From positions 13,886-77,885 of the forward strand of contig JAFYHG010000027.1 in NCBI GenBank assembly GCA_017539265.1: a stretch of DNA of 64,000 nt, given 5' to 3'. The notes beneath the pieces are model-generated. The model worked only from the letters and a program-made list of their open reading frames with translations. It was not told the origin of the DNA and did no database searches. The DNA comes from Alphaproteobacteria bacterium (lineage in GTDB: Bacteria > Pseudomonadota > Alphaproteobacteria > CAAHEQ01 > UBA3637). Made by a program: the position numbers and the translations under genes. The first letter of the stretch is position 1. Each line of letters starts with the position of its first letter. This document shows positions 1 through 64,000 of this stretch, one piece after another.

Positions 1-2
1 TC

Positions 3-575
3 ATGGTTAAAGTTATGCCGGTTAATCGCATTGCAAATTCAGAAGATTTAAACGAAATTATTAACGGAATAGATCAAGCATCCCTTGAAGCTGCTCAAGC
101 AAAGGATCCAAACAAGCCAGCAATGAATATCAGATTAGTATGTATGGGCCACGAACCGGACCTTGGTGCAAAGTTGAAAGCTGAAATTAAAAAACAAGGC
201 TTTGATGTAAATGTTGAAGTTTATGATATTCTTCGCAACGACAAAGAGCTTGAATTTAAGCATCCATCTGAAGCAAACATCGTCAAAGAAGGTAATAAAC
301 TCGTAATTCAAGATTTCTTCCCAATGAATTTATTACAAAAACTATCTATCCAAAAGGAAAACGTTGAAAATTGGAAAGAACTTGTTGAATCTGTCAAGAT
401 AGATTGGAATTATGATGGAGCCGTCTTCCAACCGGCAGTCATTGATTATCCGGAAGATAAAAAAGACATGGTAAAAGGAGTGTACGACATCCCAGCAGAT
501 GTGGGCATTGTCCGTATAAAGATAACAGACCTTTTGTCTGAGAGCTTTGAAACGGAACTTGATTGGAGTAAATAA
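3..575 (+). CDS. Hypothetical protein, probably the 3' part of a gene starting upstream of the window. Its stop lies 2 bp before the start of the helicase-nuclease gene.
   Basis: ORF runs to the window edge. TAA at 573-575, next ATG at 578, so translational coupling is likely. No recognisable motifs. A Type III Mod C-terminus would be a plausible partner but cannot be shown from this fragment. Confidence 0.4.
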   Translation: MVKVMPVNRIANSEDLNEIINGIDQASLEAAQAKDPNKPAMNIRLVCMGHEPDLGAKLKAEIKKQGFDVNVEVYDILRNDKELEFKHPSEANIVKEGNKLVIQDFFPMNLLQKLSIQKENVENWKELVESVKIDWNYDGAVFQPAVIDYPEDKKDMVKGVYDIPADVGIVRIKITDLLSESFETELDWSK

Positions 576-577
576 CC

Positions 578-3265
578 ATGGCAAGAACTTCTTCCGAACA
601 AAACTTTTCATTTGAATTCTTTTCACATTTAAAGAACTTCTATTATAACAACAGACCAAGTATTCGCAAGCACTACAAAGAGTTAACAAAACGAATACTT
701 GACTATAATGACCCAGAAAAAGGTGATGCATTCCTTAGAAAGCCTCAATTTGAAGCACTAGAAATGTATATCTTTCTGAAAGAGTTTGCAAATAACAAAA
801 AAGTTCATGAAATTTTCCGGGATTGGCATGAAGGTAAGAATGGTTTTGAAAAAGAAAAACTGGTCATTACAGAGGATGAATCTGGCCAACAAAGTTTTAT
901 GAAAACCCTTGTATTTTCAAATGAAGATGAATATAAACGTGCTTTTGATTACTTGGCCAAGTCATCTCGTCAGTACGCGAATTATATCTTTGCACTTACG
1001 ATGGGTACCGGCAAAACAATCCTTATGGCTACCTGCATATTCTACGAATTTATACTCGCAAACAAATTTAGAAATGATGCTCGTTATTGTCAGAACGCCC
1101 TGGTATTCGCACCGGATAAGACGGTTTTACAATCTTTGCGAGAAATAAAGGATTTTGATATCTCAAAAGTTTTGCCACCGGAATACGCAAATTTTATCTC
1201 ATCGGCCGTAAAGTTCCACTATTTAAGTGATACAGATACAAGCTTATCTGTTCAACCGGAATCTTTATTTAATATTATCATTTCAAATACACAAAAGATT
1301 ATTATAAAGAAACAACACAAAGAAAAATCAAAATTGGAATTGTTCTACACACAACCATCAACTCGTGCTCTTCAAGAAGAGAAACCTGAAAAAAAGAAAG
1401 ATTCAACCTTTGATGCTATTGATGAATTAATGGGTAATTCGGATGTTCCGCAGGATGAAAAAGAACTAATACCAAATGCCCGTTTTCAACGTATCGCACA
1501 GTTACCCCAGCTGGGAATATACGTTGATGAGGCCCATCACTCTATCGGTAAAGAACTCGCTAGTAGCCAAACTAACAATAAAGAAGCAAGTAGTTTAAGA
1601 ACAACTATTAACGAACTTGCCAGTCGTTTAGATGCTTGTGGTTCACGCGTTGTTGCCTGCTATAACTATACAGGTACTCCGTACATTGGTAGAAGCATTA
1701 TGCCAGAAGTTGTTTATGCCTATAGTTTGGCGGATGCAATCAAAAACAAATATCTGAAGCAAACAGATCCTATCGCGTATTCGAATATTAAATCCGAAGA
1801 CTTTATACGCAATGTCATCAAGAATTTCTGGGAACAAGAAGGGGAAAAACGCGTAGAAGATATGTTGCCAAAACTTGCTTTTTTTGCAGCAACAATTAAA
1901 GAATTGGAAGAAGAACTTCAGCCCAAAATTGAAAAAGTTCTTGATGAATTGGGTATTTCAACTGATAAAATACTGATAAATGTTGGCGATCCAAAATTAA
2001 CGACAAACGATCAACTTCGCGAGTTTAATAGTTTGGATACGCCAGAATCAAACAAACAATTCATACTTCTTGTTGGCAAAGGACGGGAGGGTTGGAATTG
2101 TCGCTCTCTATTCGGCGTAGCTTTATTCCGTAAGCCAAAATCGACCATTTTTGTCCTTCAAGCAACCATGCGTTGTCTGCGGTCGATTGGTCCAAATCAA
2201 GAAACTGGACACATTTACCTCTCTGAAGAAAACTTAAATATTTTGGATGATGAACTTCAACGTAACTTTAACGTAACTCTTGCAGATATTAAAAAGAAAA
2301 AAGAATTACCCTCTTATACAGTTAGAATGGTTCCCCCCCCAGTTAAAATCACATTAAATCGTGTAAAACGTGTTTACTCTATAAAAAAGAAGAAAGAATG
2401 TCCAGAAGGAGTCGACTTTGGTTTGGATAGCCTTGATTATAACAACTACAAAGTTATAAAGACCGATAGGATATCTTTACTTACAACAATGGCAAAGGTA
2501 ACAGATATTACAGAAACAACAAGTAGACGACAGTTTAGTGCTTATATGCTTGTTGCTGAGATCGCTCGCTACTTTAACAATTCAGATGTTTCATGCTTCA
2601 TAATCAAGAAGATACTCGAGGCATCTAAGGAAGGTATAGCTAAAATTGTTGATACTGTTAATTTATATAACGATATTTTATATGATGTAATCATTCCAAT
2701 CATTTACAAAAACCTCTACGAAATTACATCAACCGACAATTCCGAACCAGAGGAGATTGAATTGGTTAAAATTAAGGATACCATTGATAAAACAGTGTTT
2801 ATTCGTAAATGTTCCGAAGATTTGGTTACCTCTATGCAAGATGCATATTTAAGAGATGTTGTTGAGAAAAGTTTTAATTTAGATACATATTGTTTTGATT
2901 CAACTCCAGAAATTGATTTCTTTAGAAAGTCTATATTTGACGACAATGTAGAAAAAATATACTTTACTGGTATGTTGACACATGGTGAATCTGATTTTTA
3001 TATTAATTATATAGATCCAGAAAGTCATACAGTTCGAAATTATTATCCTGATTTCCTAATAAAAACAAAAGACAATAAATGGCTTATTATTGAAATTAAA
3101 GGTGATAACCGGATTGATGATCCTGTTGTCCTGGCAAAAGCTGAATATGCACGCCGTTTAGCATCAGATAGTATGTTTGAGTACTATATGGTTAAGGGAA
3201 CGGATGCGAAAGACCTTGGCTTTGCGGCTCTTGATTATAAAAGTACTCAAGGTAGTTTATATTAA
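578..3265 (+). CDS. SF2 (ResIII/DEAH) helicase with a C-terminal PD-(D/E)xK-like nuclease motif, i.e. Type III restriction Res-like architecture.
   Basis: Helicase motifs seen: LRKPQFEALE (Q-like), TMGTGKT (motif I), VDEAHH (DEAH, motif II), YTGTPY (motif III), QATMRCLR (QxxGRxxR-like motif VI). Near the C-terminus, YPDFLIK ... LIIEIKG fits D...E-x-K of the PD-(D/E)xK fold. Domain order (helicase N-terminal, nuclease C-terminal) is as in Res subunits. Confidence 0.7.
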   Translation: MARTSSEQNFSFEFFSHLKNFYYNNRPSIRKHYKELTKRILDYNDPEKGDAFLRKPQFEALEMYIFLKEFANNKKVHEIFRDWHEGKNGFEKEKLVITEDESGQQSFMKTLVFSNEDEYKRAFDYLAKSSRQYANYIFALTMGTGKTILMATCIFYEFILANKFRNDARYCQNALVFAPDKTVLQSLREIKDFDISKVLPPEYANFISSAVKFHYLSDTDTSLSVQPESLFNIIISNTQKIIIKKQHKEKSKLELFYTQPSTRALQEEKPEKKKDSTFDAIDELMGNSDVPQDEKELIPNARFQRIAQLPQLGIYVDEAHHSIGKELASSQTNNKEASSLRTTINELASRLDACGSRVVACYNYTGTPYIGRSIMPEVVYAYSLADAIKNKYLKQTDPIAYSNIKSEDFIRNVIKNFWEQEGEKRVEDMLPKLAFFAATIKELEEELQPKIEKVLDELGISTDKILINVGDPKLTTNDQLREFNSLDTPESNKQFILLVGKGREGWNCRSLFGVALFRKPKSTIFVLQATMRCLRSIGPNQETGHIYLSEENLNILDDELQRNFNVTLADIKKKKELPSYTVRMVPPPVKITLNRVKRVYSIKKKKECPEGVDFGLDSLDYNNYKVIKTDRISLLTTMAKVTDITETTSRRQFSAYMLVAEIARYFNNSDVSCFIIKKILEASKEGIAKIVDTVNLYNDILYDVIIPIIYKNLYEITSTDNSEPEEIELVKIKDTIDKTVFIRKCSEDLVTSMQDAYLRDVVEKSFNLDTYCFDSTPEIDFFRKSIFDDNVEKIYFTGMLTHGESDFYINYIDPESHTVRNYYPDFLIKTKDNKWLIIEIKGDNRIDDPVVLAKAEYARRLASDSMFEYYMVKGTDAKDLGFAALDYKSTQGSLY

Positions 3266-3274
3266 GAGTGAAAT

Positions 3275-4795
3275 ATGCAAACATCGGCAGCAATTATAAA
3301 AATTTTATTTTGGAGTCTAATACTTTATTTGACGTTTAAACCAAAGAAAAAAACAAAAGGGGAAACATTATTGCAGAATAAGACGACTGCGAAGTCTACT
3401 ACATCTTCAGAAAGAAGTGTATCTAAACCCTTGGCAACGTATATCACTGAGCCAACATCACAAATATCTATTAATAAACATCCTATTATTGATGAACCTG
3501 TTAAAAAAGCTAGTACAAAATTATCTAAATTACAGCAAGATACGTTTGAGATTATTGAAAACACGAATAAAAACATATTCATCCAAGGACAAGCTGGCAC
3601 AGGTAAATCAACTTTTGTAGATTATCTTCAGTCTCATTCTAATAAACGCATACTTGTCGCTTGCCCAACAGCAGTAGCGGCAATAAACGTTGGTGGGTCT
3701 ACCTTACATTCTTTATTTAAACTACCGCTTAGTGATTTTCTGATAATTGATGAGATTATAAAGAAACCTCGGCGTACCCTTGCTTCAATTCTTCAAAAAA
3801 CTGACTTATTAATAATTGATGAGGTTTCAATGGTGAGACCAGATATGCTCGATGCAATAGACGCACTTTCAAGAATTGCACGTTGCAACAGAAAAGTACC
3901 ATTTGGTGGCTTACAAATTCTGTTGATTGGTGATCTTTGCCAGTTACCACCGGTTATAAAGAAAAACACTTATACGGTTTTCAAACAAGAATACGGCATC
4001 TCGGCGCCTTATTTTTTTGATGCTAAATCCTATAAAAATGGTAATTTTGATAAGATCGAATTCTCAAGAGTATATCGGCAATCCGATACAGAATTGCTGA
4101 ATAATCTTATAAAATTAAGAAATTACGAAGATTTAGATTCTGTTATAGAATACTTCAATAACTGTAAAATTACAGACAAAAATATACTTGATACAGCAGT
4201 TACCATTACTCCTTACCGAGCTGTCGCAGAACAAATGAATAAACAAAGGTTGGAGGCAATAAAGGGGACAGAAAAAAACTATGAATGTAAAACAACAGGG
4301 ACATTTGATGAGGTAAAGGATTCACCAGCTCCTAGAGTATTGACATTAAGAAAGGGAGCTCTCGTAATTTTTAATAAAAATAATGGGAGCAAATGGATTA
4401 ACGGGACTAGCGGTATTGTCGAATCATTAAGTGATAATATTATAGAAGTGCGGATTTTAAAAACAAATGAGATTGTTGCAGTAAAAAGAGAAGAATGGAA
4501 AATTTATCAATATGATATTGATAAAGAGACATCAAAAGTTTATGAAAAAGAGGTTGGATCTTTTATTCAATTCCCGCTTCAACTTGGTTACGCACTAACA
4601 ATTCATAAAGCACAAGGTAAAACTCTGGATAGTGTTATCATTGATATTGATCGTGGTGCATTTGCTCATGGACAACTCTATGTCGCACTTAGTAGGACAC
4701 GCAAAAAATCCGATATCCACCTTGTAAAGCCAATTTCACTATATGATATTATACAAGATGATCACGTAATAAATTTTCTTAAAGAAATACAATAA
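3275..4795 (+). CDS. Pif1/RecD-family (AAA_30) SF1 helicase with a hydrophobic N-terminal segment and a low-complexity linker.
   Basis: Motifs: GQAGTGKST (Walker A), LLIIDEVSM (Walker B/II), ILLIGDLCQLPPV, TIHKAQGKT, LYVALSRTR. These are hallmarks of Pif1/RecD/TraA-like helicases. Starts 9 bp after the previous stop. N-terminus (IIKILFWSLILYLTF) is TM-like. Confidence 0.75.
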   Translation: MQTSAAIIKILFWSLILYLTFKPKKKTKGETLLQNKTTAKSTTSSERSVSKPLATYITEPTSQISINKHPIIDEPVKKASTKLSKLQQDTFEIIENTNKNIFIQGQAGTGKSTFVDYLQSHSNKRILVACPTAVAAINVGGSTLHSLFKLPLSDFLIIDEIIKKPRRTLASILQKTDLLIIDEVSMVRPDMLDAIDALSRIARCNRKVPFGGLQILLIGDLCQLPPVIKKNTYTVFKQEYGISAPYFFDAKSYKNGNFDKIEFSRVYRQSDTELLNNLIKLRNYEDLDSVIEYFNNCKITDKNILDTAVTITPYRAVAEQMNKQRLEAIKGTEKNYECKTTGTFDEVKDSPAPRVLTLRKGALVIFNKNNGSKWINGTSGIVESLSDNIIEVRILKTNEIVAVKREEWKIYQYDIDKETSKVYEKEVGSFIQFPLQLGYALTIHKAQGKTLDSVIIDIDRGAFAHGQLYVALSRTRKKSDIHLVKPISLYDIIQDDHVINFLKEIQ

Positions 4796-4813
4796 AAATT
4801 ATCTATTTTGTTT

Positions 4814-5506
4814 TTATTCTAGACATTTATTTAAATCCCAGGGAGTGAGAAGTGCCAATATTTTTTCCGTTGGTTTTCCATTATCGGTTATAAAGATAAC
4901 TTCCAATCTTTTATTATTATTAAAGTCATCTTTAACCATCTCTTTTACCTCATCAACCGTTATGGTTTTTGGTATAAACCTGTAATGAACATCTGGATCG
5001 TTATATAACTCACAAAAATCCTTAAGATCTTTCATACAGATCTCATTAGTCTCCTCAATTATTTCTTGCTTATGTTTATTAAAATACAGCATAAGTGAGT
5101 GTGATGAGAAAACACCCTCTATAGCCCCATTTTTATCTAGTATTGGAGAACAGGTGTAATTTTTATCAAGCATCACTTGTATCACTGTATTAACTCTTTC
5201 ATTACCTGTGACTCTATATATTTTAGCTAAAGGTATTGCTATATCAATAGCTTTTGGAGGATACATTATCCTATCAGCTTCTGCCGCGAAAGTGGTGTAT
5301 AATTCATTAGTAAGATTGATAAATTTGCCATTACGAGCATTATCTTGATGTGTTAACAAATTTCGCAATGTTTTATAGAATTTCCATGTTCCAATGTTTT
5401 TTCCAAAACATTTATCGTCTAATATATTATCTATGTTAGGATTTTTCCTTTTGACAAAGCTTTCTATTTCAGTATATTTGCTTAAAAATTTATCTATTAC
5501 TGACAT
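4814..5506 (-). CDS. Hypothetical protein with an R-x4-H (HEPN-like) motif at the N-terminus and a CBS-like C-terminal half.
   Basis: TLRNLLTHQDN gives R-x4-H. The C-terminal half has CBS-like strings (SPILDKNGAIEGVFSSHSLMLYF; KILALLTPWDL). Lies on the same strand 91 bp downstream of the WYL regulator gene. Domain calls are tentative. Confidence 0.45.
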   Translation of the reverse strand: MSVIDKFLSKYTEIESFVKRKNPNIDNILDDKCFGKNIGTWKFYKTLRNLLTHQDNARNGKFINLTNELYTTFAAEADRIMYPPKAIDIAIPLAKIYRVTGNERVNTVIQVMLDKNYTCSPILDKNGAIEGVFSSHSLMLYFNKHKQEIIEETNEICMKDLKDFCELYNDPDVHYRFIPKTITVDEVKEMVKDDFNNNKRLEVIFITDNGKPTEKILALLTPWDLNKCLE

Positions 5507-5597
5507 CTTATAACCTTTCTAAATGAAATGTATACACGTTGAATTTTACTTAAAAAACATATAAAAATCAATACTAACTATTGACTAACCCACATTT

Positions 5598-6545
5598 TTA
5601 TTTTTCCTTTATCATTGTAGCCCAATTTTTGGGTTTAATAACTTTTACGTGATTACCCCAGGTATAAAGATGCCAATCCATTTCTTTTGAACCTCCGGCA
5701 CGGAATTTAACCGTTAAAGTTCCATCATCATTATGAATCATCTTTTGTTTGGGATGAAATTGATACTCTGCGGCACTACTGGCAACTTCCTTATCAAACA
5801 GCCATTCTACATCAAAAGGTTCCTCATGGAAAATGCCAAAAGACTGGGACATAAACTTTTCCAAAGAGAACTTTTTGTCTCGAGTGAAGTAATCCTTGGA
5901 AACTTTTATATTTCTAATACGGCTGATATCAAATGTGTACATTTGACCCCGCTTTACATTCCAAGCAATCAAATATGGCTTATTCCCATAAACAAAGCCA
6001 TATGGCCAAATAACCTTTTCCGTTGTTGCTACCTTACTTTCATAGGTAATTGTAATAATTTGACAACCCAAAATAGCATTTCTTAATATTTTCATAAATT
6101 CTTTATTGATACGGACTTTTGGGCCAGGGCGAAAAGCATATTTTTCAGATTCAAAGATCATCTCGGCATCTGGTTCATACTTGTTTAAAGCTGGTTTAGT
6201 CATTCCGGCCTTTATTTTATTTAATAATCGGTCAAGATTCTCACTGTCTTCTGGTGATTGTTCCTTCATTAAACGAATCGCTCGTTCTAGAGAATGTAGC
6301 TCTGGAAAATTGATAGCAATATGTTGATTTATTGTTTCAGGGGGAATACACCAAGACTTTCTATTCCCAGGGCCCTTAATCTCCTTCAATTGTGGGAATT
6401 GTTCCTTAATTTCATTTACATAACGAATAGCTGTCCGTTTATTTACCTGATATAATTCCATGATTTGGGATAAATTGACACCTTCCATAGAACTTTGCAT
6501 TCTGGTGACAATTTCCATTAAAATAGCGGTTTTTGTGTATGGCAT
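5598..6545 (-). CDS. WYL-domain transcriptional regulator (HTH + WYL; BrxR/CapW-like architecture).
   Basis: N-terminal HTH-like segment (LSQIMELYQVNKRTAIRYVNEIK). Middle region with the WYL signature (KPYLIAWNVKRGQMYTFDISRIRNIKV). Size about 315 aa, typical of this family. Confidence 0.7.
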   Translation of the reverse strand: MPYTKTAILMEIVTRMQSSMEGVNLSQIMELYQVNKRTAIRYVNEIKEQFPQLKEIKGPGNRKSWCIPPETINQHIAINFPELHSLERAIRLMKEQSPEDSENLDRLLNKIKAGMTKPALNKYEPDAEMIFESEKYAFRPGPKVRINKEFMKILRNAILGCQIITITYESKVATTEKVIWPYGFVYGNKPYLIAWNVKRGQMYTFDISRIRNIKVSKDYFTRDKKFSLEKFMSQSFGIFHEEPFDVEWLFDKEVASSAAEYQFHPKQKMIHNDDGTLTVKFRAGGSKEMDWHLYTWGNHVKVIKPKNWATMIKEK

Positions 6546-6605
6546 AGTACTCCTTTCTGTTATTGATATATCCTACAACAAAATGAAACAAATTGCAAGT
6601 AGTAA

Positions 6606-6622
6606 GTGACAAAAGTTGTCAC
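6606..6622. promoter_or_regulatory. Perfect 7-3-7 palindrome GTGACAA-AAG-TTGTCAC in the divergent intergenic region; candidate operator for the WYL regulator.
   Basis: Read directly in the sequence. Lies between the WYL gene start (6545) and the -35 of the plus-strand operon promoter. Confidence 0.45.
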
Positions 6623-6640
6623 CGATTTCCCTTTGATATC

Positions 6641-6669
6641 TTGACTTTTTGAAAATAATTCTGTATGTT
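6641..6669 (+). promoter_or_regulatory. Sigma70-like promoter TTGACT-17-TATGTT for the GIY-YIG operon.
   Basis: TTGACT at 6641-6646, a 17-nt spacer, TATGTT at 6664-6669. A GGAGG RBS sits ~10 nt before the ATG at 6707. Confidence 0.45.
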
Positions 6670-6706
6670 GAACGCGTTGTTTAACTTTTATTTGGAGGAC
6701 TAAAAA

Positions 6707-7150
6707 ATGTTGATAACTGGTACAAAAGAACAAGTTCATAATTTTCTAAAAACGGAGCCACATGAGTTTTATGTGTATGTACTCTGTGAACCCAACAAGA
6801 CTCCGTTTTATGTTGGGAAAGGCTGTGGAAACCGTATATTCCAACACGAATACGAAGCTGCACGCTCAGCATCTCGTAATCCCTACAAAACTAAAATGAT
6901 TAAAAACATTACGAAAAAGGATGGTAAGATTATCTACACAATAGATAGTGTACATAAAACTGAAGAAGAGGCTTTGATTCGTGAACGTGAGCTGATGCGT
7001 GAAATCGGCAGACCATTATTAACAAACCTGTCGGAAAAAGACTATAATACGACTCATGGTCGTTTGTACTGGTCTATTACGGGTATGTTAAAAGGCATCA
7101 ACAGAACTGTTTTTAGATTAACACATTCAGGAAAGGAGACATTACAATGA
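6707..7150 (+). CDS. GIY-YIG family nuclease domain protein.
   Basis: FYVYVL ... PFYVGKG ... NRIFQH ... EEALIRERELM ... LTNL reproduces the GIY/YIG/R/H/E/N catalytic pattern. Confidence 0.65.
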   Translation: MLITGTKEQVHNFLKTEPHEFYVYVLCEPNKTPFYVGKGCGNRIFQHEYEAARSASRNPYKTKMIKNITKKDGKIIYTIDSVHKTEEEALIRERELMREIGRPLLTNLSEKDYNTTHGRLYWSITGMLKGINRTVFRLTHSGKETLQ

Positions 7151-7461
7151 ATTTGGCTATGGTTTCGGGAACAATGGGTCCTATCAGAGATAAAGATATT
7201 TTTGTCAGAAATGACGGTGCAACAGTCGTAGATGGCTATATTGAAAAGACGTTTATGAAAGGCGAACAAGAGATCCGTAGTCATTATTACTTCACGGTTT
7301 CCGGAGGAAAAGCGGATAACTTACTAAAGTACTATCGGCCAGGTGATAGGGTTATGCTTACAGGGAAACTGGCAACCCGAGTTGACGAGGATGGACATTT
7401 TTGGGTTACTATTGTAGCATCTAGTTTTAGCAAGATGGATACGATAGATACGGATATTTAA
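7147..7461 (+). CDS. SSB-like OB-fold protein (short, no acidic tail).
   Basis: MNLAMVSGTMGPIRD ... ATVVDGYI ... YYFTVSGGKADNLLKYYRPGDRVMLTGKLATR ... HFWVTIVASSF parallels the SSB OB-fold layout. Overlaps the upstream gene by 4 bp (ATGA). Confidence 0.45.
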   Translation: MNLAMVSGTMGPIRDKDIFVRNDGATVVDGYIEKTFMKGEQEIRSHYYFTVSGGKADNLLKYYRPGDRVMLTGKLATRVDEDGHFWVTIVASSFSKMDTIDTDI

Positions 7462-7476
7462 GAAAGGAGAAAAATC

Positions 7477-7671
7477 ATGGGATTTTGGAGTGCTTTGTTA
7501 GGATTGGTTGATACACCGTCAAATAATGGATATAATAATGGTGGCAATCGTTATAATCGAGAGCCGACCGCAGAAGATTATATTCGTTCTGGTGAAATTG
7601 AAGAGGGTAATTATGATGATGGACAGAGAAATACAATTGACGAACACGGTCAATTACCAGATGACTGGTGA
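7477..7671 (+). CDS. Small protein (64 aa) with a hydrophobic N-terminus and an Asn/Gly-rich, acidic tail.
   Basis: AAAGGAGA RBS 6 nt upstream. In-operon position. No homology recognised. Confidence 0.35.
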   Translation: MGFWSALLGLVDTPSNNGYNNGGNRYNREPTAEDYIRSGEIEEGNYDDGQRNTIDEHGQLPDDW

Positions 7672-7729
7672 AGCTTTATTATCATATAGTTAATTATATA
7701 AACGGATTTTTAGAAAAGGAGACCATATT

Positions 7730-8149
7730 ATGAATACACACTTTATTCGCATTTGGAAAAACCATATTAAAAAAGAAAATGGTATTACAACAGAGTTTTT
7801 ATCAGTAAAGCCAAGCCCATTTAATAAGAAAGAATATGTTATGCCCGTTGTGGGGGATTATGCATATGTTTACCATTTGATACATGATGCAGAACCTTAT
7901 GAGAACACACCAGGCCGAGGACTTGATTGCTATGGAAAAATAACAAAAGTCACTGAAGAAAAAAGGAAAGTATCAATTTCGCTATCAGTTGAAAAAGAAA
8001 TGTATCCTAAAATTTTCAGATGTGATCAGCTGAAGGGATTAACGTACCCCAATGAACTAGATAAATGTATGTCGAATAGTTGTAATGAAGGTATAAATTT
8101 ATTGTCCCAAGAAGCAGATGACTTTTTACAAAAACAGTTTAATCAATAA
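7730..8149 (+). CDS. Hypothetical protein (139 aa).
   Basis: ORF within the co-directional operon. AAAGGAGA RBS upstream. Confidence 0.45.
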   Translation: MNTHFIRIWKNHIKKENGITTEFLSVKPSPFNKKEYVMPVVGDYAYVYHLIHDAEPYENTPGRGLDCYGKITKVTEEKRKVSISLSVEKEMYPKIFRCDQLKGLTYPNELDKCMSNSCNEGINLLSQEADDFLQKQFNQ

Positions 8150-8164
8150 ATTAAAGGAATCCCA

Positions 8165-9475
8165 ATGACAAAAGATATCCATACAATCAAATGCCCCAAA
8201 TGTGGAGAAGTTTTTCCGATTGATGAAAGCGGTTACGCCGCTATTGCCAGCCAAATTCGCGATAATGAGTTCCGAAAGGCTTTGGAAGAACGCTTTGAAC
8301 AAATGCAAGCGGATAAAGAAAGTGCCCTGAAACTTGCTCAGGTAACCGCTGACGCTGATAAAGAAAAATCTGTTTCTGCATTAAATCATCAAATTGATAT
8401 TTTAAATCAACAGCTAAAAACGATTAAAAAGGAAAGCGAACTTGATAAAGAGCAATCCATTGCGGAGTATAAACAGCAAATTACGGAGCTTCAGGCTCAA
8501 ATCAAGGCCAATGAAAAGGATAAAACCATTGCTGTTAATGCCGCACTGGAAGAAAATAAAGACACTTTGGTTGAAAAAGATAAAGAAATTATTGAATTGA
8601 AAGGGAAACTCCAAGGCGCCGAAAAGGATATCAAGCTTCAAGAGAAATCTTTAAAAGAAAAATACGAGATGGAATTGAAAAATAAGGACGAACTGATTGA
8701 TTATTATAAAGATTTAAAGATAAAGATGTCCACAAAAATGCTTGGGGAGACACTTGAACAGCACTGTGAAATCGCATTTAATATCATCCGTGCAACAGCT
8801 TTCCCAAATGCTTACTTTGAAAAAGACAATGACTCCAGAACAGGCAGTAAGGGGGACTATATTTTCAAAGAATCCACCGAGGATGGCATAGAATTCCTAT
8901 CCATTATGTTTGAAATGAAAAACGAAATGGATACAACAGCAACAAAACATAAAAATGAACATTTTTTCAAAGAATTAGATAAAGACCGTCAAGAAAAAGG
9001 ATGTGAATATGCCGTTTTGGTCTCTTTGCTAGAGTCGGATAGTGAGTTATATAACACGGGAATTGTTGATGTTTCCTACAAATATCCGAAAATGTATGTT
9101 ATTCGTCCACAATTCTTTATTCCTATAATCACTTTGCTCCGTAATACTTCCATGAATTCTGTTCAGTATCGCCGACAACTGGTCGAGTATAGAAACCAAA
9201 ATATAGATATTTCAAACTTTGAGGCTAAAATAGAAGATTTCAGAGACAAAATTAAGAAAAATTATCGTCTAGCAGGAGAGAGATTTAAAGCAGCAATTGA
9301 AGAAATTGACAAAAGTATAACACACTTGCAAAAAATTAAAGATGCCTTGCTTTCCACAGAAAGTAACTTACGCCTTGCTAACGATAAAGCTCAAGATTTT
9401 ACCGTCAAGAAACTCATTAAGGACAATCCGACAATGCAAAAGAAATTTGCAGAACTTAATCCACCAGAGGAATGA
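8165..9475 (+). CDS. DUF2130-like protein: N-terminal CxxC zinc ribbon, long coiled coil, and a C-terminal region with a D ... E-x-K (PD-(D/E)xK-like) arrangement.
   Basis: [29 protein letters not shown] matches the DUF2130 N-terminus as I remember it. Heptad-rich K/E middle. KGDYIF ... IMFEMKNE near the C-terminus. Confidence 0.6.
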
Positions 9476-9516
9476 GTACAGAGCTAAAAGATTTATGTAA
9501 GCATTGATTATATAAG

Positions 9517-10266
9517 ATGATAAAAGGAATTTGCAAATATTGTGGTCAAGAGAAAGAACTTATCAATTCTCATATAATTCCGAAAAATTTATGTCAAATT
9601 GATAAGAATGGCCCAATGGTTGGAATAGACTCTCTAACAAAGACTTTTGACCATAATCCTATACATCAAAACGGAGCAAAAGCTTACCTTCTGTGTAAGG
9701 AGTGTGATAATCTATTAGGTAAGCTAGATAGATATGGTAGTAAAGTGTTTAAGAAGATAATTCCAAATCATAAATGGGACATAGTAGATGGTGTAGAACT
9801 ATGTAAATTATTACCAGATGAAGTAGATTACTGGACATTAAAAAAGTTTTTAATTTCTGTGTTGTGGCGTGCTTCTGTAGATAAGAATGGGCCTGATTTA
9901 GGAAGATATGAAAATATTGCACTAAAAATACTTAAGGAAGAGCTTCCTGATAATTCTAACTATTTTGTTCCTTTCGTATACATACTAGACACTAAGACAC
10001 CCTTAGACTTTTCTATGGGGATTTTTGGCAATAAAACTTTAGGGAAACACATATATATTATTCACTTCCCTCATTATGAGGTAATGATTATACCTTCTGC
10101 TGAACATTCACGAGACCCAAAACTTATGGAACTATACAAGGCTTTATTCAATTGTAACCATATAATAGTTCAGAAATTTTCTATACCAACCCTGATTGAC
10201 CAACAATTGATTAACACATTAAAGATATGTCAAAAGAATGAGTTACAAAAAAAGAAAAAGTTATAA
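9517..10266 (+). CDS. Cys-cluster protein with an HNH-like arrangement (CxxC ... HIIP ... CxxCDN).
   Basis: CKYCGQEKELINSHIIPKNL and LLCKECDNLLGK. The spacing is longer than in a canonical HNH, so this is tentative. Confidence 0.4.
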   Translation: MIKGICKYCGQEKELINSHIIPKNLCQIDKNGPMVGIDSLTKTFDHNPIHQNGAKAYLLCKECDNLLGKLDRYGSKVFKKIIPNHKWDIVDGVELCKLLPDEVDYWTLKKFLISVLWRASVDKNGPDLGRYENIALKILKEELPDNSNYFVPFVYILDTKTPLDFSMGIFGNKTLGKHIYIIHFPHYEVMIIPSAEHSRDPKLMELYKALFNCNHIIVQKFSIPTLIDQQLINTLKICQKNELQKKKKL

Positions 10267-10305
10267 ATTTTCTTTTATTACAGAGAAGACGAATAAGTAG
10301 AACAC

Positions 10306-10887
10306 TTATATCGTCACATTCTCTACAGCATTTGAGAGCATTTTCTCGTTATAATTGAAGTACCTTTGAGTTGTCCCAATATTGCGGTGGTTGGCGAGTT
10401 TTTGAACCAAACAGATATTTGTGCCGGCATTGATAAGGCGACTCACGAACAAATGGCGTCCAAGATGGCTTCCCCCGTCAATATTGAACTTACTGTAAAT
10501 GTTTGAAAACATTCTGCTAATACTAACACGATTGAAAGGTTTTCCTAACTTTTGCGAGGTAAAGAGATACATTTCTGGGGTAATTTCTTCATTTTTGGTC
10601 TTTAGGTAAGAAAGATATTCCTTAAACTCTTTCTTCATTTGAGTATTAAGGTAATAAGAACACCCGAACTTGCCTTTGTTTTTATCCTTATCCAGACAAA
10701 TGACATCCTTGACCTTTAGGTCGGAAGTGTAGACATCCCCGACTTGAAGGTAAGCAAAATTTATAGACCTCATGCCATTGAGCGAGCATAGGAACATCAT
10801 CCTAATTTGTTCCGCATGTCGCATCCCCTGAATATAGGTTAAAATATCTTTGATTTTTTTATCATCTATAAAAACTTGGTTTACCAT
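10306..10887 (-). CDS. Tyrosine recombinase, catalytic domain only (193 aa).
   Basis: R (LNGMRSI), HLGRHLF (H-x-x-R), NHRNIGTTQRY (terminal H/Y) reproduce the integrase catalytic residues. No N-terminal core-binding domain is present. Confidence 0.65.
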   Translation of the reverse strand: MVNQVFIDDKKIKDILTYIQGMRHAEQIRMMFLCSLNGMRSINFAYLQVGDVYTSDLKVKDVICLDKDKNKGKFGCSYYLNTQMKKEFKEYLSYLKTKNEEITPEMYLFTSQKLGKPFNRVSISRMFSNIYSKFNIDGGSHLGRHLFVSRLINAGTNICLVQKLANHRNIGTTQRYFNYNEKMLSNAVENVTI

Positions 10888-10967
10888 TTTTTATCCTTTC
10901 GTAAAAATTGAACAGTTTTATGCGGCCCAGGACTATAGAGCCGATTTTTTTCAAAGCCAAGCCCTAA

Positions 10968-12788
10968 ATGTTAAAAAATGTTATTTTTTTGAATAAAATT
11001 AAACATTTTGAAATACTTGCCTGGAATGACGTTTTCAAAAACATTGATTTTATAAGGCTATTAGGGATAATGTTAAATAATGTATGTTTTTTAACATTTT
11101 TCATTTTTCTGGACTTTTGGATGATTTTATTGTATACTGCGACCAGTTTTTTAAATTTTCATGGATTCAGTATGCGAATAAACCGTCCAAATTATTTTAG
11201 CGAGATTGACGAGCAAGATGTCCTCTTCTATGGAGAGGAAGGACGCTTTCGGAGAATATCCCTAGATTTCTGGAAAGATGTTTACCCAAATATATTGCAA
11301 GCGTACTTATCAACCAAACAACCCGAAAATGATTTTAAGGACACTTTTGTAGACCCGTCATTTTATCCGATAGGTCCAGAACATGCACTACGTTTATGCA
11401 CGAGGGTGTTTACAGATATCTTTCCTTCGTGTTTCGAAACAAATTACTCGGAACTTCCTGATAGACCTGGTAAGTTATATGAAAAGGATATAGAGCCACT
11501 TAAAGACAAAAAAGGGCTTGTTGGGGCTATTGCGAGAACATGGAACAAAATAGGCAAATATGGAGACTATCATTTTTTACAGCTCCTAGAGATTGTTAGC
11601 ACATTTAAAAATGGTATTGTAAAACTTACGGATAAACTGCCAGACCCACTATATGCTGATTTTGTAAAAGAAATACGTGCAGTCTTTTATAAGTACGCAG
11701 ATTTATTGAATAATAAAGAAATCAGAAAAGAAATTGATAAAATCGTTTTCTTAAAGCATCCGAATGCAACTAAAAAGATTAAGTCCCCAAGAGGATATCG
11801 GATAGTTAAGGCAGAATACGCCCGTTGTGAACTTATTTTTGAAAATGTGGATTTTGGTAGGAAAGAACAGGAGCTTTTCTGGAACATACTAACGATTCCA
11901 GAGGGTTTTGTTCCAATGGAAACAGCTTTTTTCCTTAATTGTAGATTTTCTGCAACCTATACATGTCCTACAAAAGTAATTCGTCCCAGGGCTTTGTTCA
12001 GATACTGCATATTTGAAAAAGAATTTGCCCCAGCTCCATATATCCAGCAATCATGGAGATTTATAAACTGTACAATAAAAAACAAATTTAATTTCAGAAA
12101 AACAGTGCTACGCAGAGGGCTTTTCTTTCATGGATGTGTGTTTGAGTCGGAAAGTTCATTCATATTTGATAATTCACGTGGCAACCGTTGGGTTCCGAAA
12201 GATTACCCATATAATAAACTTTATTTTACAGACACAATATTTGGCGGTGATTTCTCCATAATGAATACAAGTTTAAGTCATACTGAATTTGTATTGAAGA
12301 ATGTCGCATTTTTCAAAACATTCCGCTTTGATGAAGTCAGATTAAGTGATAAGTGCACTTTTGAACGTATTAGTTTTGCTTTGGGAAGTACTCCGCAAAT
12401 AATACAATGTAAACAAACTTTTGTTGAAATGCTCCAATTACACGGATATCATGCGGAACTTGATTCACTGGGATTATTAAGTAAAAATTCTAACAAAAAA
12501 AGAGCTCAACGCTTTTATACATCATGGCTTCATCCAATCGAAGCAGCCGAATTTCTTTCCAAAAGCATAAGTTGGTTAGCCAAGAAAAGACAAGCCGACA
12601 GATTAAAGAAAACAAAGACTTCTATACCATTTGTTGGGGAAAAGAAAAATATTTTATACCCCAAGACAGCCTTACAGGCATTCCGTTCACAAGATTGGAA
12701 TAAGTTAAAAGAACTCTGTAAAAAATATGGAGTTGGTGAGAAAGAAAAACCCAAATCTGCCGACATTAGCATATTTGATGTAGATTAA
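10968..12788 (+). CDS. Large hypothetical protein (start uncertain; hydrophobic N-terminus).
   Basis: Long ORF. Its last ~95 nt are duplicated downstream of the abi gene. Confidence 0.45.
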   Translation: MLKNVIFLNKIKHFEILAWNDVFKNIDFIRLLGIMLNNVCFLTFFIFLDFWMILLYTATSFLNFHGFSMRINRPNYFSEIDEQDVLFYGEEGRFRRISLDFWKDVYPNILQAYLSTKQPENDFKDTFVDPSFYPIGPEHALRLCTRVFTDIFPSCFETNYSELPDRPGKLYEKDIEPLKDKKGLVGAIARTWNKIGKYGDYHFLQLLEIVSTFKNGIVKLTDKLPDPLYADFVKEIRAVFYKYADLLNNKEIRKEIDKIVFLKHPNATKKIKSPRGYRIVKAEYARCELIFENVDFGRKEQELFWNILTIPEGFVPMETAFFLNCRFSATYTCPTKVIRPRALFRYCIFEKEFAPAPYIQQSWRFINCTIKNKFNFRKTVLRRGLFFHGCVFESESSFIFDNSRGNRWVPKDYPYNKLYFTDTIFGGDFSIMNTSLSHTEFVLKNVAFFKTFRFDEVRLSDKCTFERISFALGSTPQIIQCKQTFVEMLQLHGYHAELDSLGLLSKNSNKKRAQRFYTSWLHPIEAAEFLSKSISWLAKKRQADRLKKTKTSIPFVGEKKNILYPKTALQAFRSQDWNKLKELCKKYGVGEKEKPKSADISIFDVD

Positions 12789-12790
12789 AC
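12695..12790. repeat. Direct repeat copy 1 (96 bp), including the 3' end of the 10968-12788 gene.
   Basis: 95/96 identical to 13985-14080 by direct reading. Confidence 0.9.
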
Positions 12791-12839
12791 GGTTTATCTT
12801 ATTGAAAATAAATACGATATAAAATTAATTAAAAAAGTG

Positions 12840-12868
12840 TTGACTCATAATTTTTTTTATATTATAAT
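12840..12868 (+). promoter_or_regulatory. Consensus sigma70 promoter TTGACT-17-TATAAT upstream of the abi gene.
   Basis: TTGACT at 12840-12845, 17-nt spacer, TATAAT at 12863-12868. Confidence 0.5.
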
Positions 12869-12914
12869 ATACATAACAAGCCCTTCCCGCTAAAGGCAGA
12901 GATGTACAGCGAAT

Positions 12915-13979
12915 ATGGAAGGGCATTATTTTAAGGTTATAGAAATGCAGAGAGTCAAATTTTTTAAAGAATCAAAAACCCCTGATGAGCTTATAGAACA
13001 ACTTGTTAAACGTGGTATGGTAATTACAAATCGTGATTATGCTAAAGATATTTTATTTAAAATTAATTATTATCGTTTATCAGGATATTGGTTTAAATTT
13101 CAAAATAAATGGTTAAAGCAATTGCCAGTTCCAGAAAACGCAACCAGTGAAGAAATTGATGAACTGAATAATCAATTTATCAGACGGGTATCCTTTGAAA
13201 ATATTGTTGATATATACAGATTTGATAGTAAATTACGTTCTTTATGCATAGATGCACTGGAGAAAATAGAAATTGGAATTAGCTCTGTTCTCTGTAATCA
13301 TATGTGCCAAAAGTATGGCGGATATTGGTTTTTAAATAAACAGCTTGTGCAAAAAGTCACAAAAAAAACTAAAGAAGGAGAAAAAGTTTTATTTAATCAT
13401 GATTTATTAATGGAAGACATTGATAAGTTATTAGCAAAAAATAAACGAACAAAATGTATCAAAAATTTTCGAGTAAAATATACTGATGAATATCCTCCTT
13501 ACTGGATATTAGCTCAATTGGTAACATTTGGAACTTTATCGAAAATTTATTCTTCTTTACCCCCTGTAGATAAAAAAGAAATTGCAAAGATGCTAGGTGT
13601 AAATGATGAACTGTTATCACACAGCCTCACATTACTGTCTTATATTAGAAATATTTGTGCTCATTATGCCCGCTTATGGGATAATGATAATAGTGTTGTC
13701 CCTTTGAATATTAATTTTAATCGCATAGAACCCAACAGTATTTTTAATTATCGCTTTCATACAAATGGAAAGAATAGTGCAACATTCTTCCCAGTATTTT
13801 ATTTAATAACCTTATACTTATATATGCTTTATCCGAAATCTAAATGGTGCTCCATTGTTGAACAAAAAATTAAAGAATATGAGAAATTAACAGATTCATT
13901 GGTTTCTTTTAAGACCATGGGATTTTTAGATACGTGGAGAGAATTACCATTATTCATAAGAATGCTCAAGAATGCGTAA
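12915..13979 (+). CDS. Abi_2 family (AbiD/AbiF-like) abortive infection protein.
   Basis: N-terminus ... TPDELIEQLVKRGMVITNRDYAKDILFKINYYRLSGYWF is a classic Abi_2 start. Later, IRNICAHYARLWDN gives the R-x4-H (HEPN) motif of this family. Confidence 0.8.
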   Translation: MEGHYFKVIEMQRVKFFKESKTPDELIEQLVKRGMVITNRDYAKDILFKINYYRLSGYWFKFQNKWLKQLPVPENATSEEIDELNNQFIRRVSFENIVDIYRFDSKLRSLCIDALEKIEIGISSVLCNHMCQKYGGYWFLNKQLVQKVTKKTKEGEKVLFNHDLLMEDIDKLLAKNKRTKCIKNFRVKYTDEYPPYWILAQLVTFGTLSKIYSSLPPVDKKEIAKMLGVNDELLSHSLTLLSYIRNICAHYARLWDNDNSVVPLNINFNRIEPNSIFNYRFHTNGKNSATFFPVFYLITLYLYMLYPKSKWCSIVEQKIKEYEKLTDSLVSFKTMGFLDTWRELPLFIRMLKNA

Positions 13980-13984
13980 CTTAA

Positions 13985-14080
13985 TTGGAATAACTTAAAA
14001 GAACTCTGTAAAAAATATGGAGTTGGTGAGAAAGAAAAACCCAAATCTGCCGACATTAGCATATTTGATGTAGATTAAAC
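13985..14080. repeat. Direct repeat copy 2 (96 bp).
   Basis: Matches 12695-12790 with one mismatch. Confidence 0.9.
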
Positions 14081-14596
14081 GATTCCCTTATGTAAAATTA
14101 GGTCGAACATAATGTCCCAAGCTGTTTGTCCTTTCTTATTTTTTAAATTGGTTAAGTCTGCTCCATAGTCCAAGAAGGCATAAAGAAGTTTCTTTTTACG
14201 GTGGATGTTTTTATCAAAAAGGACTCTCATTAAAGCTGTATTGCCCCAAATGTCCTGTGTATCTAACTCCGCCCCTGAATCCACAAATAACCAGGGCACT
14301 ATGGCTTCACATTGTCCTTCAACCGCACGCATTAGAGGAGTTTCCCCGTGTTGGTTGGTCTTGTTCACATCTCCGCCCATGTTTATTAAGGCTTCAATTC
14401 TTTCCCCATCTTTAAAATAATTCATAGCGTATAAAAATGGAGTCATGCCAATCGGGGGCATAGGTCTGTTTAAGTCTGCTCCTTTCTTTACATAGTATTG
14501 TATGAGTTTCAAATTCCTTTCTTTAATGGCTTTTAATAGGTCTTCCTGTATATTCATAGTCTCTCCTTTTAAATTATTTATCCCTACTGATTCCAC
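14075..14596 (-). CDS. Ankyrin-repeat protein.
   Basis: ANK consensus stretches (GMTPFLYAMN ... GETPLMRAVEGQ ... GNTALMRVL ... GADLN). Confidence 0.7.
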   Translation of the reverse strand: MESVGINNLKGETMNIQEDLLKAIKERNLKLIQYYVKKGADLNRPMPPIGMTPFLYAMNYFKDGERIEALINMGGDVNKTNQHGETPLMRAVEGQCEAIVPWLFVDSGAELDTQDIWGNTALMRVLFDKNIHRKKKLLYAFLDYGADLTNLKNKKGQTAWDIMFDLILHKGIV

Positions 14597-15028
14597 TTAT
14601 GAATCAAAAATATTTTTAAAGAGTTGAACCAAATTCGTGTGTACCTCTCTTTGTAATAGAGGGACTTGTTTCTCACTTAAATGGAAACCATGTCGCTTCA
14701 TGCTGTCCAAAATGTAGCGAACAGTTTCTGGTTTTACTCTAACCAACATCTTCATCAAATATTCAAATTGGCTCGGTCGGTTCAGGTGTAATCCGTAGTA
14801 TTTGTATTTGAACAATAACTCCAGCATCTTGTCCCAGTTCGTCTCACAAAACTGATACACCCAAGCCAGCGGCTGGTTGTTAAAAGACTTCTGAATATCT
14901 GCCCCTTTGAGTAAAATCTCCACCATTTCCATGTCTGGATGGAATGTGCTAAACTGGCAAAGGGGTGTTTCCTCTTTCTTACAATCGGCTTTCCCCAGTA
15001 TTGTTTCCTTGATTTGTTCACTGTCCAT
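14597..15028 (-). CDS. Hypothetical protein, possibly a degenerate ankyrin (MEMVEILLKGADIQ).
   Basis: Zero-nt gap to the downstream ankyrin gene. Confidence 0.4.
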   Translation of the reverse strand: MDSEQIKETILGKADCKKEETPLCQFSTFHPDMEMVEILLKGADIQKSFNNQPLAWVYQFCETNWDKMLELLFKYKYYGLHLNRPSQFEYLMKMLVRVKPETVRYILDSMKRHGFHLSEKQVPLLQREVHTNLVQLFKNIFDS

Positions 15029-15029
15029 C

Positions 15030-15401
15030 TTAATACTCCATGTTCCAGAACAAAACTTTTCCTTGATAGTAAAATTTCCATTTTCCCCTCGGACAATCCG
15101 TAAAAGGAATATGCTGGTAGTAAATTAATCTTACCCTTTTCCTAAATGCTATTCTGGCTTTGTTGCCCTCTTTGACAGTTAGCGTAATTCCTATCAAGTC
15201 ATTGTTTAATTCTGGCTTCGTTTTGATAACACTCTCCACAAGGTCTAATAACCAATATGCCCCAGCTTTCTCACAAAATATTTTTACCCCGTCCGTGTAC
15301 TCGTATGATATGTGCTGGTTGGTGTAATAATTTTCAGTCCCCGTACAGAAATACAAAGCCTGTCTTACTTGTAATGCTCTTTCATCAACTTGGTTATCCA
15401 T
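15030..15401 (-). CDS. Hypothetical protein (123 aa).
   Basis: First gene of a tight minus-strand three-gene operon. Confidence 0.4.
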   Translation of the reverse strand: MDNQVDERALQVRQALYFCTGTENYYTNQHISYEYTDGVKIFCEKAGAYWLLDLVESVIKTKPELNNDLIGITLTVKEGNKARIAFRKRVRLIYYQHIPFTDCPRGKWKFYYQGKVLFWNMEY

Positions 15402-15653
15402 AATGTCTCCTTTCTGTTATTACAAAAAGGATTGTAACATAAAGGAACGTTTGCGTTCCCGAGGCATATGTTGTAAAGAAATTGCTCGGTTCAAATACCC
15501 GATAGCCCTTATGTATACAGCAATTTCCTTAAAAAACAAGTGCATTTTAAAAAAGTGTAAAAAAATGTAAAAAAAGGCTTGATTTTATCGTTCCTTATTT
15601 TGCATAAAGCAAACTGCCGATAAATACCCACAGATATTATAAAAGGAGCCAAA

Positions 15654-16244
15654 ATGATTTATGGGTATTGCAGATGTTCAACTGATAAGCAGACGGTATC
15701 ACATCAACACTATGAAGTTCAAAAGTTCGCAGCCACCAATGGTGTTCAAGTTGATGAATGGATTGAGGAAACCATAAGTTCAAGAAAACCACTTGCCAAA
15801 AGAAAGTTGGGTGAGTTATTAAATAATATGAAAGAAGGAGATGTTCTGATAACCCCCGAAATCTCCCGTATTGGTAGAAGCCTATTAGAAATAATGTCTA
15901 TTTTACAGACTTGTTTAGAAAAGAACTGCCAGATATGGACAATTAAAGAGAACTACCGCTTGGGTGCTGATATCCAAAGCAAGGTGCTAGCGTTTGCGTT
16001 TGGCTTAGCAGCCGAAATCGAGCGTAATCTTATTTCTCAACGCACAAAGGCAAGTTTGGAATCATTGAAAAAGAATGGTAAAAAACTCGGTCGTCCGTTT
16101 GGGGCTAAAAATAAGTCCCTGAAACTGTCCAAAAATCGCACCAGAATCAACAGTCTTCTTGCTAAAGGCTTGCCCAAGGCTCAAATTGCCCGCATTTTCG
16201 GTGTGGATAAGATGACTATGTATAGGTTCTTAAAGGGAGAATGA
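15654..16244 (+). CDS. Serine recombinase (resolvase/invertase family).
   Basis: GYCRCSTDKQ catalytic N-terminus with the serine nucleophile. C-terminal HTH (KAQIARIFGVDKMTMYRFL). Confidence 0.8.
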   Translation: MIYGYCRCSTDKQTVSHQHYEVQKFAATNGVQVDEWIEETISSRKPLAKRKLGELLNNMKEGDVLITPEISRIGRSLLEIMSILQTCLEKNCQIWTIKENYRLGADIQSKVLAFAFGLAAEIERNLISQRTKASLESLKKNGKKLGRPFGAKNKSLKLSKNRTRINSLLAKGLPKAQIARIFGVDKMTMYRFLKGE

Positions 16245-16308
16245 GTGTTTGATTCCATTATTAAATCGTTTCCGAATAAATAAAAATGTTAGGAAATAAG
16301 GAGTCTTA

Positions 16309-16743
16309 ATGATTGTCGATTTAGATAAAATCTCTGAAAATATGAACCATATTAAGGATAAATTAGGGGAAGCCAAGCAGATTGTGCCACCACAGAAAAA
16401 GCCCATCAAATCTGTGGATGAGGAGGTAGATGACGAACTGGAGAAGCCATATTATAAGTATCAGGAAGAGGACACAAGATTCATAACAAAATGCTATAAG
16501 TATCTAAGGAAACTTGGTCTTGTGGAATCCCAATACCAGTTCTCAGAACAGTTCCTAAACAAGAACAAATACTATTTTGGCATGATACTATGTGAACAAA
16601 GGCATCCATCTATTGATTCAATCCACAACCTGATACGAAATATCTCAGACCTGAATGACGGGCTTGTCAACAGGATGTATTTAGAAAGGCTTTATGAAGA
16701 GGGACAAGCCATGATTACCAACCGTCTTTTGAAGTATTTTTGA
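16309..16743 (+). CDS. Hypothetical protein (144 aa).
   Basis: ORF with an AGGAGTC RBS-like sequence upstream. Confidence 0.4.
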   Translation: MIVDLDKISENMNHIKDKLGEAKQIVPPQKKPIKSVDEEVDDELEKPYYKYQEEDTRFITKCYKYLRKLGLVESQYQFSEQFLNKNKYYFGMILCEQRHPSIDSIHNLIRNISDLNDGLVNRMYLERLYEEGQAMITNRLLKYF

Positions 16744-16772
16744 CATCTGCTTTTTCAACATTTTTGCCTAAG

Positions 16773-16880
16773 TGGTACACAAGGGTGATACACACTTTTG
16801 ACAATGTGGACAAGTAACCTTTTGATATACATGAAAAAAGTGATATTCATCACCTATGTACAGGGGTGATACACCATTTG
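16773..16880. repeat. Cluster of GTGATACAC-type motifs at the island/core boundary.
   Basis: GGTGATACAC occurs at 16784-16793 and 16865-16874. GTGGTACACA at 16773. Imperfect palindrome GTGATATTCATCAC at 16840. Confidence 0.3.
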
Positions 16881-17111
16881 AAAATACCCCAAAAAAGCCC
16901 AAAAAAAATCTCAACTTTTTGAAATGCTTATTTTTTTGCCCAGGCTGCCCCCCTTCACTCCCGCCACTATTAAAATAGAGCCTTGTTTATCAAGGCTTTT
17001 TTATTGCCTAAAATACGGGATTTTAGGTGTTACACCAAGACATCAAAAACATCTCATTTATGAGCAGATCAACCTGAAAAACTTTTCTTTTGGTAAAAAT
17101 ACTTGTTCTTC

Positions 17112-17145
17112 AGCAAAACTCCCCGCCATGGCAGGGAGTTTTTAA
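17112..17145. terminator. Bidirectional rho-independent terminator hairpin (CTCCCCGCCATGGCAGGGAG flanked by A- and T-runs).
   Basis: Nearly perfect 8-bp stem with the GCCATGGC palindrome. T-run on the plus side, A-run on the other. Confidence 0.55.
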
Positions 17146-17158
17146 GGTTTTAGAAGAT

Positions 17159-20100
17159 TTAGAACTTCCACTTAAATCCGGATTTTAAGGATGTTCGGAC
17201 TTCCTTGTCTATGTAGGACATAATCGATCCGTACAGGCTGTAATCCGACCAATCATAGTCAAACCCTGCACGAATGACCCCACGGTTATCACTCCGCTTC
17301 TCGTCTCTAAGCATAAACGTTCCGTCCATACCCTCCATCCCGACGCGCAGTTTATACGGATCCGCAAACTCGTGATAAGCCGCCACTCCTGCCGTCAATT
17401 TAATCTTCGACGTCTTCGTCAGTTCCTTATCCTTCGTCAGGTATAGTCCGATACCGCCTTCAACAGAATACGTATTCTGGCTCTTGATGTTCAGGGCATA
17501 GTCCTTATCTTCTTCATGGCCTCTCTGAGTGTAGCCCAAGATATTAAACTCCGCCGCCGGTTCCAATGTCCATTCGCCGAATGTTAATGGATAGCGGGCT
17601 TCATTCATTAAACCATAAACACGTTTCTCTATCGTTCCGTCATAGTTCTTATTATCGAACCCAGTCCGGTCATACTTACCCCGTGCATACCCGATCCGCG
17701 GTGATGTCATTAGGTTAAAGCCATGTGTTCTGTATCCGATCGGCACAACGAGTTGATACATGCTGTCATGTCTATCGTCATCATCATGGGCATTATCCGA
17801 ACGTGTGTTCATGAACGCAACACCAAGACCCACCGACCATCTGCCATCCCGTTTGTTATACAGGCTGTATCTGGCATCTGATCCATTGTCGCCACGGAAC
17901 GCCATAGGCCTTACAGATCCTGCTAATGCAAACGCTTTCTCTTTGTTATGGAAGAGTTTTTCATTCATGTCAAAGTTGAGTTCCCTCATCATTGTCATGT
18001 CTTCGAAATTAAAGCGCGAGAGCATCTCTTTACCCGTCATCTTATCCAAACTGCTGGTTAAGCTATGGACATCACCGAAGCTCTTTAACTTATTAAAGAA
18101 CGCTTCATTCTTCCCTGACGCATAGTTCCGTGTTAAGAACTCTGCCAGGCTCGCATTCTTCGTCGCCGTGTCAAACCCTCGCATCGTCATCACAACATCT
18201 TTACCGTTATCCGCTAAGCTGGCATCAAACATTGCCGACTCGGATATCAGATTTAGTTCACTTGCATCCTGGGCAATAATCGCATCAGAAAGCGTGTAGA
18301 CTTGTTCAAAACCACTTGTTTCACCGTCTACATACAATTTTCCTTTAATACTGTCCGCCGAGAAAGATCCGCCGTTAAGCAACATAATCTTTCCGTTTCG
18401 ACCGGCTAATGCATCCAGATCCAATTCTGTATCAAAATTGACATTGCCTGAATTTTTCATATTCATACTTCCGATATCGGACATTCCGCCCAATTGAGCA
18501 AAATCGGAGGCCTTTGACAAAACTCTATGCACCCCATTAAAGGTTCCCTTATTGACAAATTCTAAATTTGCTCGGGTTGCTCCCATATCTTTATAGGTCA
18601 CGGTATATGTTTTTGAATCAACTGTCGGAACGAAGAAATGTCTCCATTCTTCAATATCACCATTAATTGTTCCCGTTTTTTCATTAACCAATTTAGACGG
18701 GCCTAACACCATAACGCCTTCGGAAATAGTTCCCTCATTGATAAGTGTTCCCTTAAATAACGTTACACCGTCATTAATACTTCCCTTATTGGTAAAATAG
18801 GCACTGCCGTCCAATTGAACACTACCGACTGTTCCTTCGTTTACACCAACGATATTACCAAACGCCGAGACATCTTCAACAGAGGCAGAAGCCTTATTTG
18901 AAAAGGTAATTTGACCGTCAAATCCATAGAGAGTAACCTCTCCGTAAATGTGTCCTTCGTTTTTAACCCAAATAGGTGCCCCCACGGATATCCCGATAAC
19001 ACTAGCAGGTTGATAGGTATAGCCGCTGCTGCTTCCTATCGTTCCCGAGTTTTCAAAATTCGCACCATAGACATAAACCTCATCTACATCGAAATCATCA
19101 TCCGGATTTTTAACCTTAACCGTTGCCGAATTCTTTAAAGTCGTTTTTCCACCGCTGAGTCCAGGATTTCCTGCATATAGAACAGGGCGGTATTCCCAAT
19201 CTATCGTATCATCTGGTTCACCAAAATCTTTGATATGCTTGGCTAGCCATAGAATTTCATAGTTATTTTCATTAAAACTTGATGGCGGATTTATTTGGGA
19301 TAAATTTGCCTTTTGAAGTTTTGACGTATCATCAATAACTTGATTTGTTGTGTTCGTATAAGTTTGTCCGGCGGATACTCCTTTATCCTTCCATAAAACT
19401 CGAACACCCGTCGGTAAATTTGCCCAATTCTTTCCGGAGAGAGGTCCTGTCCATGCGGAATTGACGCATACCCCATTACTGGGTACATATCCGGCCGCAC
19501 AGGAACAAGTTGCCTCATCCACATTGCTTCCAGATAATCCGCAAGTTCCGCAATCATTTCCTTTCCAGTTACCGGAACATGAACAGGCTTGAACCGTTCC
19601 GCCTTCGGAAGTTCCCCCGTTTTGGCATGCTTGGCATGTTGTCCCATTCAAGTATTCATTTTCATTACAATTAAGAACACATACATTACCGCTGGGAATA
19701 TATCCGCCCGTACAATCGCAACTTGTTGAATCGACATGGTCTCCCGATAATTTACAGGTTCCGCAATCATCTCCTCCCCAATTACCGGAGCAACTACACG
19801 ATAAGCTTGTTCCACCGTCAGAGGTTCCCCCGTTTTGACATGGTGTACAACTTGTCCCGTCATAGTAATTATTAACCTCACAGGCCGCATAATCCGATTC
19901 TACGTTATCATTAACAACAATTCTTCCGGCATTAATCAATGTAGAACCGCTGCCCATATCAATGCCGTAACTTTTATCTTCATCCGTGTCCGAAATAGTA
20001 ATCAGCCCTCTGTTTTTAACCGTTGAGTTATCCCCAACTTTAATACCATAGGCTTTTTTATTTGCAATATTTTGCCCTGTGATTTCAATTTCACCCGAAT

Positions 20101-21661
20101 TTTCAACCAGAACATTGTTCTCACCAAAGATACCGTATAAGTCCCCTAACCCGGCAACACTAATCGTACCGGAATTAGTAATATGACTTCCCGTTGTACC
20201 GTAAATTCCGTAAGCTTCCGGTCCCTTTGCCGTTACATCTATTTTACCGGAATTTATAATAGTTCCCCCATTTGAATATAGACCATAGGCCTTCCCGTCA
20301 CCATTTGAAACAATTGTGATTGTACTTTGGTAAACGTCACCGTTTTCATTGGACGTAATACCGTCAGATTCGTTATACATACCATAACTGTTCCCATTTG
20401 TTTCATTTGTTACGGAAATATTTCCGGTAGCAAGCAGACCTTCATAAGAAGAATCCAGTGTTCCCGTTTGATAAGCGTTGTATATATCCCCGTTTCCATA
20501 AATACCATATGCATCGGATACATTATTCAAATCAGTATCTAAATTATTTATAATTTCAATATCTCCTGAAATCGGAGAAGAATCAGAAACCCTTTTACCT
20601 GTTGCCAATGCGTTGTAAACGGTATTTCCCCACATACCATAAACTTTTCCTGTTCCCTTATTTGTTATCCGAATTGTCCCAAATGAACCGCCACCCGGAC
20701 AATTATCACAAATATAACCATTATAAATTTCCGGTGATGTTTCTTCTCCGTGCATACCATAAACATTTCCGTCTCCCGTATTTTTAATCAGAATGTTTCC
20801 ATAGGCATATTCCGCACCATTACATGATTCGTCATAAGTATAGGCATTATACATATAACTCTGACCGCTCATTCCGTATACATCCCCATTCCCCGTATTT
20901 GTGATATCAATGTTGATTGAGGATGCATCACTTTGATCCATATAAGCATATGCATTATACATAGTTTTATTTTTGGAATTGCTCATTCCATACACATCAT
21001 CGTCATTATCGTTTACAATGACAATTTGTTTATTATTAACATCGCCCGTCACGCAATTACCATTATCATCAAAAATACCCGATTCGCAAACTGGTTCCGG
21101 CGGTAAGCAATCACCATTCGCATCTTTGCCATAGGCACATTTTTTCTCTTTTTTCTTGCTTCCGCCACCGCCGCCACCACCGGCAGCCAAAGCAATTCCT
21201 CCACCGATAACGGCTACCGCTCCAACTCCGATCCCGACCATAGCCGCCGTGGATAAACCTGTTTCTGTTGCAACAGCACCTCCCGAAGCTGCCGTTGCCC
21301 CTGCCGCGGCATTCATTTCTTGTGCCCACGCGGTATATCCCTCATTAAAGGCTTTAATCTGTTCCGGCGGTATCTTTTGCGTACAGGGGTGTTTCACATT
21401 TGCACCGGCAACGCGCAACGCGTTAAAACTCTTATAATCATTATTATAAACTGCACGACATAGGTTCGTATTTCCGTCCCGACCAATTGAGTCAACTTTC
21501 TTTCCCAAAGATTTCAAGGCCCTTACATTTCCATTCTTGGCATAATTGTAAATCTGACTCATCGTCAGCGGCGCTTCCACTGCAGCCAAGACTGGTGTTG
21601 TCAAAATTGTATTGGATGTAAACATCCCGGCAACTACACATAACCCTATAATTTTACGCAT
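17159..21661 (-). CDS. Large autotransporter-type outer membrane protein (1500 aa) with two tandem EGF-like Cys-rich modules in the passenger.
   Basis: Signal peptide (MRKIIGLCVVAGMFT ... VLAA). Many x-Y-G-[MI] passenger repeats. Tandem ~60-aa Cys-rich modules (CQNGGTS.GGT ... CSCSGNW.G.DCGTC.LSG ... C.C..GY.PS.G.CV). C-terminal ~280 aa with alternating beta-strand pattern ending FKWKF (terminal aromatic). Confidence 0.8.
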   Translation of the reverse strand: MRKIIGLCVVAGMFTSNTILTTPVLAAVEAPLTMSQIYNYAKNGNVRALKSLGKKVDSIGRDGNTNLCRAVYNNDYKSFNALRVAGANVKHPCTQKIPPEQIKAFNEGYTAWAQEMNAAAGATAASGGAVATETGLSTAAMVGIGVGAVAVIGGGIALAAGGGGGGGSKKKEKKCAYGKDANGDCLPPEPVCESGIFDDNGNCVTGDVNNKQIVIVNDNDDDVYGMSNSKNKTMYNAYAYMDQSDASSINIDITNTGNGDVYGMSGQSYMYNAYTYDESCNGAEYAYGNILIKNTGDGNVYGMHGEETSPEIYNGYICDNCPGGGSFGTIRITNKGTGKVYGMWGNTVYNALATGKRVSDSSPISGDIEIINNLDTDLNNVSDAYGIYGNGDIYNAYQTGTLDSSYEGLLATGNISVTNETNGNSYGMYNESDGITSNENGDVYQSTITIVSNGDGKAYGLYSNGGTIINSGKIDVTAKGPEAYGIYGTTGSHITNSGTISVAGLGDLYGIFGENNVLVENSGEIEITGQNIANKKAYGIKVGDNSTVKNRGLITISDTDEDKSYGIDMGSGSTLINAGRIVVNDNVESDYAACEVNNYYDGTSCTPCQNGGTSDGGTSLSCSCSGNWGGDDCGTCKLSGDHVDSTSCDCTGGYIPSGNVCVLNCNENEYLNGTTCQACQNGGTSEGGTVQACSCSGNWKGNDCGTCGLSGSNVDEATCSCAAGYVPSNGVCVNSAWTGPLSGKNWANLPTGVRVLWKDKGVSAGQTYTNTTNQVIDDTSKLQKANLSQINPPSSFNENNYEILWLAKHIKDFGEPDDTIDWEYRPVLYAGNPGLSGGKTTLKNSATVKVKNPDDDFDVDEVYVYGANFENSGTIGSSSGYTYQPASVIGISVGAPIWVKNEGHIYGEVTLYGFDGQITFSNKASASVEDVSAFGNIVGVNEGTVGSVQLDGSAYFTNKGSINDGVTLFKGTLINEGTISEGVMVLGPSKLVNEKTGTINGDIEEWRHFFVPTVDSKTYTVTYKDMGATRANLEFVNKGTFNGVHRVLSKASDFAQLGGMSDIGSMNMKNSGNVNFDTELDLDALAGRNGKIMLLNGGSFSADSIKGKLYVDGETSGFEQVYTLSDAIIAQDASELNLISESAMFDASLADNGKDVVMTMRGFDTATKNASLAEFLTRNYASGKNEAFFNKLKSFGDVHSLTSSLDKMTGKEMLSRFNFEDMTMMRELNFDMNEKLFHNKEKAFALAGSVRPMAFRGDNGSDARYSLYNKRDGRWSVGLGVAFMNTRSDNAHDDDDRHDSMYQLVVPIGYRTHGFNLMTSPRIGYARGKYDRTGFDNKNYDGTIEKRVYGLMNEARYPLTFGEWTLEPAAEFNILGYTQRGHEEDKDYALNIKSQNTYSVEGGIGLYLTKDKELTKTSKIKLTAGVAAYHEFADPYKLRVGMEGMDGTFMLRDEKRSDNRGVIRAGFDYDWSDYSLYGSIMSYIDKEVRTSLKSGFKWKF

Positions 21662-21802
21662 ATTATATCCCTTTCTTTATCAAGCAATTTATACCATATC
21701 ACTTTCCACTATACATAAAAATTTATGAATTGCAAATAAAAAAATTTCTGGATATAAATTAAATCTTGTGGTATACTATATTTATGGTAGAAAGGATTTT
21801 TC

Positions 21803-24800
21803 ATGAATAGATTAGAAAACACAAAAAGTATTATCACAGCGCTCCCCGAGTTAATTGAACGGGACAAAAGTCTTCCGCAACCGTTAAAAGAATCTCAATT
21901 ATCGGTTTTGGATGCCTATATGTCCGATATTGAGGGGCATCAGAGCGGTATTTTTAATTTGGCTACCGGCTTCGGAAAAACACGGATGATGTCCACCCTT
22001 ATGGAAGCGTATTTACAGGCCAATCCGAACGGTCGTGTTGTCGTTGTTGTTCCCGCCACGGATTTAATCGAAGATGCTACGGGAAACGGTGTTTTAAAAT
22101 CCTTTAGAGAACACCATGCTTTGTTTAATTCAACCTCTCCGCTCAGCATCGGGGCCTATTACGGTTTTTCCAAAAATACGGACAGTCAGGTTACAGTAAC
22201 AACCTATAATTCATTAGATAAGTTACAAGAAAATATACCCGTTGAAGATGTTGGTTTGTTATTACTGGATGAAGCCCATCACGGTATATCGGACGCCAGG
22301 ATGGAAATAATCAGAAAATTTGAAAATGCGGCACAATACGGTATGACAGCTACTCCACGGTATGATAAAAATCGTGATTTAAGAAGACTATTAGGTGCTA
22401 CGATTGCGGATATCCCTATATCGGCCGCCATACAGGAAGGTGATTTGGTCGGCTGCACAAACGTCTTACTGGTTTCAAATTTAGAGGTTGACTTGTCGGA
22501 AGTCCGAAAAAACAGCCAAGGCGATTATGACGAGGAAGACTATTACAGGGCTCTATTCAAAGCCCTTGGGGCCAGTGAAATAAATACCGGAAATAGAGAA
22601 GGATGGCAGGAAGCGCATAGACGTATTGCACAAAATGTGGCGCAATTTTACGAAAGGATGTTCAATGGGCAAAAATGTATGATTAACTGTCGTTCCCAAA
22701 AGGAAGCATTGATTCAAGCTTATGAACTAAATCAATATTTTGGCAGAACCGTAGCCAAAACATATACCAGTGATTATTCTGATCCCGCGATTTTGAAAGA
22801 GTTTGTGGAAGGGGACCTCCCCATTATCTGTCAGGTCGGAAAATTGGCAGAAGGGTTTGATTTTCCCGGACTTTATTATTGCATTAATTACCCGACATGT
22901 TCCCCGGTCAAAGAAACACAATTGGGCGGGCGTTGCTTAAGAAAATATAGCGAAGATGAGTTTAAAGAAGCCATTGTCGTTGATATTGCCTTTAAGCATC
23001 CCAAATGTGAAAATCTGTTTGATGCCATTCAACAAAACGGTCAGGTTTTGTTTAAGGATATTATGGGGGCACCGGCTCTTCAACCCCTTACTCCACCCAA
23101 AGATGGAAAAGGAAAAGGAGATAAAGGGAAAGGTTTACCCAGAGACATAAGAGAATACGATGGTATCCAGCTTCCCGCTTTCACCATCAGATCAAACCCG
23201 GAAGAATTAAAACGCCTGATGGCCGAAGCAGAAGAAATTAAAAGAAAGCGTGGCATTCCTCTTATTTCCGAAGGAATGGTTGCCGAAGAAGAGTTTCTTG
23301 AAAAATATGGCCTTGCCCGTTCTTGGGGATTAGATCTTTTGGTTAAAGGGAAATATGATACTTTCCATGATCCCGAAACAGGAAAAGAAGAACACTTTGT
23401 AAGCATGGTGGATACGGGAAGCTGTATTCGTATGGCGCTGACGAATAATCCACATGGAATTAAGTTATTTGAAGAAAAATATCATGATATCTTGTTCGCC
23501 CCCGATATAAAACAGGGAATGCTGACCGCACGAGAATTAGCCCATAGATATAATATCAGTTTGGTAAAGGCTAAAGACTTATTGGAGGAATGGAAAGATG
23601 CCAGGTATCACCATCCCAAAACGAACGAAAGTGAACCGATGGTTTATTTTGTGAAAGATAAAGGCATACCTTGCCTGGTCCTTACAAACGATCCTTGGGG
23701 TATCAGTATATTTGAAGAAAACGCCCATCTTTTGGCTTCCCATATGCGCCCGGGTATGTTGACCCCAAGTGATGTCAAACGGAAATATTTAACTACGCCC
23801 GAAGACACCAGAAGAATCTTTGAAGAATTGGAATTTAAAACATTTTATGATCCCATATCCGGAACGGATAAACCTTTTTGTGAATGGGCAACAAATGTTA
23901 ACGGAAAAAGATGTTTGTATTTGACCGATAATCCCATCGGTATAAAGGAATTTGAAAAATTATATCGCAAAGAAATTGCATTACCGATGACCCCGGGTAT
24001 GTTGGGGGCAGAACAACTGGCTGAAAGATACGGATTATCCGAAAAAATATGTAAAAAAATGTTGGAGGAACTACGGGATGAAACCTTTTACACTTCAACA
24101 GGGGAAGAAGAATTATTGGTCAGTTATGTTAAGGATCCCAACAATATCGATAAACCTAAATTTTTGGCTTTAACGACGGATCCGGCTGGGATAAAACTAT
24201 TTGAAAAATTAAAAAGAGACACCCTATTTATGCCTGAAATACAACCGGGGATGAAAACTGTCCCAGAATTAAGAGAAAAATGCGCAAATCTCATTTTAAC
24301 GAATCTTTTCTTTCAAGAGCTATTTGACAAATACGAAGATAGAACCTACCTTGATCCAGTAACAGGGGAAGAAAAAAAGTTTATCAAAACCGTCAAGAAA
24401 GACGGAGAATTTGTGCAAGTCTTAACGAATGATCCTTTGGGAATAAAGATATTTGAAGATGAAAATAAAAGGTTCCTTCATGCCCAAAAATACTGGCGCG
24501 GATGGTCAACCGCCGATGATATGTCCTGGCGTTATAAGATCCCGGAAGATGTTGCCCAGCAACTCTTGGAAAAATATGAAGGGCGCACCTTTGTTCACCC
24601 TGAAACACAAGAAACATTGCCTGTGGTGGCATTGATGTACAATAAAGGCAGATTTTTCTTGGCTCTGACACCATATAGGGCCGGTCGGGAAATTTTTGAA
24701 AAAGAAAATAGTGATATCATAACTATTAGGGAAAGGACACCGTATTCCCCCGGACAACAAGGGTCCAGAATGCATCAAATGTTAGCACAAAGCACGCCTT

Positions 24801-24877
24801 TCGCGACACAAAAACCGTCAGAAGCACAACCGGATTACTCTGTTTTGAAAGCGATTAAAGACGAGCCGCACCAATAG
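21803..24877 (+). CDS. SF2 (ResIII/DEAH) helicase fused to six ~80-aa tandem repeats.
   Basis: ATGFGKT (motif I), LLLDEAHH (DEAH), MTATPR (motif III), QLGGRCLR (motif VI). From about aa 486-1000 there are six units of [FY]xDPxTGxE ... L.LTxxPxGIK.FE ... PGMLT ... LEEL. Confidence 0.7.
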   Translation: MNRLENTKSIITALPELIERDKSLPQPLKESQLSVLDAYMSDIEGHQSGIFNLATGFGKTRMMSTLMEAYLQANPNGRVVVVVPATDLIEDATGNGVLKSFREHHALFNSTSPLSIGAYYGFSKNTDSQVTVTTYNSLDKLQENIPVEDVGLLLLDEAHHGISDARMEIIRKFENAAQYGMTATPRYDKNRDLRRLLGATIADIPISAAIQEGDLVGCTNVLLVSNLEVDLSEVRKNSQGDYDEEDYYRALFKALGASEINTGNREGWQEAHRRIAQNVAQFYERMFNGQKCMINCRSQKEALIQAYELNQYFGRTVAKTYTSDYSDPAILKEFVEGDLPIICQVGKLAEGFDFPGLYYCINYPTCSPVKETQLGGRCLRKYSEDEFKEAIVVDIAFKHPKCENLFDAIQQNGQVLFKDIMGAPALQPLTPPKDGKGKGDKGKGLPRDIREYDGIQLPAFTIRSNPEELKRLMAEAEEIKRKRGIPLISEGMVAEEEFLEKYGLARSWGLDLLVKGKYDTFHDPETGKEEHFVSMVDTGSCIRMALTNNPHGIKLFEEKYHDILFAPDIKQGMLTARELAHRYNISLVKAKDLLEEWKDARYHHPKTNESEPMVYFVKDKGIPCLVLTNDPWGISIFEENAHLLASHMRPGMLTPSDVKRKYLTTPEDTRRIFEELEFKTFYDPISGTDKPFCEWATNVNGKRCLYLTDNPIGIKEFEKLYRKEIALPMTPGMLGAEQLAERYGLSEKICKKMLEELRDETFYTSTGEEELLVSYVKDPNNIDKPKFLALTTDPAGIKLFEKLKRDTLFMPEIQPGMKTVPELREKCANLILTNLFFQELFDKYEDRTYLDPVTGEEKKFIKTVKKDGEFVQVLTNDPLGIKIFEDENKRFLHAQKYWRGWSTADDMSWRYKIPEDVAQQLLEKYEGRTFVHPETQETLPVVALMYNKGRFFLALTPYRAGREIFEKENSDIITIRERTPYSPGQQGSRMHQMLAQSTPFATQKPSEAQPDYSVLKAIKDEPHQ

Positions 24878-24900
24878 ACAGGTCTGGAAAAATTTAACTT

Positions 24901-25653
24901 TTACCTTTGACGTTTCCTTAAATAATTGGATAGGATATTGGCACTGGCTTCCCCGAAGAGATTATTTGTATCCTCGGGTTGTAATTTTGCCAAATAATCG
25001 GATAGCCCCGTGTTTGAAATACGGATGGCTTTTCCTTCATCACATAATCCATCACACCAACCCAAAACTTCTTTGGGCGTGATAACATTTCCGAATTGAC
25101 TCTGTAATCCTGCTTTCCCCAAAATCGGCCTCAGGCTGTGTGTGGCACAATTATTCCCCAAAAAGCAATAATCATCAACCCGAAGCGTTTCCATCATCAT
25201 CCTTTGCTTTAGTGAAAAAGGACTTAATCCCATTTTTTTCGGGAACAATAAAAATATAAACGGTTTTGTGCTTTGTTTTGCCCGAACGATGCGCCGCAAA
25301 GTCACACCAATCGACTCTTTATTCCGGCCGTTATACCATGTTTTAAAAATATCAATCATTCCGCGGAAAAATCCTTTTTCCCTTAACCCCGTAAAAAAGT
25401 CTGATACGGTATCAATACAAACACCTTTATAGACCGAGGCTATGTGCCCTATCGGATAGGTACACCTTCTCCGGCAAATAAGGTCTATTAATTGAAATGG
25501 ATGGTAAATAAATAGGAATAAAGGCTTTTCCGAAAAAGGGTACTTTTCAATATCCGTAACGGGTGTGCGCGTCCGTTGGGGAAATAAAAGCGTTGAATTC
25601 CCCAATAAATTAGGAATAGCCTCCAACAATCTGGTTAATCTGTTGTTAATCAT
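24901..25653 (-). CDS. Hypothetical protein (250 aa).
   Basis: ORF only. No family recognised. Confidence 0.4.
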   Translation of the reverse strand: MINNRLTRLLEAIPNLLGNSTLLFPQRTRTPVTDIEKYPFSEKPLFLFIYHPFQLIDLICRRRCTYPIGHIASVYKGVCIDTVSDFFTGLREKGFFRGMIDIFKTWYNGRNKESIGVTLRRIVRAKQSTKPFIFLLFPKKMGLSPFSLKQRMMMETLRVDDYCFLGNNCATHSLRPILGKAGLQSQFGNVITPKEVLGWCDGLCDEGKAIRISNTGLSDYLAKLQPEDTNNLFGEASANILSNYLRKRQR

Positions 25654-25761
25654 TGCTTGCTCCTAGTTTTATTATATCACACTTTGCCACAAAATCAATT
25701 AAATTTCAGTATGGGCCTATTGGTCCAATTTTTTTCTATCCGGTGTATATGGCAGAAACCT

Positions 25762-26625
25762 TTATTGTTTTACGAACAAATCTTTCATTCGTTTCCAAAT
25801 ACTTTCGGGTTTTGATTTTTGAATGAGTGGGCTTAAAAAGGCCGATAATTTATCCGGCAAATCTTTTAATGTATGAAACGTTTGAATTTGTCCGTCGCGC
25901 ACCAAAGATACATCCCCGTTTTCTTCAGACACAACTAGAACCAAAGCATCTGTATTCTCACTCATCCCGATGGCCGCCCGATGGCGTGTTCCATACTTCC
26001 AATTAAGCCTGGCATCCCGCGTTAACGGCAAAATTACTCCCGCCGAAACAACTTTATCCTTTTTAATCACAACGGCTCCATCATGAAGCGGCGTATTTAC
26101 AAAAAAGAGGTTAATCAATAATTCCGTAGATAAATCCGCATTCAATATCACTCCATCCGTCGTAGCGGCGGAAACAGGTTCATGATTTTCAAAAACGATT
26201 AAGGCCCCTGTCTGATGTTCTTGCCAATACTCAATACTCTGGGTTAAAATTTCCACCAACCGGTTATTCATTTGCTTTTTCTTTGTTTGGGAAATCATAC
26301 TGAGGCTATTGCCGATTCTGGCCATCCATCGACGCAATTCCGGTTGAAAAATCACCACAAAAGAGAGCATAATCAATAGCAACAAATTCCTTAACATCGC
26401 ACTTAAAATCCGTAGGTGCAGCAAAGTAAAAATTTCGGCCGTAATCCAAATCACAACCAAAAAGCAGGTAATCCCCTTGACCGTTTTTTCCACCGGCGAA
26501 TTTTTAATTAATTTCATATAGAAAAAATAGAGTAGCGCAATAATCAGCGTTACTTGAAACAGAACACTTGCCCCCGTTAAACCGGTCGACCCCAATATGC
26601 TTTTCAGATACTCCATCAACGACAC
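25762..26625 (-). CDS. cdaA: Membrane-anchored diadenylate cyclase (CdaA/DacA-like; three TM helices + DAC domain).
   Basis: Three N-terminal hydrophobic helices. DAC motifs LHDGAVVI and GTRHRAAIG. Confidence 0.75.
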   Translation of the reverse strand: MSLMEYLKSILGSTGLTGASVLFQVTLIIALLYFFYMKLIKNSPVEKTVKGITCFLVVIWITAEIFTLLHLRILSAMLRNLLLLIMLSFVVIFQPELRRWMARIGNSLSMISQTKKKQMNNRLVEILTQSIEYWQEHQTGALIVFENHEPVSAATTDGVILNADLSTELLINLFFVNTPLHDGAVVIKKDKVVSAGVILPLTRDARLNWKYGTRHRAAIGMSENTDALVLVVSEENGDVSLVRDGQIQTFHTLKDLPDKLSAFLSPLIQKSKPESIWKRMKDLFVKQ

Positions 26626-26660
26626 CCCTAAATGGAAGATAAAAGATTATTTCCCCAATG

Positions 26661-28280
26661 TCAAGATTTATTCTGTGTTTGCTCTTTTATTAACTTTTTC
26701 ATCCTTTTTTGAACTCTTTTTAATTCTTCCTTATCCATAATGATATAAATAGTATCACCAATTATAGCAACCGAATCTTTATGTGGCCAAGGCTTTGCCT
26801 GATTTGAAATATAATTTGTGTCCAGTGATAAAATATCTTTGTCAGTAAATTTAGCCGATAATATATACCGTGCAATATACTTCTTTCCATTCATAAAATT
26901 TAGAAAGCTAAGAAAGGTAACAGAAGTAAAGCTCGCGTTAAATTCCCCCACTTTATTTTTGGCATTTTCGTTATATCGATCAAAATATCTCGGCAGAACT
27001 ATTTTTCCCATAAGAACGACCTTATATTTTTTGTCTGAATTAAAATTCGGTAATACATGAATACGTGCAATAACCTCTTGATAGGTTCTTATTTCGGCCC
27101 CTCTTGAAAAATACCAAACTTTTTGACATCTGATATCTCCTAATGCACTATAAAATGTGGCAAAAATCATAACTCCTAAGGTTATCGACTTAAAAATTTG
27201 TTTTTGACTTAATAAAATTACACAAGATAATGCATATATATATGGAAACGCATAAAAATTTATACGCATATACCGAAAAAAATTTATTTCACCCGATAAA
27301 AAAGGTGTAATTTGGCTACACAATAGAATACCTATAATAATCGAAAGGGAAACAGATGTCTTTTTCATATTCTTGTACCTAACACAAAAGAAAAAAGCAC
27401 CCATAATCGTGATAAATAAGATTCGCTTAAGCCAAACAGACATATATGGAGAGGCAAGCCAAAACTCATCCCGAATAGCGATAAAAGCTTTTATTACTTG
27501 CGATTTTAAATCTGACAAGGTTATAAATTGGCTATGGTAATCTATGGATTCTACCTTTCCAATATATTTTAGATATAAAAAGGTCCCCAAATAACCAACA
27601 GAAGCAACTAAAATATCGAAGCCTACTTTATAATTTTCTTTAATCAGAGTCTTAAATGAGATGTCTTCAATAACAACATTTAATAAACATTTTCCCAAGA
27701 AAACTATTAATATTGTTGAGATAATACTTTGAAAGCAACTTAGCGAAATAAATATTAAAGCAATTAATAATAAGTGGTTCCTGATTTTATCCCTTTGGAC
27801 CTGATAAAGTCCATAAAAAATAAAAAACAATAGCCAAAAATTGGGGGTCATATATATATACCACATCCATGAAAGTGTATATGGCATTAAAATAATAAAT
27901 AGACCAAAAATAGTATAAGAAAATACCGTCCTTGATGCTTTCCAATATTTGGCCAAATAAATAACGGCTAGAGAAAATCCACAAAAAGAATATAAATTAT
28001 TAAAAATCGGTAAAATATCTTTGTTAAATGGTAAAAGTGGAAACCCTGCAAAAAAACGACCAATTCGAAATGAAGCCTCCCCTCTTTTTACGACTTCCCT
28101 CCAATCATGATCCCCCCAAAAGAATGTCACGGAATGGAAAAGGAATACCAAATTAGATAATATAAAAATCCATAAAAAAGCCTTCTTTTCTATTGTCGGT
28201 ATCTTTTTCCATAAATTGACAATAAAGGACTCTAAATTAAAATTAAGTATTCTCTGTTTCATCGTATTTAATTTTTCCAT
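26661..28280 (-). CDS. Polytopic membrane protein (539 aa), possibly a GT-C-type glycosyltransferase.
   Basis: More than 10 hydrophobic segments plus a C-terminal soluble region. Sits in a glycosylation-like gene neighbourhood. Confidence 0.5.
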   Translation of the reverse strand: MEKLNTMKQRILNFNLESFIVNLWKKIPTIEKKAFLWIFILSNLVFLFHSVTFFWGDHDWREVVKRGEASFRIGRFFAGFPLLPFNKDILPIFNNLYSFCGFSLAVIYLAKYWKASRTVFSYTIFGLFIILMPYTLSWMWYIYMTPNFWLLFFIFYGLYQVQRDKIRNHLLLIALIFISLSCFQSIISTILIVFLGKCLLNVVIEDISFKTLIKENYKVGFDILVASVGYLGTFLYLKYIGKVESIDYHSQFITLSDLKSQVIKAFIAIRDEFWLASPYMSVWLKRILFITIMGAFFFCVRYKNMKKTSVSLSIIIGILLCSQITPFLSGEINFFRYMRINFYAFPYIYALSCVILLSQKQIFKSITLGVMIFATFYSALGDIRCQKVWYFSRGAEIRTYQEVIARIHVLPNFNSDKKYKVVLMGKIVLPRYFDRYNENAKNKVGEFNASFTSVTFLSFLNFMNGKKYIARYILSAKFTDKDILSLDTNYISNQAKPWPHKDSVAIIGDTIYIIMDKEELKRVQKRMKKLIKEQTQNKS

Positions 28281-28342
28281 ACTCTACATCCTTTCCTACC
28301 GATTGAATAGTATTCTGCACAAAACTTCCTTCTTGTCAAGAT

Positions 28343-29731
28343 TTATTTATCCGCCAAGGGCAATCGAATTGTAACACGCAGGCCCCCCATCGGGCTATCG
28401 CCCAAATCGATATCGCCACCATGTGCCAAAATAATATCCCGCGTGATGGTTAGCCCCAAACCGATACCGCCTGTTTTTGCATTTCGAGATTCTTCAAGCC
28501 GATAAAAAGCCCGAAATACATCATTACGTTTTTTAGGTGGAATTCCCGGCCCGTCATCATCGATAATCAGTCGTGCCATATGCCGAAAAATACCCAGTTT
28601 TAATTGTGATTTTTTGGCATACCTGCCCGCATTCGTCAAGATATTTGTAACCGCCCTCAGAATTTCATTCGGACGACATATGCATTCAACCTCGCATTCC
28701 TGATGAAAATCAATTTTTTGACCGCTTTTCTGTAGTTTTCCGACCAATTCCTCCAACATCGGGTTAAGGGCTATCTTTTCGGCTGCCTCTTTTCCCTCAC
28801 CTCGGGCAAAAGAAAGATAAGCCTCTAACATGTGTTCCATCTCGGCTACATCTTTCTTTAAATCCTCAACGGCTTCCGAAGGTTGCAGCATCGATAACTG
28901 AAGTTTCATCCGTGTTAAAGGGGTTCTTAAATCATGCGACACACCTGATAGCATGCCCGTACGTTCGGACAGGTATCTTTGAATTCTGTTACGCATTTGT
29001 ATGAAGGAAAGGCCTGCCTGTTTTACTTCTTGCGCACCAGCAGGTTTAAAGGCCTCTACGGCCTGGCCCCGGCCAAATGCTTCTGCCGCGCGGGAAAGAC
29101 GTTCAATAGATCGTACCTGATTTTTCATAAACAGGAAAGCAATCCAGAAAAGCAAAACAGAAAATCCCAGTAGCCAAATCAAAAATACATAGACAGTGGA
29201 ACTAAAAAACCTTTTTTTAGAAATTAAACTATGTAGTACCCCCGCGTTTAATTGAATGGATACGGCGGCTTCTTCACGGTCTGTTTCATGAATGGAAAAA
29301 GGATATTTTAATTCCTTTAATTCCCCGATTAAAATTTTCATTGTTCCTCGGGGAGTTGTTTTGGGGATATCCGAAAGTTTTGCCCCCTTTTCAAAATACA
29401 GATTAATAAACAATCTTTCATTCAACGCCCGAATAACAGCCTCTACCTCGGTTCCGGATAGATTTTGTTCCTGTATCAAAGATGCTACTGCACCAATTTC
29501 CCCCACAACATCTCGAGACAAACGGTGGCTGACGGTATTCCAATGACGGTTAAAGAAAAAACCAAGGACCGCAATCTGTAGCATCATCATCGGAATCAGA
29601 ATAATCAAGATAAATCGGTGTAAGAGCCCCTGTGGCATCAGGATATTTTTTAATCCTTTTAGTCCATATTGCCCCCACTCAAGCAACGATTTTAAAAAAT
29701 TAAGGACAGGTTTAAATATTTCAGGTGTCAT
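28343..29731 (-). CDS. Sensor histidine kinase (EnvZ-like).
   Basis: H-box SHDLRTPLTRM and G2 box GGIGLGLTI. Start ATG overlaps the response-regulator stop (ATGA). Confidence 0.85.
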   Translation of the reverse strand: MTPEIFKPVLNFLKSLLEWGQYGLKGLKNILMPQGLLHRFILIILIPMMMLQIAVLGFFFNRHWNTVSHRLSRDVVGEIGAVASLIQEQNLSGTEVEAVIRALNERLFINLYFEKGAKLSDIPKTTPRGTMKILIGELKELKYPFSIHETDREEAAVSIQLNAGVLHSLISKKRFFSSTVYVFLIWLLGFSVLLFWIAFLFMKNQVRSIERLSRAAEAFGRGQAVEAFKPAGAQEVKQAGLSFIQMRNRIQRYLSERTGMLSGVSHDLRTPLTRMKLQLSMLQPSEAVEDLKKDVAEMEHMLEAYLSFARGEGKEAAEKIALNPMLEELVGKLQKSGQKIDFHQECEVECICRPNEILRAVTNILTNAGRYAKKSQLKLGIFRHMARLIIDDDGPGIPPKKRNDVFRAFYRLEESRNAKTGGIGLGLTITRDIILAHGGDIDLGDSPMGGLRVTIRLPLADK

Positions 29732-30405
29732 TTTGTAATCAGGCGATACCCCTGCCCCCGAACCGTTTGAATACAAACGGGTGAAATCCCTTCCGGCTCA
29801 ATTTTCTTTCTTAGTCGTGTCATTTGAACATCAACCGTCCGATCATTATCCGTTTTTAAAAGCGGCATTAAATCTTGTCTGGAAACGGTTTGGCCGGCAC
29901 GCTCGGCCAAAAACCGCAATACATCCGTTTCCAATCCCGTTAAAGCAATCGGCTCCTCATTCCGCGTTAAAGAACCGCTTTGAATATCAAAGACACAGTC
30001 CCCAAATGCCACCGGCGCCGATTGTTTGGACACAGTTGCACGACGTAAAATATTATTGATGCGCAAAATCAATTCCCGCGGTTCAAAGGGTTTAGACAAA
30101 TAATCATCCGCACCGGCCTCTAAACCGGATATCCTGTTATCCACATCACCCATCGCGGTCAACATTAAAACAGGTGTCTTATTCTGCTCAGCCCGTAATT
30201 CCCGAACCATCTCTTGCCCATTGGTACCGGGCATCATCACATCCATCACCATTAGGTCAAATTGCAGCAGTTGAATTAAGGGTCTGGCTTCATCAGCACT
30301 GGGGGCTTCCAAAACCTTAAATCCGTTTTCCGACAGGTAACGTTTTAACAAGCGCCGAAGCCTTGTATCATCATCAACCACTAAAATGACAGGCGTCTCA
30401 GACAT
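29728..30405 (-). CDS. OmpR-family response regulator.
   Basis: Receiver domain (VVDDD ... DVMMPG ... K) and winged-helix C-terminus (TVRGQGYRL). Confidence 0.9.
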   Translation of the reverse strand: MSETPVILVVDDDTRLRRLLKRYLSENGFKVLEAPSADEARPLIQLLQFDLMVMDVMMPGTNGQEMVRELRAEQNKTPVLMLTAMGDVDNRISGLEAGADDYLSKPFEPRELILRINNILRRATVSKQSAPVAFGDCVFDIQSGSLTRNEEPIALTGLETDVLRFLAERAGQTVSRQDLMPLLKTDNDRTVDVQMTRLRKKIEPEGISPVCIQTVRGQGYRLITK

Positions 30406-30925
30406 CTTTATTCTCGTCTAAATGCTTTCGGATAATTGCTCCCTCCTCGCCACCGTCACCCGTTAAATTTCCTTGAATAACGGCATCCGCATCATCCACA
30501 AATCGCTTTAAAAAATCAATATCTAATCCCGAGAAACTCTTTTTACTTCGCAAAAAAGCACAAACAACCGTTCCTATATCCGTCAAAAGCGGATATCCGA
30601 AAGTAGCCCCTTGTCCTTTTAAGTCATGCATTTTAATAAAAAATTCCTCTTGAATCAGGGTTAATTTCTTCGGGGGTGCCGCAACCTCGGCCTTTTTTAG
30701 CACTTCATACATTGTTTGGATATCCTGTTTAACCTGTGCGACATAAGGGGCCGACAATTCGGCCAATACCTGCGCGGCTTTGTCCGATAAAATTTCGGCA
30801 TCTGTTTTCCGTTGCCTGTTTTTTTGAAAGATGAAGGGCACTTCTTTTTCTGTCATGGGCATCTCCTTTAGGGGCAGTATAAAACAAAAAAATCCCCCTG
30901 TCAACAAAGATGCTATCGATTTCAA
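30398..30925 (-). CDS. Putative Hpt (histidine phosphotransfer) domain protein.
   Basis: MHDLKGQGATFGYPLL resembles the HxxKG Hpt motif. Overlaps the RR start by 8 nt. Confidence 0.45.
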   Translation of the reverse strand: MKSIASLLTGGFFCFILPLKEMPMTEKEVPFIFQKNRQRKTDAEILSDKAAQVLAELSAPYVAQVKQDIQTMYEVLKKAEVAAPPKKLTLIQEEFFIKMHDLKGQGATFGYPLLTDIGTVVCAFLRSKKSFSGLDIDFLKRFVDDADAVIQGNLTGDGGEEGAIIRKHLDENKDV

Positions 30926-30929
30926 ATTA

Positions 30930-32519
30930 TCATTCTAATGTATTCAAACTTTCTTGATACATCTCTTGGACGGCTTTTTCAAAGGATTTCGTAAACTTCT
31001 CCATATTAAACAGGTCAGCTGTCTTCGCTTTCTCCGTCACTTTTTCACGTAATTTTTTCAGAGCCCCGGGGGTTGTGCATAGTTCAACCACCTTTTCCTC
31101 ATATTCCTTAATATCTTTGCAAATCATTTCTGGTACATCCAAAGCGGTTAACAAAGCCCCACCGACACGACTTGCATGTGTTGTACCCGGACATGTGATA
31201 ACAGGACATCCCATAAATAATGCCTCCATTCCGGTCGTATGAGCGTTATATAGCTCCGTATCTAACAACAAATCTGCAATTTTATATCGCGCTAAATGTT
31301 CGTGATGTGGCAACAATTTTGCATGAACAATTCGCTCTCTATCAATATGGCGTTTTTCAAACTCTGCGCTAACATTATCTTCGAAAACCTTAGATGTGCT
31401 ATAAAACCATAGAACCGCCTTTGGTACCCGTTTTAAAATCCGTGCCCACAGGTCAAAATAATTTGGGGTAAATTTATATGAATTATTAAAGCAACACAAC
31501 ACGATTGCATCTGATTTAAATCCCATGTGTTTTTTGAGGGGGGTATACTGCGGTAATTCAATATTATGATCTATCAGCCAGCTACTGGGTTCAAGGTATT
31601 TTAACTTTTCATAGTAATATTTATCTTCACCGGGTAAAACGCTGTATTTGTCAACAAAATGATAATCAATTCCGGGAACTCCTCCCAACGTACCAATACA
31701 ACCTAAAAAAGTGCCTTGCGCTGGTGCTGGTTGATAGGTCATGATTCCCAACCGATTATACATAGTAAATCCATTCATATCAATCAGAACATCAATTTTA
31801 TCCTTAAATATCCGTTCAGCAGCATCTTTATCGCTTAATTTATCCAAGGGGGCGATATGGATATCCTTTATACCATAAATACGTTTACTGGGATAAGTTT
31901 CCAATTGGGGATAAATATCATACAGGTATACATCAAATTTTTGACGATCAATTCGTTCAAAAAACTCCCCAATAACATATCCCGTCGGATGTACACGACA
32001 ATCCGCGCATAAAAAGCCTAATTTTAACCGCTGAGGGCTGGGTTTTCTATCCTCAAAATGGAAGGGAGATATTTGTGGACGCAACTCCGATGTTTCACTC
32101 ACAAAGGCACGCGTAGCCTTATATAGTTGTTCGTCGGTCACCGGCAAAAAAGACCTAATGTCAAAAGGGTTGATACGGCCGCTATACAATACCTCATCTT
32201 GTAAAAAATAATCGACATCACGATTCAATGTATCCCAAAATAAGAATTTTTTCTCCAGTTTCAAAAATTGTGAACGGATAATTAAAGGTGTATCATCCCC
32301 ATTTAATTTAACAATACGTTGATAAGCCTTATAAGCCTTTGTTGTTTGTCCCAAATCAGAATACAAAGAGGCCAATTGTGATAAAACCTCTACAGATGCC
32401 GGGAATATTTTTAATGCCTGTATATAGCATGTCAAAGCCGCGCCATTTAACTTTTTTTCTAAAAAAGCATTCCCTTGTTTATACCACCGTTCAAATTCAT
32501 CCGTATTAATTTCTACCAT
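30930..32519 (-). CDS. TPR-repeat + GT41 (O-GlcNAc transferase/SPINDLY-like) glycosyltransferase.
   Basis: N-terminal TPRs. C-terminal GT41-like block (CCFNNSYKFTP ... KAVLW ... GMEALFMGCPVITCPG). Start moved to the ATG at 32519 because the longer ORF overlaps a tRNA. Confidence 0.65.
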   Translation of the reverse strand: MVEINTDEFERWYKQGNAFLEKKLNGAALTCYIQALKIFPASVEVLSQLASLYSDLGQTTKAYKAYQRIVKLNGDDTPLIIRSQFLKLEKKFLFWDTLNRDVDYFLQDEVLYSGRINPFDIRSFLPVTDEQLYKATRAFVSETSELRPQISPFHFEDRKPSPQRLKLGFLCADCRVHPTGYVIGEFFERIDRQKFDVYLYDIYPQLETYPSKRIYGIKDIHIAPLDKLSDKDAAERIFKDKIDVLIDMNGFTMYNRLGIMTYQPAPAQGTFLGCIGTLGGVPGIDYHFVDKYSVLPGEDKYYYEKLKYLEPSSWLIDHNIELPQYTPLKKHMGFKSDAIVLCCFNNSYKFTPNYFDLWARILKRVPKAVLWFYSTSKVFEDNVSAEFEKRHIDRERIVHAKLLPHHEHLARYKIADLLLDTELYNAHTTGMEALFMGCPVITCPGTTHASRVGGALLTALDVPEMICKDIKEYEEKVVELCTTPGALKKLREKVTEKAKTADLFNMEKFTKSFEKAVQEMYQESLNTLE

Positions 32520-32588
32520 TCTGTATCCCAAACCTGCGCATAATAAACATGCGTATAGAATAACACATGTAAAGCCATAATTTAAAAT

Positions 32589-32673
32589 TGGTGCGGTTAA
32601 GAAGACTCGAACTTCCACGGGTTGCCCCACAAGCACCTCAAGCTTGAGCGTCTACCAATTCCGCCATAACCGC
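32589..32673 (-). tRNA. tRNA-Leu (anticodon GAG), type II with long variable arm.
   Basis: Reverse complement reads GCGGTTATGGCGGAATTGGTAGACGCT CAAGC TTGAGGT GCTTG ... GTTCGAGTC ... TAACCGCACCA. Anticodon stem CAAGC/GCTTG, loop TTGAGGT, anticodon GAG. 85 nt with encoded CCA. Confidence 0.8.
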
Positions 32674-32786
32674 TGACGGGGGGTATTATATCTGATTTTT
32701 TTTAAATTTGCAATCATTTTTTTCATATCGGTTTTAAATACCCACATCAGACACGATTTTAACACGGGGTTAAAAATTATTATCTG

Positions 32787-34250
32787 TTATTCCACCCGTT
32801 CATACACATCCATTTTATCCAGATATCGATAATGTTTGATAAGCCAATTTTCATCCACCCCCATAATCTGCTTATCTGTATTCCTATCATCGGCTTCAGT
32901 TAAATCATACACTTTATGATACATAACATATTTCGGTTTTTGTTCATAAATAATCTTATCCCAATCCGGCATTTGATATCGATGGAACAGTTTCACATCT
33001 AAAGGACCGCACCGAACCAGACAAAACCAATAATAATGTTTCGGGTAATTTCGTAAAAACTGTGCCCGATAATCATCATAATCTACCAACTCATTACCTT
33101 CTTTAATTTTTGTTGATAATAATCGTACTTCTTTTTCAAAATTGGATTTTTCGACCCATAAAGCATTCGTACAAATATGTACTCCCGTTAAAAAACAGGC
33201 AAGTATCAACACTCCTCGAGCAAAAAAACTTTTTAACAATTCTTTTGAAATAACCAATTTTCCCAATCCTAATCCCACAACAATTGCGGCAAATGGCACC
33301 CAAATTATCCAATAAAAATAGTATGGTTTCGGTATAAAATAAAAGATAGAAGCAAAACCTAAGATAACAAACAACAAATCACGAATTACCCCCTTTTCAT
33401 TTTTGATATTCCATAGGCATACCAAAATACATAAACCCGTGTAAACATAGTCCAATATATTCATTTGATATGATTGATAATCTCTGAAGAAATATATATT
33501 CAAAATCCAATTTAGTTCCCAATACCGCATAAAAGAACCGGTCAAGACCAGATAGAGAAAGTATGCCCCGCTGCATACCAAAGGTATGGTCAAAGCTTTA
33601 AAAACATCTGTCCACTTTAATTCTTTTCTTACCAACAGGTATAATTGATAAACTCCAAATGGAGCCAAGAGCCAAACCGCTTTTTGCAAAAAAGCAAAGG
33701 CAATAAAAAAGAACAGATAGCACCAAATCAAATCCTTTGTTTTTTTTTCTTTAAAAAACAAAATCCATTTATAAAATCCCCATAGAAGAAAAGGTACCAT
33801 ATAGGTATCCGGTCGATTTTGGATATAGCTTCCCGTTGTAACCGGGTAAGACAAATAAATGAAAAGAACATACAGAAACGATCGGGCACCATTCCCTAAA
33901 GCCTTTATGATTTTTCCGATTAATAAACATCCCCAAAAGAAAAAGATGGCTGCAATAACCCGCCCGACCTGAAATGAATCAATCGGGTGATCAATAAACC
34001 AGAAGACGGGGGCTGTCATATACCATAAAAGCGGATGATGATGTTGAAAGAAATCTTTGTACGGGGTATATCCGTTAAAAACAAACCAACTCGATGCCCA
34101 ATGTTCTAAATCATCGGCGCCATAATTTCCGACAAAAAGCATCCCCGCCATCAAAATGCTTACTAATAGGCCTGTTTCAATTCCTATACACAAATTCAGA
34201 CCTAAAAGGGACCAATCTCTATTTTTTTTCATGATATTCCTGTTCGGCAT
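32787..34250 (-). CDS. Polytopic membrane protein (487 aa), GT-C-like.
   Basis: Many TM segments. Alternative start at 34232 (MKKNRDW). Confidence 0.5.
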
Positions 34251-35742
34251 TTACATTCCAGATAGCCGTCCGATCATGTGTCGGTGCGATAATTTCCTGA
34301 ACAACCGCCATGGCAGACAGAACCGAATGATCCATATTATTATAGCGATGCATTCCGTTACGCCCCATAACAAATAAGTTTTCGAAAATATCCAAAAATT
34401 CTCTGATTGTATTAAATTTATCATATGTTCCGAAATAGGCAGGATAGGCTTTTGGAACCTTGAAACTTACGGAATCGAGAACAGCATCTTTATCAATCAG
34501 GCCGATTTTTGCTGCTTCCGAAATGGCCATTTGCGTAAATTCCCCATCCGACATTTGCCATAAATCATCAGCCTCATTACAAAAGTATTCAAGTCCGATC
34601 CAGACCGTATTTTTATAATCTTTTACCAAGTAAGGACTCCAGTTATTAAAAAGCTGAACCCGTCCCAAACGAACTCCTTTTTCCTGAATATAAATCCATG
34701 TGTCTTTGGGCATACCGTTCAAAATACTTTCGTGTAGCGTATAGCCCAACTTCATTTCTTTTAAGAGAAGTCCTGCTGTTCTAAAATCCCGATACATCAA
34801 GCCTTCTGCTACCTTTTGAACATCTTCCGGCACACCGTTTAAATCATTTATTAACTCTTTAACCGGCATCGTAGACAATACATAATCGCACGGAATAACC
34901 TGGTTATCCCCCGTTTCAACGGATATGATGCGACTCCCCTCGCGATTTATTTTAAGAACTTTTGTATTTAGGTGTATTTCCCCGCCTTTTTCCTGAATTT
35001 GCCGAGCGACTTCCTCCCAAAGTTGTCCCGGACCGAATTTCGGATACCAAAACTGTTCAATCAAGGACGTTTCCTTTTTACCGATTTTTAAAATATTCAT
35101 TAAGACCTTTAAAATAGAAAGACCCTTTACCCGTTGAGCCCCCCAATCGGCCGCAATATCCGAGCAATTTACCCCCCATAATTTTTCGGTATAGTCTTTA
35201 AAAAAAGTTTCATAAAGTTCCTGCCCGAAGCGGTTGATAAAAAAGTCCTCCAACGATTTCTCGGGCCGTTTATGGATGATACTTTTTAAATAGGAAAAAC
35301 CGCACTTCATCATTTTGACAAAGCCCAAATTCCGAATCGTCTTGAAATTTAAGGTTACCGGATAGTCAAAAAAGGATTTCAAATAATAAATACGGCTCAC
35401 CCGCGGACGGGAGAGCATCACTTTATCTGTCTGATTAGGATCCGGCGCATCAGCCTCAGCCGACAATTCTAATTCCCGTTCAAACAACATATCATCTAAA
35501 CTGGGACTTCCCTGAAGCGGTAAAATTTCTTTCCACCAATTCATCACTACATCAGATTTCGAAAAGAATCGATGCCCCCCCATATCCATACGATTACCGG
35601 CATGATTCATTGTGGCGCTAATCCCGCCGATAAAATCAGATTGTTCCAAAATAATCGGATGAATATCGGACTTTTTTAAAAGTTCCAAAGCGGCCGTAAG
35701 CCCTGCCGGTCCTGCTCCGATGATAACTGCTGTTTGACCCAT
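34219..35742 (-). CDS. FAD-dependent oxidoreductase (amine-oxidase/UGM-like fold).
   Basis: Dinucleotide-binding [13 protein letters not shown]. Start set at the ATG preceded by a GGAGG RBS (MGQTAV ...). Confidence 0.65.
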
Positions 35743-35855
35743 AGAGTACCTCCGGCGAATTGTATAGCATAAAAACCTTTCATTATTCAACAAAAAAATT
35801 GCGTTTTTTAAAAAAAGACCTTATATTTTCTTTTCGTAAACAGGAGGAATATAAA

Positions 35856-36455
35856 ATGACCATTCAATTACCGAACTTACCCTTTGACGTTGCTTCCCTT
35901 TCCCCTTTTATCAGTGCGGAAACCCTTGCTTTTCACCATGGAAAGCACCATGCAACCTATGTTAAAAATACCAACGATCTTATTGTGAACACACCACTGG
36001 CGGACAAAAGTTTAAAGGATATTATCTTAATTTCTGCTGCCGATACAGTTTTAACACCGGTATTTAATAATGCCGCCCAATGCTTTAACCATGAATTTTA
36101 TTGGAAAAGTTTATCCCCGCTTAAACAAGACATTCCCGAAATTTTGGCAAAAATGATTATTCGTGATTTCGGCTCTGTTGCGGATTTTAAACATGCTCTT
36201 CACCAAGCGGCAACTTCAAAATTCGGTAGCGGGTGGTGTTGGTTAACCCTGAATAAAGAAGGGGAACTACAAATACTCACAACCGGAAATGCCGACACCC
36301 CCTTAACAAAACCGGATTTAAAGCCGCTCTTATGTATTGATGTTTGGGAACATGCCTATTATCTGGACTACCAAAACCGACGCACCGACTACCTGTGGGC
36401 GGTTATTGATAATCTTTTAAACTGGCAATTTGCAACAGAGAACTTAACCGATTAG
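35856..36455 (+). CDS. Fe/Mn superoxide dismutase.
   Basis: LPNLPFDVASLSPFISAETLAFHHGKHH ... DVWEHAYY signature. AGGAGG RBS. Confidence 0.9.
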   Translation: MTIQLPNLPFDVASLSPFISAETLAFHHGKHHATYVKNTNDLIVNTPLADKSLKDIILISAADTVLTPVFNNAAQCFNHEFYWKSLSPLKQDIPEILAKMIIRDFGSVADFKHALHQAATSKFGSGWCWLTLNKEGELQILTTGNADTPLTKPDLKPLLCIDVWEHAYYLDYQNRRTDYLWAVIDNLLNWQFATENLTD

Positions 36456-37852
36456 AATAAATTAAACAAACCGGATTTTTTCTCTTCTTTTTCGGCGGTT
36501 GCCTGTTTTTGGGCTTTCCGTTCATCGGCTTTGGCTTTACCCGCCTTTAATTCCTCATCGGTGGCCGCACCTTCAATGGAGACGATTGCATTCTTAATCG
36601 TAAATCTTAAGTTCGGATCCTTTGTATTTCCTCTGGCCGTCAACATCCAGCCATAGCATTCGGGAACACTTGGCGGATTGATACCGCGTCCTTCACAATA
36701 TGACTTTCCGAGTTGATATTGGGCATAGGGCTCATCAGCCTCAGCACCTTTGCGGTACCATTGAGCCGCCGAAGCGTTATCTTGGAAACGATCCCGAAGT
36801 AAATCCCCATAGTATCCATACACTTTTGCGCGACCGCTTTGGGCTGCTGCTTCGACCTTCTTTTCCAATTTCGACCGATCTTTATTTTCAAGAGCCGTGT
36901 CAATCATCTGAGGTGTAATCCCGTAAAGAGAACCGTCTGATTGTAATGATTCGCCGGATTCTAAGCGGGTTTTTGTTGTTTCTTCATCATTAAAGCCCGG
37001 GATAATCGGCATCACGGCCGAGATGCGTTCTCTGACCGGAACGCTCCGTTCCGCCGGTACAGGTCGCCAGTTCATAATTTTCTTTTGCTGTTCCGCTAAT
37101 AGCGCTCCGTCAAAACTACCGCCGATGGCATCCCGCCTTTCGGCTGCAGATTTACCCACTTCATCCGAATTATAGGCCGCCAAAATGCTATACCAAGAAA
37201 ATGCATCAACAGGATTCCTTAACCGCGGATGACTCATCCTTAACTCTGCCCATTCCTGTTGGGCCGGAATATATCCCTGATTAGCTGCCCGCACATACCA
37301 TCTAACCGCCGCCGCATGATCTTGCGGAATACCGCGACCGGTTAAATAATAACGCGCTGCTTTAACCTGTGATCTTTTTTCTCCTTTTAAGGCACCCATA
37401 TAGAAAAATCCGAATGCATAGGTATAATTCTTTTCGACCCCCTCTCCTTTTTCATAAAGCTTCCCTAACTCATACATTGCGTTTCCGTTACCGGCATAGG
37501 CTGCTTTTTTAAGGTATTGAATCCCTAAATCTTTATTTTCGGACATACCTTCACCGGTTAAGGCCATTTTACCCAATTGAACGGTGGCTTCTGAGTAATA
37601 TCCTTTATCGGCCTGTTCAAAGTATTTGATAGCCTTTTCCACGTCAGCATCCACACCCAATCCGTCCAGATACATCTTCCCCATGTAATAAGCGGCTTCA
37701 GGATTTCCTTCGCCGGCAAGAGCCATCATTTCCGGATAAGCCGTTTCATATTCCGCTTTATCGAAAGCCTTTACGGCCTCTTTTATTCCCGCCATGGCGG
37801 ACACGGACAAAGTCGTTGATAATAAAAGCACAGCCCATAATTTCATTTTCAT
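36452..37852 (-). CDS. Secreted Sel1-repeat (TPR-like) protein.
   Basis: Signal peptide. Repeated A.YYLG/MY..G.GV..D..KA..W motifs. Confidence 0.75.
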   Translation of the reverse strand: MKMKLWAVLLLSTTLSVSAMAGIKEAVKAFDKAEYETAYPEMMALAGEGNPEAAYYMGKMYLDGLGVDADVEKAIKYFEQADKGYYSEATVQLGKMALTGEGMSENKDLGIQYLKKAAYAGNGNAMYELGKLYEKGEGVEKNYTYAFGFFYMGALKGEKRSQVKAARYYLTGRGIPQDHAAAVRWYVRAANQGYIPAQQEWAELRMSHPRLRNPVDAFSWYSILAAYNSDEVGKSAAERRDAIGGSFDGALLAEQQKKIMNWRPVPAERSVPVRERISAVMPIIPGFNDEETTKTRLESGESLQSDGSLYGITPQMIDTALENKDRSKLEKKVEAAAQSGRAKVYGYYGDLLRDRFQDNASAAQWYRKGAEADEPYAQYQLGKSYCEGRGINPPSVPECYGWMLTARGNTKDPNLRFTIKNAIVSIEGAATDEELKAGKAKADERKAQKQATAEKEEKKSGLFNLF

Positions 37853-37925
37853 TTTTCAGCCCTTTCCTGTTAGTGTTTTTTTTCTTATATCACTTTTTTT
37901 TCCCGTTGTAAAACTTTTTTTTTAT

Positions 37926-38798
37926 TTAAGGTAAATATTGATTCGGATTCACAACTTTTGCTTTATATCGGATTTCAAAATGGAGCTGCGGTGTTTTTAC
38001 GCCACCCGTACTCCCCATTTCGGCGATTTGTTGCCCTTTCTTAACGATAGCGCCTTTCTTTACCAATAATTTGCGGTTATGAGCATAAGCCGTAATCCAT
38101 CCGTCTTTATGTTTAATCAAGACCAGATTTCCGTACCCTTTTAACTCATTACCGGCATACGCCACCGTTCCACCGTCTGCTGCTTTAACGGGGGTTCCGG
38201 CTTTCCCCGCGATATTGATACCATCGTTATTGCTACCAAAGGGCGATACCACTTTTCCCGAGACCGGCCAAGCAAATCGTTTTCCGGCCTGAGCCTTGGG
38301 CACATTGGCTTTTCCTTTAAAGGCTGTCGGATTTTTCACATTTTTACGTTGATTGATCTCAGCCTGCCTGTCCGCCACAACCGAACCGGTAGCAATCGGC
38401 TTAGCAACAGACGGACTGGGCGCAGAGGCCACTTGCTTTTCTTCCTCCGCCCAAGAAGAAATTTTAAGGACATCTCCCCGATGGATGGTATAAGGAGCAC
38501 TGATATTATTGATTTTTGCCAAAGAGCTTACCGTCATCCCGTGCCGTGTCGCGATACTGTAAAGTGTATCGCCCGTCCGCACCCGATATGTTTTTTGCCT
38601 CGGCAACACCAAATATTGCCCGATAGAAAGGATGTAGGGCGGTTTTAGGTCATTTTCTTCAATAATTGCCCGCATGGGAACATCATGTCGCTTGGAAATA
38701 CTGTAAAGCGTATCTCCTTTACGCACCCGAACACCATTGCATGCCCCCAACAAAATGAAGGCCAAAACAATAATCCAAATCCGAAAATTTACCCGCAT
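37926..38798 (-). CDS. LysM (x2) + M23 peptidase (NlpD-like).
   Basis: Two DTLYSI LysM cores. M23 motifs (GIDIAG, HLHFEIR-like QLHFEIRY). Confidence 0.8.
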   Translation of the reverse strand: MRVNFRIWIIVLAFILLGACNGVRVRKGDTLYSISKRHDVPMRAIIEENDLKPPYILSIGQYLVLPRQKTYRVRTGDTLYSIATRHGMTVSSLAKINNISAPYTIHRGDVLKISSWAEEEKQVASAPSPSVAKPIATGSVVADRQAEINQRKNVKNPTAFKGKANVPKAQAGKRFAWPVSGKVVSPFGSNNDGINIAGKAGTPVKAADGGTVAYAGNELKGYGNLVLIKHKDGWITAYAHNRKLLVKKGAIVKKGQQIAEMGSTGGVKTPQLHFEIRYKAKVVNPNQYLP

Positions 38799-38901
38799 AA
38801 ATCTGGCATACCTTTTTTTGAATAAAAAATCAAGTAAAAAACTTTTAAAAAAAAGTTGCTTTCTAAAAAAAACCGTGTTATGTTATCTTATATTCAATTG
38901 A

Positions 38902-39396
38902 ATGGGGTTTAACATGAAGCGCTTTTTAACATTGATTTTATTGGGATGTATGGCTGCTGCCTGCTCATCCGAGATTGACGAAAACCGCGAAACACGAAAC
39001 ACCGTGTATAAAGGACAATCCACCTGGGATATGTATGAAAACTTTGGTGCACCTAATTACGCTATCCGCATATCGCCCGAAGAAGTTCACTTCGTCTATC
39101 GCCGTGAGGAAGTAACACGGGATTGGACAAAGATGTATTTTGACTGGTGTGATAAGGTTTTTGTTTCCGTAAATGATTACATAACGGATTGGGATTTATC
39201 CGGTAATCAATGCTATTTGAATGTGGCGGATGACGTCCCCGTTCCCGATGAAGAAAATCCGCGCAAGAACGTTTTTGAACGGTATCGGGATCAGATGAAC
39301 TTGGCACCCGAAGATACGTATTATTTCCACCCTGCCAACGCCGGCAACGGTTCCGAGAATGAATACGTTCCCGAAGATGATGATTCTTGGTTTTAG
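38902..39396 (+). CDS. Lipoprotein, hypothetical.
   Basis: Lipobox LLGCMAAAC. Confidence 0.55.
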   Translation: MGFNMKRFLTLILLGCMAAACSSEIDENRETRNTVYKGQSTWDMYENFGAPNYAIRISPEEVHFVYRREEVTRDWTKMYFDWCDKVFVSVNDYITDWDLSGNQCYLNVADDVPVPDEENPRKNVFERYRDQMNLAPEDTYYFHPANAGNGSENEYVPEDDDSWF

Positions 39397-39423
39397 TTTT
39401 TAACTCTTAAAAGAAGAACAATT

Positions 39424-39454
39424 TAAAAGCCCTGTCGGATTGACAGGGCTTTTG
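39424..39454. terminator. Bidirectional terminator hairpin (AGCCCTGTC GGATT GACAGGGCT) between the lipoprotein gene and rplS.
   Basis: 9-bp perfect stem with A-run and T-run flanks. Confidence 0.6.
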
Positions 39455-39468
39455 ATATCTGGAAAAAT

Positions 39469-39837
39469 TTATTCTTCCGCGATATTTTCTTTATCTTCCG
39501 TAATACGGGCTTTCTTACCGAAGAGGTTACGCAGGTAATACAGTTTGCTGCGACGCACTTTACCGCGACGCACCACTTCAATCGAAGCCACATTCGGGGA
39601 ATACAGCGGGAATACACGTTCCACACCTTCACCGAACGAAATCTTACGCACCGTGAAAGAAGAATTCAAACCGTTGTTGGAACGGGCAATACACACACCT
39701 TCATAGGCCTGTAACCGTTCGCCTTTATCTTCAACGATTTTATACATAACTTTTACGGTATCACCGGCTTTGAAATCCGGAACTTTTTTGTTCAGTTTCG
39801 CCAGTTGTTCATTTTCCAATTCTTGAATAATATCCAT
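39469..39837 (-). CDS. rplS: Ribosomal protein L19.
   Basis: Conserved gene order and sequence ([13 protein letters not shown] ...). Confidence 0.9.
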
Positions 39838-39851
39838 TTTTTATTCCTTTC

Positions 39852-40541
39852 TTATTGTTGGTTTGCCAGATATTTAGTCCACAAGTCTGGTCTTCTTGTT
39901 TTGGTTAAAATTTGTGATTGTTCCAAACGCCATTTTCGGATGTTTTCATGATGACCGGATAATAAAACCTCCGGCACAGAAATTCCTTCCCAATTTTGAG
40001 GTTTCGTGTATTGCGGATATTCCAATAAATTATTCGCAAAACTTTCCTCAACCGCGGAATCGGAATTACCCATCACGGACGGAAGAAGTCTGATCATGGC
40101 ATCTAACATCGCAATCAAAGCCGGTTCCCCGCCCGACAGGACAAAGTCGCCGATACTTATTTCTTGAATATACCATTTTTGAATAACCCTTTCGTCAATG
40201 CCTTCAAATCGCCCACACAGAAAAGTCATCTCGCTATCCGTATCGGCCCATTTTTTTGCCGTTTCTTGAGAGAACACTTCCCCCCGCGGCGACAAATAGT
40301 ATATAGGCCCTGTTTGATAGACCGATTTAATGGCAGCATCCAATACTTCGCGTTTCATCACCATACCGGCACCACCGCCGAAAGGTGTATCATCAACGGA
40401 TTTATAATTATCTGTTGCGAAATCCCGAATATTGACCACATTCAAAACCACTTTTCGATCCGCCAACGCTTTACCCGCCAGCGAATAACCAAGGCATCCC
40501 GGAAACATTTCCGGATAGAGGGTTAAGATATTAATCTTCAT
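39852..40541 (-). CDS. trmD: tRNA (m1G37) methyltransferase TrmD.
   Basis: Start set at MKINILTLYPEMF preceded by GGAGG. The upstream ORF extension is not supported. Confidence 0.85.
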   Translation of the reverse strand: MKINILTLYPEMFPGCLGYSLAGKALADRKVVLNVVNIRDFATDNYKSVDDTPFGGGAGMVMKREVLDAAIKSVYQTGPIYYLSPRGEVFSQETAKKWADTDSEMTFLCGRFEGIDERVIQKWYIQEISIGDFVLSGGEPALIAMLDAMIRLLPSVMGNSDSAVEESFANNLLEYPQYTKPQNWEGISVPEVLLSGHHENIRKWRLEQSQILTKTRRPDLWTKYLANQQ

Positions 40542-41037
40542 GTGCGACCTCCATACCTTTGGGCACCACGATATCCATTTCGCGGGCAGACACATCCACA
40601 CGCGGAAAGGTTGCCTTGGAAAAATCGAATGAAAAAGTTCTGCCTTTTTCCGTCTTAATTTCCAAAATATCGCCGGCACCATAGTTTTGAACATTTTCCA
40701 CCACACCGAATTTTTGGCCGTTTTCCAGAACAGTCATCCCGATTAAATCGCAATAATAAAATCCGTTGTTATCCTCGGGTAATTGATTGCGTTCAATATA
40801 AAGATAAGTTCCTTTTAATTTTTCGGCCGTGGTTCTGTCTGTAATACCTTTGATAAAGGCCAGCACAAAATCACCTTTTCGGCTTTGTGGTTTCACATTA
40901 AACGATTGATGACCGTCCCTGTCCGATAACGGGCCAAAATGACCAATATCCATCGGACTTGTAAGGAAGGGCCGAATTTTGACCATTCCCTTTATTCCAT
41001 GGACATTAACGATTTGACCGATACAGACTTTGGACAT
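40531..41037 (-). CDS. rimM: 16S rRNA processing protein RimM.
   Basis: Position between rpsP and trmD. PRC-barrel-like sequence. Confidence 0.8.
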   Translation of the reverse strand: MSKVCIGQIVNVHGIKGMVKIRPFLTSPMDIGHFGPLSDRDGHQSFNVKPQSRKGDFVLAFIKGITDRTTAEKLKGTYLYIERNQLPEDNNGFYYCDLIGMTVLENGQKFGVVENVQNYGAGDILEIKTEKGRTFSFDFSKATFPRVDVSAREMDIVVPKGMEVAHED

Positions 41038-41053
41038 ATCAGGCTTCCTTCAC

Positions 41054-41506
41054 TTATTCGGCAGAAGGTGCGGCTTCAGCCGGTTGTGTTTCGGGTTGAG
41101 CCTCAGCCGGTTGCGCAGCGGCAGCAGCAGCTTCCGCTTCGGCAGCCTTACGGGCTTCTTCTTCGGCGGCGGCCTTTTCAGCAGCTTCCTTCATCCGTTC
41201 TTGAGCCTTAGCCTTCGGAGCAGACTTTTTCGGTGTTTCCTTAATTGCCGGCTTTTCACACAGGCCCACCAAAGAGAACAGTTTTTGAACTTTCTCTGTG
41301 GGTTGAGCACCTTGGGCTAACCACTTTTTGGCTGATTCAACATTGACGCGTAATGCTTCGGCATGATCCTTCGGCAACAGCGGATTATAAAAGCCGATGG
41401 CTTCAATAAACCGACCGTCACGGGAACATCTTTGATCCGCGACAACAATTTTGTGGAACGGGCGCTTTTTAGCCCCACCCCGACTTAAACGAATACGAAC
41501 TGACAT
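41054..41506 (-). CDS. rpsP: Ribosomal protein S16 with an Ala/Glu-rich C-terminal extension.
   Basis: [24 protein letters not shown]. The tail is [42 protein letters not shown]. Confidence 0.85.
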
Positions 41507-41542
41507 CTTTTTACTTTTTCCTTTCTGTTTCAGTTGTTCTGG

Positions 41543-42931
41543 TTAAAACGGAGGAAATCCCCCGCCATTCATAAACGGGTTACCGCCAGACATCATGCCA
41601 TCCATTTTTTTCATCATGGACATCATGCCAAGCGGCCCCATTTTTTTGAATTTCTTCATTACATCGGCCATTTGCTCATACTGCTTTAACAGCCGATTAA
41701 CATCATTGACGGACACACCGGCACCACCCGCGATACGTTGCTTACGGGCAGCCTTTATCACATCCGGATTTTTCCGTTCATAAGGCGTCATGGATAAAAT
41801 AATAGCCTCTTGATGCTTAATCATTTTGTTGTTAACACCCGAGGCTTCTATTTGTGCCGAAAATTTACTAAATCCCGGAATCATTTTCATAATTCCTTTG
41901 ATATCGCCCAATTTATTGATTTGTTGCATTTGGGAGAGCATATCATTCAGATCGAACCGACCACTCATCATCCGATCGGCAACTTTTTGGGCTTCTTCCT
42001 GATTGACTTTCTCAATCGCCGTTTCCACCAAACCAACGACATCGCCCATACCCAAGATGCGCCCGGCGATACGCTTCGCATCAAAAAGTTCCAAAGCATC
42101 CGCTTTTTCACCGACACCCAAAAATTGAATAGGTACCCCCGTGACGGCCCGCATGGATAAGGCCGCCCCGCCGCGGGAATCCCCGTCCACCCGTGTTAAG
42201 ATTGAACCCGTAACCCCAATTTTATCTTTAAAAGCTTCAGCCATCTGAACGGCATCTTGCCCCATCAGGGCATCCGCCACCAATAAGATTTCGGCCGGAT
42301 TTGTTAAGTCCCGAACGGCAGCCACTTCCGCCATCATTTCTTCATCAATGTGCAAACGTCCCGCCGTATCCAAAATCAAGACATCAGCCAACGTTCTTTG
42401 GGCTTCTGCAAGGGCTCTTTTGGTAATTTGAATCGGATTTTCACTTTTTACAATCGGCAAGACGGTTAAATCGTTGGCCACGCCCAATTCAGATAATTGC
42501 TCTTGTGCCGCCGGCCGGTAGGTATCCAAACTTGCCAGTAAAACCTTTTTACCTTCTTTTTGCAGGCGTTTTGCCAATTTAGCCGAAGATGTTGTTTTTC
42601 CCGATCCCTGCAGACCCACCATCAAAATCACATTTTGGCGTTTGGGTTCAATATTCAGAGGTTTTGATTCGCCCAACAAATCCACCAAAGCGTCATTGAC
42701 GATTTTTACCACCATTTGTGCCGGCGAAACGGACTTTACAATTTGTTCCCCGATGGCTTTTTCCCGAACAGAGGCGATAAAATCCTTTACGACCGGCAAA
42801 GCCACATCGGCTTCAATCAAGGCAATTTTAATTTCCCGCATGGTTTCATCAACGGCTGATTCGGTTAAAATACCCCGCCGCGTTAATTTATCAAAGACAG
42901 CACTTAATTTTTCTGCCAAACCTGAAAACAT
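41543..42931 (-). CDS. ffh: Signal recognition particle protein Ffh.
   Basis: NG domain (GLQGSGKTT) and Met-rich M domain. Confidence 0.9.
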   Translation of the reverse strand: MFSGLAEKLSAVFDKLTRRGILTESAVDETMREIKIALIEADVALPVVKDFIASVREKAIGEQIVKSVSPAQMVVKIVNDALVDLLGESKPLNIEPKRQNVILMVGLQGSGKTTSSAKLAKRLQKEGKKVLLASLDTYRPAAQEQLSELGVANDLTVLPIVKSENPIQITKRALAEAQRTLADVLILDTAGRLHIDEEMMAEVAAVRDLTNPAEILLVADALMGQDAVQMAEAFKDKIGVTGSILTRVDGDSRGGAALSMRAVTGVPIQFLGVGEKADALELFDAKRIAGRILGMGDVVGLVETAIEKVNQEEAQKVADRMMSGRFDLNDMLSQMQQINKLGDIKGIMKMIPGFSKFSAQIEASGVNNKMIKHQEAIILSMTPYERKNPDVIKAARKQRIAGGAGVSVNDVNRLLKQYEQMADVMKKFKKMGPLGMMSMMKKMDGMMSGGNPFMNGGGFPPF

Positions 42932-43457
42932 GCGTTTAATCCTTTCATTCTGCCCAAATAGTCTAAGCGCACCAATGGATGCACCCGCATCGATTGATGT
43001 ATCTCCTTAGAGACTAAAATCCTTAGCCATATTTGGAAATTGGCGCCATTATACCAAACCTAAATCCAAAAGTCAAGAAGTTTTTTCTTGATTTTTTAAG
43101 GTCAAAAACAAAAGAGTCATAATTGTCTTTTTAGGTCTGTCAATAAAAGATGATTATTTTTCGACATCCCTTATATTTAGGGCATCCTAACGGTTTAAAT
43201 TGACAAAATTTCATTTTAAGATATAATGAAGATATGAAAGGAAAATAAGATGAACTATCCTGATTGTTTACTTTATGTTAAAAAACCGGAAACGGAAAAA
43301 ACGCAAGAGAAACCATCCGAAACCCCGCGGAAAGTTACTTCTTGGCGGAGTCGGGTTAAGACAAACCCGAAACAGGCCACACGAAACGAACAAAAAACGC
43401 GCGAAGCCTAATTTTAACCGTTAAAAATTTTATCAAGTCAAAACGGGAAATGACCGT

Positions 43458-44432
43458 TTAGGCCACATTGTCCCGATACACGGCCCAAGTTGTCCGGATA
43501 ATGTTATCCAGATCACTACATTCCGCGCGCCATCCCAAAACTTTTAGGGCCTTATCCGCCGTCGATACCACAGTGGCCGGATCACCAGCGCGCCGCGGAG
43601 CAAAATTATGCGCAACAGGGCGACCGATTACTTCCTCTGTCTTTTTGACCATTTCCTGAACGGACAGGCCTTTCCCCGTGCCAAGGTTAATAATCTCACT
43701 GCTGCCGCCTTGGATTAAGTATTCCAAGGCTTTCCTGTGTGCCACGGCCAAATCCGTCACATGGATATAATCCCGAATGCATGTTCCGTCCGGCGTATCG
43801 TAATCGTTACCATAGATATCCAAAACCGGCCTCTTACCGCAAGCCACTTCCATAACAATCGGCAACAGATTTTGGGGATTGATTTCCAATCCTTTAATAT
43901 CACCGGCAGCATCATAACCTACAGCGTTAAAATAGCGCAGCGCCACAAATTTAATCCCCTTCAAATCATCATACCATTTTAAGAGTCTTTCCGTTTCCAA
44001 TTTTGTAAATCCGTAAAAGCTCATCGGATTGACGGGGTGTTTTTCATCCAGCGGCAAATAAGTCGGTGTACCGTAGACCGCCGCCGAAGAGGAGAAAATA
44101 AACTTATTTACCCCGCATTCAAGCATAGTGTTAAGTACATTCACCGCACCGATCAGATTTGTATCAGCATATTTTGCCGGATTTTCCATAGATTCGCCCA
44201 CGGCTTTCTTTCCCGCCAAAGAGATGATGCCGTCCACATTGCGGCTCATCGCATCCTTTAAAGCCTCTTTATCCAAGATAGAAGCCTGAACAAAATCGGC
44301 CGCCGGAAATAAGTTAATCTTTTGACCGGTAGACAAATCATCAAAAACCGTTACTTTAATATTGTTTTGTAATAATTCCTTTACTACGTGCGATCCGATA
44401 TAGCCCGCACCGCCAATAACCAAAATATGCAT
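43458..44432 (-). CDS. galE: UDP-glucose 4-epimerase.
   Basis: MHILVIGGAGYIGSH start after an AAGGAGAG RBS. YxxxK catalytic motif context. Confidence 0.8.
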   Translation of the reverse strand: MHILVIGGAGYIGSHVVKELLQNNIKVTVFDDLSTGQKINLFPAADFVQASILDKEALKDAMSRNVDGIISLAGKKAVGESMENPAKYADTNLIGAVNVLNTMLECGVNKFIFSSSAAVYGTPTYLPLDEKHPVNPMSFYGFTKLETERLLKWYDDLKGIKFVALRYFNAVGYDAAGDIKGLEINPQNLLPIVMEVACGKRPVLDIYGNDYDTPDGTCIRDYIHVTDLAVAHRKALEYLIQGGSSEIINLGTGKGLSVQEMVKKTEEVIGRPVAHNFAPRRAGDPATVVSTADKALKVLGWRAECSDLDNIIRTTWAVYRDNVA

Positions 44433-44523
44433 TTTCTCTCTCCTTTCTTTTGGAAACACAGGTTCATAGTATCCCATTTTTTTTCAAAAATCTATCTTTT
44501 TTTAAAAGGAAGGCGATAATTTA

Positions 44524-45876
44524 TTATTCCATATTTTTTTTCCCTTTTTGATATATATACAGGGGCGTTCTATCCGCATTACTATCCCGTTCGCGTAACA
44601 GTTTCAAAAGCCCATCGGCCTTTTGCCGTCGTTCGGGCGATTTGTCTTTTTGGGCAAAGGCGCGTGTCAAAAGCCCGCCTTTGGTTTTATCAAAATCTTG
44701 CATTTTCTGTTGGATTTTTGTCCATTCGGCATCCAAGTCAACCCCTTTAGCCTCGGTACAAAGGGCATCCATACGTTCCTTTGTTTTTTTCATCCACATT
44801 TCGTATGTTTCCCGAAAAGCGGGCGTCCACATATAGCCGCTCATTTCCATGGTCTGTTCCATCCAACCGGTAACATCCCACGGATTTTTAAGCCAATCTA
44901 CATAGTCTGCGTCAATCTTTGTGCCCCAAACCGAATGGATACTCTTATCACTTTTGCGTTGGAATTGATGCATTCTAGTGGTACCAAAGGGGGTAGCATA
45001 ACCCCGACTTGAAATAACCTCATAGTTATCGGAATGCAATAAAATATCAGAATACATCATAAAATCATACGTTTTGGCGATAACATCTTCGCGGGCAAAA
45101 TCATATCGGTGATGCAGTTCCTCATCTGCAGAATAACAATAACACCCCAGTTTCTTTCCCAATTCATAGACAGCCTTTGCACCCTCCTCAGTACCTTCAT
45201 TAAACCTAAAACCGCTTGAATTTGCGATGAAGCCCTTCTCTTTCAGATGGTGGCTTAACAATACTTTCTTTAGCGTCGCCATAATTAGGGCATCTGATGA
45301 GTGAACAAATTGGTTTTGGGTCAACTCTCTATCTTTCCCGATGGATAATGTACCTTGATACCTCTCACCATACTCAGCGACCAGAATATCCTTAAATATC
45401 TGCTTTTTTTCTTCCGCGGTATAGCCACTCGCTTTATAGTAGGTAATGTTGCCTTCTGTTTGACTTAATGCCCCGTTCAATTTTTCAGAATCCGTGGTCG
45501 AGATAAATATGTGTGTATCCTTTGGCAGCTTTAAATTCCGCCCAGGTGTTGTTTCAAAAAAAGTATCATGCGAACTCATCCCCATGGGCTTACCATTTTC
45601 ATCCATCGTATCTTTTAATGGTGCCACAACCATAATACCTTTTTCGGCCCAATTGGCTCCCCCGACCACAGCATCAACATGATGCCCAATTGTAAAGTGA
45701 ATCGTATTGCGGGGATGCAGGCAATCCGTAGCATTGGCCGTACTTTTAATCTCCAATCTATCGCCAACCTTTTTGGGCATATAATCGGTTATGTGGACAA
45801 GCGCCAACTTTTCCGGACGAATAATTCCATTTTCATCGAAATTACTTAAGTTTTTCAAATCAACCGCATCAGCCAT
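44524..45876 (-). CDS. Hypothetical protein (450 aa).
   Basis: ORF only. Confidence 0.45.
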   Translation of the reverse strand: MADAVDLKNLSNFDENGIIRPEKLALVHITDYMPKKVGDRLEIKSTANATDCLHPRNTIHFTIGHHVDAVVGGANWAEKGIMVVAPLKDTMDENGKPMGMSSHDTFFETTPGRNLKLPKDTHIFISTTDSEKLNGALSQTEGNITYYKASGYTAEEKKQIFKDILVAEYGERYQGTLSIGKDRELTQNQFVHSSDALIMATLKKVLLSHHLKEKGFIANSSGFRFNEGTEEGAKAVYELGKKLGCYCYSADEELHHRYDFAREDVIAKTYDFMMYSDILLHSDNYEVISSRGYATPFGTTRMHQFQRKSDKSIHSVWGTKIDADYVDWLKNPWDVTGWMEQTMEMSGYMWTPAFRETYEMWMKKTKERMDALCTEAKGVDLDAEWTKIQQKMQDFDKTKGGLLTRAFAQKDKSPERRQKADGLLKLLRERDSNADRTPLYIYQKGKKNME

Positions 45877-45996
45877 AGAAACCTCCCATCCTTTAGTATA
45901 ACATATTTTCCGCCCCTGTCAAGCGGGATAAAAAAGCACCCCATACGGAGTGCTTTTTTTAATAAATAACTGTGCAACACACAATCTAACAAGTGG

Positions 45997-46617
45997 TTAG
46001 AATGTATATCTTAAACCCAAAGAGACTTTGTGATTTTTGAAATTAACTTTTATGTCATCCTTTTTAACTTTTCCTAAATCTTCATATCTGTATCCCAAAG
46101 TTAAATCAAGGTTGTCGTTCAGCTCATAGGCAGCGCCTAAACCAACATTCCAACCCAAATCTTTGTCTTTGACAGTGTCTTTATGGCCGAGTTGATTGAC
46201 TGACATTCCCAACCAACTATAACCAATACCAGCACCAATATAGGGTTTTACTTTCTTTAATTTTTCACACATAGGAATATCCCAATAACCGTTTAAGAAA
46301 ACACCCTTTGATTTAAATTCTATTGGAATTTCGAGAGTAAAGATGCCAGGTTCACCTACGGTAAGGTCAGCTTCTGCTTTATCGTTGTAATAACCTTCTA
46401 AGCCAATCCTGAACTGGTCTAGTTTAGCGCCCACTTCAAGCCCCCCCCCTTGAAACAAGTTGTCATGCACTTTTTGGGAAAGGTCACCATCTGTGTCTTG
46501 AACCTTCAATCTCATAAAGTTTTCACTGATTCTACCCTCAATGTAGGGTTTTACTTCAAAGGCAGACGCGGAAGTTGCAATTAAGCACACAGCCGATAAC
46601 AATAATAATTTTTTCAT
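45997..46617 (-). CDS. Small outer-membrane beta-barrel protein (OmpA/OmpW-like barrel).
   Basis: Signal peptide. Amphipathic strands. C-terminal LGLRYTF. Confidence 0.7.
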   Translation of the reverse strand: MKKLLLLSAVCLIATSASAFEVKPYIEGRISENFMRLKVQDTDGDLSQKVHDNLFQGGGLEVGAKLDQFRIGLEGYYNDKAEADLTVGEPGIFTLEIPIEFKSKGVFLNGYWDIPMCEKLKKVKPYIGAGIGYSWLGMSVNQLGHKDTVKDKDLGWNVGLGAAYELNDNLDLTLGYRYEDLGKVKKDDIKVNFKNHKVSLGLRYTF

Positions 46618-46926
46618 ATAAATCCCCTTTCTTTTGGTTAAATTAATGGAACTGATTGCCCCATAATTTGAAACTTAACATATTCCCTTATGGATTGCAA
46701 TGGCTTTTCAGACAATATTAAAATTTTTTCTTTTTATGGCGGCCGATAAATACCAATCCACAGATTATGACTATAACACAAAAAACAGCTTCTATAATGC
46801 CCCAAAGCAACTTAAAAAACAAATTTATGTTTTCATCATCGTTATGCTTATTACATTTGTTCATTATCAGATCCTTTGTGAGCATATTCTGGGATATACT
46901 GCCTTTGGAATTGGTGTCCCATTTAT

Positions 46927-47430
46927 TTATTGCCGCACCCGTGCTGAGTCTGTTTGTTTATTCAATTGAGTCAACCGTGCGCTTAAGATTTTTCGTGGAA
47001 CCCTTGGGAATTGATGACGTTTTTTCCATTCTGTCAGATACTTTTTAGCCTTTTCTCCATCCAATCTTTCCCCGTTTTTATAGACATATTTTGTATCTAA
47101 CCGACCGTCTTCACGATATGATATATACGGGCCGTCTTTTTGCCCATTTTTATAAAAGCACTTTTCGCCTAACTGACCATTTTCATAATATGTTATATAC
47201 AAGCCATTTTTTTGCCCATCTTGATAGGCACACTTTTTCCACAATCGACCATTTTCGCAATAATATTCCCATACCCCCTCTTCTTTTCCGTCCGCATAGG
47301 TTCCTTTTTCACATAGCCTGCCACTCGGGTAATAGCCTTCATAATCCCCTTGTTTAACACCATTTTTATCAACAACATAGACAGCCTTAATTATTTTGCC
47401 ATCGGCGTGATATTCAATTTTTGCTTTCAT
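46927..47430 (-). CDS. MORN/YwqK-type repeat protein.
   Basis: Repeated G..EG.W.YYYENG.L ... G..DG pattern. Confidence 0.65.
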   Translation of the reverse strand: MKAKIEYHADGKIIKAVYVVDKNGVKQGDYEGYYPSGRLCEKGTYADGKEEGVWEYYCENGRLWKKCAYQDGQKNGLYITYYENGQLGEKCFYKNGQKDGPYISYREDGRLDTKYVYKNGERLDGEKAKKYLTEWKKRHQFPRVPRKILSARLTQLNKQTDSARVRQ

Positions 47431-47671
47431 AAGGAACCTCCTTGCCTATAAATACCCATGATTGTTGTATCATGGATTATATTTTTCGTCAAGCGACTTT
47501 GCAAAATAGTTGCATTTTTTATAAAATGGTGAGGGGTATCTTGCCGAACGCGAGCTAAATTTGCTAATTTTAATTCAAAATGGTAGTATTATGAATTAGT
47601 ATTTTCAAAACTTGATTTTTGTTGCATGCTATGATATAAATTAGAACAGTTGCAAGAAAAGGAGAACAAAT

Positions 47672-47977
47672 ATGAAGCAGATTATTACAGAAATTTTAAA
47701 AGAGATATCAATATTTATTTTATCTGTGATTATTTCTTCAATATTTCTTCTATGTGCCCAAATCATCCTTGGTATCTTTGGGGAATTAGGAATGTTGAAT
47801 TTCTTGGAATCTTCAGGAAAAACGGGGCAGTTTACGGAAGTCTTTTGTATGGTATCGATAATTTCTTTGGCGCTTTTCCTGGTAATAGGTCTTCCTAATA
47901 AAAAACATAAAATATTTTTCAGAGATATATGTATCATTTGTTTATTTTATTATTTTTATATGTTGGCCTGTACTTAA
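47672..47977 (+). CDS. Small hydrophobic protein (101 aa), hypothetical.
   Basis: ORF with 3 TM-like segments in an AT-rich region. Weak call. Confidence 0.25.
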   Translation: MKQIITEILKEISIFILSVIISSIFLLCAQIILGIFGELGMLNFLESSGKTGQFTEVFCMVSIISLALFLVIGLPNKKHKIFFRDICIICLFYYFYMLACT

Positions 47978-48030
47978 ATCACCTCTAAAAGTTCGAATGT
48001 TTCAGAGGCTACTAAAAAGCACTAAAAATA

Positions 48031-48076
48031 TGAAATGTAATAAAATCAGCTACTTTTGCGATGATGAGTTCGATTG
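48031..48076. repeat. 46-bp direct repeat, copy 1 (TGAAATGTAATAAAATCAGCTACTTTTGCGATGATGAGTTCGATTG).
   Basis: 45/46 identical to 49716-49761. Confidence 0.85.
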
Positions 48077-48106
48077 TTGGCAAAAATTCGGGTTGTAATT
48101 AAAATT

Positions 48107-48763
48107 TTAGTCTCTGCCTGAATTAGCATTAGGGGAATCAAAAGAGCGAAATAGGGTCTTTTTTTGAACACCATCAATTGTTTTCAAAATATAAAGGTTA
48201 GTATTGGGGTTTAATTTAACAAATTGACCTACCCGTTCATCAATAAATAAAGTCGCACTCGGATCATTGGCCGCATACCCGTCCGGCACCCTATCATATT
48301 CTTGATAATGCGGATAAAATCTTGAGTTAATAAATCCCAGTTGTGGCCAAAACCAACACATGGCCCCAGCGGACATTCCCGCCATTACAACTCCCTTTTC
48401 ATAGGCTTCTTTTAAAACCTCATCAAAACCGAACTGCCTCATTTTAGTCATCATAGTCGGGACATGACCAGGGCCAACATATACTGCATCACTTGAAAGA
48501 ACTTTCTCGCGGATGAGTTCTTTTGAAGGGGCGTTGTCCCGGGTAAGAATAACATCCGTTTGACACCCTAATTCTTCCCCATAACGTTTATGAAATTGAT
48601 TTACAAATTGATTAAAGTTGGCAACCGGATACTCTGGTATTTCAAGGGCCATAGGTAAAAATAAAATCCTTGGTCGTTCCTTATTTAACAGACGAACCAA
48701 AGTTTGGTCTATTTTCTTATCTTCTTGAAAACAACCATCGCTGATTGCATAAATTCTTCTCAT
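48107..48763 (-). CDS. Peptidase S51 family (PepE/cyanophycinase-like).
   Basis: GxSAG nucleophile context (VVMAGMSAGAM). Confidence 0.6.
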   Translation of the reverse strand: MRRIYAISDGCFQEDKKIDQTLVRLLNKERPRILFLPMALEIPEYPVANFNQFVNQFHKRYGEELGCQTDVILTRDNAPSKELIREKVLSSDAVYVGPGHVPTMMTKMRQFGFDEVLKEAYEKGVVMAGMSAGAMCWFWPQLGFINSRFYPHYQEYDRVPDGYAANDPSATLFIDERVGQFVKLNPNTNLYILKTIDGVQKKTLFRSFDSPNANSGRD

Positions 48764-48840
48764 CTAAAATCCTTTCAATAGCCAGAATTATACTTATTAT
48801 AGCATCAAGCAAGTATTTTGTCAATTTAATATATTTAAAA

Positions 48841-48951
48841 GGTGCTGGGATTGTTCGCTATCGCTCATCCCTCGTTCCTCGGGACCGCCTATGGCGTCAA
48901 CTGCGCTATCGCTCCGTTCCGAACATGGATTCGTCCACCTCAGGCACCCTC
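48841..48951 (+). repeat. Repeat family member A (~110 bp) starting with a tRNA-Lys-like GTGCTGGGATT. Followed by a terminator-like hairpin.
   Basis: Shares blocks TTCGCTATCGCTC / CGTTCCTCGGGACCGCCTATGGCGTC / CCGAACATGG with 49776-49902 and, inverted, with 58313-58412. Confidence 0.7.
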
Positions 48952-49052
48952 TATTTATAAAAAAACACCCCACACGGGGGCGTTTTTTTATAAATGGTGA
49001 GGGATACCTTGCACAACGCGAGCTAAATAATGCTGGCATAAAATTTATTCAA

Positions 49053-49577
49053 CTATTGCATAGAAGCGAACATAACAAAGGAAAGGAGTCCAGAAATTGA
49101 TATTCCCAAAAGAACAGAAATGACAATCTTGAACTTTTCTTTTTTGATAAAATTTAGAAGTTTATAGTTAAGTTTCGCATATACCATTCCTAACAAATAC
49201 GATAGAAAAGAAAAACTCAATAAAAAATGCCCTTCGTGTTTTACTAATTGTTGATAGGGAAAAAGGTTCAATACATTACCTATTGCTGTTATTATAGCTA
49301 AAACCATTACCATCAAAATAAATTCGGATAATTTTGATTTTAAAATTATTCTGAAAGAAAAGTATAATAACAAACATAAAAATATAAAAATTATTGAATT
49401 TAATCCAAAATAAATAAGAAAATATAAGGGAAGCACGAATAATATTCCCCAAAAGTATATGAGAGAGATAGGAGAAAGAAGAAACAATAAAAGATCTAAT
49501 GGAAATACAAATCCCCGTAAAATATTAATCATTATATTTCGAAGGCGATTGTTATCTTTTTTTATTTTATTTTTCAC
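49053..49577 (-). CDS. Polytopic membrane protein (174 aa), hypothetical.
   Basis: 4-5 TM segments. Confidence 0.4.
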   Translation of the reverse strand: MKNKIKKDNNRLRNIMINILRGFVFPLDLLLFLLSPISLIYFWGILFVLPLYFLIYFGLNSIIFIFLCLLLYFSFRIILKSKLSEFILMVMVLAIITAIGNVLNLFPYQQLVKHEGHFLLSFSFLSYLLGMVYAKLNYKLLNFIKKEKFKIVISVLLGISISGLLSFVMFASMQ

Positions 49578-49715
49578 GGAATCCTCCTCTTTTTAAATAC
49601 TGGAAATATTCTACGTAAAATATAATCTAAATGCAAATTTTTTCTGAGATTTCTTCGTAAATAATTCAAAAAAATGACATCAGCGACACATTATACCAAG
49701 AAGGTTGGAAAAATG

Positions 49716-49761
49716 TGAAATGTAATAAAATCAGCTACTTTTGAGATGATGAGTTCGATTG
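49716..49761. repeat. 46-bp direct repeat, copy 2.
   Basis: See copy 1. Confidence 0.85.
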
Positions 49762-49775
49762 CCCGCGAAAATAGG

Positions 49776-49902
49776 GTGTGCTGGGATTATTCGCTTCGCT
49801 CACCCACTCATTTTACTCGGGGCTGTCTCGCATTGCTCGACATTACGTCCGTGTGCCAAAGCACACTCCCGTCCGAACAGGGTTCTTATCCCTAGCACCT
49901 CC
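49776..49902 (+). repeat. Repeat family member B.
   Basis: Starts GTGCTGGGATTATTCGCTTCGCTCAC, ends CCGAACAGGGTTCTTATCCCTAGCACCTCC. Followed by the same hairpin (CACCCCACACGGGGGCG + T-run) seen after member A. Confidence 0.65.
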
Positions 49903-49946
49903 AATTTTATAAAAAAACACCCCACACGGGGGCGTTTTTTTATAAA

Positions 49947-50022
49947 TGGTGAGCGTGCTGGGATTCGAACCCAGGGCCACCTGATTAAAAGTCAGGTGCT
50001 CTACCAGCTGAGCTACACACTC
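49947..50022 (-). tRNA. tRNA-Lys (anticodon UUU).
   Basis: Reverse complement GAGTGTGTAGCTCAGCTGGTAGAGCACCTGACTTTTAATCAGGTGGCCCTGGGTTCGAATCCCAGCACGCTCACCA. Anticodon loop CTTTTAA. 76 nt with CCA. Confidence 0.9.
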
Positions 50023-50039
50023 AAAATCAGACGGGCGTA

Positions 50040-50068
50040 AGTATAGCAAAACAGAATGGCATTGTCAA
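50040..50068 (-). promoter_or_regulatory. Consensus promoter TTGACA-17-TATACT for tRNA-Lys (minus strand).
   Basis: Reverse complement of 50040-50068 reads TTGACAATGCCATTCTGTTTTGCTATACT. Confidence 0.5.
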
Positions 50069-50096
50069 GCCCTTTTTTGATTTTTTTAAAAAAGAG

Positions 50097-50125
50097 TTGC
50101 CTAAATTCATTTTTTGTGGTATAAT
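50097..50125 (+). promoter_or_regulatory. Promoter TTGCCT-17-TATAAT for the 652-aa gene.
   Basis: Direct reading. Confidence 0.5.
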
Positions 50126-50151
50126 GAAGGTGTTAGGGAAAGGAGGGCACC

Positions 50152-52110
50152 ATGCCGGAACTGATTGGACAACATGAAGACATCTTGACGGATCTTTACT
50201 TATTGGAAAGATATGCTCGGGAAGAAGAGGTATTATCCGACGCGGAAAAGCGCCGCTTAAATCGTTTGCCGAAAGCCAAGCGGGAAGATCGCAAAAAGAA
50301 AATCCTGAAGGAAAAAGAAAACGAAAAGAAGGAACGCTTGCGTATCCGTGCCCTTGAATTAGAGGACAAGGTCAGAAAATCCGACCTGCCCAGTGAAATT
50401 ACCAGCGAAATTATAGATATGCTTGCCTATGCCAAAGATCGGGGCATGACATATATTCATGAAGCGGAAAAGAAAATTGAGGCTTTAAAAGATAAGGTGC
50501 GTGAGGCCGAAATTCAAAGGAAGAAAGAAGAAGAGGAACAAATGAAGGCCATCCAAAAGGGAACTGCGCTTTTCGCCGCTGTTGCCTTGGGTGCCGCAGT
50601 GGCCGGGGCAGTATTGGAAGAAAAAATGGAAGAAAAGGCAGAGGAAAAAGAATTGCCTCCTTTTGTCCATGTCCGCTATGACGCGGAAGAATTCGCCAAG
50701 AAACGCGAAACATTCTATGCGGAAAAAATTCTGGCCAAAACATTGAAACCGTTTGAGGAAGTCTTCACCCCACGTATCCCCGAACGCGTATACAAAACGA
50801 AAAAAGGATCTATGTATCCGAAATCTCATTATGCGTTGGAAGAAAAACACAAGAAAGAGCTGTTGGAAGCCTTTATTCAAAATGCCCAAAAGAACGGCAG
50901 CACACAGACACGGGAAGAACTTACTGCCATTTATAATAATATGTTGCCTAAAGAACGAGAACTTACTAACCAAGAACTTTTGGCGCAAGATAAAGTTTTA
51001 GCCGATAGGCAAAAACTCGAGAAAAAACTGGCCGAAAGAGAATCAAGTGATAAGAATCTCATCCGTTTCTTACGTCGTCGGGAAGAAAAAGAGGCATACG
51101 CAAAACGTGAGGCAGCCAGGAAAGCTCGTCAAGCTGCGCAATTGTTTGCGCAAAAGCAAAAAACATACTATGTGGAAAAAATCCTGCCCAAAGTGATAAA
51201 ACCGTATGAAAAGCCGGCAACACCTCCGGTACCTGCGCCCACATACACAGCGAAGAAGGGGGATGCGTATCCTCAATCCCACTATGCGCTGGAGGAAAAG
51301 CACAAACAAGAATTGTTGGAAGCTTTTGTTCAAGATGCCCAAAGAAGTGATAGCAAACAAACGCGGGAAGAAATTATTGCCACATACAATAATATGACCC
51401 CTGCCGAACGCAGAGTTGCCGATCGAGTAACCCTTAAAAATCATAAAAAATTGGCCGCCAAACAAAGGGCCGAAAAGCGACAGGCAGAACAAGAAGCCCA
51501 AAAGAAGAGTCAAGCCAGATTATTGCGCAGACAGGCGAAGAAACAGGATAAACAGGCCCGTAATTTGGATCGGGAAACTCGGTCAGTCGCACAAAAACCG
51601 AGTAATTCCTTGACAAAAGAACGGATTCAAACAAAAGATCCCCGCATCGCCGAACGGTCAACAAATGATAAGCCAAAGGTTGTCAAAGCGGTCAGCCCCG
51701 CTGCCAATCAGGCTAAATTGGCTCCTACCGCCGTTAAAGAGGAAAAGAAAGGTATCTCCGGTCGCTTATTAAAGGTGGAACAATTGGGTAATAAGCGTGG
51801 GGATCTGAAAGGTATCTCGGCTGCATTAGCTGCCGCAGAACAGGCAAAGATCCAAGAAGCCCAAGAACGCGTCCGTGCCGAAAGCAAAGGGAAGTTTAAC
51901 GCCGATGATCGAGTGTTAAAACCTTTAACCCCAGAACAGCAAGATCGTATCGCCACACTTATCGAAAAGAAAAATACAACTTCTCGGGGTACTTGGAAAA
52001 AAGACAAGCAAGTCAATGGTGTCGAAGCGCTTATCAGAGGTAAAGATACAACTTCGCGCGAATTTTGGCAGAACGCCCTCAAACAACGTCAAGCCCGCAA
52101 GGCCGGTTAG
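50152..52110 (+). CDS. Lys/Glu/Arg-rich coiled-coil protein with one hydrophobic segment and an internal ~95-aa tandem duplication.
   Basis: Duplicated block FYAEKILAKTLKPFEE ... YPKSHYALEEKHKKELLEAFIQNAQ ... TREELTAIYNNM versus YYVEKILPKVIKPYEK ... YPQSHYALEEKHKQELLEAFVQDAQ ... TREEIIATYNNM. Confidence 0.6.
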   Translation: MPELIGQHEDILTDLYLLERYAREEEVLSDAEKRRLNRLPKAKREDRKKKILKEKENEKKERLRIRALELEDKVRKSDLPSEITSEIIDMLAYAKDRGMTYIHEAEKKIEALKDKVREAEIQRKKEEEEQMKAIQKGTALFAAVALGAAVAGAVLEEKMEEKAEEKELPPFVHVRYDAEEFAKKRETFYAEKILAKTLKPFEEVFTPRIPERVYKTKKGSMYPKSHYALEEKHKKELLEAFIQNAQKNGSTQTREELTAIYNNMLPKERELTNQELLAQDKVLADRQKLEKKLAERESSDKNLIRFLRRREEKEAYAKREAARKARQAAQLFAQKQKTYYVEKILPKVIKPYEKPATPPVPAPTYTAKKGDAYPQSHYALEEKHKQELLEAFVQDAQRSDSKQTREEIIATYNNMTPAERRVADRVTLKNHKKLAAKQRAEKRQAEQEAQKKSQARLLRRQAKKQDKQARNLDRETRSVAQKPSNSLTKERIQTKDPRIAERSTNDKPKVVKAVSPAANQAKLAPTAVKEEKKGISGRLLKVEQLGNKRGDLKGISAALAAAEQAKIQEAQERVRAESKGKFNADDRVLKPLTPEQQDRIATLIEKKNTTSRGTWKKDKQVNGVEALIRGKDTTSREFWQNALKQRQARKAG

Positions 52111-52163
52111 AGGTAACAAGAATAGCTTGCCATTTCCGTTTAAATATGTTATGAATCGGGAAT

Positions 52164-52733
52164 ATGAGAAAATTAGTCTTTTTGCATGGTTCCGGTTCCG
52201 ATGAAAGTGCATATGGCGAGTTGATGCTTACACTTGCCCGCTTTTTCAATGCTGATTTAGTGTGTCTTAGGGCTCCTTTTAAGCACCCTCAAAAGACCGA
52301 TAAATACACATGGTTTAATAAATTTGAGCAAAATCACCGCCGTGATGCCGTTGTTGATGAGTACACTTATTCTTTACAGTATATTAAAGAACACCTGAAT
52401 AATCTGACAACAAACCCGCAAGATATAATCCTTGTCGGTCATTCCCAAGGTGGAGGCATGGCGGTGCACGTCGGGTTAGAGGTAAATCTTGCCTGTGTCA
52501 TCAGTATCAATGGGGATTTACCCTATAATTTTTCTTATAAAAACACCACAAATACCCCAATTTATTGGTTCGAAAGCAAGCAAGATACCTATATCAATAC
52601 CGACCGAAAACAATCTTATCGTTTAATTGAAAACAATAAAAACTTTCATCTGTTAACGTTGGATAACAGCACACATACCGATTTTACGGATGATTTTTTA
52701 AATCTCCTTAATAAAGGCATGATTAGGTTTTAA
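52164..52733 (+). CDS. Alpha/beta-hydrolase (phospholipase/carboxylesterase family).
   Basis: GHSQGG nucleophile elbow. Upstream [10 protein letters not shown] motif. Confidence 0.65.
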
Positions 52734-54208
52734 ACGCCGTCCATGAAACTGTCTTTTAAAAGTTGTTTGGTGTAAGGATGCTGGGGCGCATTAAAAACCG
52801 TATCGGCAGGGGCATATTCGACGGCTTTAGATTCTTTAAGAACCATCACATCATCTGACATCCGACGCACAGCTTTCATATCGTGGGATATAAATAAATA
52901 GGATAGGTTATATTTCTTTTGCAGATCGATTAACAGGGCCATTAGCTGTTCTTGCGTATCCACATCCAAAGACGACGTTACCTCATCCAATATCAACACG
53001 GACGGCTTTAAAATCAATATGCGTGCCAACGCTACCCGTGTGCGCTGCCCACCCGATAATTCATGTGGATAGCGCGTTGCTAAATTCGGATTTAATCCCA
53101 CGGATTTTAGGGCTTTTTCAACGGCTTCCGTATAGTCCCCTTTGTGATGCAGACGCCACCCCTCGGCAATCAAACTTCCGATTTGAATACGGGGATTTAA
53201 AGATGATGCCGCATCTTGGAAAACCATTTGAATACGGGCACGTGCCTTTAATAATTCTTTCCCGCGCAGAGTAAAGAAATCACGACCGTTTAAAATCGCT
53301 TTACCCTCACCGGGGATAAGGCGCACCAACGCCTTGGCAATCGTGGATTTTCCAGACCCGCTTTCGCCCACCAAGCCCAATGTTCTGGCGGGGTAGAGGT
53401 TAAACGAAACATCATCAACCGCTTTTAATTTCCCATAGGAAACGGATAAATTTTGCACGGACAGAGCCGGCGTCCGATCCGACGGAGCTTTGTGGCGACA
53501 CTTTAATTCTTTTTCCTTTTGGGGCAAACGTGTCGCAACAATTCGACCAAACTTCATCACATAGACGCGATCAGCCAAGCGCCGAACAATATCCAAATCA
53601 TGGGTAATAAACAGAATACTTAAATTCAACTTCTTTTGCAGCGTTTTTAAAAGAGTCAAAATCTGTGCCTGCACCGTTACATCAAGGGCAGTTGTCGGTT
53701 CATCCGCAATTAAAAGCCGCGGGTTTCCCGCCAAAGCCATGGCAATCATTACCCGTTGGCGCTGCCCGCCCGACAATTCATGCGGATAGGCATGATAAAC
53801 ACGTTCCACATCCTGTATTTCCACCAAATGCAATAAGTCCAATACTTTTTCCTCTGTGGCTTCTTCAGCATGATATTTTAATACTTCCATAATTTGGCGA
53901 CCCGCCGTATGCAGGGGGTTCAGGCTTAACATCGGCTCTTGAAAAATCATGCTGATTTGTGATCCGCGCACGGTATTCAGTTTTGTCTCACTCATCTTCA
54001 TCAAGTCTCTTTTATCAAACAAAATACGTCCCGTCATACGCGCTTCGGCCTGCAATCGCAAAATCGCCATGGCCAAAGTGGATTTACCCGAACCGCTACT
54101 TCCGACAAGGCCGATAAATTCGCCCTCTTTCACCGCTACCGACACATTACGCACGGGAACAACGCCTTTTAAACGAACGGTCAAATCTTGAATTTCCAAT
54201 AAATTCAT
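52730..54208 (-). CDS. yejF: ABC transporter ATPase with duplicated ATPase domains (YejF-like peptide/microcin importer).
   Basis: Two Walker A ([18 protein letters not shown]) and two LSGGQ signatures. Confidence 0.8.
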
Positions 54209-55233
54209 AGCTTCTCCTTCGTTACATTCGGATCAAACGCATCACGCACACCTTCACCGATGAATAGCAACAGTGATAAAATAATCGTTAAGGATAAAAA
54301 GGCCGTCAAACCGATCCACGGGGCTTGCAAATTTTCTTTCCCCTGACGAATAAGATCACCCAAACTCGGCGTGCCGGCCGGCATCCCAAGGCCCAAAAAA
54401 TCCAATGCCGAAAGCGACACGATTGCGCCGGCCAAAATAAACGGCACGTAGGTTGTTGTCGCAATTAAGGCATTAGGCAAAATATGCCGTTTCATAATCT
54501 GCCAATCGGAAACCCCCAAGATTTTAGCGGCTTTCACATAATCCAGATTACGGGTGCGCAAAAACTCGGCCCGCACGACACCGGTCAAAGAGGTCCAACT
54601 AAACAACAATAAGATAAAGAGAAGTGAGAAAAATCCCGGCATAATCAAACTGGACACAATGATTAAAATGAACAGTTGCGGCAGCGACCCCCACACCTCT
54701 AAAAAACGCCCGATAATCAGGTCTGTCCGACCGCCGAAATAGCCTTGAACAGCGCCCACCAAAACACCGATAACCGTGGAACAAAAAGTCAAGGCTAACC
54801 CAAACAGAATACTAAGCCTCAACCCATAAATCAGGCGCGCCAAAATATCCCGCCCCTGATCGTCTGTTCCCAACAGATGGCGCACGGACGGCGGTGCAGG
54901 CAAGGCGGCAGATTCTTCATAATCTATGGTTTCGGGACCCCATGGAATAACCGGATAAATTGCATCTGCATGAAGCTTTATCTGTTCCTTGATATAGGGG
55001 TCCGTAAAATCGGCCTCTGTGGGCAATGTTCCCCCTAAATTTTTATCCGATACAAATTCGGACAAAGGATAATAAGGCATTCCGCGATAGGATACATACA
55101 TCGGTTTATCATTGGCGATAATGGGGGCAAACAAGGCCACCATTAAAAGGGAAATAAACAAAATCAGGGAAAATAGCGCCCTTCTGTTTTGGCGAAATTG
55201 TGACCACCTGCGACGGGCAAGAACTCTGCTCAT
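54205..55233 (-). CDS. yejE: ABC transporter permease (YejE-like).
   Basis: BPD-transporter-like polytopic permease. 4-nt overlap with the ATPase gene. Confidence 0.7.
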
Positions 55234-56315
55234 TGTAACCTCTTTCCAAAGTGAATCCGCGGATCCACAAGTGTGTAAACAAAGTCACTGATGACATTTA
55301 AAATCAAGCCCAACAAGGCAAACAAATACAGCGTCCCGAAAATAACGGGATAATCCCGATTTTGAACAGCCTCAAACCCCAACAGACCCAATCCGTCCAA
55401 GGAGAAAATAACCTCTATCAACACAGATCCCGTGAACAGCATACTGATCAACATTGTCGGGAAACCGGCTATCACAATTAACATGGCATTTTGGAATACA
55501 TGACCGTATAAAATCCGATTTTGCGATAACCCTTTGGCTTTGGCGGTTCGGCAATAGGCTTTGCCGAGTTCATCCAAAAACGAATTTTTTGTCAGGAACG
55601 TCAAACTGGCAATTCCGCCAATGGAGAACGCCAATACCGGCAAGACCAAGTGGTGTAAATAATCCGTTATTTTCCCGAACCAAGATAAACTATCCCAATT
55701 ATCCGATACCAATCCCCGTAAAGGGAACCATTGCAGGTATCGTCCGCCGGCAAAAAAGATCACCAAAAAGATCGCCAATAAAAAGGCCGGAATTGCATAA
55801 CTGACCGTCAGGGCAAAACTACTCCACCGATCAAAGGCAGAATTATGTTTTACCGCTTTTTTAATTCCCAGCGGTATCGCAATCAGGTAAATCAACAGAG
55901 TACTAAACACCCCCAACGAAATCGATACGGGCAACTTTTCCAAAATCAGGTTGATCACCGTTTTATCCTGATAGAAACTGGTCCCGAAATCAAATTTCAG
56001 GTAATTTTTAACCATCAACCAAAATCTTTCCAAGGGCGGTTTATCAAACCCGAAACGTTTTTCCAATTCTTGTCGAAACTCTTCCCTGAGGCCTTTTCCA
56101 CCGCGATAGAGGGAATCATTACCGGCCGCCATTGTATCACTGCCCGTTCCGCCAATGCGCGCCGTTGCGGCCGTGGCCGTGCCGTCAATTTTCATCATCA
56201 TTTGCTCGACCGGTCCGCCGGGGGCCATTTGCACAATTGCAAAGTTTAGGGCGATAATCCCAAGAAGAGTTATCGGTATCAACAAAATCCGTTTTAAAAA
56301 GTAGCCATATTTCAT
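55230..56315 (-). CDS. yejB: ABC transporter permease (YejB-like).
   Basis: Polytopic permease overlapping the downstream gene by 4 nt. No substrate-binding protein gene is adjacent. Confidence 0.7.
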   Translation of the reverse strand: MKYGYFLKRILLIPITLLGIIALNFAIVQMAPGGPVEQMMMKIDGTATAATARIGGTGSDTMAAGNDSLYRGGKGLREEFRQELEKRFGFDKPPLERFWLMVKNYLKFDFGTSFYQDKTVINLILEKLPVSISLGVFSTLLIYLIAIPLGIKKAVKHNSAFDRWSSFALTVSYAIPAFLLAIFLVIFFAGGRYLQWFPLRGLVSDNWDSLSWFGKITDYLHHLVLPVLAFSIGGIASLTFLTKNSFLDELGKAYCRTAKAKGLSQNRILYGHVFQNAMLIVIAGFPTMLISMLFTGSVLIEVIFSLDGLGLLGFEAVQNRDYPVIFGTLYLFALLGLILNVISDFVYTLVDPRIHFGKRLQ

Positions 56316-56381
56316 GCGAATTATTTTGCCTTAATCCGCAGAAAAAAGCAAGCATTTTTTAGAAAAGCAAAAAATTAAGTG

Positions 56382-57131
56382 TTATCGGGTTTTCCCTTGC
56401 CTTAATTTCATCCGAAGTTTATTGGCCTCTAAACGTTTTTTTGCTTCTGCGTTATGCCATTTAATGGCTTCATCGGCCGCCATAGGCTTTCCGTCCGCAG
56501 CAGCTTTTGCCACGAAATCCTCGCGCTCCTTACGCACAAGGGCCGAAGCCTCATTCAAAAAGGCTTCTTTGTTTTCCAATTTATTCAGGCCTTTTTTGTC
56601 CTCTATATCAAACATTCCTGCCACATAACTTGCCATAGAATCCGACATCGCACAGTATTCATACTGGTCGTTAAAGCGGCGGCGTTTTTTCTTGGAGCGC
56701 GACCTTAACACTTCTTCCAAAGATGTTGCATAGGGGCCTTGTTTATCGGGCTGATCACCTTCAAGTTCCCATTGATCATCCTCCCAGTATTTCTCTTTAC
56801 CGGCGATAACCCGATTTGTATCAACCCCTTTTTCGGCCAGCAACCGGATAATTTCTTTATACGGCTTTTCATCTTCTTTTCCAAAGGCACTTGTGGCGGC
56901 ATAGATTAAAGGTGTTACCTCAATCGTGCCTTCCCATGAGGGATTACCCCGTCCGCCGATGGCGTCCCAGTATTCGCCCACTTTTTTGGTGGCATTGACA
57001 TCGGCCCCCAGTTTCAAAGCTTTCTTAACCAATGCCACATCGCCGGTTTCGCACCCTTCAAAAAGCATTTGGTCGGTGATCAATTGAGAAGGATGTGTAA
57101 ATAACTTTTTTAATTTTTCCATCATACCCAT
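56382..57131 (-). CDS. Ankyrin-repeat protein.
   Basis: KKALKLGADVNA ... TPLIYAAT ... LLAEKGVD ANK-like units. Confidence 0.55.
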   Translation of the reverse strand: MGMMEKLKKLFTHPSQLITDQMLFEGCETGDVALVKKALKLGADVNATKKVGEYWDAIGGRGNPSWEGTIEVTPLIYAATSAFGKEDEKPYKEIIRLLAEKGVDTNRVIAGKEKYWEDDQWELEGDQPDKQGPYATSLEEVLRSRSKKKRRRFNDQYEYCAMSDSMASYVAGMFDIEDKKGLNKLENKEAFLNEASALVRKEREDFVAKAAADGKPMAADEAIKWHNAEAKKRLEANKLRMKLRQGKTR

Positions 57132-57153
57132 GGTATTCTCCTTTCATAAAATA

Positions 57154-58014
57154 TTAATTACGTCCCAACATACGCTTGGGGCAATTGCGGGCAAACCACT
57201 GATTACCCAAGGTTTGCTTACCTTTTAACAGCAATCCGACCTCGGCCGTTTCGCGTAAACGCTTAGTATCGCGGGCGGCTTGGATCCCTTCGGGGGTCAG
57301 GGGTACAAAATGTTCCCGCGGGAAAGCCTTATAATCTTTAATGCTTTCTCTATTTTCTGTGCGCCAATTTGTCAATTCTTTTGCCGTCATGGCAAGCTCC
57401 GCCGCATAATAAAGCGTTGTGATAATACGCCCCGCATAAAATGAAGCACCCAAAAACGATACGCCTTTAATAGGAACTTTACCCACTTCTTCTTCAAACT
57501 CACGCATGGCACCTTTTTCCGGCGCAATATGGCCATCTTGTCTATCATTTGGATTCAAAGTGCCACCGGGAACCTGAAAAGCCGGCAACTTACCATCCTC
57601 TTTCGGAGGCCGATCGCCCAATACCAAATAATGGTCCGATGTTTCGGCCAGCATCTGGACATTAAGGATATTCGGAATATACATCCGCCCGAAAGATTGA
57701 TAAAAACTTCTTTTAGACATGGTTTTCCAATCTCTGTATTGGGCAGGGGCAACTTTTAAATCACCGTTTGCCATATCCACAAAGCGAACCGAAACAATAG
57801 GTTCGTCCTCCAAGGGTTCTTTGGCACAAGCACGCCGCCATTCTTCATCCCGAACGGCAGTTTCTTCGGGTGGCAGATTTGCCTGAAGTGAGGCAAAAGC
57901 CACCGTAGCCTTTGGTAACTGTGCCGGATCCGCCGGTGTATAGATAACTTTGATGGCACTCATATCAAAATTAGGATCAACATATTCATATGGATTAAAT
58001 ATTCTCATGGGCAA
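57154..58014 (-). CDS. Nudix-family hydrolase (putative).
   Basis: GHIAPEKGAMREFEEEVGK resembles the Nudix box (REx2EExG). Confidence 0.5.
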   Translation of the reverse strand: MPMRIFNPYEYVDPNFDMSAIKVIYTPADPAQLPKATVAFASLQANLPPEETAVRDEEWRRACAKEPLEDEPIVSVRFVDMANGDLKVAPAQYRDWKTMSKRSFYQSFGRMYIPNILNVQMLAETSDHYLVLGDRPPKEDGKLPAFQVPGGTLNPNDRQDGHIAPEKGAMREFEEEVGKVPIKGVSFLGASFYAGRIITTLYYAAELAMTAKELTNWRTENRESIKDYKAFPREHFVPLTPEGIQAARDTKRLRETAEVGLLLKGKQTLGNQWFARNCPKRMLGRN

Positions 58015-58154
58015 CCTCCATCATCATACCCTTTCATTATAGCATAAAACCCGAATTTTGTCAAAAAAACAGGGTTACCAAATGGCCAACTCATTAAAAT
58101 AAAAAGATTTTCCTATAAATTAAAATTTTAATGAAACAACAACGGTAAAAAGAC

Positions 58155-58183
58155 TTGCATTTTGTTAAAAAATTTGTTATAGT
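58155..58183 (+). promoter_or_regulatory. Promoter TTGCAT-17-TATAGT for tRNA-Gln.
   Basis: Direct reading. About 20 nt upstream of the tRNA 5' end. Confidence 0.5.
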
Positions 58184-58202
58184 ATGCGCACTCAACACCG
58201 AT

Positions 58203-58277
58203 TGGGCTGTCGCCAAGTGGTAAGGCAACGGTTTTTGATACCGTCATTCGTTGGTTCGAATCCAGCCAGCCCAACCA
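58203..58277 (+). tRNA. tRNA-Gln (anticodon UUG).
   Basis: TGGGCTGTCGCCAAGTGGTAAGGCAACGGTTTTTGATACCGTCATTCGTTGGTTCGAATCCAGCCAGCCCAACCA. Anticodon stem ACGGT/ACCGT, loop TTTTGAT. CCA encoded. Confidence 0.85.
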
Positions 58278-58280
58278 AGA

Positions 58281-58310
58281 AAAATCCCCCGTTTATCGGG
58301 GGTATTTTTA
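58281..58310 (+). terminator. Rho-independent terminator (CCCCCG TTTAT CGGGGG + T-run).
   Basis: Direct reading. Confidence 0.7.
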
Positions 58311-58312
58311 TT

Positions 58313-58412
58313 GGTTGGGTGGTTAGGATAAGAACCAATGTTCGGTGAGCGTAGCGAACGACGCCGTAGGCGGTCCCGAAGGAACGAGCGATAGCGAGCA
58401 ATCAGCCAGCCC
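58313..58412 (-). repeat. Repeat family member C (inverted relative to A/B), ending in a tRNA-Gln-like CAGCCAGCCC.
   Basis: Reverse complement aligns with member A (GCTCGCTATCGCTC ... GGGACCGCCTACGGCGTC ... CCGAACATTGGTTCTTATCC). Confidence 0.7.
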
Positions 58413-58585
58413 ATTTGCACAAAAGTCCGTGTACAAGCGCGTAAAAAATGCTAAATTTTTGCCTTATACGGACTAACAACATAAAATTATCCTTTATTTT
58501 CAATACAAGCGAGGTATCTAAAATTTATCCTGAGAAAATTTAACTTGTATTTTCTTGAAAGATGTATTAATATGCATGCACTTTT

Positions 58586-60475
58586 ATGTATAAAAAGGAA
58601 AAACTATGGATAAAGAATATTACCAATTTATCAATCCGATTTAAAAGTGTTAAGGACTATAAGATGCAAATTCATAAACTTCTTTCAAAAAAAGATATCA
58701 CAAACTTTTTAGCTTACTTTTTAGGATTTTACCTTATCATATTGTTAGCTCGTTTTTTCACAACGGCTGGTCATTTGAATTTATTTATGTGGCAAGGATA
58801 TCAACTTTTATTTGCACTTGCTTTTGCATCTAGTTCTGTCCTGTTTAAGTATCAAAAGAAGCACACCTTGCTTTTTTTATTTGTTGCTTTACTGTGGGGG
58901 GCATCTTGTTTGTGCAAAATAGGTGCCAATATGGTGTTAAACGAACGTGAAATTGTTCAAACAATCGGTATAGGGACAATATTTTATACACAGATAACTT
59001 TGCTGTTGTATTTTTTCTCCTTAATCAAAAATAGAGTATTAGCCCGTATTTTAAGGTGGTTAAGCCTTATATTATTTGCTCTTTTATTTTTGCCGCCACT
59101 TTTGGTAATTGGGTATTATATTGTCAGCAACGGACGTATGCTTTCAAGCAACATATTATTAACCATATTTCAAACAAATATTGGCGAGATTTACGCTTAT
59201 CTGGCAGAGCAAAATATCGTTCTTTGGATTGTTTCAGTTATTGCCATTTTGGTTTTGACATTTATAATTTCTTATTTATTAAGCACCATTAAAATAAATT
59301 TTCATTTTCGAAAATCTTTTGTTTTCAACACTATACTTGTCATATATTTGACTTTTTGTATCGTTCCTAAATTAAGTTCAAGTTTTGTGGTAAATATGTT
59401 TATTCGTGTTTCAGATACATTAGCCGAATATAAATCGTACGCTAAGTTGAGCGCACAACGCAATCTAAGATTAACAGAACTTCAAAAGATTTTAGATTCA
59501 AATAAAGATGCACAGCTTCATGTTTTAGTTGTTGGTGAATCGACCGTGCGGCATCACCTTGCTGCCTTTGGTTATAAAAAACCGACAACACCATGGTTGT
59601 CAAAAATAGTGCAAGAAAATAAGAATACAATAATATATCCGAAAGCTTATTCCAGTAACATACAAACAGTTATGTCCGTTCAATTTGCCTTAACTTCGCA
59701 AAATCAGTATAATGCTACTTCTCTTCAAGATGCTTATACTCTAACAGAAGTTGCTTCTGCTTCCGATTATGAAACATATTGGATATCTAATCAAATGCAC
59801 TTTGAGGCCTATGACACTCCTATCAGTGCCATTTCTAATGGTGCAGATCATCGGGTGTTTATTAACGATTATTACGGTAGTAAATTACTTACAACTTACT
59901 ATGATGAAAAATTGGCTGATCAGTTCCCTAAAATCAATCCGAATAAAAAGGTACTTATTATTTTTCATTTAATGGGGTGCCACAACCTTTATATCGATCG
60001 GTATCCTTCTTCTTTCAAAACATTTGATGGCGATAATGCGCGGGTAAATACCTATGATAACTGTATCTTGTATAATGACTACGTTCTATCTCTTTTGTAT
60101 CAAAAAGCCGCCGAAAACGAGAACTTTATGTCGTTTACATTTCTTTCTGACCATGGAGAAGATCCGGATAAAGGATTAACTCACGATTATTCGAAATTTA
60201 CGTGGAACATGTCTCACATTCCGTTCGTAACGATTTTTTCCGAAAAATATGCAGCGGCACACCCTAAGATTATTGATACCTTAAAAGCTAATAAGGATAA
60301 ATATTGGACGAGTGATTTATTATTTGACACTATGACACATATTTTGGGAATTAACAATATTCCAAATAGCAATCCCCGGTTTGACATTTCAAAAAAAGAA
60401 TATTCAATGAATAAGGATAATTTGACGATTATAGAAGGTACTTATAATATCAAAGATGATGACAGTGATAATTAA
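58586..60475 (+). CDS. Phosphoethanolamine transferase (EptA/sulfatase superfamily) with an N-terminal 5-TM domain.
   Basis: LHVLVVGESTVRHHLAAFGYKKPTTPWL matches the EptA catalytic-Thr region. DHGE metal-binding motif (LSDHGED). Confidence 0.7.
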   Translation: MYKKEKLWIKNITNLSIRFKSVKDYKMQIHKLLSKKDITNFLAYFLGFYLIILLARFFTTAGHLNLFMWQGYQLLFALAFASSSVLFKYQKKHTLLFLFVALLWGASCLCKIGANMVLNEREIVQTIGIGTIFYTQITLLLYFFSLIKNRVLARILRWLSLILFALLFLPPLLVIGYYIVSNGRMLSSNILLTIFQTNIGEIYAYLAEQNIVLWIVSVIAILVLTFIISYLLSTIKINFHFRKSFVFNTILVIYLTFCIVPKLSSSFVVNMFIRVSDTLAEYKSYAKLSAQRNLRLTELQKILDSNKDAQLHVLVVGESTVRHHLAAFGYKKPTTPWLSKIVQENKNTIIYPKAYSSNIQTVMSVQFALTSQNQYNATSLQDAYTLTEVASASDYETYWISNQMHFEAYDTPISAISNGADHRVFINDYYGSKLLTTYYDEKLADQFPKINPNKKVLIIFHLMGCHNLYIDRYPSSFKTFDGDNARVNTYDNCILYNDYVLSLLYQKAAENENFMSFTFLSDHGEDPDKGLTHDYSKFTWNMSHIPFVTIFSEKYAAAHPKIIDTLKANKDKYWTSDLLFDTMTHILGINNIPNSNPRFDISKKEYSMNKDNLTIIEGTYNIKDDDSDN

Positions 60476-60668
60476 AATTTAATTCTATGTTATATTCTAA
60501 TGGCCTGATTTTAATCCACAAAAAGTATTTTTACAACTTTAATTTCAGTCCCTGGATTACCAAATGTCCCCAACCAAATCAGATCAGTCGTCAGCGAACG
60601 CCTAGAGGAAGAAATAGTTGACAAAAAATGACATCTGTGATATACTTCCCCCATAGGAAGGAAAATTT

Positions 60669-61613
60669 ATGTATCTAACAGAGCAACAATCTAAGGATAA
60701 GGGCCTTGTTTGTGAATTAGCCGGACAAGCGTTGGGTGTTCCGGTAACCCATTTACAGCAATTGGGGGGGTGTAGTTCCTATAACTATGAAGTTAACCAT
60801 CTTTATATCCTTAAACTACCCGGCGAGCGTACATTTTCTAACAGTTGGGTTTTACAAGAACGGTATATGCCTGTTTTACAAAAGCAGTTAACATACCAAA
60901 TTCCTCAACCACAAACAAAAGTTGTCTGGACAAAGGGGGAAACACAATCTTTTATAGCTATGAGCTATCCCAAGATAGAGGGTAATTGTATTGGAGATAC
61001 CTTTGTGTTTGCTCAAAAAGATTATTCATTTAAAGTCCGTTTTTTTGAACAATTGTCTGATGCTGCAAGTCAGCTACATAATGTCCCTTTATCAGAACTT
61101 CCTTTTAGAATTCCGACAAAAGAAGAGGAATTTCAGGAATATTTCTTCAGGAATACGATTTCCAAAGGATCTGCCCATTTGAAAAGAAAAATAATACAAG
61201 CACTGTTTCATGACCCCCTTTTTGGTTTAGATAAGTCGGCAGATAGCACAGGTATATTAACTCATTCTGACTTACATTCGGGTAACGTCCTCTTTAATGA
61301 TAAAAATGAACTGATTGGTCTTTTGGATTTTGATACTTTAGGGAGCGGGGATCGTTTTTGGGAATTTCGGCCAAAGCTTTATGCCGGCCCATCAGATACT
61401 GATTTATTTAGGGAAATTTATTCTGCAAGGACAGGTCATCGAGTTGATTATAAGGACATCTATGCTATGCATCAACTTTTTTATTTTGGGCAGCTTTTGA
61501 AGAGCGCATTTATGACTTATGATGCTCTCTCGCCGACGCAAAATATCAAAAGGTTAAAGAAAATTAAAGCTAAAATGATGAGGCAAATTCAGCGCGCCTT
61601 TAGATCACGCTAA
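60669..61613 (+). CDS. APH/choline-kinase-family phosphotransferase.
   Basis: HSDLHSGNVLFN ... LLDFDTLG (Brenner and DFD-like motifs). Confidence 0.65.
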   Translation: MYLTEQQSKDKGLVCELAGQALGVPVTHLQQLGGCSSYNYEVNHLYILKLPGERTFSNSWVLQERYMPVLQKQLTYQIPQPQTKVVWTKGETQSFIAMSYPKIEGNCIGDTFVFAQKDYSFKVRFFEQLSDAASQLHNVPLSELPFRIPTKEEEFQEYFFRNTISKGSAHLKRKIIQALFHDPLFGLDKSADSTGILTHSDLHSGNVLFNDKNELIGLLDFDTLGSGDRFWEFRPKLYAGPSDTDLFREIYSARTGHRVDYKDIYAMHQLFYFGQLLKSAFMTYDALSPTQNIKRLKKIKAKMMRQIQRAFRSR

Positions 61614-61670
61614 TTTTATTTTTCAACATCAATTTCAACACAAAAATAGTCCGTGTGTTGCAAGATCTCT

Positions 61671-61712
61671 CCAACCAATAAAGAAACCCCGTTTATCGCG
61701 GCTTTTTTATTA
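61671..61712. repeat. Imperfect copy of the tRNA-Gln 3' end plus terminator (att-like).
   Basis: CCAACCAATAAAGAAACCCCGTTTATCGCGGCTTTTTTATT versus CCAACCAAGAAAAATCCCCCGTTTATCGGGGGTATTTTTATT at 58270-58312. Confidence 0.55.
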
Positions 61713-63371
61713 TTTTTTAATAAAAGGTAGGGGTTTCGTTCGACAAGCGTTAAACAAATCATAGCGCTGATTATAAACGGATGTCTTGATGGCCAACAAT
61801 CCTAATAAAGAGTGGAATAAATTATCATGAGAATAAGCTTTTTTTTCTGCAGATAGTTTTAAACAATTATAATCAATGTAATCCCATTTTTTCATATTTT
61901 CATTCATCCAAATCAGCATTGGAACACTTTTTTGCTCAACCGGTGCGATCCTATAAGGCATACCATGCAAAAAGATATTATTTTCCCCTAAAGATTCTCC
62001 ATGGTCGGATACATAGATAACACTCGATTCAAATTGAGGGTATTTTTTTGCAATATCAATTGTTTGTGAAATAATATAGTCTGTATACAAAATCGTATTA
62101 TCATAAGTATTGATTATTTGATTAAGAGAGCAATCTTGAATATCTGCTGTATCGCATGTCGGCAGAAATTTTTTAAACTCATCGGGATACCTTTGATGGT
62201 ATGTTGGGCCATGAGATCCTTGTGTATGTAGCACAATTAACGTATTTTGTTGAATCTTGGGAAAAATATCATTTAATTCTTCCAATAAAACCTCATCCCA
62301 GCAATAATCCCCATGGCAATATACTGGATGGTTTGTTTTTTGCATATTTTTTAAATCTTTAACCCGCTTACAAACCCCTTTACATCCGTCATCATTTTCT
62401 CTCCAGATAACATGGTAACCGGCTTTTTGGGCTAAATCCAATAAATTTTCGGTGAATTTTGCATCTGTCACATCAAACTTTTTTCGATTCATATGAGAAA
62501 ACATACAAGGAACAGATACGGCGGTTGCTGTTCCGCAGGCGGTTACATCCTTAAAATAGGCTATATCCTGTTTTTCAAGTAGCGGATTTGTTTTTCGTTC
62601 GTACCCGTCCAAAGAAAAATTGCCAGCCCGAGCAGTTTCCCCCACAATAAATACAACAACCGTATACATTTTCTTATCTTTCGAATAATCCAAATTTTGC
62701 GGATTTTGATCTAATTCTACGAATTTTCTTTTGGCTAACCTTATTCTTCTAACATAACTGATGATGCCGGCTGTAAAATTCACAACATTTATTATACCTT
62801 TAACTTCTCTGTGATTGCGGCCATAGGCGGCATACTCTTTATATGATCCAAATCCCAAAATTCCGACAATCAATATACTAATTAAAAAGTTTTTAAGCCT
62901 GGCTTTAAATTCATCTTTAAACGTTCCATATTGCACAGAGGTTATCAATACTAAAACGGATGGCAGTATTCCGGTAATAAGTACCCAAAAAAATAATGAT
63001 AGCGTGATTAACTCTGTTGCCTCTCGAACATTTGTTTCCATAACATTTTGAATCATATGTTTATCAATAAAAATGCCATAGTTAAACATCATAAAGTTTG
63101 TAAAACTGCAACTTAAAAGTAAAGCAATGATAAAAGGCTTACCGATTATTTTAACACATATCAAATTGAAAAGTAAAAATAGCGGAATGGCGATGAAAAA
63201 GAATAAAGAAGCAGAGAAACAAAAAATCCGAAAACTGGTGATATCCACATTATGGTAAGTAAAGCGCCAAAATGAGAGATTTAGAATAGTAGAAAAATAT
63301 AACGTTAAAATTATAATTAACGTTCTGCTTTTGATTTTTAAATTTTTCATCATTCTACTCCATACCATCAA
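61710..63371 (-). CDS. Phosphoethanolamine transferase (EptA/MCR-like), second paralog.
   Basis: VVFIVGETARAGNFSLDGYERKTNPLL ... CGTATAVSVPCMFS is the EptA/MCR signature. HGESLGENN motif. Confidence 0.8.
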   Translation of the reverse strand: MMVWSRMMKNLKIKSRTLIIILTLYFSTILNLSFWRFTYHNVDITSFRIFCFSASLFFFIAIPLFLLFNLICVKIIGKPFIIALLLSCSFTNFMMFNYGIFIDKHMIQNVMETNVREATELITLSLFFWVLITGILPSVLVLITSVQYGTFKDEFKARLKNFLISILIVGILGFGSYKEYAAYGRNHREVKGIINVVNFTAGIISYVRRIRLAKRKFVELDQNPQNLDYSKDKKMYTVVVFIVGETARAGNFSLDGYERKTNPLLEKQDIAYFKDVTACGTATAVSVPCMFSHMNRKKFDVTDAKFTENLLDLAQKAGYHVIWRENDDGCKGVCKRVKDLKNMQKTNHPVYCHGDYCWDEVLLEELNDIFPKIQQNTLIVLHTQGSHGPTYHQRYPDEFKKFLPTCDTADIQDCSLNQIINTYDNTILYTDYIISQTIDIAKKYPQFESSVIYVSDHGESLGENNIFLHGMPYRIAPVEQKSVPMLIWMNENMKKWDYIDYNCLKLSAEKKAYSHDNLFHSLLGLLAIKTSVYNQRYDLFNACRTKPLPFIKK

Positions 63372-63651
63372 ACAGGACGTTTATTATATACAGATTGTTT
63401 TTTTTATCAACATATTTTTTCACTCTTTTTAAGGCGCCCATTAATATCGTGGATTTGAATTATAAATCCGTTTAATACGAGGGATAACTCATTTGTAAAG
63501 ATCCTTTCTTTTGGCAAAATTATAGCAAAAAAAGTCTATTTTTTCAAGTTTTTTAATTCCCGTATTGCATGGTTCAAAAAAGTTGATTTCCCTATTTTTT
63601 TATGATACGTTACAAATAATCATCAATAATTAGATTTTAGGAGAGCAACAA

Positions 63652-64000
63652 ATGGAATTTAAGGGATTTAAGAAAATGTTGGCTATGGCGGGGCTTTCTC
63701 TCACCGCCGCCACAGGGACAATCAAAGCCGCACCGGGGCAAGATCAACTCTCTTCAACGTCAACGCCGGCGCACGTTGAGCATAGCGTAAAAAAAAGCAA
63801 AGGACAAATGCCGGGGTTTATTGCCTATCCGGACTTTTTCCCTATCAATAAAAAAGGAGAATTTGATAGGGGAAAATCATTAGAAATGATGCAAAAAATT
63901 CCGCTTCAAGAGTTAAAGGAAGCATTTCAAAAATTTAATCCGGAGTACCCCAAAACCATCGAACATTTAGTGGATGTGATGTCTATGGGTAATCCTGAAA
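63652..64000 (+). CDS. Secreted hypothetical protein, 3' end beyond the window.
   Basis: AGGAGAG RBS. Signal peptide (MLAMAGLSLTAATGTIKA). Runs off the window. Confidence 0.5.
   Translation, partial: MEFKGFKKMLAMAGLSLTAATGTIKAAPGQDQLSSTSTPAHVEHSVKKSKGQMPGFIAYPDFFPINKKGEFDRGKSLEMMQKIPLQELKEAFQKFNPEYPKTIEHLVDVMSMGNPE

Follow-up and report, generated by a model that had tools for sequence, protein, structure and literature searches.

The 64-kb stretch of DNA analysed here (the window) carries an abi gene of the AbiD/AbiF family at 12945..13979 on the plus strand. It encodes a 344-aa protein with the Abi_2 domain and a HEPN Rx4H motif. The protein matches Pfam Abi_2 (PF07751) at E 1.2e-50 across profile positions 2-184 of 184, scoring 172.8 bits where the cut-off is 25.6, and further matches were obtained to PADLOC AbiD (9.1e-61), to PHROG 2158 (1.9e-51) and to the PDB entry 8vz6, an 'Abi family protein' (1.4e-26). 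PHROG 2158 is annotated as an 'abortive infection resistance protein' and placed in the moron category. The HEPN Rx4-6H motif reads RNICAH and spans R245-H250 in the numbering of a 354-aa form, and R245, N246, C248, A249 and H250 are invariant among 24 members of the clade. A preliminary description of this DNA had called an Abi_2 gene with a HEPN motif, and the Pfam score and the invariant RNICAH uphold that call. The 354-aa form would begin at an upstream ATG at 12915, which lies within the leader stem described below; most of the other loci have ACG there. The true start is probably the ATG at 12945, which is the one called in a second assembly of the locus (L002). We infer that Abi is a phage-triggered RNase toxin.

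The abi gene is bracketed by a direct repeat of 98 bp, located at 12694-12791 and 13984-14081. The two copies are identical at 97 of 98 positions, the sole mismatch being G12704 in the left copy versus C13994 in the right copy. The repeat had been described as 96 bp long with 95 identities; its presence stands, while its length had to be corrected, with 1-2 bases of difference in the boundaries. When the window was searched with the 63-nt core of the repeat only these two matches were found (0 expected by chance), and blastn-short revealed no further copies in the window or in any of the loci that were fetched. An apparent 17-nt extension of the repeat (12792-12809 vs 14082-14098) reached only a marginal score and was taken as chance. 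The same arrangement is present in two more independent metagenome assemblies (L001 and L002), and thus it is not an assembly artefact.

The left repeat copy (12694..12791, plus strand) consists of the last 95 nt of the upstream 606-aa gene (10968..12788, plus strand), including the stop (31 codons plus stop), followed by 3 nt. Its overlap with this ORF confirmed the initial view that the repeat derives from the 3' end of that gene. In the left copy this end is functional and retains the ancestral AAG (Lys) of a conserved DWNKL motif. The right copy (13984..14081, plus strand) begins 4 nt past the abi stop codon and is noncoding in the 606 frame, with no start codon and one substitution. Its last 7 nt overlap, and so supply, the stop and part of the last two codons of a convergent ankyrin-repeat gene (14075..14596, minus strand; Pfam Ank families), the gene that originally adjoined the 606-aa gene tail to tail. 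The 606-aa protein belongs to a small conserved family to which no function is assigned, and matched no family in Pfam, NCBIfam, PHROG or PADLOC. Eight homologues were found. They share a conserved C-terminal block, and the C-terminus gives a weak excisionase-type HTH signal that falls below the cut-off (HTH_17, E = 0.014). Conservation of the 98-mer among these relatives is confined to the coding YG-GEKE block.

Between the repeat copies the inserted DNA begins with an AT-rich spacer of 48 nt (12792..12839, plus strand). When compared with the DNA that precedes the promoter at six further cassette loci, to see whether it is left over from the gene preceding abi in the phage loci, the spacer showed no significant homology. 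Homology to the closest related cassette (L012) starts at cassette position 40 (about 12831). Next to the spacer lies a sigma-70-type promoter, TTGACT-17-TATAAT (12840..12868, plus strand), that matches the consensus at 11 of 12 positions. Its position and its spacing relative to the leader are kept in five other loci (L012, L013, L017, L023 and L027), in agreement with the earlier proposal that abi has a promoter of its own. No terminator-like site was found downstream of abi on the plus strand. The GC content of the cassette (12792-13983) is 28.7% as compared to 34-38% in the flanks, a composition foreign to the locus.

About 5 nt past the predicted transcription start begins a 45-nt 5' leader hairpin (12880..12924, plus strand). 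It is composed of an 8-bp P1, a 4-bp P2 (CGCU/AGCG) and a variable P3, and its AAAG and AAUA single strands are invariant. RNAalifold returned 15 pairs, 4 of them compensatory. Paired cells reach 98.6% versus at most 49% in slide controls, and the MFE is -20.5 kcal/mol (z = -2.6). The hairpin leaves both the ribosome-binding site and the start at 12945 uncovered. A leader peptide (MYSEYG...) encoded in the hairpin loop was rejected, as its ATG is missing in L028 and the stems covary. Rfam searches over 10000-17200 (7.2 kb, E <= 1) and over 12840-12970 (131 nt, E <= 10) gave chance-level matches only, with no hit to the abiF motif RF03085, and the covarying hairpin matches no Rfam family. A strict leader pattern had 0 matches in viral contigs; with a relaxed pattern occurrences were found. 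The hairpin also precedes non-abi cargo and capsid genes, which argues against it being abi-specific, and it also sits in jumbo-phage tRNA arrays.

We then compared the junction with related loci. In eight of eight, the 606-family and ankyrin genes directly abut tail-to-tail, at an overlap of -17 to +67 nt, and all eight lack abi and the duplication and have one copy of the sequence at the junction. The 606-family proteins of these loci are 46-48% identical to that of the window, no nearly identical empty site turned up for this element, and the ancestral state is therefore deduced from architecture and not from a sister strain. In the genome collection the near relatives amounted to two MAGs, both at 46% identity. 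No relative carries cargo at the 606/ankyrin site. Joining position 12791 to 14082 in silico rebuilds the tail-to-tail layout with a TTAA stop/stop overlap. By these comparisons of sequence, the abi cassette is an insertion between two tail-to-tail genes. The preliminary description had suggested a cassette-style insertion that spared the 3' end of the host gene and had proposed a search for an empty site; the abi-free, single-copy layout of relatives at this degree of identity backs the suggestion, and neither a duplication free of an insert nor dispersed copies of the repeat turned up.

The unit of promoter, leader and abi recurs in three other settings, none of which has comparable recombinases nearby: the tail modules of prophages, the mfd/recG interval and the def/tpiA interval. 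Its closest relative (84% identical at the amino acid level; 80.5% at the nucleotide level over cassette positions 40-1181) is located in a prophage, between a homologue of the gene that precedes the tape-measure gene in prophage L017 and the tape-measure gene itself. Relatives at 58% occupy the same slot. Homologues in L012 and L017-L022 all lie between genes of a phage genome, whereas the window copy is outside a phage, in a non-phage module. An AlbA_2/Schlafen ATPase fills the same phage slot and is likewise preceded by this promoter and leader. The hairpin that follows the cargo in phage contexts belongs to the phage backbone. With the cassette as query, blastn gave no match among INPHARED phages or PLSDB plasmids.

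The insertion between mfd and recG (L013) provides an independent case of target duplication. It is flanked by a duplication of 21-26 bp (a 26-nt repeat, 25/26 identical) that is unrelated to the 98-mer. A true empty site is available in L030, where RecG is 95% identical, abi is lacking and the repeat sequence is present once. A second empty site, L031 (RecG 84%), also lacks abi. L030 places the duplicated segment of L013 in the intergenic target DNA, and its single copy indicates that the duplication arose at insertion, so that the repeats were made from the target and were not borne by the cassette. The right junction of L013 has a 5-nt microhomology, AATAA. Flanking repeats were significant in the window and in L013 only (0/300 shuffles each); none was significant around the abi genes of L012, L017, L027, L028 and L033 or around the non-abi cargo of L023. 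That both duplications begin 0-4 nt past the abi stop is a hint that the right end is defined, and thus that a dedicated mechanism may be at work in place of random illegitimate joining. The left ends are variable, lying 49 and 28 nt from the promoter. An identical Abi protein (P0018) was found in at least three flank contexts. These could not be used as clean extra insertions, the shared unit being larger and located in REP-like repeat arrays.

The cassette has two recombinase genes within 2 kb. The first encodes a 193-aa tyrosine recombinase that consists of the catalytic domain only (10306..10887, minus strand; Pfam Phage_integrase, 2e-17; PHROG 216 integrase, 1.3e-27) and has no N-terminal core-binding domain. 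In NCBIfam it gave sub-threshold matches only, to Xer, invertase and integron-integrase models, the last with 21.7 bits (cut-off 265). This gene adjoins the 606-family gene in most relatives, and holds the same position in L006, L009, L010 and L011. The second encodes a 196-aa serine recombinase (15654..16244, plus strand) with Pfam Resolvase and HTH_7 matches. It had been named a serine resolvase but is an Mpi-family DNA invertase (NCBIfam NF009949, 6.4e-83, 277.4 bits, cut-off 272).

It is background knowledge that integrative elements typically have direct repeats through which the target gene regains its 3' end. On that model the 98-bp repeat would be attL and attR of a mini integrative element, and a 1,290-bp circle carrying a copy of the 606 3' end would be inserted and excised by one of the two adjacent recombinases. 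The proximity of the two recombinase genes and a weak 9-5-9 imperfect palindrome inside the 98-mer agree with such a model. However, related cassettes elsewhere lack such recombinases and have a different duplication or none, the empty site L030 derives the repeat there from the target, the 98-mer is conserved in relatives in its coding block only, no relative has cargo at the site, and the enzymes themselves are an Mpi-family invertase and a tyrosine recombinase that lacks the core-binding domain and scores far below the integron-integrase cut-off. There is also no common core, the 98-mer and the L013 26-mer being unrelated and repeats being lacking in L012, L017, L027 and L028, and no cognate integrase accompanies the related insertions at mfd/recG, def/tpiA and the phage tail genes. 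We consider this origin very unlikely, and the original proposal that a nearby recombinase moved the cassette lost its support with the recombinase-free units elsewhere and their repeats, which differ from site to site. The 98-bp repeat is best read as a by-product of insertion and not as a recombinase att site.

An integron gene cassette was ruled out, as the 98-mer has no attC-like fold (single-stranded DNA fold of -6.6 kcal/mol, z = -1.5) and there is no IntI-type integrase. A transposon, IS or MITE was likewise rejected: no terminal inverted repeats were found at the cassette ends (the best score, 12, was reached by 835/1000 shuffles), the duplications are unequal (98 vs 21-26 bp) and the cassette contains no transposase.

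We favour, with moderate confidence, the explanation that a phage-derived, moron-like defence cassette was inserted by illegitimate recombination with a target duplication of variable length, leaving both flanking genes intact. A 1.19-kb single-gene cassette, made up of spacer, promoter, 45-nt hairpin and an abi gene ending at its own stop codon, would have entered exactly at the convergent junction of the 606-aa and ankyrin genes, and the 98-bp repeat would be the target duplication produced during insertion. This duplication would have given both flanking genes intact 3' ends. The molecular route may have been the capture of a fragment at a staggered break followed by fill-in, or a switch of the replication template to a donor and back again, 98 nt behind. 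Against illegitimate recombination, 98 bp is long for fill-in or a template switch, of the roughly five independent insertion contexts only two show a duplication, and both duplications start close to the abi stop.

The hint of a defined right end could instead reflect an undescribed dedicated mechanism, in which a non-autonomous cassette with defined ends is inserted in trans through widely staggered cuts made by a phage or host enzyme. Two independent de novo duplications with nearly the same right junction, a compact unit in at least five unrelated contexts, and the identical P0018 protein in at least three flank contexts would fit. Yet the cassettes have no conserved terminal sequences or inverted repeats, the distance of the left end from the promoter varies, the phage and def/tpiA contexts have no duplication and the larger shared unit of P0018 weakens its use. 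To our knowledge no bacterial enzyme yields duplications of 21-98 bp. We regard this mechanism as unlikely. The same holds for a wider proposal, also improbable, in which a mobile non-autonomous defence cassette moves among phages and chromosomal loci, inserting in an undescribed way (21-98-bp duplications, right end at the stop codon), and the hairpin is a new phage RNA element that could serve as a regulatory or antitoxin handle and as a jumbo-phage tRNA-array decoy. A Campbell-type single crossover is quite unlikely as well. Here the donor would be a circle or concatemer, perhaps from a sister element or a plasmid form, that already bore abi beside a copy of the 606 3' end and crossed over with the copy in the chromosome. 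One crossover with a circle does duplicate exactly the homologous segment, 98 bp suffices for RecA, and the one mismatch could mean a slightly diverged donor. But how abi came to adjoin a 606 3' end beforehand is left unexplained, as is L013, whose duplicated 21-26 bp are intergenic target DNA, and the eight homologues include no other 606-type element that carries abi, the window sequence itself aside. Finally, tandem duplications are common in bacteria, and a duplication of the 606/ankyrin junction could have come first, with the cassette arriving later at its joint or replacing it. The resulting end structure would be indistinguishable. Against this, two events must coincide at one base, no relative has the duplication alone, and the pattern of L013 with its single-copy empty site favours one step, which makes a two-step origin highly improbable.

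Little is understood of how single defence genes move among phages, islands and sites in the core genome. The locus provides a clean occupied/empty case, with L013 as a second, verified and independent case from the same cassette family, and it argues against the default view that credits the nearest recombinase. The locus further provides a signature to search for: a promoter, a hairpin and an abi gene ending at the stop codon, with a flanking duplication of variable length. Recombination between the 98-bp repeats could let RecA remove the cassette precisely, and so the presence or absence of abi could flip within a population. The Rfam-unmatched hairpin ties Abi_2 cassettes to other phage morons and to jumbo-phage tRNA/Y-RNA regions, and is a candidate regulator, antitoxin or decoy.

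The closest known parallel for the leader is AbiF_Cd with the RCd22 ncRNA from the Clostridioides difficile prophage phi027, in which a structured 5' RNA is co-transcribed (PMC12373285). Like this system and the abiF motif RF03085, the window has a single Abi_2/AbiD/F HEPN gene with a SigA-type promoter, a structured 5' RNA and relatives in a prophage setting (PMC12373285). In contrast, the window leader is unmatched by RF03085 at E <= 10 and forms one hairpin where abiF has two motifs and a terminator. The leader is also not abi-specific, and an antitoxin role, in which the RNA would bind and neutralise Abi, could be proposed by analogy only (PMC12373285). For Lactococcus lactis AbiD1, translation is reported to be limited by 5' mRNA structure (PMC2661086). 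AbiD1 is of the same protein family, and control of the window abi by mRNA structure is plausible, but the window hairpin stays clear of the ribosome-binding site and of the 12945 start. By analogy with AbiF-RCd22 and AbiD1, the leader may regulate or stabilise the abi mRNA.

For the insertion itself, SPDIR in Acinetobacter baylyi offers a comparison, being illegitimate recombination at microhomologies during replication (bioRxiv 10.1101/2023.11.22.568220). Both would involve ectopic DNA insertion without a dedicated recombinase and with junction sizes that vary, and L013 has its 5-nt microhomology. The outcomes described for SPDIR are micro-indels, in contrast to the 1.2-kb gene and 98-bp duplication in the window, where the route is inferred. 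The window resembles attL/attR elements and integron cassettes in that direct repeats keep the target 3' end and recombinase genes are near; unlike them, its target-derived repeats vary by site, and there is no attC-like fold, IntI-type integrase or other cassette in relatives. The window unit resembles phage morons in being a self-contained promoter and gene, in having homologues between tail genes and the tape-measure gene, and in sharing slot, promoter and leader with another cargo, the AlbA_2/Schlafen ATPase. It differs from them in lying in a chromosomal recombinase-linked module, in having no terminator after it, and in the 98-bp target duplication. The 606/ankyrin pair is itself part of this conserved recombinase-linked module, in a low-GC stretch rich in defence genes.

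The preliminary description had placed the abi gene between near-identical direct repeats, and we found that these are real and measure 98 nt with a single mismatch (G12704 versus C13994). The left copy (12694-12791, + strand) corresponds to the end of the 606-aa ORF (10968-12788, +), its final 31 codons plus the stop, and a further 3 nt. The right copy (13984-14081, +) starts 4 nt past the abi stop, and in its final 7 nt the convergent ankyrin gene (14075-14596, -) ends with its last codons and stop. The 63-nt core of the repeat occurs at only two places in the window, with 0 expected by chance, and a short-word BLAST of the window and all fetched loci returned no further copies. The right copy, which is non-coding, holds the mismatch; the left one retains the lysine of a conserved DWNKL motif. 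Since two further metagenome assemblies, independent of this one (L001 and L002), show the identical arrangement with the same mismatch, an assembly artefact is excluded. The abi stop is in frame with the 606-derived frame of the right copy (13977-14078), thus stop-codon read-through would append 33 residues. The end of the cassette, TAACTTAA, recurs 14 nt downstream within the right copy, a recurrence created by the single G-to-C mismatch (the left copy reads TAAGTTAA).

The 606-aa protein has 8 homologues in a large protein collection, and we inspected their loci (L003-L011), drawn from metagenomes of gut and rumen and from two 'Alphaproteobacteria bacterium' MAGs. These loci largely have in common a module of a small tyrosine (or serine) recombinase, a 606-family gene and a convergent ankyrin gene, to which most add a short ORF, DUF6876 and DUF6626. 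The 606-family and ankyrin genes of each related locus lie tail-to-tail, with between a 17-nt overlap and a 67-nt gap; abi is absent from all of these loci and the repeat sequence is in single copy. The 606 proteins of these relatives are just 46-48% identical to that of the window, and a search for a near-identical strain without abi found none. In-silico removal of 12792-14081 recovers the tail-to-tail architecture with the two stops overlapping in TTAA, and the inserted DNA has a GC content of 28.7% versus 34-38% in the flanks. Judged against relatives at this distance, the abi unit is an insertion between the 606-aa and ankyrin genes. The empty-site comparison thus supports the earlier claim that the insertion preserved the 3' end of the upstream gene.

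No Pfam, NCBIfam, PHROG or PADLOC entry matches the 606-aa family itself. At the conserved C-terminus there is a weak HTH_17 signal of excisionase type (E = 0.014), the middle part reads like a repetitive beta-helix-type region, and the 193-aa tyrosine recombinase accompanies the family in almost every case. Positions 1-17000 of the window are low in GC (31-36% versus 40-45%) and rich in defence genes, encoding a ResIII/TnsA-like 895-aa protein, a PIF1/RecD-like helicase, a WYL regulator, DUF2130 and a GIY-YIG protein with a weak PD-T4-3 match, after which comes the recombinase/606/ankyrin/DUF6876/DUF6626 module. On the same side of the module, other defence genes (type I RM, AAA_15+RloB) are found in relatives. 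Next to the module, at 17159-21661, is a 1500-aa autotransporter-like surface protein whose repeats are cysteine-rich, and relatives have different large surface proteins at this position.

The ORF between the repeat copies is an ordinary Abi_2 member. It matched Pfam Abi_2 (1.2e-50, well over the cut-off), PADLOC AbiD (9.1e-61), PHROG 2158 (1.9e-51) and PDB 8vz6 'Abi family protein' (1.4e-26), and its HEPN motif, RNICAH, is unchanged across an alignment of 24 members of the clade. The promoter (12840-12868, +; TTGACT-17-TATAAT) scores 11/12. The gene, motif and dedicated promoter first noticed in the sequence were therefore all confirmed. By analogy with its family, the product is probably a phage-infection-triggered HEPN RNase toxin. 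No terminator was found 3' of abi, thus transcripts would extend antisense into the ankyrin-DUF6876 operon.

A second abi insertion, L013, lies between mfd and recG and is flanked by a direct repeat of 26 nt (25/26 identical) that is unrelated to the 98-mer of the window and whose right copy begins at the abi stop codon. We sought the empty mfd/recG site via close RecG homologues and found mfd adjacent to recG, without abi, in L030 (RecG 95% identical) and L031 (84%). The empty site of L030 reads ...TTATTAATAACTCGGCACTGTGCATAAGTTG followed by CAGGCGG..., in one copy, therefore 21-26 bp of target were duplicated when the cassette entered L013; the 5 ambiguous bases are an AATAA microhomology shared with the end of abi. 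Flanking repeats were significant in the window and L013 only (0/300 shuffles each) and absent from the phage, def/tpiA and viral contexts. Since no cassette can bring a different att core to each site, the repeats must be made from the target in each event. We found no attC-like or significant fold in the 98-mer (z = -1.5), no terminal inverted repeats at the cassette ends and no recombinases beside the other cassette insertions. DNA conservation of the 98-mer among relatives is limited to the stretch coding YG-GEKE. The target duplications that differ from site to site, the lack of an attC-like fold and the lack of a recombinase at the other insertions rule against an att site; the 98-bp repeat is a target duplication.

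The nearby recombinases had been suggested to move the cassette. The 196-aa serine recombinase (15654-16244, +) scores 277 bits with the NCBIfam model of Mpi-family master DNA invertases, above its cut-off of 272, and the 193-aa tyrosine recombinase (10306-10887, -) consists of a catalytic domain only, with sub-threshold matches to Xer, Fim-type invertase and integron models. With enzymes of these types, and other insertions that have no recombinase, that suggestion is unsupported. From the Mpi-family assignment, invertible promoters may be expected somewhere in this genome; inverted repeats were looked for quickly in 15350-17250 and 21500-21900, with nothing convincing.

A foreign promoter-leader-abi unit was thus inserted with de novo duplication of its target, 98 bp in the window and 21-26 bp in L013, and in the window both convergent genes were left intact. 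Fixed-length transposase duplication, integron activity and classical att recombination do not fit the cassette insertions. We infer that the route was illegitimate: a DNA fragment may have been captured at a break whose long staggered ends were then filled in, or replication may have switched template to the donor and returned behind its departure point. Dedicated mobilisation of the unit by a mechanism not yet described would suit the start of both duplications 0-4 nt past the abi stop codon and the recurrence of the unit in many contexts, but we regard it as improbable. Once formed, the 98-bp repeats would permit precise RecA-mediated loss of the cassette. The recurrent, variable-length target duplication and an unclassified phage RNA hairpin mark the locus as a variant, not as a new kind of system.

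The nearest Abi homologues occupy unrelated contexts. The Abi gene of L012 (84% aa; 80.5% nt over cassette positions 40-1181) lies in a prophage just upstream of the tape-measure gene, as do those of L017-L022 (58%), with tail genes adjoining in L017. Others are found between the housekeeping genes mfd and recG (L013-L016, 58%) or between def and tpiA (L027, 52%). Common to these loci is a compact unit of a promoter at fixed spacing, a conserved ~45-nt leader and an ORF ending at the stop codon, which has the anatomy of a phage moron. A related prophage, L023, has an AlbA_2/Schlafen-type ATPase in the same slot instead, behind the same promoter and leader. The simplest reading of the window copy is a cassette of phage origin now lodged in a chromosomal island. 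P0018, an Abi protein 52% identical to the window's, occurs as one identical protein on 23 mostly short contigs in at least 3 flank contexts (L033-L042), a pattern that hints at recent movement, or at rearrangement through repeats, in another host. Its surroundings contain REP-like arrays of GCCGTT / GTCATTGCGAG...GGCAATCC repeats.

The leader hairpin (~45 nt; 12880-12924, +) begins ~5 nt past the predicted transcription start. RNAalifold on 7 distinct loci gave 15 pairs, 4 with compensatory changes; P1 covaries, P2 is CGCU/AGCG, and AAAG and AAUA are invariant. R1, a covariance model built from these 7 loci, detects the hairpin 5' of all the clade abi genes examined, even where protein identity is as low as 43% (L028/L029), with copies at L012:323-367, L013:7979-8023, L017:7936-7980, L027:5099-5143, L028:3862-3929 and L033:3936-3980. 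In the alignment that R1 yielded, 98.6% of cells were paired, versus at most 49% with slid partners. The hairpin matched no Rfam family, including the abiF motif, to which belongs RCd22, an RNA that neutralises AbiF in C. difficile (PMC12373285).

The hairpin is not abi-specific. It was found 5' of the AlbA_2 ATPase (L023:896-940), immediately 5' of an invertible tail-fibre segment (L024:804-848) and, in L052, 5' of a 354-aa acidic ORF (no Pfam match) and a capsid gene. A shortened form (28-32 bits with R1) occurs on viral contigs 203-287 kb long, within arrays of 14-20 tRNAs and just after tRNA-Thr(TGT) (L044:7730-7799, L045:3808-3877, L048:6401-6470, L049:3258-3327 and L050:10739-10808). The L050 copy has a sub-threshold YrlA-like RNA (11108-11224) and a TROVE/Ro60-like gene (11345-12772) close by. 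The tRNA-array form may act in processing or as an anti-defence decoy; for the hairpin in general the candidate roles are mRNA 5' stabiliser, processing site, regulator, decoy or antitoxin. The places where the hairpin occurs support a phage origin of the cassette. The segment that starts right after the hairpin in L024 (860-2800; also in L025 and L026) is a tail-fibre-tip shufflon, with several alternative C-terminal segments on both strands, ending YLEFYIN, YLNFFIN or YLMFFVN, and inverted sites CAAGGTTTAAA / TTTAAACCTTG.

Follow-up and report, generated by a model that had tools for sequence, protein, structure and literature searches.

A ResIII-type SF2 helicase with a tandem array of predicted winged-helix-like repeats from uncultured gut Alphaproteobacteria

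Introduction

The closest structural matches of the protein described here are the SF2 enzymes RadD, archaeal XPB and HsdR, all of which share with it two RecA-like domains carrying motifs I, II (DEAH), III and VI. The protein is encoded within a 64,000-nt stretch of DNA that was analysed as a whole (hereafter, the window). Its full-length model matches these enzymes at only 13-21% identity, and they are devoid of a C-terminal repeat array, unlike the window protein. At the level of sequence, weak matches are given by a type I R subunit and by XPBII. The likeness to RadD is confined to approximately 400 motor residues (15-19% identity); the zinc finger of RadD is absent, the stretch of aa 400-484 having just one Cys, and the repeat array takes the place of the RadD-specific C-terminal domain, so that the protein does not belong to RadD. 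Neither is it an HsdR, since it lacks the N-terminal PD-(D/E)xK nuclease; the NCBIfam models EcoAI R and hsdR give 37.2 bits (cutoff 550) and 14.1 bits (cutoff 284), respectively, and genes for the methylase and specificity subunits (hsdM/hsdS) are absent nearby. With XPB/Rad25 there is fold-level and weak sequence similarity only, and no gene for a Bax1-like partner is present at this locus. The PADLOC model of PbeA reaches 50.9 bits, but its positions 265-634 of 672 cover the motor only, and where a Pbe system would have PbeBCD as neighbours, the nine loci compared share no conserved neighbours; the protein is thus not a PbeA.

The attachment of small domains to a helicase is in itself a known theme. 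HA domains (PF03457) reportedly bind DNA (Mills et al. 2013, listed among the references of PMC12191111). The attachment of helicases to such domains involves all-helical modules in repeated copies at the C-terminus of the helicase. The protein described here follows the same architectural idea of a small helicase-associated domain; however, its repeat unit is predicted to be alpha+beta, in contrast to the all-helical HA domain, and HA is missing both from the Pfam matches of the window protein and from the 25 families that came up most often when 79 units were scanned. Another repeat, INT_rpt (PF14882), forms tandem C-terminal arrays at the equivalent position on distant homologs of the same motor, yet it is a different, W-rich family (GWPSNP…W.GW.DFLGKE) and is absent from the window protein according to the Pfam scan. 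Winged-helix domains in series are also known from SelB (WH1-4). SelB, ScpB and RepE, the latter two of which are among the Foldseek matches of the unit, use several such domains in series to grip nucleic acid or a partner, as the array may do, but they contain two to four non-identical domains, have no helicase motor and show no sequence relationship to the unit.

The Gene and Its Surroundings

The gene starts with ATG, codes for 1024 aa and coincides exactly with the coordinates given in the initial annotation of this DNA. Seven nucleotides upstream of the start codon lies an RBS-like GAAAGGA, and the candidate promoter sits inside a 141-nt divergent intergenic region.

21749..21777, + strand: candidate sigma-70-like promoter with an extended -10 (TGGATA-17-TATACT, TG before the -10), found by consensus scan
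21803..24877, + strand: complete ORF for an SF2 helicase with a six-unit repeat array and a disordered tail (AF2 full-length model, pLDDT 82.3)

The N-terminus, MNRLENTK, is common to this protein and its closest ortholog, P0001. It had been considered that the fusion of helicase and repeats might be a sequencing or assembly artefact. This is ruled out, since the identical protein is encoded on independently assembled metagenome contigs (L001 and L002) and the array contains no near-identical DNA repeats able to cause misassembly; in the DNA-level comparison the detectable repetition amounts to a 42-nt core of 62-76% identity, spaced by 240-252 nt. The helicase and repeat architecture is moreover kept in more than 25 homologs. 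The gene represents a rare but real, conserved family.

When the genes up to 8 kb to either side were compared all-vs-all by BLASTP for nine loci, no conserved operon partner emerged; ParC is shared by two loci and an autotransporter by two, with nothing beyond. Given the lack of a conserved neighbour and the presence of its own candidate promoter and RBS, the gene appears to stand alone. Its contexts in other genomes differ between species and consist of housekeeping genes (ParC/UvrC, glycogen metabolism). Independent samples agree to 99.8-99.99% from position 21636 onward, whereas the region upstream varies; the helicase gene is part of the backbone conserved between strains and lies close to the variable region but not within it. 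Approximately 5.5 kb away there is a mobile/defence-like island with a TnsA-like ResIII helicase, a PIF1 helicase, a WYL regulator, Abi_2 and a resolvase. The paralog-like relation proposed earlier between the protein and the helicase encoded at 578-3265 is rejected, as the best BLASTP alignment of the two has E=0.2 and covers only generic motif I/II residues. Ankyrin-repeat proteins and large surface proteins are also encoded in the window.

Motor Domain

The motor displays all the hallmarks of an SF2 helicase/translocase of the ResIII type, namely two RecA-like domains and the motifs GxGKT, DExH, TAT and QxxGRxxR. The full core with motifs I, II, III and VI, which had been read from the sequence alone, is present, and its key residues are invariant among 34 homologs.

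21884..23092, + strand: SF2 motor core, aa 28-430, composed of RecA1 (ResIII, 28-186), a helical insertion (~225-286) and RecA2 (Helicase_C-like, 288-380), supported by Pfam, PHROG and Foldseek
21962..21982, + strand: motif I (Walker A), ATGFGKT, aa 54-60; T55, G58, K59 and T60 invariant
22268..22282, + strand: motif II, DEAHH, aa 156-160; D156, E157 and H159 invariant
22346..22357, + strand: motif III, TATP, aa 182-185; T184 invariant, T182, A183 and P185 at least 90% conserved
22919..22942, + strand: motif VI, QLGGRCLR, aa 373-380; Q373, R377 and R380 invariant
23093..23254, + strand: basic linker, aa 431-484, with a disordered G/K-rich loop (435-445) followed by a conserved strand and helix, FTIRSNPEELKRLMAEAEEI (460-479)

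In the Pfam scan ResIII (PF04851) covers aa 28-186 with E=1.7e-23, while Helicase_C (aa 288-380) reaches 19.5 bits, under its cutoff of 23.5; RecA2, sub-threshold by sequence, is nevertheless matched structurally by Foldseek. The best curated match of the core is phrog_16, 'DNA helicase' (9.8e-48). With the full-length model, the motor was matched to RadD (3.6e-15), XPB (4e-14) and EcoR124I HsdR (3e-13), and further to FANCM, Hef and CSB. The pTM of this model is 0.53 and the geometry between domains is uncertain. Judging from its intact motifs, the motor is apparently active. The linker that follows it has a pI of 9.7 and a net charge of +4; in the AF2 model its pLDDT is below 50 at 435-445 and a helix spans aa 466-483, and the motif F.I.S..EEL..L..EA is present in the family consensus.

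Repeat Array and Fold of the Unit

The repeat profile was an HMM built from the units of other proteins, with the window protein and P0001 left out, and 200 shuffles of the array served as a control (best shuffle score, 4.2 bits). This independent profile finds all six of the consecutive ~80-aa units described earlier, at 43-61 bits (E 1e-15 to 4e-21), and the motifs [FY]xDPxTGxE, LTxxPxGIKxFE and PGMLT by which they had been recognised are real.

23255..23497, + strand: repeat unit 1, aa 485-565; 43.4 bits, E=1.2e-15; same topology in the full-length AF2 model
23498..23734, + strand: repeat unit 2, aa 566-644; 61.0 bits, E=4e-21; the unit modelled alone
23735..23977, + strand: repeat unit 3, aa 645-725; 50.1 bits, E=1e-17
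23978..24229, + strand: repeat unit 4, aa 726-809; 45.1 bits, E=3.5e-16
24230..24481, + strand: repeat unit 5, aa 810-893; 49.0 bits, E=2.3e-17
24482..24727, + strand: repeat unit 6, aa 894-975; 48.6 bits, E=3e-17
24728..24874, + strand: disordered Q/P/S-rich C-terminal tail, aa 976-1024; pLDDT 30-35

The six units, which make up the C-terminal half of the protein, are 75-84 aa long and 24-41% identical in pairwise comparison, and no further copies were found elsewhere in the window in any of the six frames. With a net charge of -15 and a pI of 5.4, the array is acidic in the window protein; several orthologous arrays are basic, and the charge varies widely between orthologs. Conserved basic positions in the unit are few (R5, K53).

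Unit 2, modelled alone with AF2 from 79 aligned units, gave a pLDDT of 94.6 and a pTM of 0.82. The predicted topology comprises a short strand (GMLT), a helix-turn-helix, a 3-4-stranded beta wing (meander) and a closing helix. Foldseek matches in the PDB are winged-helix proteins throughout (MarR, SmtB/CzrA, ScpB, TFE-alpha, RepE), those in BFVD are of antirepressor, excisionase, PrtN and Cox types (weak, E >= 0.05), and the profile search of the PDB returned wHTH proteins only (eS25, GntR, ZitR, Z-alpha). When the 79 units were scanned individually against Pfam, the matches were mostly to HTH/wHTH families, all below threshold, with best E-values of 9e-4 to 5e-2 and with any single family matching at most 8/79 units; no unit reached the gathering threshold of MarR, ArsR, GntR or HTH_17. 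Faint precomputed winged-helix matches exist for the family members P0005 and P0028. The unit is thus predicted to have a winged-helix-like fold, which should be read as a resemblance of fold class and not as demonstrated homology because even the best fold match is weak (E = 0.025, TM ~0.5). In its predicted topology it resembles MarR, ArsR/SmtB and excisionase/HTH_17 domains by a helix-turn-helix followed by a beta-hairpin wing and by a short strand before the first helix. It differs from them in that the canonical first helix is missing, the sheet is extended to 3-4 strands, one more helix is present at the C-terminus, and as many as eight units follow each other head-to-tail. Conservation is lowest in the putative recognition helix (20% vs. 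33% identity between paralogous units).

Distribution of the Family

None of the Pfam, NCBIfam, PHROG and PADLOC models matches the unit; the repeat, which had not been recognised in the initial annotation, does lie outside every curated family searched. The alternative that it would turn out to be a known common domain applies to the predicted fold, which resembles the very common winged-helix class, but not to the family, which is new and very rare. In an exhaustive HMMER search of 1.84 billion proteins, by which the family was recovered, the unit is carried by only ~20 true 50%-identity clusters. Several weak matches were excluded that covered no more than the initial ~35-55 positions of the profile, i.e., the helix-turn-helix part (P0010, P0016, P0019, P0021, P0023, P0025-27), or a single 24-residue stretch (P0024); these are judged to be unrelated repeat proteins, mostly HTH-like. 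The GTDB genome scan yielded nothing with a single protein as query, and homologs were recovered with the family alignment. The unit is lineage-restricted. The carriers are uncultured gut Alphaproteobacteria, and the relatives with shortened homologous repeats include a Ca. Enterousia MAG; for this genus, genomes below ~1 Mbp have been reported.

The closest ortholog, P0001, is 75% identical overall, with the motor at 80% and each unit at 69-82% to its positional counterpart; in the comparison with P0001, purifying selection acts to a similar degree on the motor and on the units. Past this ortholog no positional orthology of units was found. All core homologs of the first tier (43-47% identity) carry 1-6 units, and in those of the second tier (30-35%) the units are homologous but shortened (97% probability and E=1e-10 in hhalign). 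Between lineages the number of copies varies from 1 to 8. The identity of units within one protein extends from 23-39% in the window protein to 70-88% in P0004, P0012 and P0014, i.e., arrays are homogenised in some lineages. Six proteins (P0006, P0009, P0011, P0013, P0017, P0018) consist of repeats without the motor. INT_rpt is found in distant homologs (L015, L016, L018) from Gammaproteobacteria and Patescibacteria MAGs, the motors of which are 27-32% identical, and other distant motor homologs have repeat arrays other than INT_rpt. The comparison shows that one ResIII motor clade repeatedly gained different C-terminal arrays of small modules (the unit, its shortened version, INT_rpt and others), which points to a general, unstudied way of targeting SF2 motors.

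In the published literature searched, no description of this repeat or of the helicase and repeat architecture was found. The analysis defines a domain family that lacked annotation, together with a helicase architecture that is conserved among uncultured gut Alphaproteobacteria.

Possible Roles of the Array

We consider it about an even chance (roughly 50%) that the protein is a stand-alone chromosomal ResIII-type SF2 translocase/helicase tethered by a multivalent winged-helix-like array. In this model the ATP-driven motor, the catalytic motifs of which are intact, would work on nucleic acid, and the array would serve as a multivalent tether or targeting device, the units of which may each make a similar, weak contact and together keep the motor bound to DNA or to a different polymeric ligand. 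Candidate processes for such a motor are repair, recombination, replication restart and transcription-coupled remodelling. A nucleic-acid-binding role, already suggested in the initial annotation, is plausible for the array because the predicted fold is winged-helix-like. The tether is consistent with a copy number that is free to vary between lineages, with homogenised arrays in some lineages, and with the finding that distant motor homologs have small repeats of unrelated kinds at this position. Against it, the acidic array is atypical for a DNA binder; the poor conservation of the putative recognition helix, the scarcity of conserved basic positions, the weakness of the fold matches and the uncertain geometry between domains also speak against it. 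Should nucleic-acid binding by the units prove true, protein engineering might make use of them as compact modules (80 aa) with a confident model; otherwise, the annotation is still upgraded from 'DEAD/DEAH box helicase family protein'.

Winged-helix domains also often mediate protein-protein contacts. The array could be a scaffold that docks the motor onto a partner protein or a filament (for example RNA polymerase, SSB or a nucleoid protein) and does not bind nucleic acid. The acidity of the window protein's array, the poorly conserved surface of the 'recognition helix', the existence of repeat-only proteins and the presence of ScpB and TFE-alpha, with their protein-binding winged helices, among the Foldseek matches would all suit such a role. 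However, no conserved neighbour gene points to a partner, distant homologs substitute units of INT_rpt, a repeat named by Pfam after integrases, and the wide differences in charge between orthologous arrays argue against one conserved protein interface. We regard the scaffold as unlikely.

Quite unlikely is also the idea, put forward in the initial annotation, of an anti-phage sensor, i.e., a single-gene defence helicase in which a fast-evolving array would recognise phage DNA or proteins and the motor act on the invader. The island nearby, the weak PADLOC matches to PbeA (2.4e-14) and to type I REase motors, the rapid turnover of copy number and unit sequence between lineages and the changing gene context suggest it. 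Yet the PADLOC matches span the generic SF2 core and none holds at family level, so that the protein belongs to none of the known anti-phage systems of PADLOC-DB, and neither a nuclease nor another effector domain was detected with Pfam and NCBIfam. The gene has no conserved partner in nine loci, it has housekeeping neighbours in other genomes, and it lies in the strain-conserved backbone, not in the variable region. The similar purifying selection on motor and units and the homolog from a genus of such reduced genome size likewise argue against defence.

It is a long shot that the unit is a new, fast-evolving modular recognition domain, arrays of which give the helicase a tunable, multivalent specificity, a small clade of gut Alphaproteobacteria, to which the Ca. 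Enterousia MAG would belong, having invented programmable nucleic-acid-binding arrays. By analogy with other modular repeat arrays, each unit might then read a DNA feature or foreign/modified nucleic acid, and the motor-less paralogs would be free-standing binders of the same targets.

That the gene stems from a phage or another mobile element, either left behind by it or carried as its cargo, and codes for a replication or recombination helicase, is very improbable. The match to phrog_16, the core homologs in 96 phage records and the antirepressor and excisionase-type proteins that lead the BFVD matches of the unit point in this direction, but the phage proteins are 24-26% identical in the core alone and none has the array, the BFVD matches are weak, plasmids searched with the array gave no match, and phage structural or replication genes flank none of the nine loci.

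The least probable reading, and a purely speculative one, is that the protein is secreted, with the disordered tail as secretion signal, and acts as an effector on a protist partner or a eukaryotic host: it could draw on the ankyrin-repeat and large surface proteins of the window and on a basic C-terminal tail (…RLKAGS..GKPKAP..RK..TPEI) shared by some members, motor-less ones included, but neither the window nor the related loci showed a secretion system, tails vary across the family, and a helicase of 115 kDa whose ATPase is fully conserved would be an unusual effector. No tail motif universal to the family was found, tails being clade-specific; that of the window protein is not basic and is 69% identical to the tail of P0001.

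The helicase gene and its motor

The ORF at 21803-24877 on the forward strand, whose position in the initial annotation proved exact, starts with ATG and encodes 1024 aa, and its closest ortholog, P0001, begins with the same residues. The full SF2 helicase core that had been read in it is also present, since motifs I, II, III and VI all lie in the N-terminal 430 residues (Pfam ResIII over aa 28-186, 1.7e-23; Helicase_C at aa 288-380, below its threshold). Because the key residues of these four motifs are invariant across a 34-member family alignment, the ATPase is, judged from conservation, very probably active.

Features of the helicase gene and its product
21749-21777, candidate extended -10 promoter-like site, within the 141-nt divergent intergenic region
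7 nt upstream of the ATG, Shine-Dalgarno-like GAAAGGA
aa 54-60, motif I, ATGFGKT
aa 156-159, motif II, DEAH
aa 182-185, motif III, TATP
aa 373-380, motif VI, QLGGRCLR
aa 431-484, basic, partly disordered linker
aa 485-565, 566-644, 645-725, 726-809, 810-893 and 894-975, units 1-6 (24-41% pairwise identity)
after unit 6, disordered C-terminal tail of 49 aa

Foldseek with the full-length model returned RadD (3.6e-15), archaeal XPB (4e-14), EcoR124I HsdR, FANCM, Hef, CSB and TFIIH XPB, all with 13-21% identity over ~400 residues. Searched by sequence, the PDB yielded only weak matches (XPBII, a type I R subunit), and the top curated profile was phrog_16 'DNA helicase' (9.8e-48). These matches place the core among DNA-translocase/repair-type SF2 enzymes, outside every characterised family. 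Unlike RadD, the protein has no zinc finger, as aa 400-484 contain a single Cys; unlike HsdR, it has neither the nuclease domain nor the partner genes, and its NCBIfam scores fall well short of the cutoffs. The partner genes of the Pbe system are also absent around the window helicase.

The repeat array and its distribution

The array behind the motor is real and conserved, and in structural models it folds as six copies of one winged-helix-like alpha+beta module. All six tandem units seen initially were recovered by an HMM built from units of other proteins only, the window protein and its close ortholog being left out to avoid circularity; the units score 43-61 bits (E 1e-15 to 4e-21), whereas no domain in 200 shuffled versions of the array exceeded 4.2 bits. 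In the nucleotide sequence, recognisable repetition is confined to a 42-nt core (62-76% identity, one copy every 240-252 nt), therefore the copies are old and could not have misled an assembler. Metagenome contigs that were assembled independently, one from ENA (41.6 kb) and one from Logan (10.9 kb), encode the very same 1024-aa protein; three contigs were read in total, and from nt 21636 onward these contigs are 99.8-99.99% identical to the window. The assembly artefact that the initial annotation had feared is thus ruled out by the identical ORF on independent contigs, together with the conserved architecture.

A search with the motor only found 17 homologs at 43-47% identity (tier 1), and every one of them carries 1-6 unit copies immediately behind the motor. 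Homologs at 30-35% identity (tier 2) have ~72-aa repeats of the form 'KTDEWLTA.EL…KIEKR.SG..TPLCLHRDALDEFA', which profile-profile comparison with the unit (hhalign, probability 97%, E=1e-10) shows to be shortened homologous versions of it. The unit also occurs without a motor, in P0006 (8 copies), P0009 (8), P0011 (5), P0013 (3), P0017, P0018 and P0022. At L039 3490-7045, the gene next after that of the repeat-only P0009 (706 aa) encodes 481 aa, a length equal to that of the repeat-only P0011.

The repeat had gone unrecognised, and it has no model in Pfam, NCBIfam, PHROGs or PADLOC, nor was a published description found in literature searches. Exhaustive HMMER comparison of the unit profile with 1.84 billion 50%-identity cluster representatives gave 27 matches at E<=1e-3, about 20 of which are real; the others cover only the first ~35-55 profile positions (one a 24-residue stretch) and belong to unrelated repeat proteins, mostly HTH-like. 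The sole source annotation reads 'MAG: DEAD/DEAH box helicase family protein [Alphaproteobacteria bacterium]'. Ffh as encoded in the window matches, at 100% identity, an NCBI protein of an 'Alphaproteobacteria bacterium' MAG. When all of GTDB was scanned with the family alignment, the tier-1 relatives came from gut MAGs, namely yak rectum RGIG9879 and SIG60, the tier-2 relatives from rumen RUG bins and Candidatus Enterousia, and remoter motor homologs (27-32% identity) from Patescibacteria and Gammaproteobacteria MAGs. The order Rs-D84, to which Ca. Enterousia is assigned, consists of gut Alphaproteobacteria with genomes mostly below 1 Mbp (PMC12306168).

Fold of the unit

Unit 2, modelled with AlphaFold2 from an alignment of 79 family units (pLDDT 94.6, pTM 0.82), is predicted to run from a short strand (the GMLT motif) through two helices joined by a turn and an antiparallel beta meander of 3-4 strands to a final helix, a topology that recurs six times in the full-length model (pLDDT 82.3, pTM 0.53). 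Foldseek of the unit against the PDB returned winged-helix proteins only (MarR-family regulators, SmtB/CzrA/CadC, ScpB, TFE-alpha, RepE), with weak scores (best E=0.025, TM 0.47-0.51, rmsd about 5 Å), and among viral models the top matches, again weak (E>=0.05), were small HTH+wing proteins of the antirepressor, excisionase, PrtN and Cox type. The sequence-level evidence points the same way: the unit profile weakly matched eS25, a GntR-type protein, ZitR/MarR and Z-alpha domains among PDB sequences, the 79 units taken singly hit mostly sub-threshold HTH/wHTH families of Pfam (HTH_28, HTH_23, HTH_10, HTH_29, HTH_24, HTH_11, IclR, Rrf2, MarR, HTH_17), and the faint precomputed Pfam matches of P0005 and P0028 are also to winged-helix families. 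Most likely the unit is a winged-helix variant, and it is new at the family level; the earlier caution that it might be a known common domain would hold for the fold class and fails for the family, for which there is no existing model.

Evolution of the array

The window protein and P0001 are 75% identical overall and 80% in the motor. Each unit is 69-82% identical to the same-position unit of P0001 and 23-40% to other units, therefore in this sub-lineage purifying selection keeps each of the six units individually. Outside P0001 no positional correspondence was found, the copy number ranges from 1 to 8 across the family, and in P0004, P0012 and P0014 the units within each protein are nearly alike (70-88% identity), so that arrays have been expanded or homogenised independently across lineages. 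Conservation within the unit falls mainly on core residues, together with G-M-x-T, P-L-V-E-x-V-K and A-L-[HT]-E-x-P.

The C-termini of P0005, P0006, P0012, P0033 and P0047 end in a basic tail, '…SPTL(R/Q).RLKAGS..GKPKAP..RK..TPE[ILM]', common to helicase-fused and repeat-only members of one sub-clade and divergent in P0014; tier-2 proteins have other common tails, 'GTKVV.AM…PD(N/D)Q(Y/H)'.

Other arrays on the same motor

Remote motor homologs from Gammaproteobacteria and Patescibacteria MAGs likewise end in tandem arrays, of modules other than the unit.

C-terminal arrays of remote motor homologs
L015 583-3186, L016 9662-11920 and L018 599-2782, Pfam INT_rpt ('integrase repeat unit')
L019 8565-11231, unclassified unit of about 85 aa
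L013 251-2473 and L023 9971-12169, unclassified repeats of other lengths

Array swapping on one motor clade may be a general phenomenon. A documented precedent for a small module on helicases is the helicase-associated HA domain (PF03457), which is reported to bind DNA (Mills et al. 2013, cited in PMC12191111). Given INT_rpt and the other arrays on motor homologs as well as this precedent, an SF2 motor with a C-terminal array of small modules is an already known architecture, in which this module is new.

Proposed mechanism

The helicase with its unit array is a new form of a known SF2 theme, and no unusual mechanism is in evidence for it so far; its value lies in the unit, which defines a clean and rare new domain family, modelled with confidence, in a helicase clade that is itself uncharacterised. 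We favour, with a probability of about one half, a DNA motor combined with a multivalent nucleic-acid tether: the motor would translocate on or unwind DNA, and the array would tether or target it to nucleic acid through multivalent contacts. Three observations suggest multivalency: the copy number varies freely, the arrays of some lineages are homogenised, and homologous motors carry unrelated repeat modules instead.

The main rival, to which we give a clearly smaller though appreciable chance, has a protein as the binding partner of the array. It gains from the acidic array of the window protein (-15, pI 5.4), yet net charge is inconsistent across the family, the arrays of P0003, P0008, P0009 and P0020 being basic. 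It gains also from weak conservation of the 'recognition' surface, the putative recognition helix being the most variable unit segment (20% vs 33% identity between paralogous units).

Genomic context

The helicase gene stands alone. When ORFs within 8 kb of it were compared all-against-all over nine distinct loci, no conserved neighbour was found, and the recurrent ones were ParC and an autotransporter, in two of the nine each.

Features around the helicase gene
1-16.3 kb, mobile/defence-like island, non-contiguous with the helicase gene
578-3265, ResIII helicase fused to a TnsA-like endonuclease domain
3275-4795, PIF1-like helicase, immediately after it
5598-6545 (-), WYL-WCX regulator, island
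8165-9475, DUF2130, island
10306-10887 (-), short phage-integrase-family ORF, island
12915-13979, Abi_2, island
14075-14596 (-), ankyrin-repeat protein, island
15654-16244, serine resolvase, island
17159-21661 (-), strain-variable 1500-aa surface protein
24901-25653 (-), 250-aa ORF
25762-26625 (-), CdaA-type diadenylate cyclase

The helicase gene lies between the surface-protein gene and the 250-aa gene, past which follow cdaA, a GtrII-like glucosyltransferase gene and a two-component system. As synteny with L001, an independent contig with the identical helicase ORF, begins at 21636, the helicase gene belongs to the strain-conserved side. Its proposed paralogy with the island helicase at 578-3265 was not upheld (best BLASTP E 0.2, aligned residues being only generic motif I/II). 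The two adjoining helicases of the island are a possible defence or transposon module.

An anti-phage role, raised initially as a sensor, found no specific support and is improbable: there is no effector, partner gene or family-level defence match, one homolog comes from a MAG of Ca. Enterousia, whose genomes are reported to be very small, and elsewhere the contexts are of a housekeeping kind, next to UvrC/ParC in one locus and glycogen-metabolism genes in another, repeat-only genes being likewise located among housekeeping genes. Origin from a phage or mobile element is weaker still and quite unlikely; the array was found in no phage record, where helicases match the core only (24-26% identity), and plasmid records gave no match to the array. 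A secreted-effector role is the least credible of all.

The surface protein has no Pfam match and contains a Gly-rich stretch together with numerous repeats of the 'G(D/N)VYGM' type and Cys-rich, EGF-like ones (CSCSGNW.G.DCGTC). Compared with its allele on L001, it shows 78% identity in one stretch of 128 aa (aa 1080-1205), at which the partial ORF of L001 stops, against only 25-30% in the repeat-rich part upstream of that stretch; the synteny break at nt 21636 falls inside the 5' end of the gene. Autotransporters flank the helicase at loci L005/L006 and L010 too. The 250-aa ORF, convergent with the helicase gene across a 23-nt gap, has no match in Pfam or NCBIfam; on L001 and L002, contigs of the same strain, it is placed likewise, and it is absent near helicase homologs of other species. 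The CdaA-type gene (DAC domain 2.4e-40, CdaA N-terminal TM domain) stands here in an alphaproteobacterial genome.

Two phosphoethanolamine transferases are encoded at 58586-60475 (+) and 61710-63371 (-). One is CptA-like (152 bits, under cutoff); the second is EptA/MCR-related (P_eth_NH2_trans 602 bits, above the 500 cutoff; EptA equivalog 583, below 660) and is a member of the family of lipid A phosphoethanolamine transferases, to which the polymyxin-resistance enzymes MCR also belong. The tRNA-Leu(GAG) gene at 32589-32673 (-) overlaps by about 48 nt the 5' end of a mechanically called ORF with a GTG start, 30930-32636 (-), a TPR/GT41 glycosyltransferase, whose true start is probably downstream of that GTG; as called, the gene encodes 566 aa on L001 and 568 aa in the window.

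Follow-up and report, generated by a model that had tools for sequence, protein, structure and literature searches.

The segment at 58278-61677, which follows directly on a tRNA-Gln gene, is probably an integrative cassette without an integrase of its own, assembled from two cassettes at the 3' end of the tRNA and moved by a recombinase acting in trans. One of the two would have brought an EptC/CptA-like transferase and the other an APH(2'')-like kinase. We place it in a class of tRNA-targeted, integrase-less (CIME-like) islets. Hereafter, the window is the whole 64-kb stretch of DNA that was analysed, and features lie on its plus strand unless stated otherwise.

The integration target is tRNA-Gln(UUG) with encoded CCA at 58203-58277 (ARAGORN; Rfam tRNA, 63.4 bits), and its last 7 nt (CCAACCA) are the repeated core. 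A terminator scan placed a terminator with a 6-bp GC stem 3' of the gene (58286-58302). The tRNA end and the terminator have a counterpart 3400 nt away: 58271-58308 and 61671-61708 are identical at 31 of 38 positions without a gap (82%), the longest identical blocks being CCAACCAA (8 nt) and CCCCGTTTATCG (12 nt). Seven nucleotides of this repeat (CCAACCA) lie inside the tRNA and the remainder is terminator. The next-best match on the same strand of the window reached 23/38, and the best matches from 200 dinucleotide-preserving shuffles had a mean of 23.1 (sd 0.84) and a maximum of 26. The repeat that the sequence-only reading had put at about 34/42 is thus real. A tRNA identity of 7-8 nt is short for a classical tRNA att site; also, the resemblance between the proximal and distal terminators (82% across 38 nt) is not something that simple attB/attP logic requires.

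The match consists mostly of a GC stem and a T-run, and both sites are plausible terminators, so that the 38-nt similarity might be nothing other than a chance or convergent likeness of two intrinsic terminators. However, 31/38 lies above the 26/38 that shuffling reached at most, a 12-mer of loop and stem is identical, and a CCAACCA core with a conserved right arm stands 5' of the matched stretch, which makes coincidence extremely improbable. The fear that only a shared terminator motif was being seen can be put aside on similar grounds: a right arm and a tRNA-matched core precede the distal copy, and because this right-arm motif was seen nowhere but at equivalent junctions, the distal copy is not simply a terminator.

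On the tRNA side, the frame begins with an attL palindrome (58264-58325), an inverted repeat that folds at -38.1 kcal/mol (z -7.55). One long hairpin arises here from the final 14 nt of the tRNA, from the terminator and from a tRNA-end copy in inverted orientation (TTGGTTGGGTGG). The GC-rich P'-arm element that follows (58303-58421), noted earlier as "repeat member C", does belong to a family, of which the window has three copies. Its two sisters lie 3' of tRNA-Lys-type terminators, and in the alignment 52 columns are invariant and column identity averages 68%. The far end of the element repeats the 3' strand of tRNA-Gln (AATCAGCCAGCCCA). Next comes the left arm (58424-58510; ~85 nt), a hairpin AGTCCGTGT-N33-ATACGGACT with a conserved tail (..AAAATTATCCTTTATTTTCAATA) and a fold of -16.8 kcal/mol (z -3.8). 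Six copies, located by pattern scan in the window and in the related contigs L009, L015 and L103, give an alignment in which 30 columns are invariant and identity averages 70%.

At the far end, the right arm AGTCCGTGTGTTGCAAGATCTCT (61648-61670) carries a 23-nt motif, AGTCCGTGTnnnGCAAGAyCTCy, found at cassette ends in the window, L009 and L015. It leads into attR (61671-61708), a pseudo tRNA 3' end (CCAACCA) with a degenerate terminator. The attR hairpin is weak (-8.1 kcal/mol, z -2.5), and attR doubles as the 3' flank of a convergent EptA gene. Between the two cargo genes, at 60547-60576, lies a relic junction in which a degenerate right arm (CAGTCCCTGGATTACCAAATGTCC) precedes a third CCAACCA. 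It matches the Gln right arm at 14 of 23 positions, by a direct count, and retains the usual AATTT lead-in. Read at the level of sequence, this junction shows that the islet consists of two accreted cassettes; the islet is therefore not a simple unit. Because the internal junction has decayed, the islet would today be a single unit of two genes whose outer arms are intact. That the inner junction has decayed further than these arms calls for an extra step, a fusion of two cassettes.

The same frame recurs with different cargo each time: twice at tRNA-Lys in the window and, in related contigs, at tRNA-Tyr and elsewhere. Right-arm sites lie at 61652 (Gln), 49020 and 47552 (Lys) in the window, at 17479 and 18459 (Tyr) in L009 and at 7281 in L015; loosening the pattern gave one unrelated extra match (window 9340-9358), without a tRNA-matched core. 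Wherever the tRNA is on the same contig (one Gln, two Lys and two Tyr junctions), the motif is followed by the exact last 7 nt of the upstream tRNA, that is CCAACCA, CTCACCA and TCCACCA for Gln, Lys and Tyr, respectively. A further core, CCAGCCA, was seen on a contig without its tRNA. Moreover, half-modules are placed as core recombination would place them, with the P' part only on the tRNA side and the right arm and core only at the distal end. L009 carries two tandem units with near-identical modules of ~180 nt and differing cargo. One encodes a 116-aa membrane protein; the product of the other has 203 aa and shows 39-44% translated similarity to the MORN-repeat gene of the window. L103 is a compact array with a ~140-nt module and a 106-aa Cys-rich protein that has a hydrophobic, signal-peptide-like start. 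At tRNA-Lys in the window, a 48-nt repeat of 100% identity and a third, partial copy are arranged around a 174-aa membrane ORF and an S51 peptidase. A metagenome scan added only one further example, and phage, plasmid and IMG/VR collections yielded nothing that matched the attP-like module. In L015 and L009, degenerate left-arm-like sequence was also observed 3' of the terminal att copies.

These arrays might also be explained if the module between cargo genes were itself a MITE, transposed repeatedly into intergenic DNA among resident genes. The module ends, TAGTCCGTGT and ACACGGACTA, indeed form a perfect 10-bp terminal inverted repeat, the module is compact in L103 (~140 nt) and no recombinase is linked to it. 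We nevertheless judge this unlikely: a generic element would have no reason to bear a core that matches the tRNA heading the array (Gln, Lys or Tyr), and it would not be expected to leave only its P' half precisely beside the tRNA and only its right arm and core at the distal end. The 64-kb window holds no free-standing complete copies away from tRNA-headed arrays, and the cargo has deviant GC and non-syntenic homologs.

Another explanation without cassettes comes from known repeats. In E. coli, the tyrT-distal RtT repeats (RF00391) directly follow a tRNA gene, whose 3' end is copied at the end of every repeat. Unequal crossing-over could likewise have duplicated a tRNA end and its terminator, with genes placed in between later and no mobility system at all. 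The proximal and distal Gln terminators are homologous, and the GC-rich element can be aligned to RtT along the whole model, at a sub-threshold 21.5 bits against a gathering score of 45. A further point in favour is contig L014, where the final 19 nt of tRNA-Gly and the terminator recur 3' of that gene with no gene between. On the other hand, the RtT match was absent when one sister copy was searched alone and in a broader search covering both sisters, and we rejected RtT RNA as the identity of the element. RtT repeats are not known to have cargo genes or arm motifs, whereas the present frame has both. Static duplication leaves unexplained why different cargo lies inside the arms each time, and the arms are conserved across tRNA loci and genomes while the kinase orthologs are only 46% identical. 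We hold this origin to be quite improbable.

In the cassette model that we prefer, each cassette would be a circle of cargo and an attP-like module, with the order right arm (AGTCCGTGTnnnGCAAGAyCTCy), core (nnnACCA), terminator palindrome, variable spacer (at Gln, the GC-rich element) and left arm (AGTCCGTGT-N33-ACACGGACT and tail). The module would be divided when its core undergoes site-specific recombination with the end of the tRNA: terminator, spacer and left arm would remain beside the intact tRNA as attL, and the right arm with a pseudo-tRNA end would come to lie at the far side as attR. Repeated insertions would produce tandem arrays. The recombinase would act in trans and may be a tyrosine integrase, for which the 9-mer AGTCCGTGT is a putative arm-type binding site. 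Gene content and Pfam listings revealed no integrase or recombinase in or beside any array, the islet itself having no genes other than those for transferase and kinase. Neither an unoccupied tRNA-Gln site nor an islet-free strain was retrieved, and the relatives yielded no tRNA-Gln locus. Since neither integrase nor empty site was found, we only infer the mechanism and the mobility; circular intermediates would be formed, and the cassettes may be mobile at present. Three contigs from three samples (L001, L002 and L003) have the same arrangement as the window, and in L004 no tRNA lies beside NUDIX.

The first cargo gene (58664-60475; 603-aa gene call, ORF opening at 58586) encodes a protein of the sulfatase fold (Pfam Sulfatase, 1.7e-32). 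It had been described as EptA-like, but its best NCBIfam models are CptA and its best PDB match is E. coli EptC (5zzu, 9.5e-30), its nearest known likeness, so that EptC/CptA-like is the better description. It differs from the CptA families proper in scoring far below their cutoffs (NF007933, 152.6 bits vs 404; NF012179, 134.8 vs 900). Compared with 5zzu, it keeps GES, the aligned Thr, HLxGxH, YDN and SDHGE. An NCBI protein of 100% identity, MBR6412734.1, is named 'phosphoethanolamine transferase'. In E. coli, EptC transfers phosphoethanolamine onto WaaP-phosphorylated heptose I (PMC6358824). Judging from its sequence, the cargo protein probably adds phosphoethanolamine to a phosphate or a sugar of the LPS core.

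The second cargo gene (60669-61613) encodes an APH(2'')-like small-molecule kinase (Pfam APH, PF01636, 1e-12; 48.8 bits vs a gathering score of 23.2). APH(2'') is its closest likeness both by profile, the family profile retrieving APH(2'')-Ia from the PDB at 1.6e-13, and by fold: the AlphaFold model (pLDDT 89) matched APH(2'') in 50 of the 50 listed Foldseek PDB matches, at TM 0.50-0.64. The two share the HxDxxxxN and DFD motifs, and in 28 relatives HSDLHSGN and DFD are invariant (H199, D201, N206 and D220-F221-D222). However, the kinase is only 14-18% identical to APH(2'') and scores 25 bits against NCBIfam APH(2'') cutoffs of 475-600. A choline/ethanolamine kinase of LicA type was also considered and rejected, being absent from the Pfam, NCBIfam and PDB-profile results and from the 50 listed Foldseek matches. 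Thus, of the original "APH/choline-kinase-like" label the APH fold stands and the choline kinase falls; as to whether the enzyme is a choline/ethanolamine or an antibiotic kinase, it has an APH(2'')-like fold but stays under the APH(2'') cutoffs. Unlike APH(2''), the relatives of the kinase adjoin a phosphomannomutase-type gene in a core-genome context or, in other cases, stand alone; the phosphomannomutase-type neighbour suggests a sugar or metabolite substrate over an antibiotic. The kinase is expected to phosphorylate a small molecule, and a sugar is one possibility.

The kinase has been taken for a partner of the transferase, but this is contradicted by several observations. The gene has its own promoter, TTGACA-17-TATACT with TG (60618-60646; 11/12 in the promoter scan), and the same promoter and leader lie upstream of a 69% identical kinase homolog in another context (L007/L008). 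Homologs of the two genes are never adjacent in relatives and occur in unrelated contexts; their pairing therefore looks like accretion and not like an operon, and the cargo genes look like independent accessory functions rather than a coupled pathway. The worry that relatives might carry the same genes at the same place found no support in the contexts recovered.

Beyond attR lies an EptA-type lipid A phosphoethanolamine transferase gene on the minus strand (61710-63350; 546-aa gene call, ORF to 63371). Contrary to the initial description as divergent, it is convergent, lying tail-to-tail with the kinase gene; the GETARA and CGTATAVSVPCMFS signature reported for it is readable in the translation. 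It has EptA_B_N (PF08019, 2.7e-40) and Sulfatase (PF00884, 1.7e-66) domains, meets the lipid A transferase domain model NF028537 (602.6 bits; cutoff 500) and has 7950 homologs, its identity to the first transferase being 27%. It scores under the EptA equivalog cutoff and under all NCBIfam cutoffs from MCR-1 to MCR-13, the best being MCR-3-related (479.7 vs 1075). As far as domains and motifs tell, it is an ordinary lipid A EptA. A mobile polymyxin-resistance angle, raised by the sequence-only reading, is accordingly weak, because the gene is of a generic chromosomal type, below every MCR cutoff and outside the recognisable cassette.

This gene nevertheless lies inside the same low-GC tract. 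GC is 28-39% over all three genes (58.4-63.7 kb) compared with 42-50% in the upstream flank, does not change at 61712 and returns to about 45% only near coordinate 16000 of L001. As GC is still low past attR, the 3.4-kb unit does not stand out by composition. The proposed island of about 3.4 kb with attL and attR holds in that att-like repeats and arms frame what looks like an insertion, and not in that two cassettes are involved and composition marks no border at 61712. The low-GC tract could instead be one larger, horizontally acquired LPS-modification island of ~5.3 kb or more, comprising the CptA-like gene, the kinase and EptA and extending perhaps to ~66.5 kb, with the repeat at 61671 as an internal relic. 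Apart from composition, this would fit the degenerate left-arm-like sequence after the terminal att copies of L015 and L009, and the fact that EptA has a copy of 87% DNA identity in L015, where homology ends at the gene borders and the gene is again tail-to-tail with a right arm. However, neither a right arm nor an arm-bearing CCAACCA copy was found within 8 kb beyond EptA, and no integrase is present. We consider a single larger island fairly unlikely; moreover, it is compatible with, and not opposed to, serial accretion of cassettes, and the EptA gene may represent an earlier cassette whose arms have been lost.

More broadly, and only tentatively, uncultured Alphaproteobacteria, largely from human-gut metagenomes, may possess a dedicated cassette system at tRNA 3' ends, analogous to integrons and served by one trans-acting recombinase. 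Recombinase-less cassettes, each with a conserved, structured module of ~150-300 nt whose terminator palindrome pairs with the tRNA end, would be inserted serially behind tRNA-Gln, -Lys and -Tyr and a tRNA with a CCAGCCA core, the core requiring little beyond the universal ACCA end. If this is true, a dedicated system shuffles envelope-modifying and other accessory genes.

With integron cassettes, the present units have in common that they are promoter-poor or single-gene, recombinase-less and in tandem at one anchor, and that they carry a structured, imperfectly palindromic module bounded by inverted core repeats. They are not integron cassettes, however: there is no IntI gene in the Pfam listings around the arrays, no attI site and no GTTRRRY/RYYYAAC core in the module. 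Here the anchor is a tRNA 3' end, the half-modules break mid-module and not at its end, cargo orientation varies and the kinase at least has its own promoter.

Closer parallels exist among elements that target tRNA genes, such as the genomic islands catalogued by Islander (PMC4383910) and the tycheposon islands of Prochlorococcus, which carry partial tRNAs (bioRxiv 10.1101/2020.12.28.424599). As in those, the tRNA gene is restored, a partial tRNA copy marks the far end, older elements are displaced outward as new ones insert in series, and the cargo consists of niche genes. Judged as Islander does, the islet has an intact tRNA and a displaced tRNA copy but no integrase; the islands of Islander and the tycheposons have a tyrosine recombinase of their own and, in many cases, replication genes. 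The displaced fragment comprises here only 7-8 nt of the extreme 3' end and the terminator, and one arm family serves several tRNA identities.

CIMEs are integrase-less, att-flanked elements that accrete in tandem at tRNA 3' ends (PMC5704250). The present arrays share with them attL and attR, the lack of integration and transfer genes of their own, the tandem arrangement and the addition of newer elements at the att site. CIMEs, however, are described as decayed ICEs or IMEs of many kb, whereas the present units measure 0.7-3.4 kb and mostly hold a single gene, and neither the 64-kb window nor L001 showed an ICE or IME. The main difference lies in the one conserved, apparently intact attP-like module that these units carry across tRNAs and genomes, which suggests a designed cassette and not debris.

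The tRNA-Gln(UUG) gene (58203-58277; Rfam 63.4 bits) has its own promoter and is followed by a strong terminator, located by terminator scan at 58286-58302. The sequence-only reading had described a degenerate copy of the tRNA 3' end and terminator near 61671, and this direct repeat is real: 58271-58308 and 61671-61708, which lie 3400 nt apart, are identical without gaps at 31 of 38 positions, and the runner-up same-strand match in the window reaches 23/38. None of 200 dinucleotide-preserving shuffles gave a best match above 26 (mean 23.1), which excludes chance as the origin of the similarity. Only CCAACCA of the repeat lies inside the tRNA, the remainder being terminator. Nor is the distal copy a mere shared terminator motif, because a conserved 23-nt motif, AGTCCGTGTGTTGCAAGATCTCT (the right arm), stands directly 5' of its CCAACCA. 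A loosened form of this motif recurs at two sites behind tRNA-Lys in the window (minus strand, 49020 and 47552), at two behind tRNA-Tyr in L009 (contig JAZKXR010000006.1 of GCA_045611705.1, where the kinase ortholog has just 46% identity to that of the window) and at one in L015, a contig with an EptA copy; one unrelated match, at window 9340-9358, has no tRNA-matched core. At all junctions with a tRNA on the same contig, the 7 nt after the right arm are the last 7 nt of the tRNA that heads the array: CCAACCA for Gln, CTCACCA for Lys and TCCACCA for Tyr.

After tRNA-Gln come, in order, a palindrome, a GC-rich element of ~110 nt and a left arm. In the palindrome (58264-58325; -38.1 kcal/mol, z -7.55), an inverted copy pairs with the final 14 nt of tRNA-Gln across the terminator. 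The left arm, defined by pattern scan and alignment, measures ~85 nt and has the form AGTCCGTGT-N33-ATACGGACT plus a conserved tail; 30 columns are invariant when it is aligned to five further copies (from L009, L015 and the metagenome contig L103). The GC-rich element, formerly called repeat member C, has two sister copies behind Lys-type terminators. At 58307-58421 it spans the whole Rfam RtT model, with 21.5 bits against a gathering score of 45 (E 0.028 in 151 nt); neither Lys-linked sister copy gave an RtT match (one was searched alone, and a broader search covered both), and the element was thus ruled out as an RtT member. The same results speak against a static RtT-style duplication of the tRNA end, which also fails to explain why the arms are common to different tRNAs and to distant genomes. 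A link between RtT-type tRNA-linked repeats and the cassette arms is possible but unproven.

A clean two-cassette array with near-identical modules of ~180 nt lies behind tRNA-Tyr in L009 (16714-18520). A terminator, a spacer of ~150 nt and a left arm separate the tRNA from a 116-aa membrane ORF; then come a right arm and TCCACCA, after which terminator, spacer and left arm are repeated nearly base for base. The second cargo is a 203-aa ORF, followed by a right arm, TCCACCA and differing sequence. This ORF has 39-44% translated similarity to a MORN-repeat gene of the window (46927-47430), which adjoins the last tRNA-Lys att copy on its far side and whose three 72-nt tandem repeats (47067-47282, 61-71% identical) are coding repeats and no separate feature. 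Within the window, a tandem cassette array (47527-49953, minus strand) stands at tRNA-Lys (49947-50022). A 48-nt repeat of CTCACCA plus terminator occurs with 100% identity at 48954-49001 and 49906-49953, with a partial third copy at 47512-47560, and the copies are preceded by the right arm AGCTCGCGTnnnGCAAGrTAyCC. The cargo comprises a 174-aa membrane ORF (49053-49577), an S51 peptidase (48107-48763) and a 101-aa ORF, and a 64-nt repeat (48024-48087 and 49709-49772; 91%) replaces the left arm. L103 holds a compact array, its cargo being a 106-aa Cys-rich protein with a hydrophobic, signal-peptide-like start. In L014, a contig with a transferase homolog, tRNA-Gly(ccc), its terminator and ~165 nt are followed by a repeat of the last 19 nt of the tRNA plus terminator (11843-12173); the arrangement has neither cargo nor arm motif.

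Complete modules were found between cargo genes (L009), and half-modules at the array ends: the downstream half alone at the tRNA, right arm plus core alone at the far end. The module ends are perfect 10-bp inverted repeats, as would suit a MITE, but a MITE explains neither the tRNA-matched cores nor these half-modules. The layout is what would be expected from repeated core recombination of circular units with the tRNA end. Our best-supported reading is that cassettes lacking an integrase integrate site-specifically at the 3' end of the tRNA by means of a recombinase encoded elsewhere, the recombinase mechanism itself being proposed with low confidence: a circular unit of cargo plus module would recombine with the tRNA end at the core, and would do so repeatedly. 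The 9-mer AGTCCGTGT, repeated three times, might be an arm-type binding site, which is a guess. None of the arrays was found to contain or adjoin a recombinase, and the reconstructed attP-like module had no meaningful match in phages and plasmids. The left-arm pattern matched one IMG/VR contig, within a coding region and by chance; among the matches listed in a metagenome scan with AGTCCGTGTNNNGCAAGA, nearly all were due to chance and only L103 was real. The window encodes a small serine recombinase (Resolvase + HTH_7; 15654-16244), but the absence of arm motifs around it leaves nothing to tie it to the arrays, and it was rejected as the cassette recombinase. Directly upstream of the NUDIX gene, where the window has tRNA-Gln, L004 carries a 54% homolog (9033-9602). 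Elsewhere, an Abi_2 (abortive-infection-like) gene (12915-13979) lies within 101-nt direct repeats of 98% identity (12694-14084) that are duplicates of the 3'-terminal part of a 606-aa ORF lying upstream, and from this arrangement it looks like an insertion into the end of that ORF.

As to the Gln islet, we lean towards regarding it as an integrated cassette. A third CCAACCA lies at 60570-60576, between the transferase and kinase genes. A decayed right arm stands before it at the right spacing (CAGTCCCTGGATTACCAAATGTCC; 14 of 23 positions match by our own count), led in by AATTT as usual. Since both outer arms are intact (58424-58474, 61648-61670), the islet is best taken as two cassettes that have fused as their inner junction decayed, now apparently forming one two-gene unit. 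The island of about 3.4 kb proposed earlier is therefore upheld in its tRNA-derived att repeats, to which the arms are now added, and modified in that it would consist of two accreted cassettes and not of one simple unit. The kinase gene has its own near-consensus promoter, which is conserved, along with the leader, in a homolog of 69% identity from another context.

The kinase (60669-61613, plus strand; 314 aa, PF01636) had been described as APH/choline-kinase-like. A profile of 28 relatives matched APH(2'')-Ia at 1.6e-13, and the AlphaFold model (pLDDT 89) retrieved only APH(2'') among the 50 listed structure matches (TM 0.50-0.64, 14-18% identity); no choline/ethanolamine kinase signal was seen in Pfam, NCBIfam, the PDB profile or the same 50 matches. 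The kinase is thus APH(2'')-like by profile and fold, and misses the NCBIfam resistance cutoffs by a wide margin. The family found is small and comprises 30 proteins, none of them named; HxDxxxxN and DFD are invariant in the 28 relatives of the profile. The 69% homolog is located at the end of a contig, with NADAR and deaminase genes after it. Homologs of 44-46% identity stand in core-gene surroundings between a eukaryotic-type phosphomannomutase/HAD gene, which immediately precedes them, and ProRS (L010, a contig with a distant kinase relative, 9190-11850; L009, 9175-10945); two tandem paralogs occur at one locus type (L010-L012). The phosphomannomutase linkage in these relatives suggests a sugar or metabolite as substrate.

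The first transferase of the islet (58664/58586-60475, plus strand; 603/629 aa), a sulfatase-fold membrane protein, is not EptA-like as first described: it is only 27% identical to the EptA at 61710-63350, the best NCBIfam models are those of CptA (far below cutoff), and among solved structures E. coli EptC (5zzu) is closest, at 9.5e-30 and with conserved catalytic motifs. E. coli EptC transfers phosphoethanolamine onto heptose I after phosphorylation by WaaP (PMC6358824). A WaaP/EptC-like pairing of kinase and transferase was nevertheless rejected, as no co-occurrence of their homologs was seen and members of the kinase family mostly adjoin a phosphomannomutase-type gene. Transferase homologs of 74% and 69% identity are flanked by a GT5 gene and RNase E or, in L014, stand tail-to-tail against tRNA-Gly(ccc), and neither the kinase nor EptA was found near them. 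If the cassette reading is right, transferase and kinase would be neighbours by accretion and not by pathway.

Beyond the distal repeat lies a gene (61710-63350/63371, minus strand; 546/553 aa, EptA_B_N + Sulfatase) that is indeed of the EptA type, though tail-to-tail with the kinase and not divergent. Its 602.6 bits are above the cutoff (500) of the NCBIfam model for the lipid A phosphoethanolamine transferase domain; it falls below the EptA equivalog cutoff and all MCR cutoffs, and has thousands of relatives of 50-60% identity in many phyla. By these comparisons it is an ordinary, generic chromosomal-type enzyme, so that nothing specific points to a new mobile polymyxin-resistance determinant, a relevance the sequence-only reading had raised. 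An 87% identical DNA copy is present in L015/L016 (5441-7159 versus window 61705-63422), with homology ending at the gene borders, in another neighbourhood (an S51 peptidase on one side, a GNAT acetyltransferase cassette on the other) and again tail-to-tail with a right arm plus pseudo-tRNA end, GTCCCCAGCCA. L016 and the contig studied derive from one and the same sample; the copy may represent a second strain or a paralog. Together with degenerate left-arm-like sequence that L015 and L009 show after their terminal att copies, this context suggests that EptA may be an older cassette that has lost its arms.

The cargo homologs sit elsewhere, in other contexts; this set of genes is thus absent from this place in relatives, and transferase and kinase are no conserved pair. 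A scan of genome contigs with the flanking NUDIX protein for an empty site gave a single relative (L004, 78%), in which tRNA-Gln is not beside NUDIX, so that there was no synteny to compare. Exact-protein look-ups with NUDIX and kinase returned only contigs with the same arrangement (L001-L003, same species) or contigs broken inside tRNA-Gln. Such breaks occur in L142, L003 and L002, which start at window 58262, 58208 and about 58239 (two other samples), L142 and L003 overlapping by 55 nt. They fit an assembly-graph branch, and could reflect strain variation or merely the conserved tRNA. GC content drops from 42-50% in the upstream flank to 28-39% directly past tRNA-Gln, remains low across EptA up to ~63.7 kb and is gradually restored by ~66.5 kb, which supports a foreign origin of the whole low-GC tract, not of the 3.4-kb unit specifically.

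If this reading is true, an uncultured alphaproteobacterial lineage, largely derived from gut metagenomes, swaps single accessory genes via very small, integrase-less units that insert at the very 3' terminus of several tRNA genes. Acetyltransferases, peptidases, kinases, LPS phosphoethanolamine transferases and small proteins, either membrane-bound or putatively secreted, are among the cargo so far observed. Such gene flow would escape the standard island finders, which depend on an integrase or a long tRNA fragment. The closest known kinds include cis-mobilizable elements (CIMEs) accreted at tRNA 3' ends (PMC5704250) and tycheposon islands, which are tRNA-anchored and built by serial integration (bioRxiv 10.1101/2020.12.28.424599); integron cassettes are similar by analogy only. 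What sets the cassettes described here apart is that they are very small, displace a very short tRNA fragment, have no linked recombinase and share one arm family at several tRNA identities.
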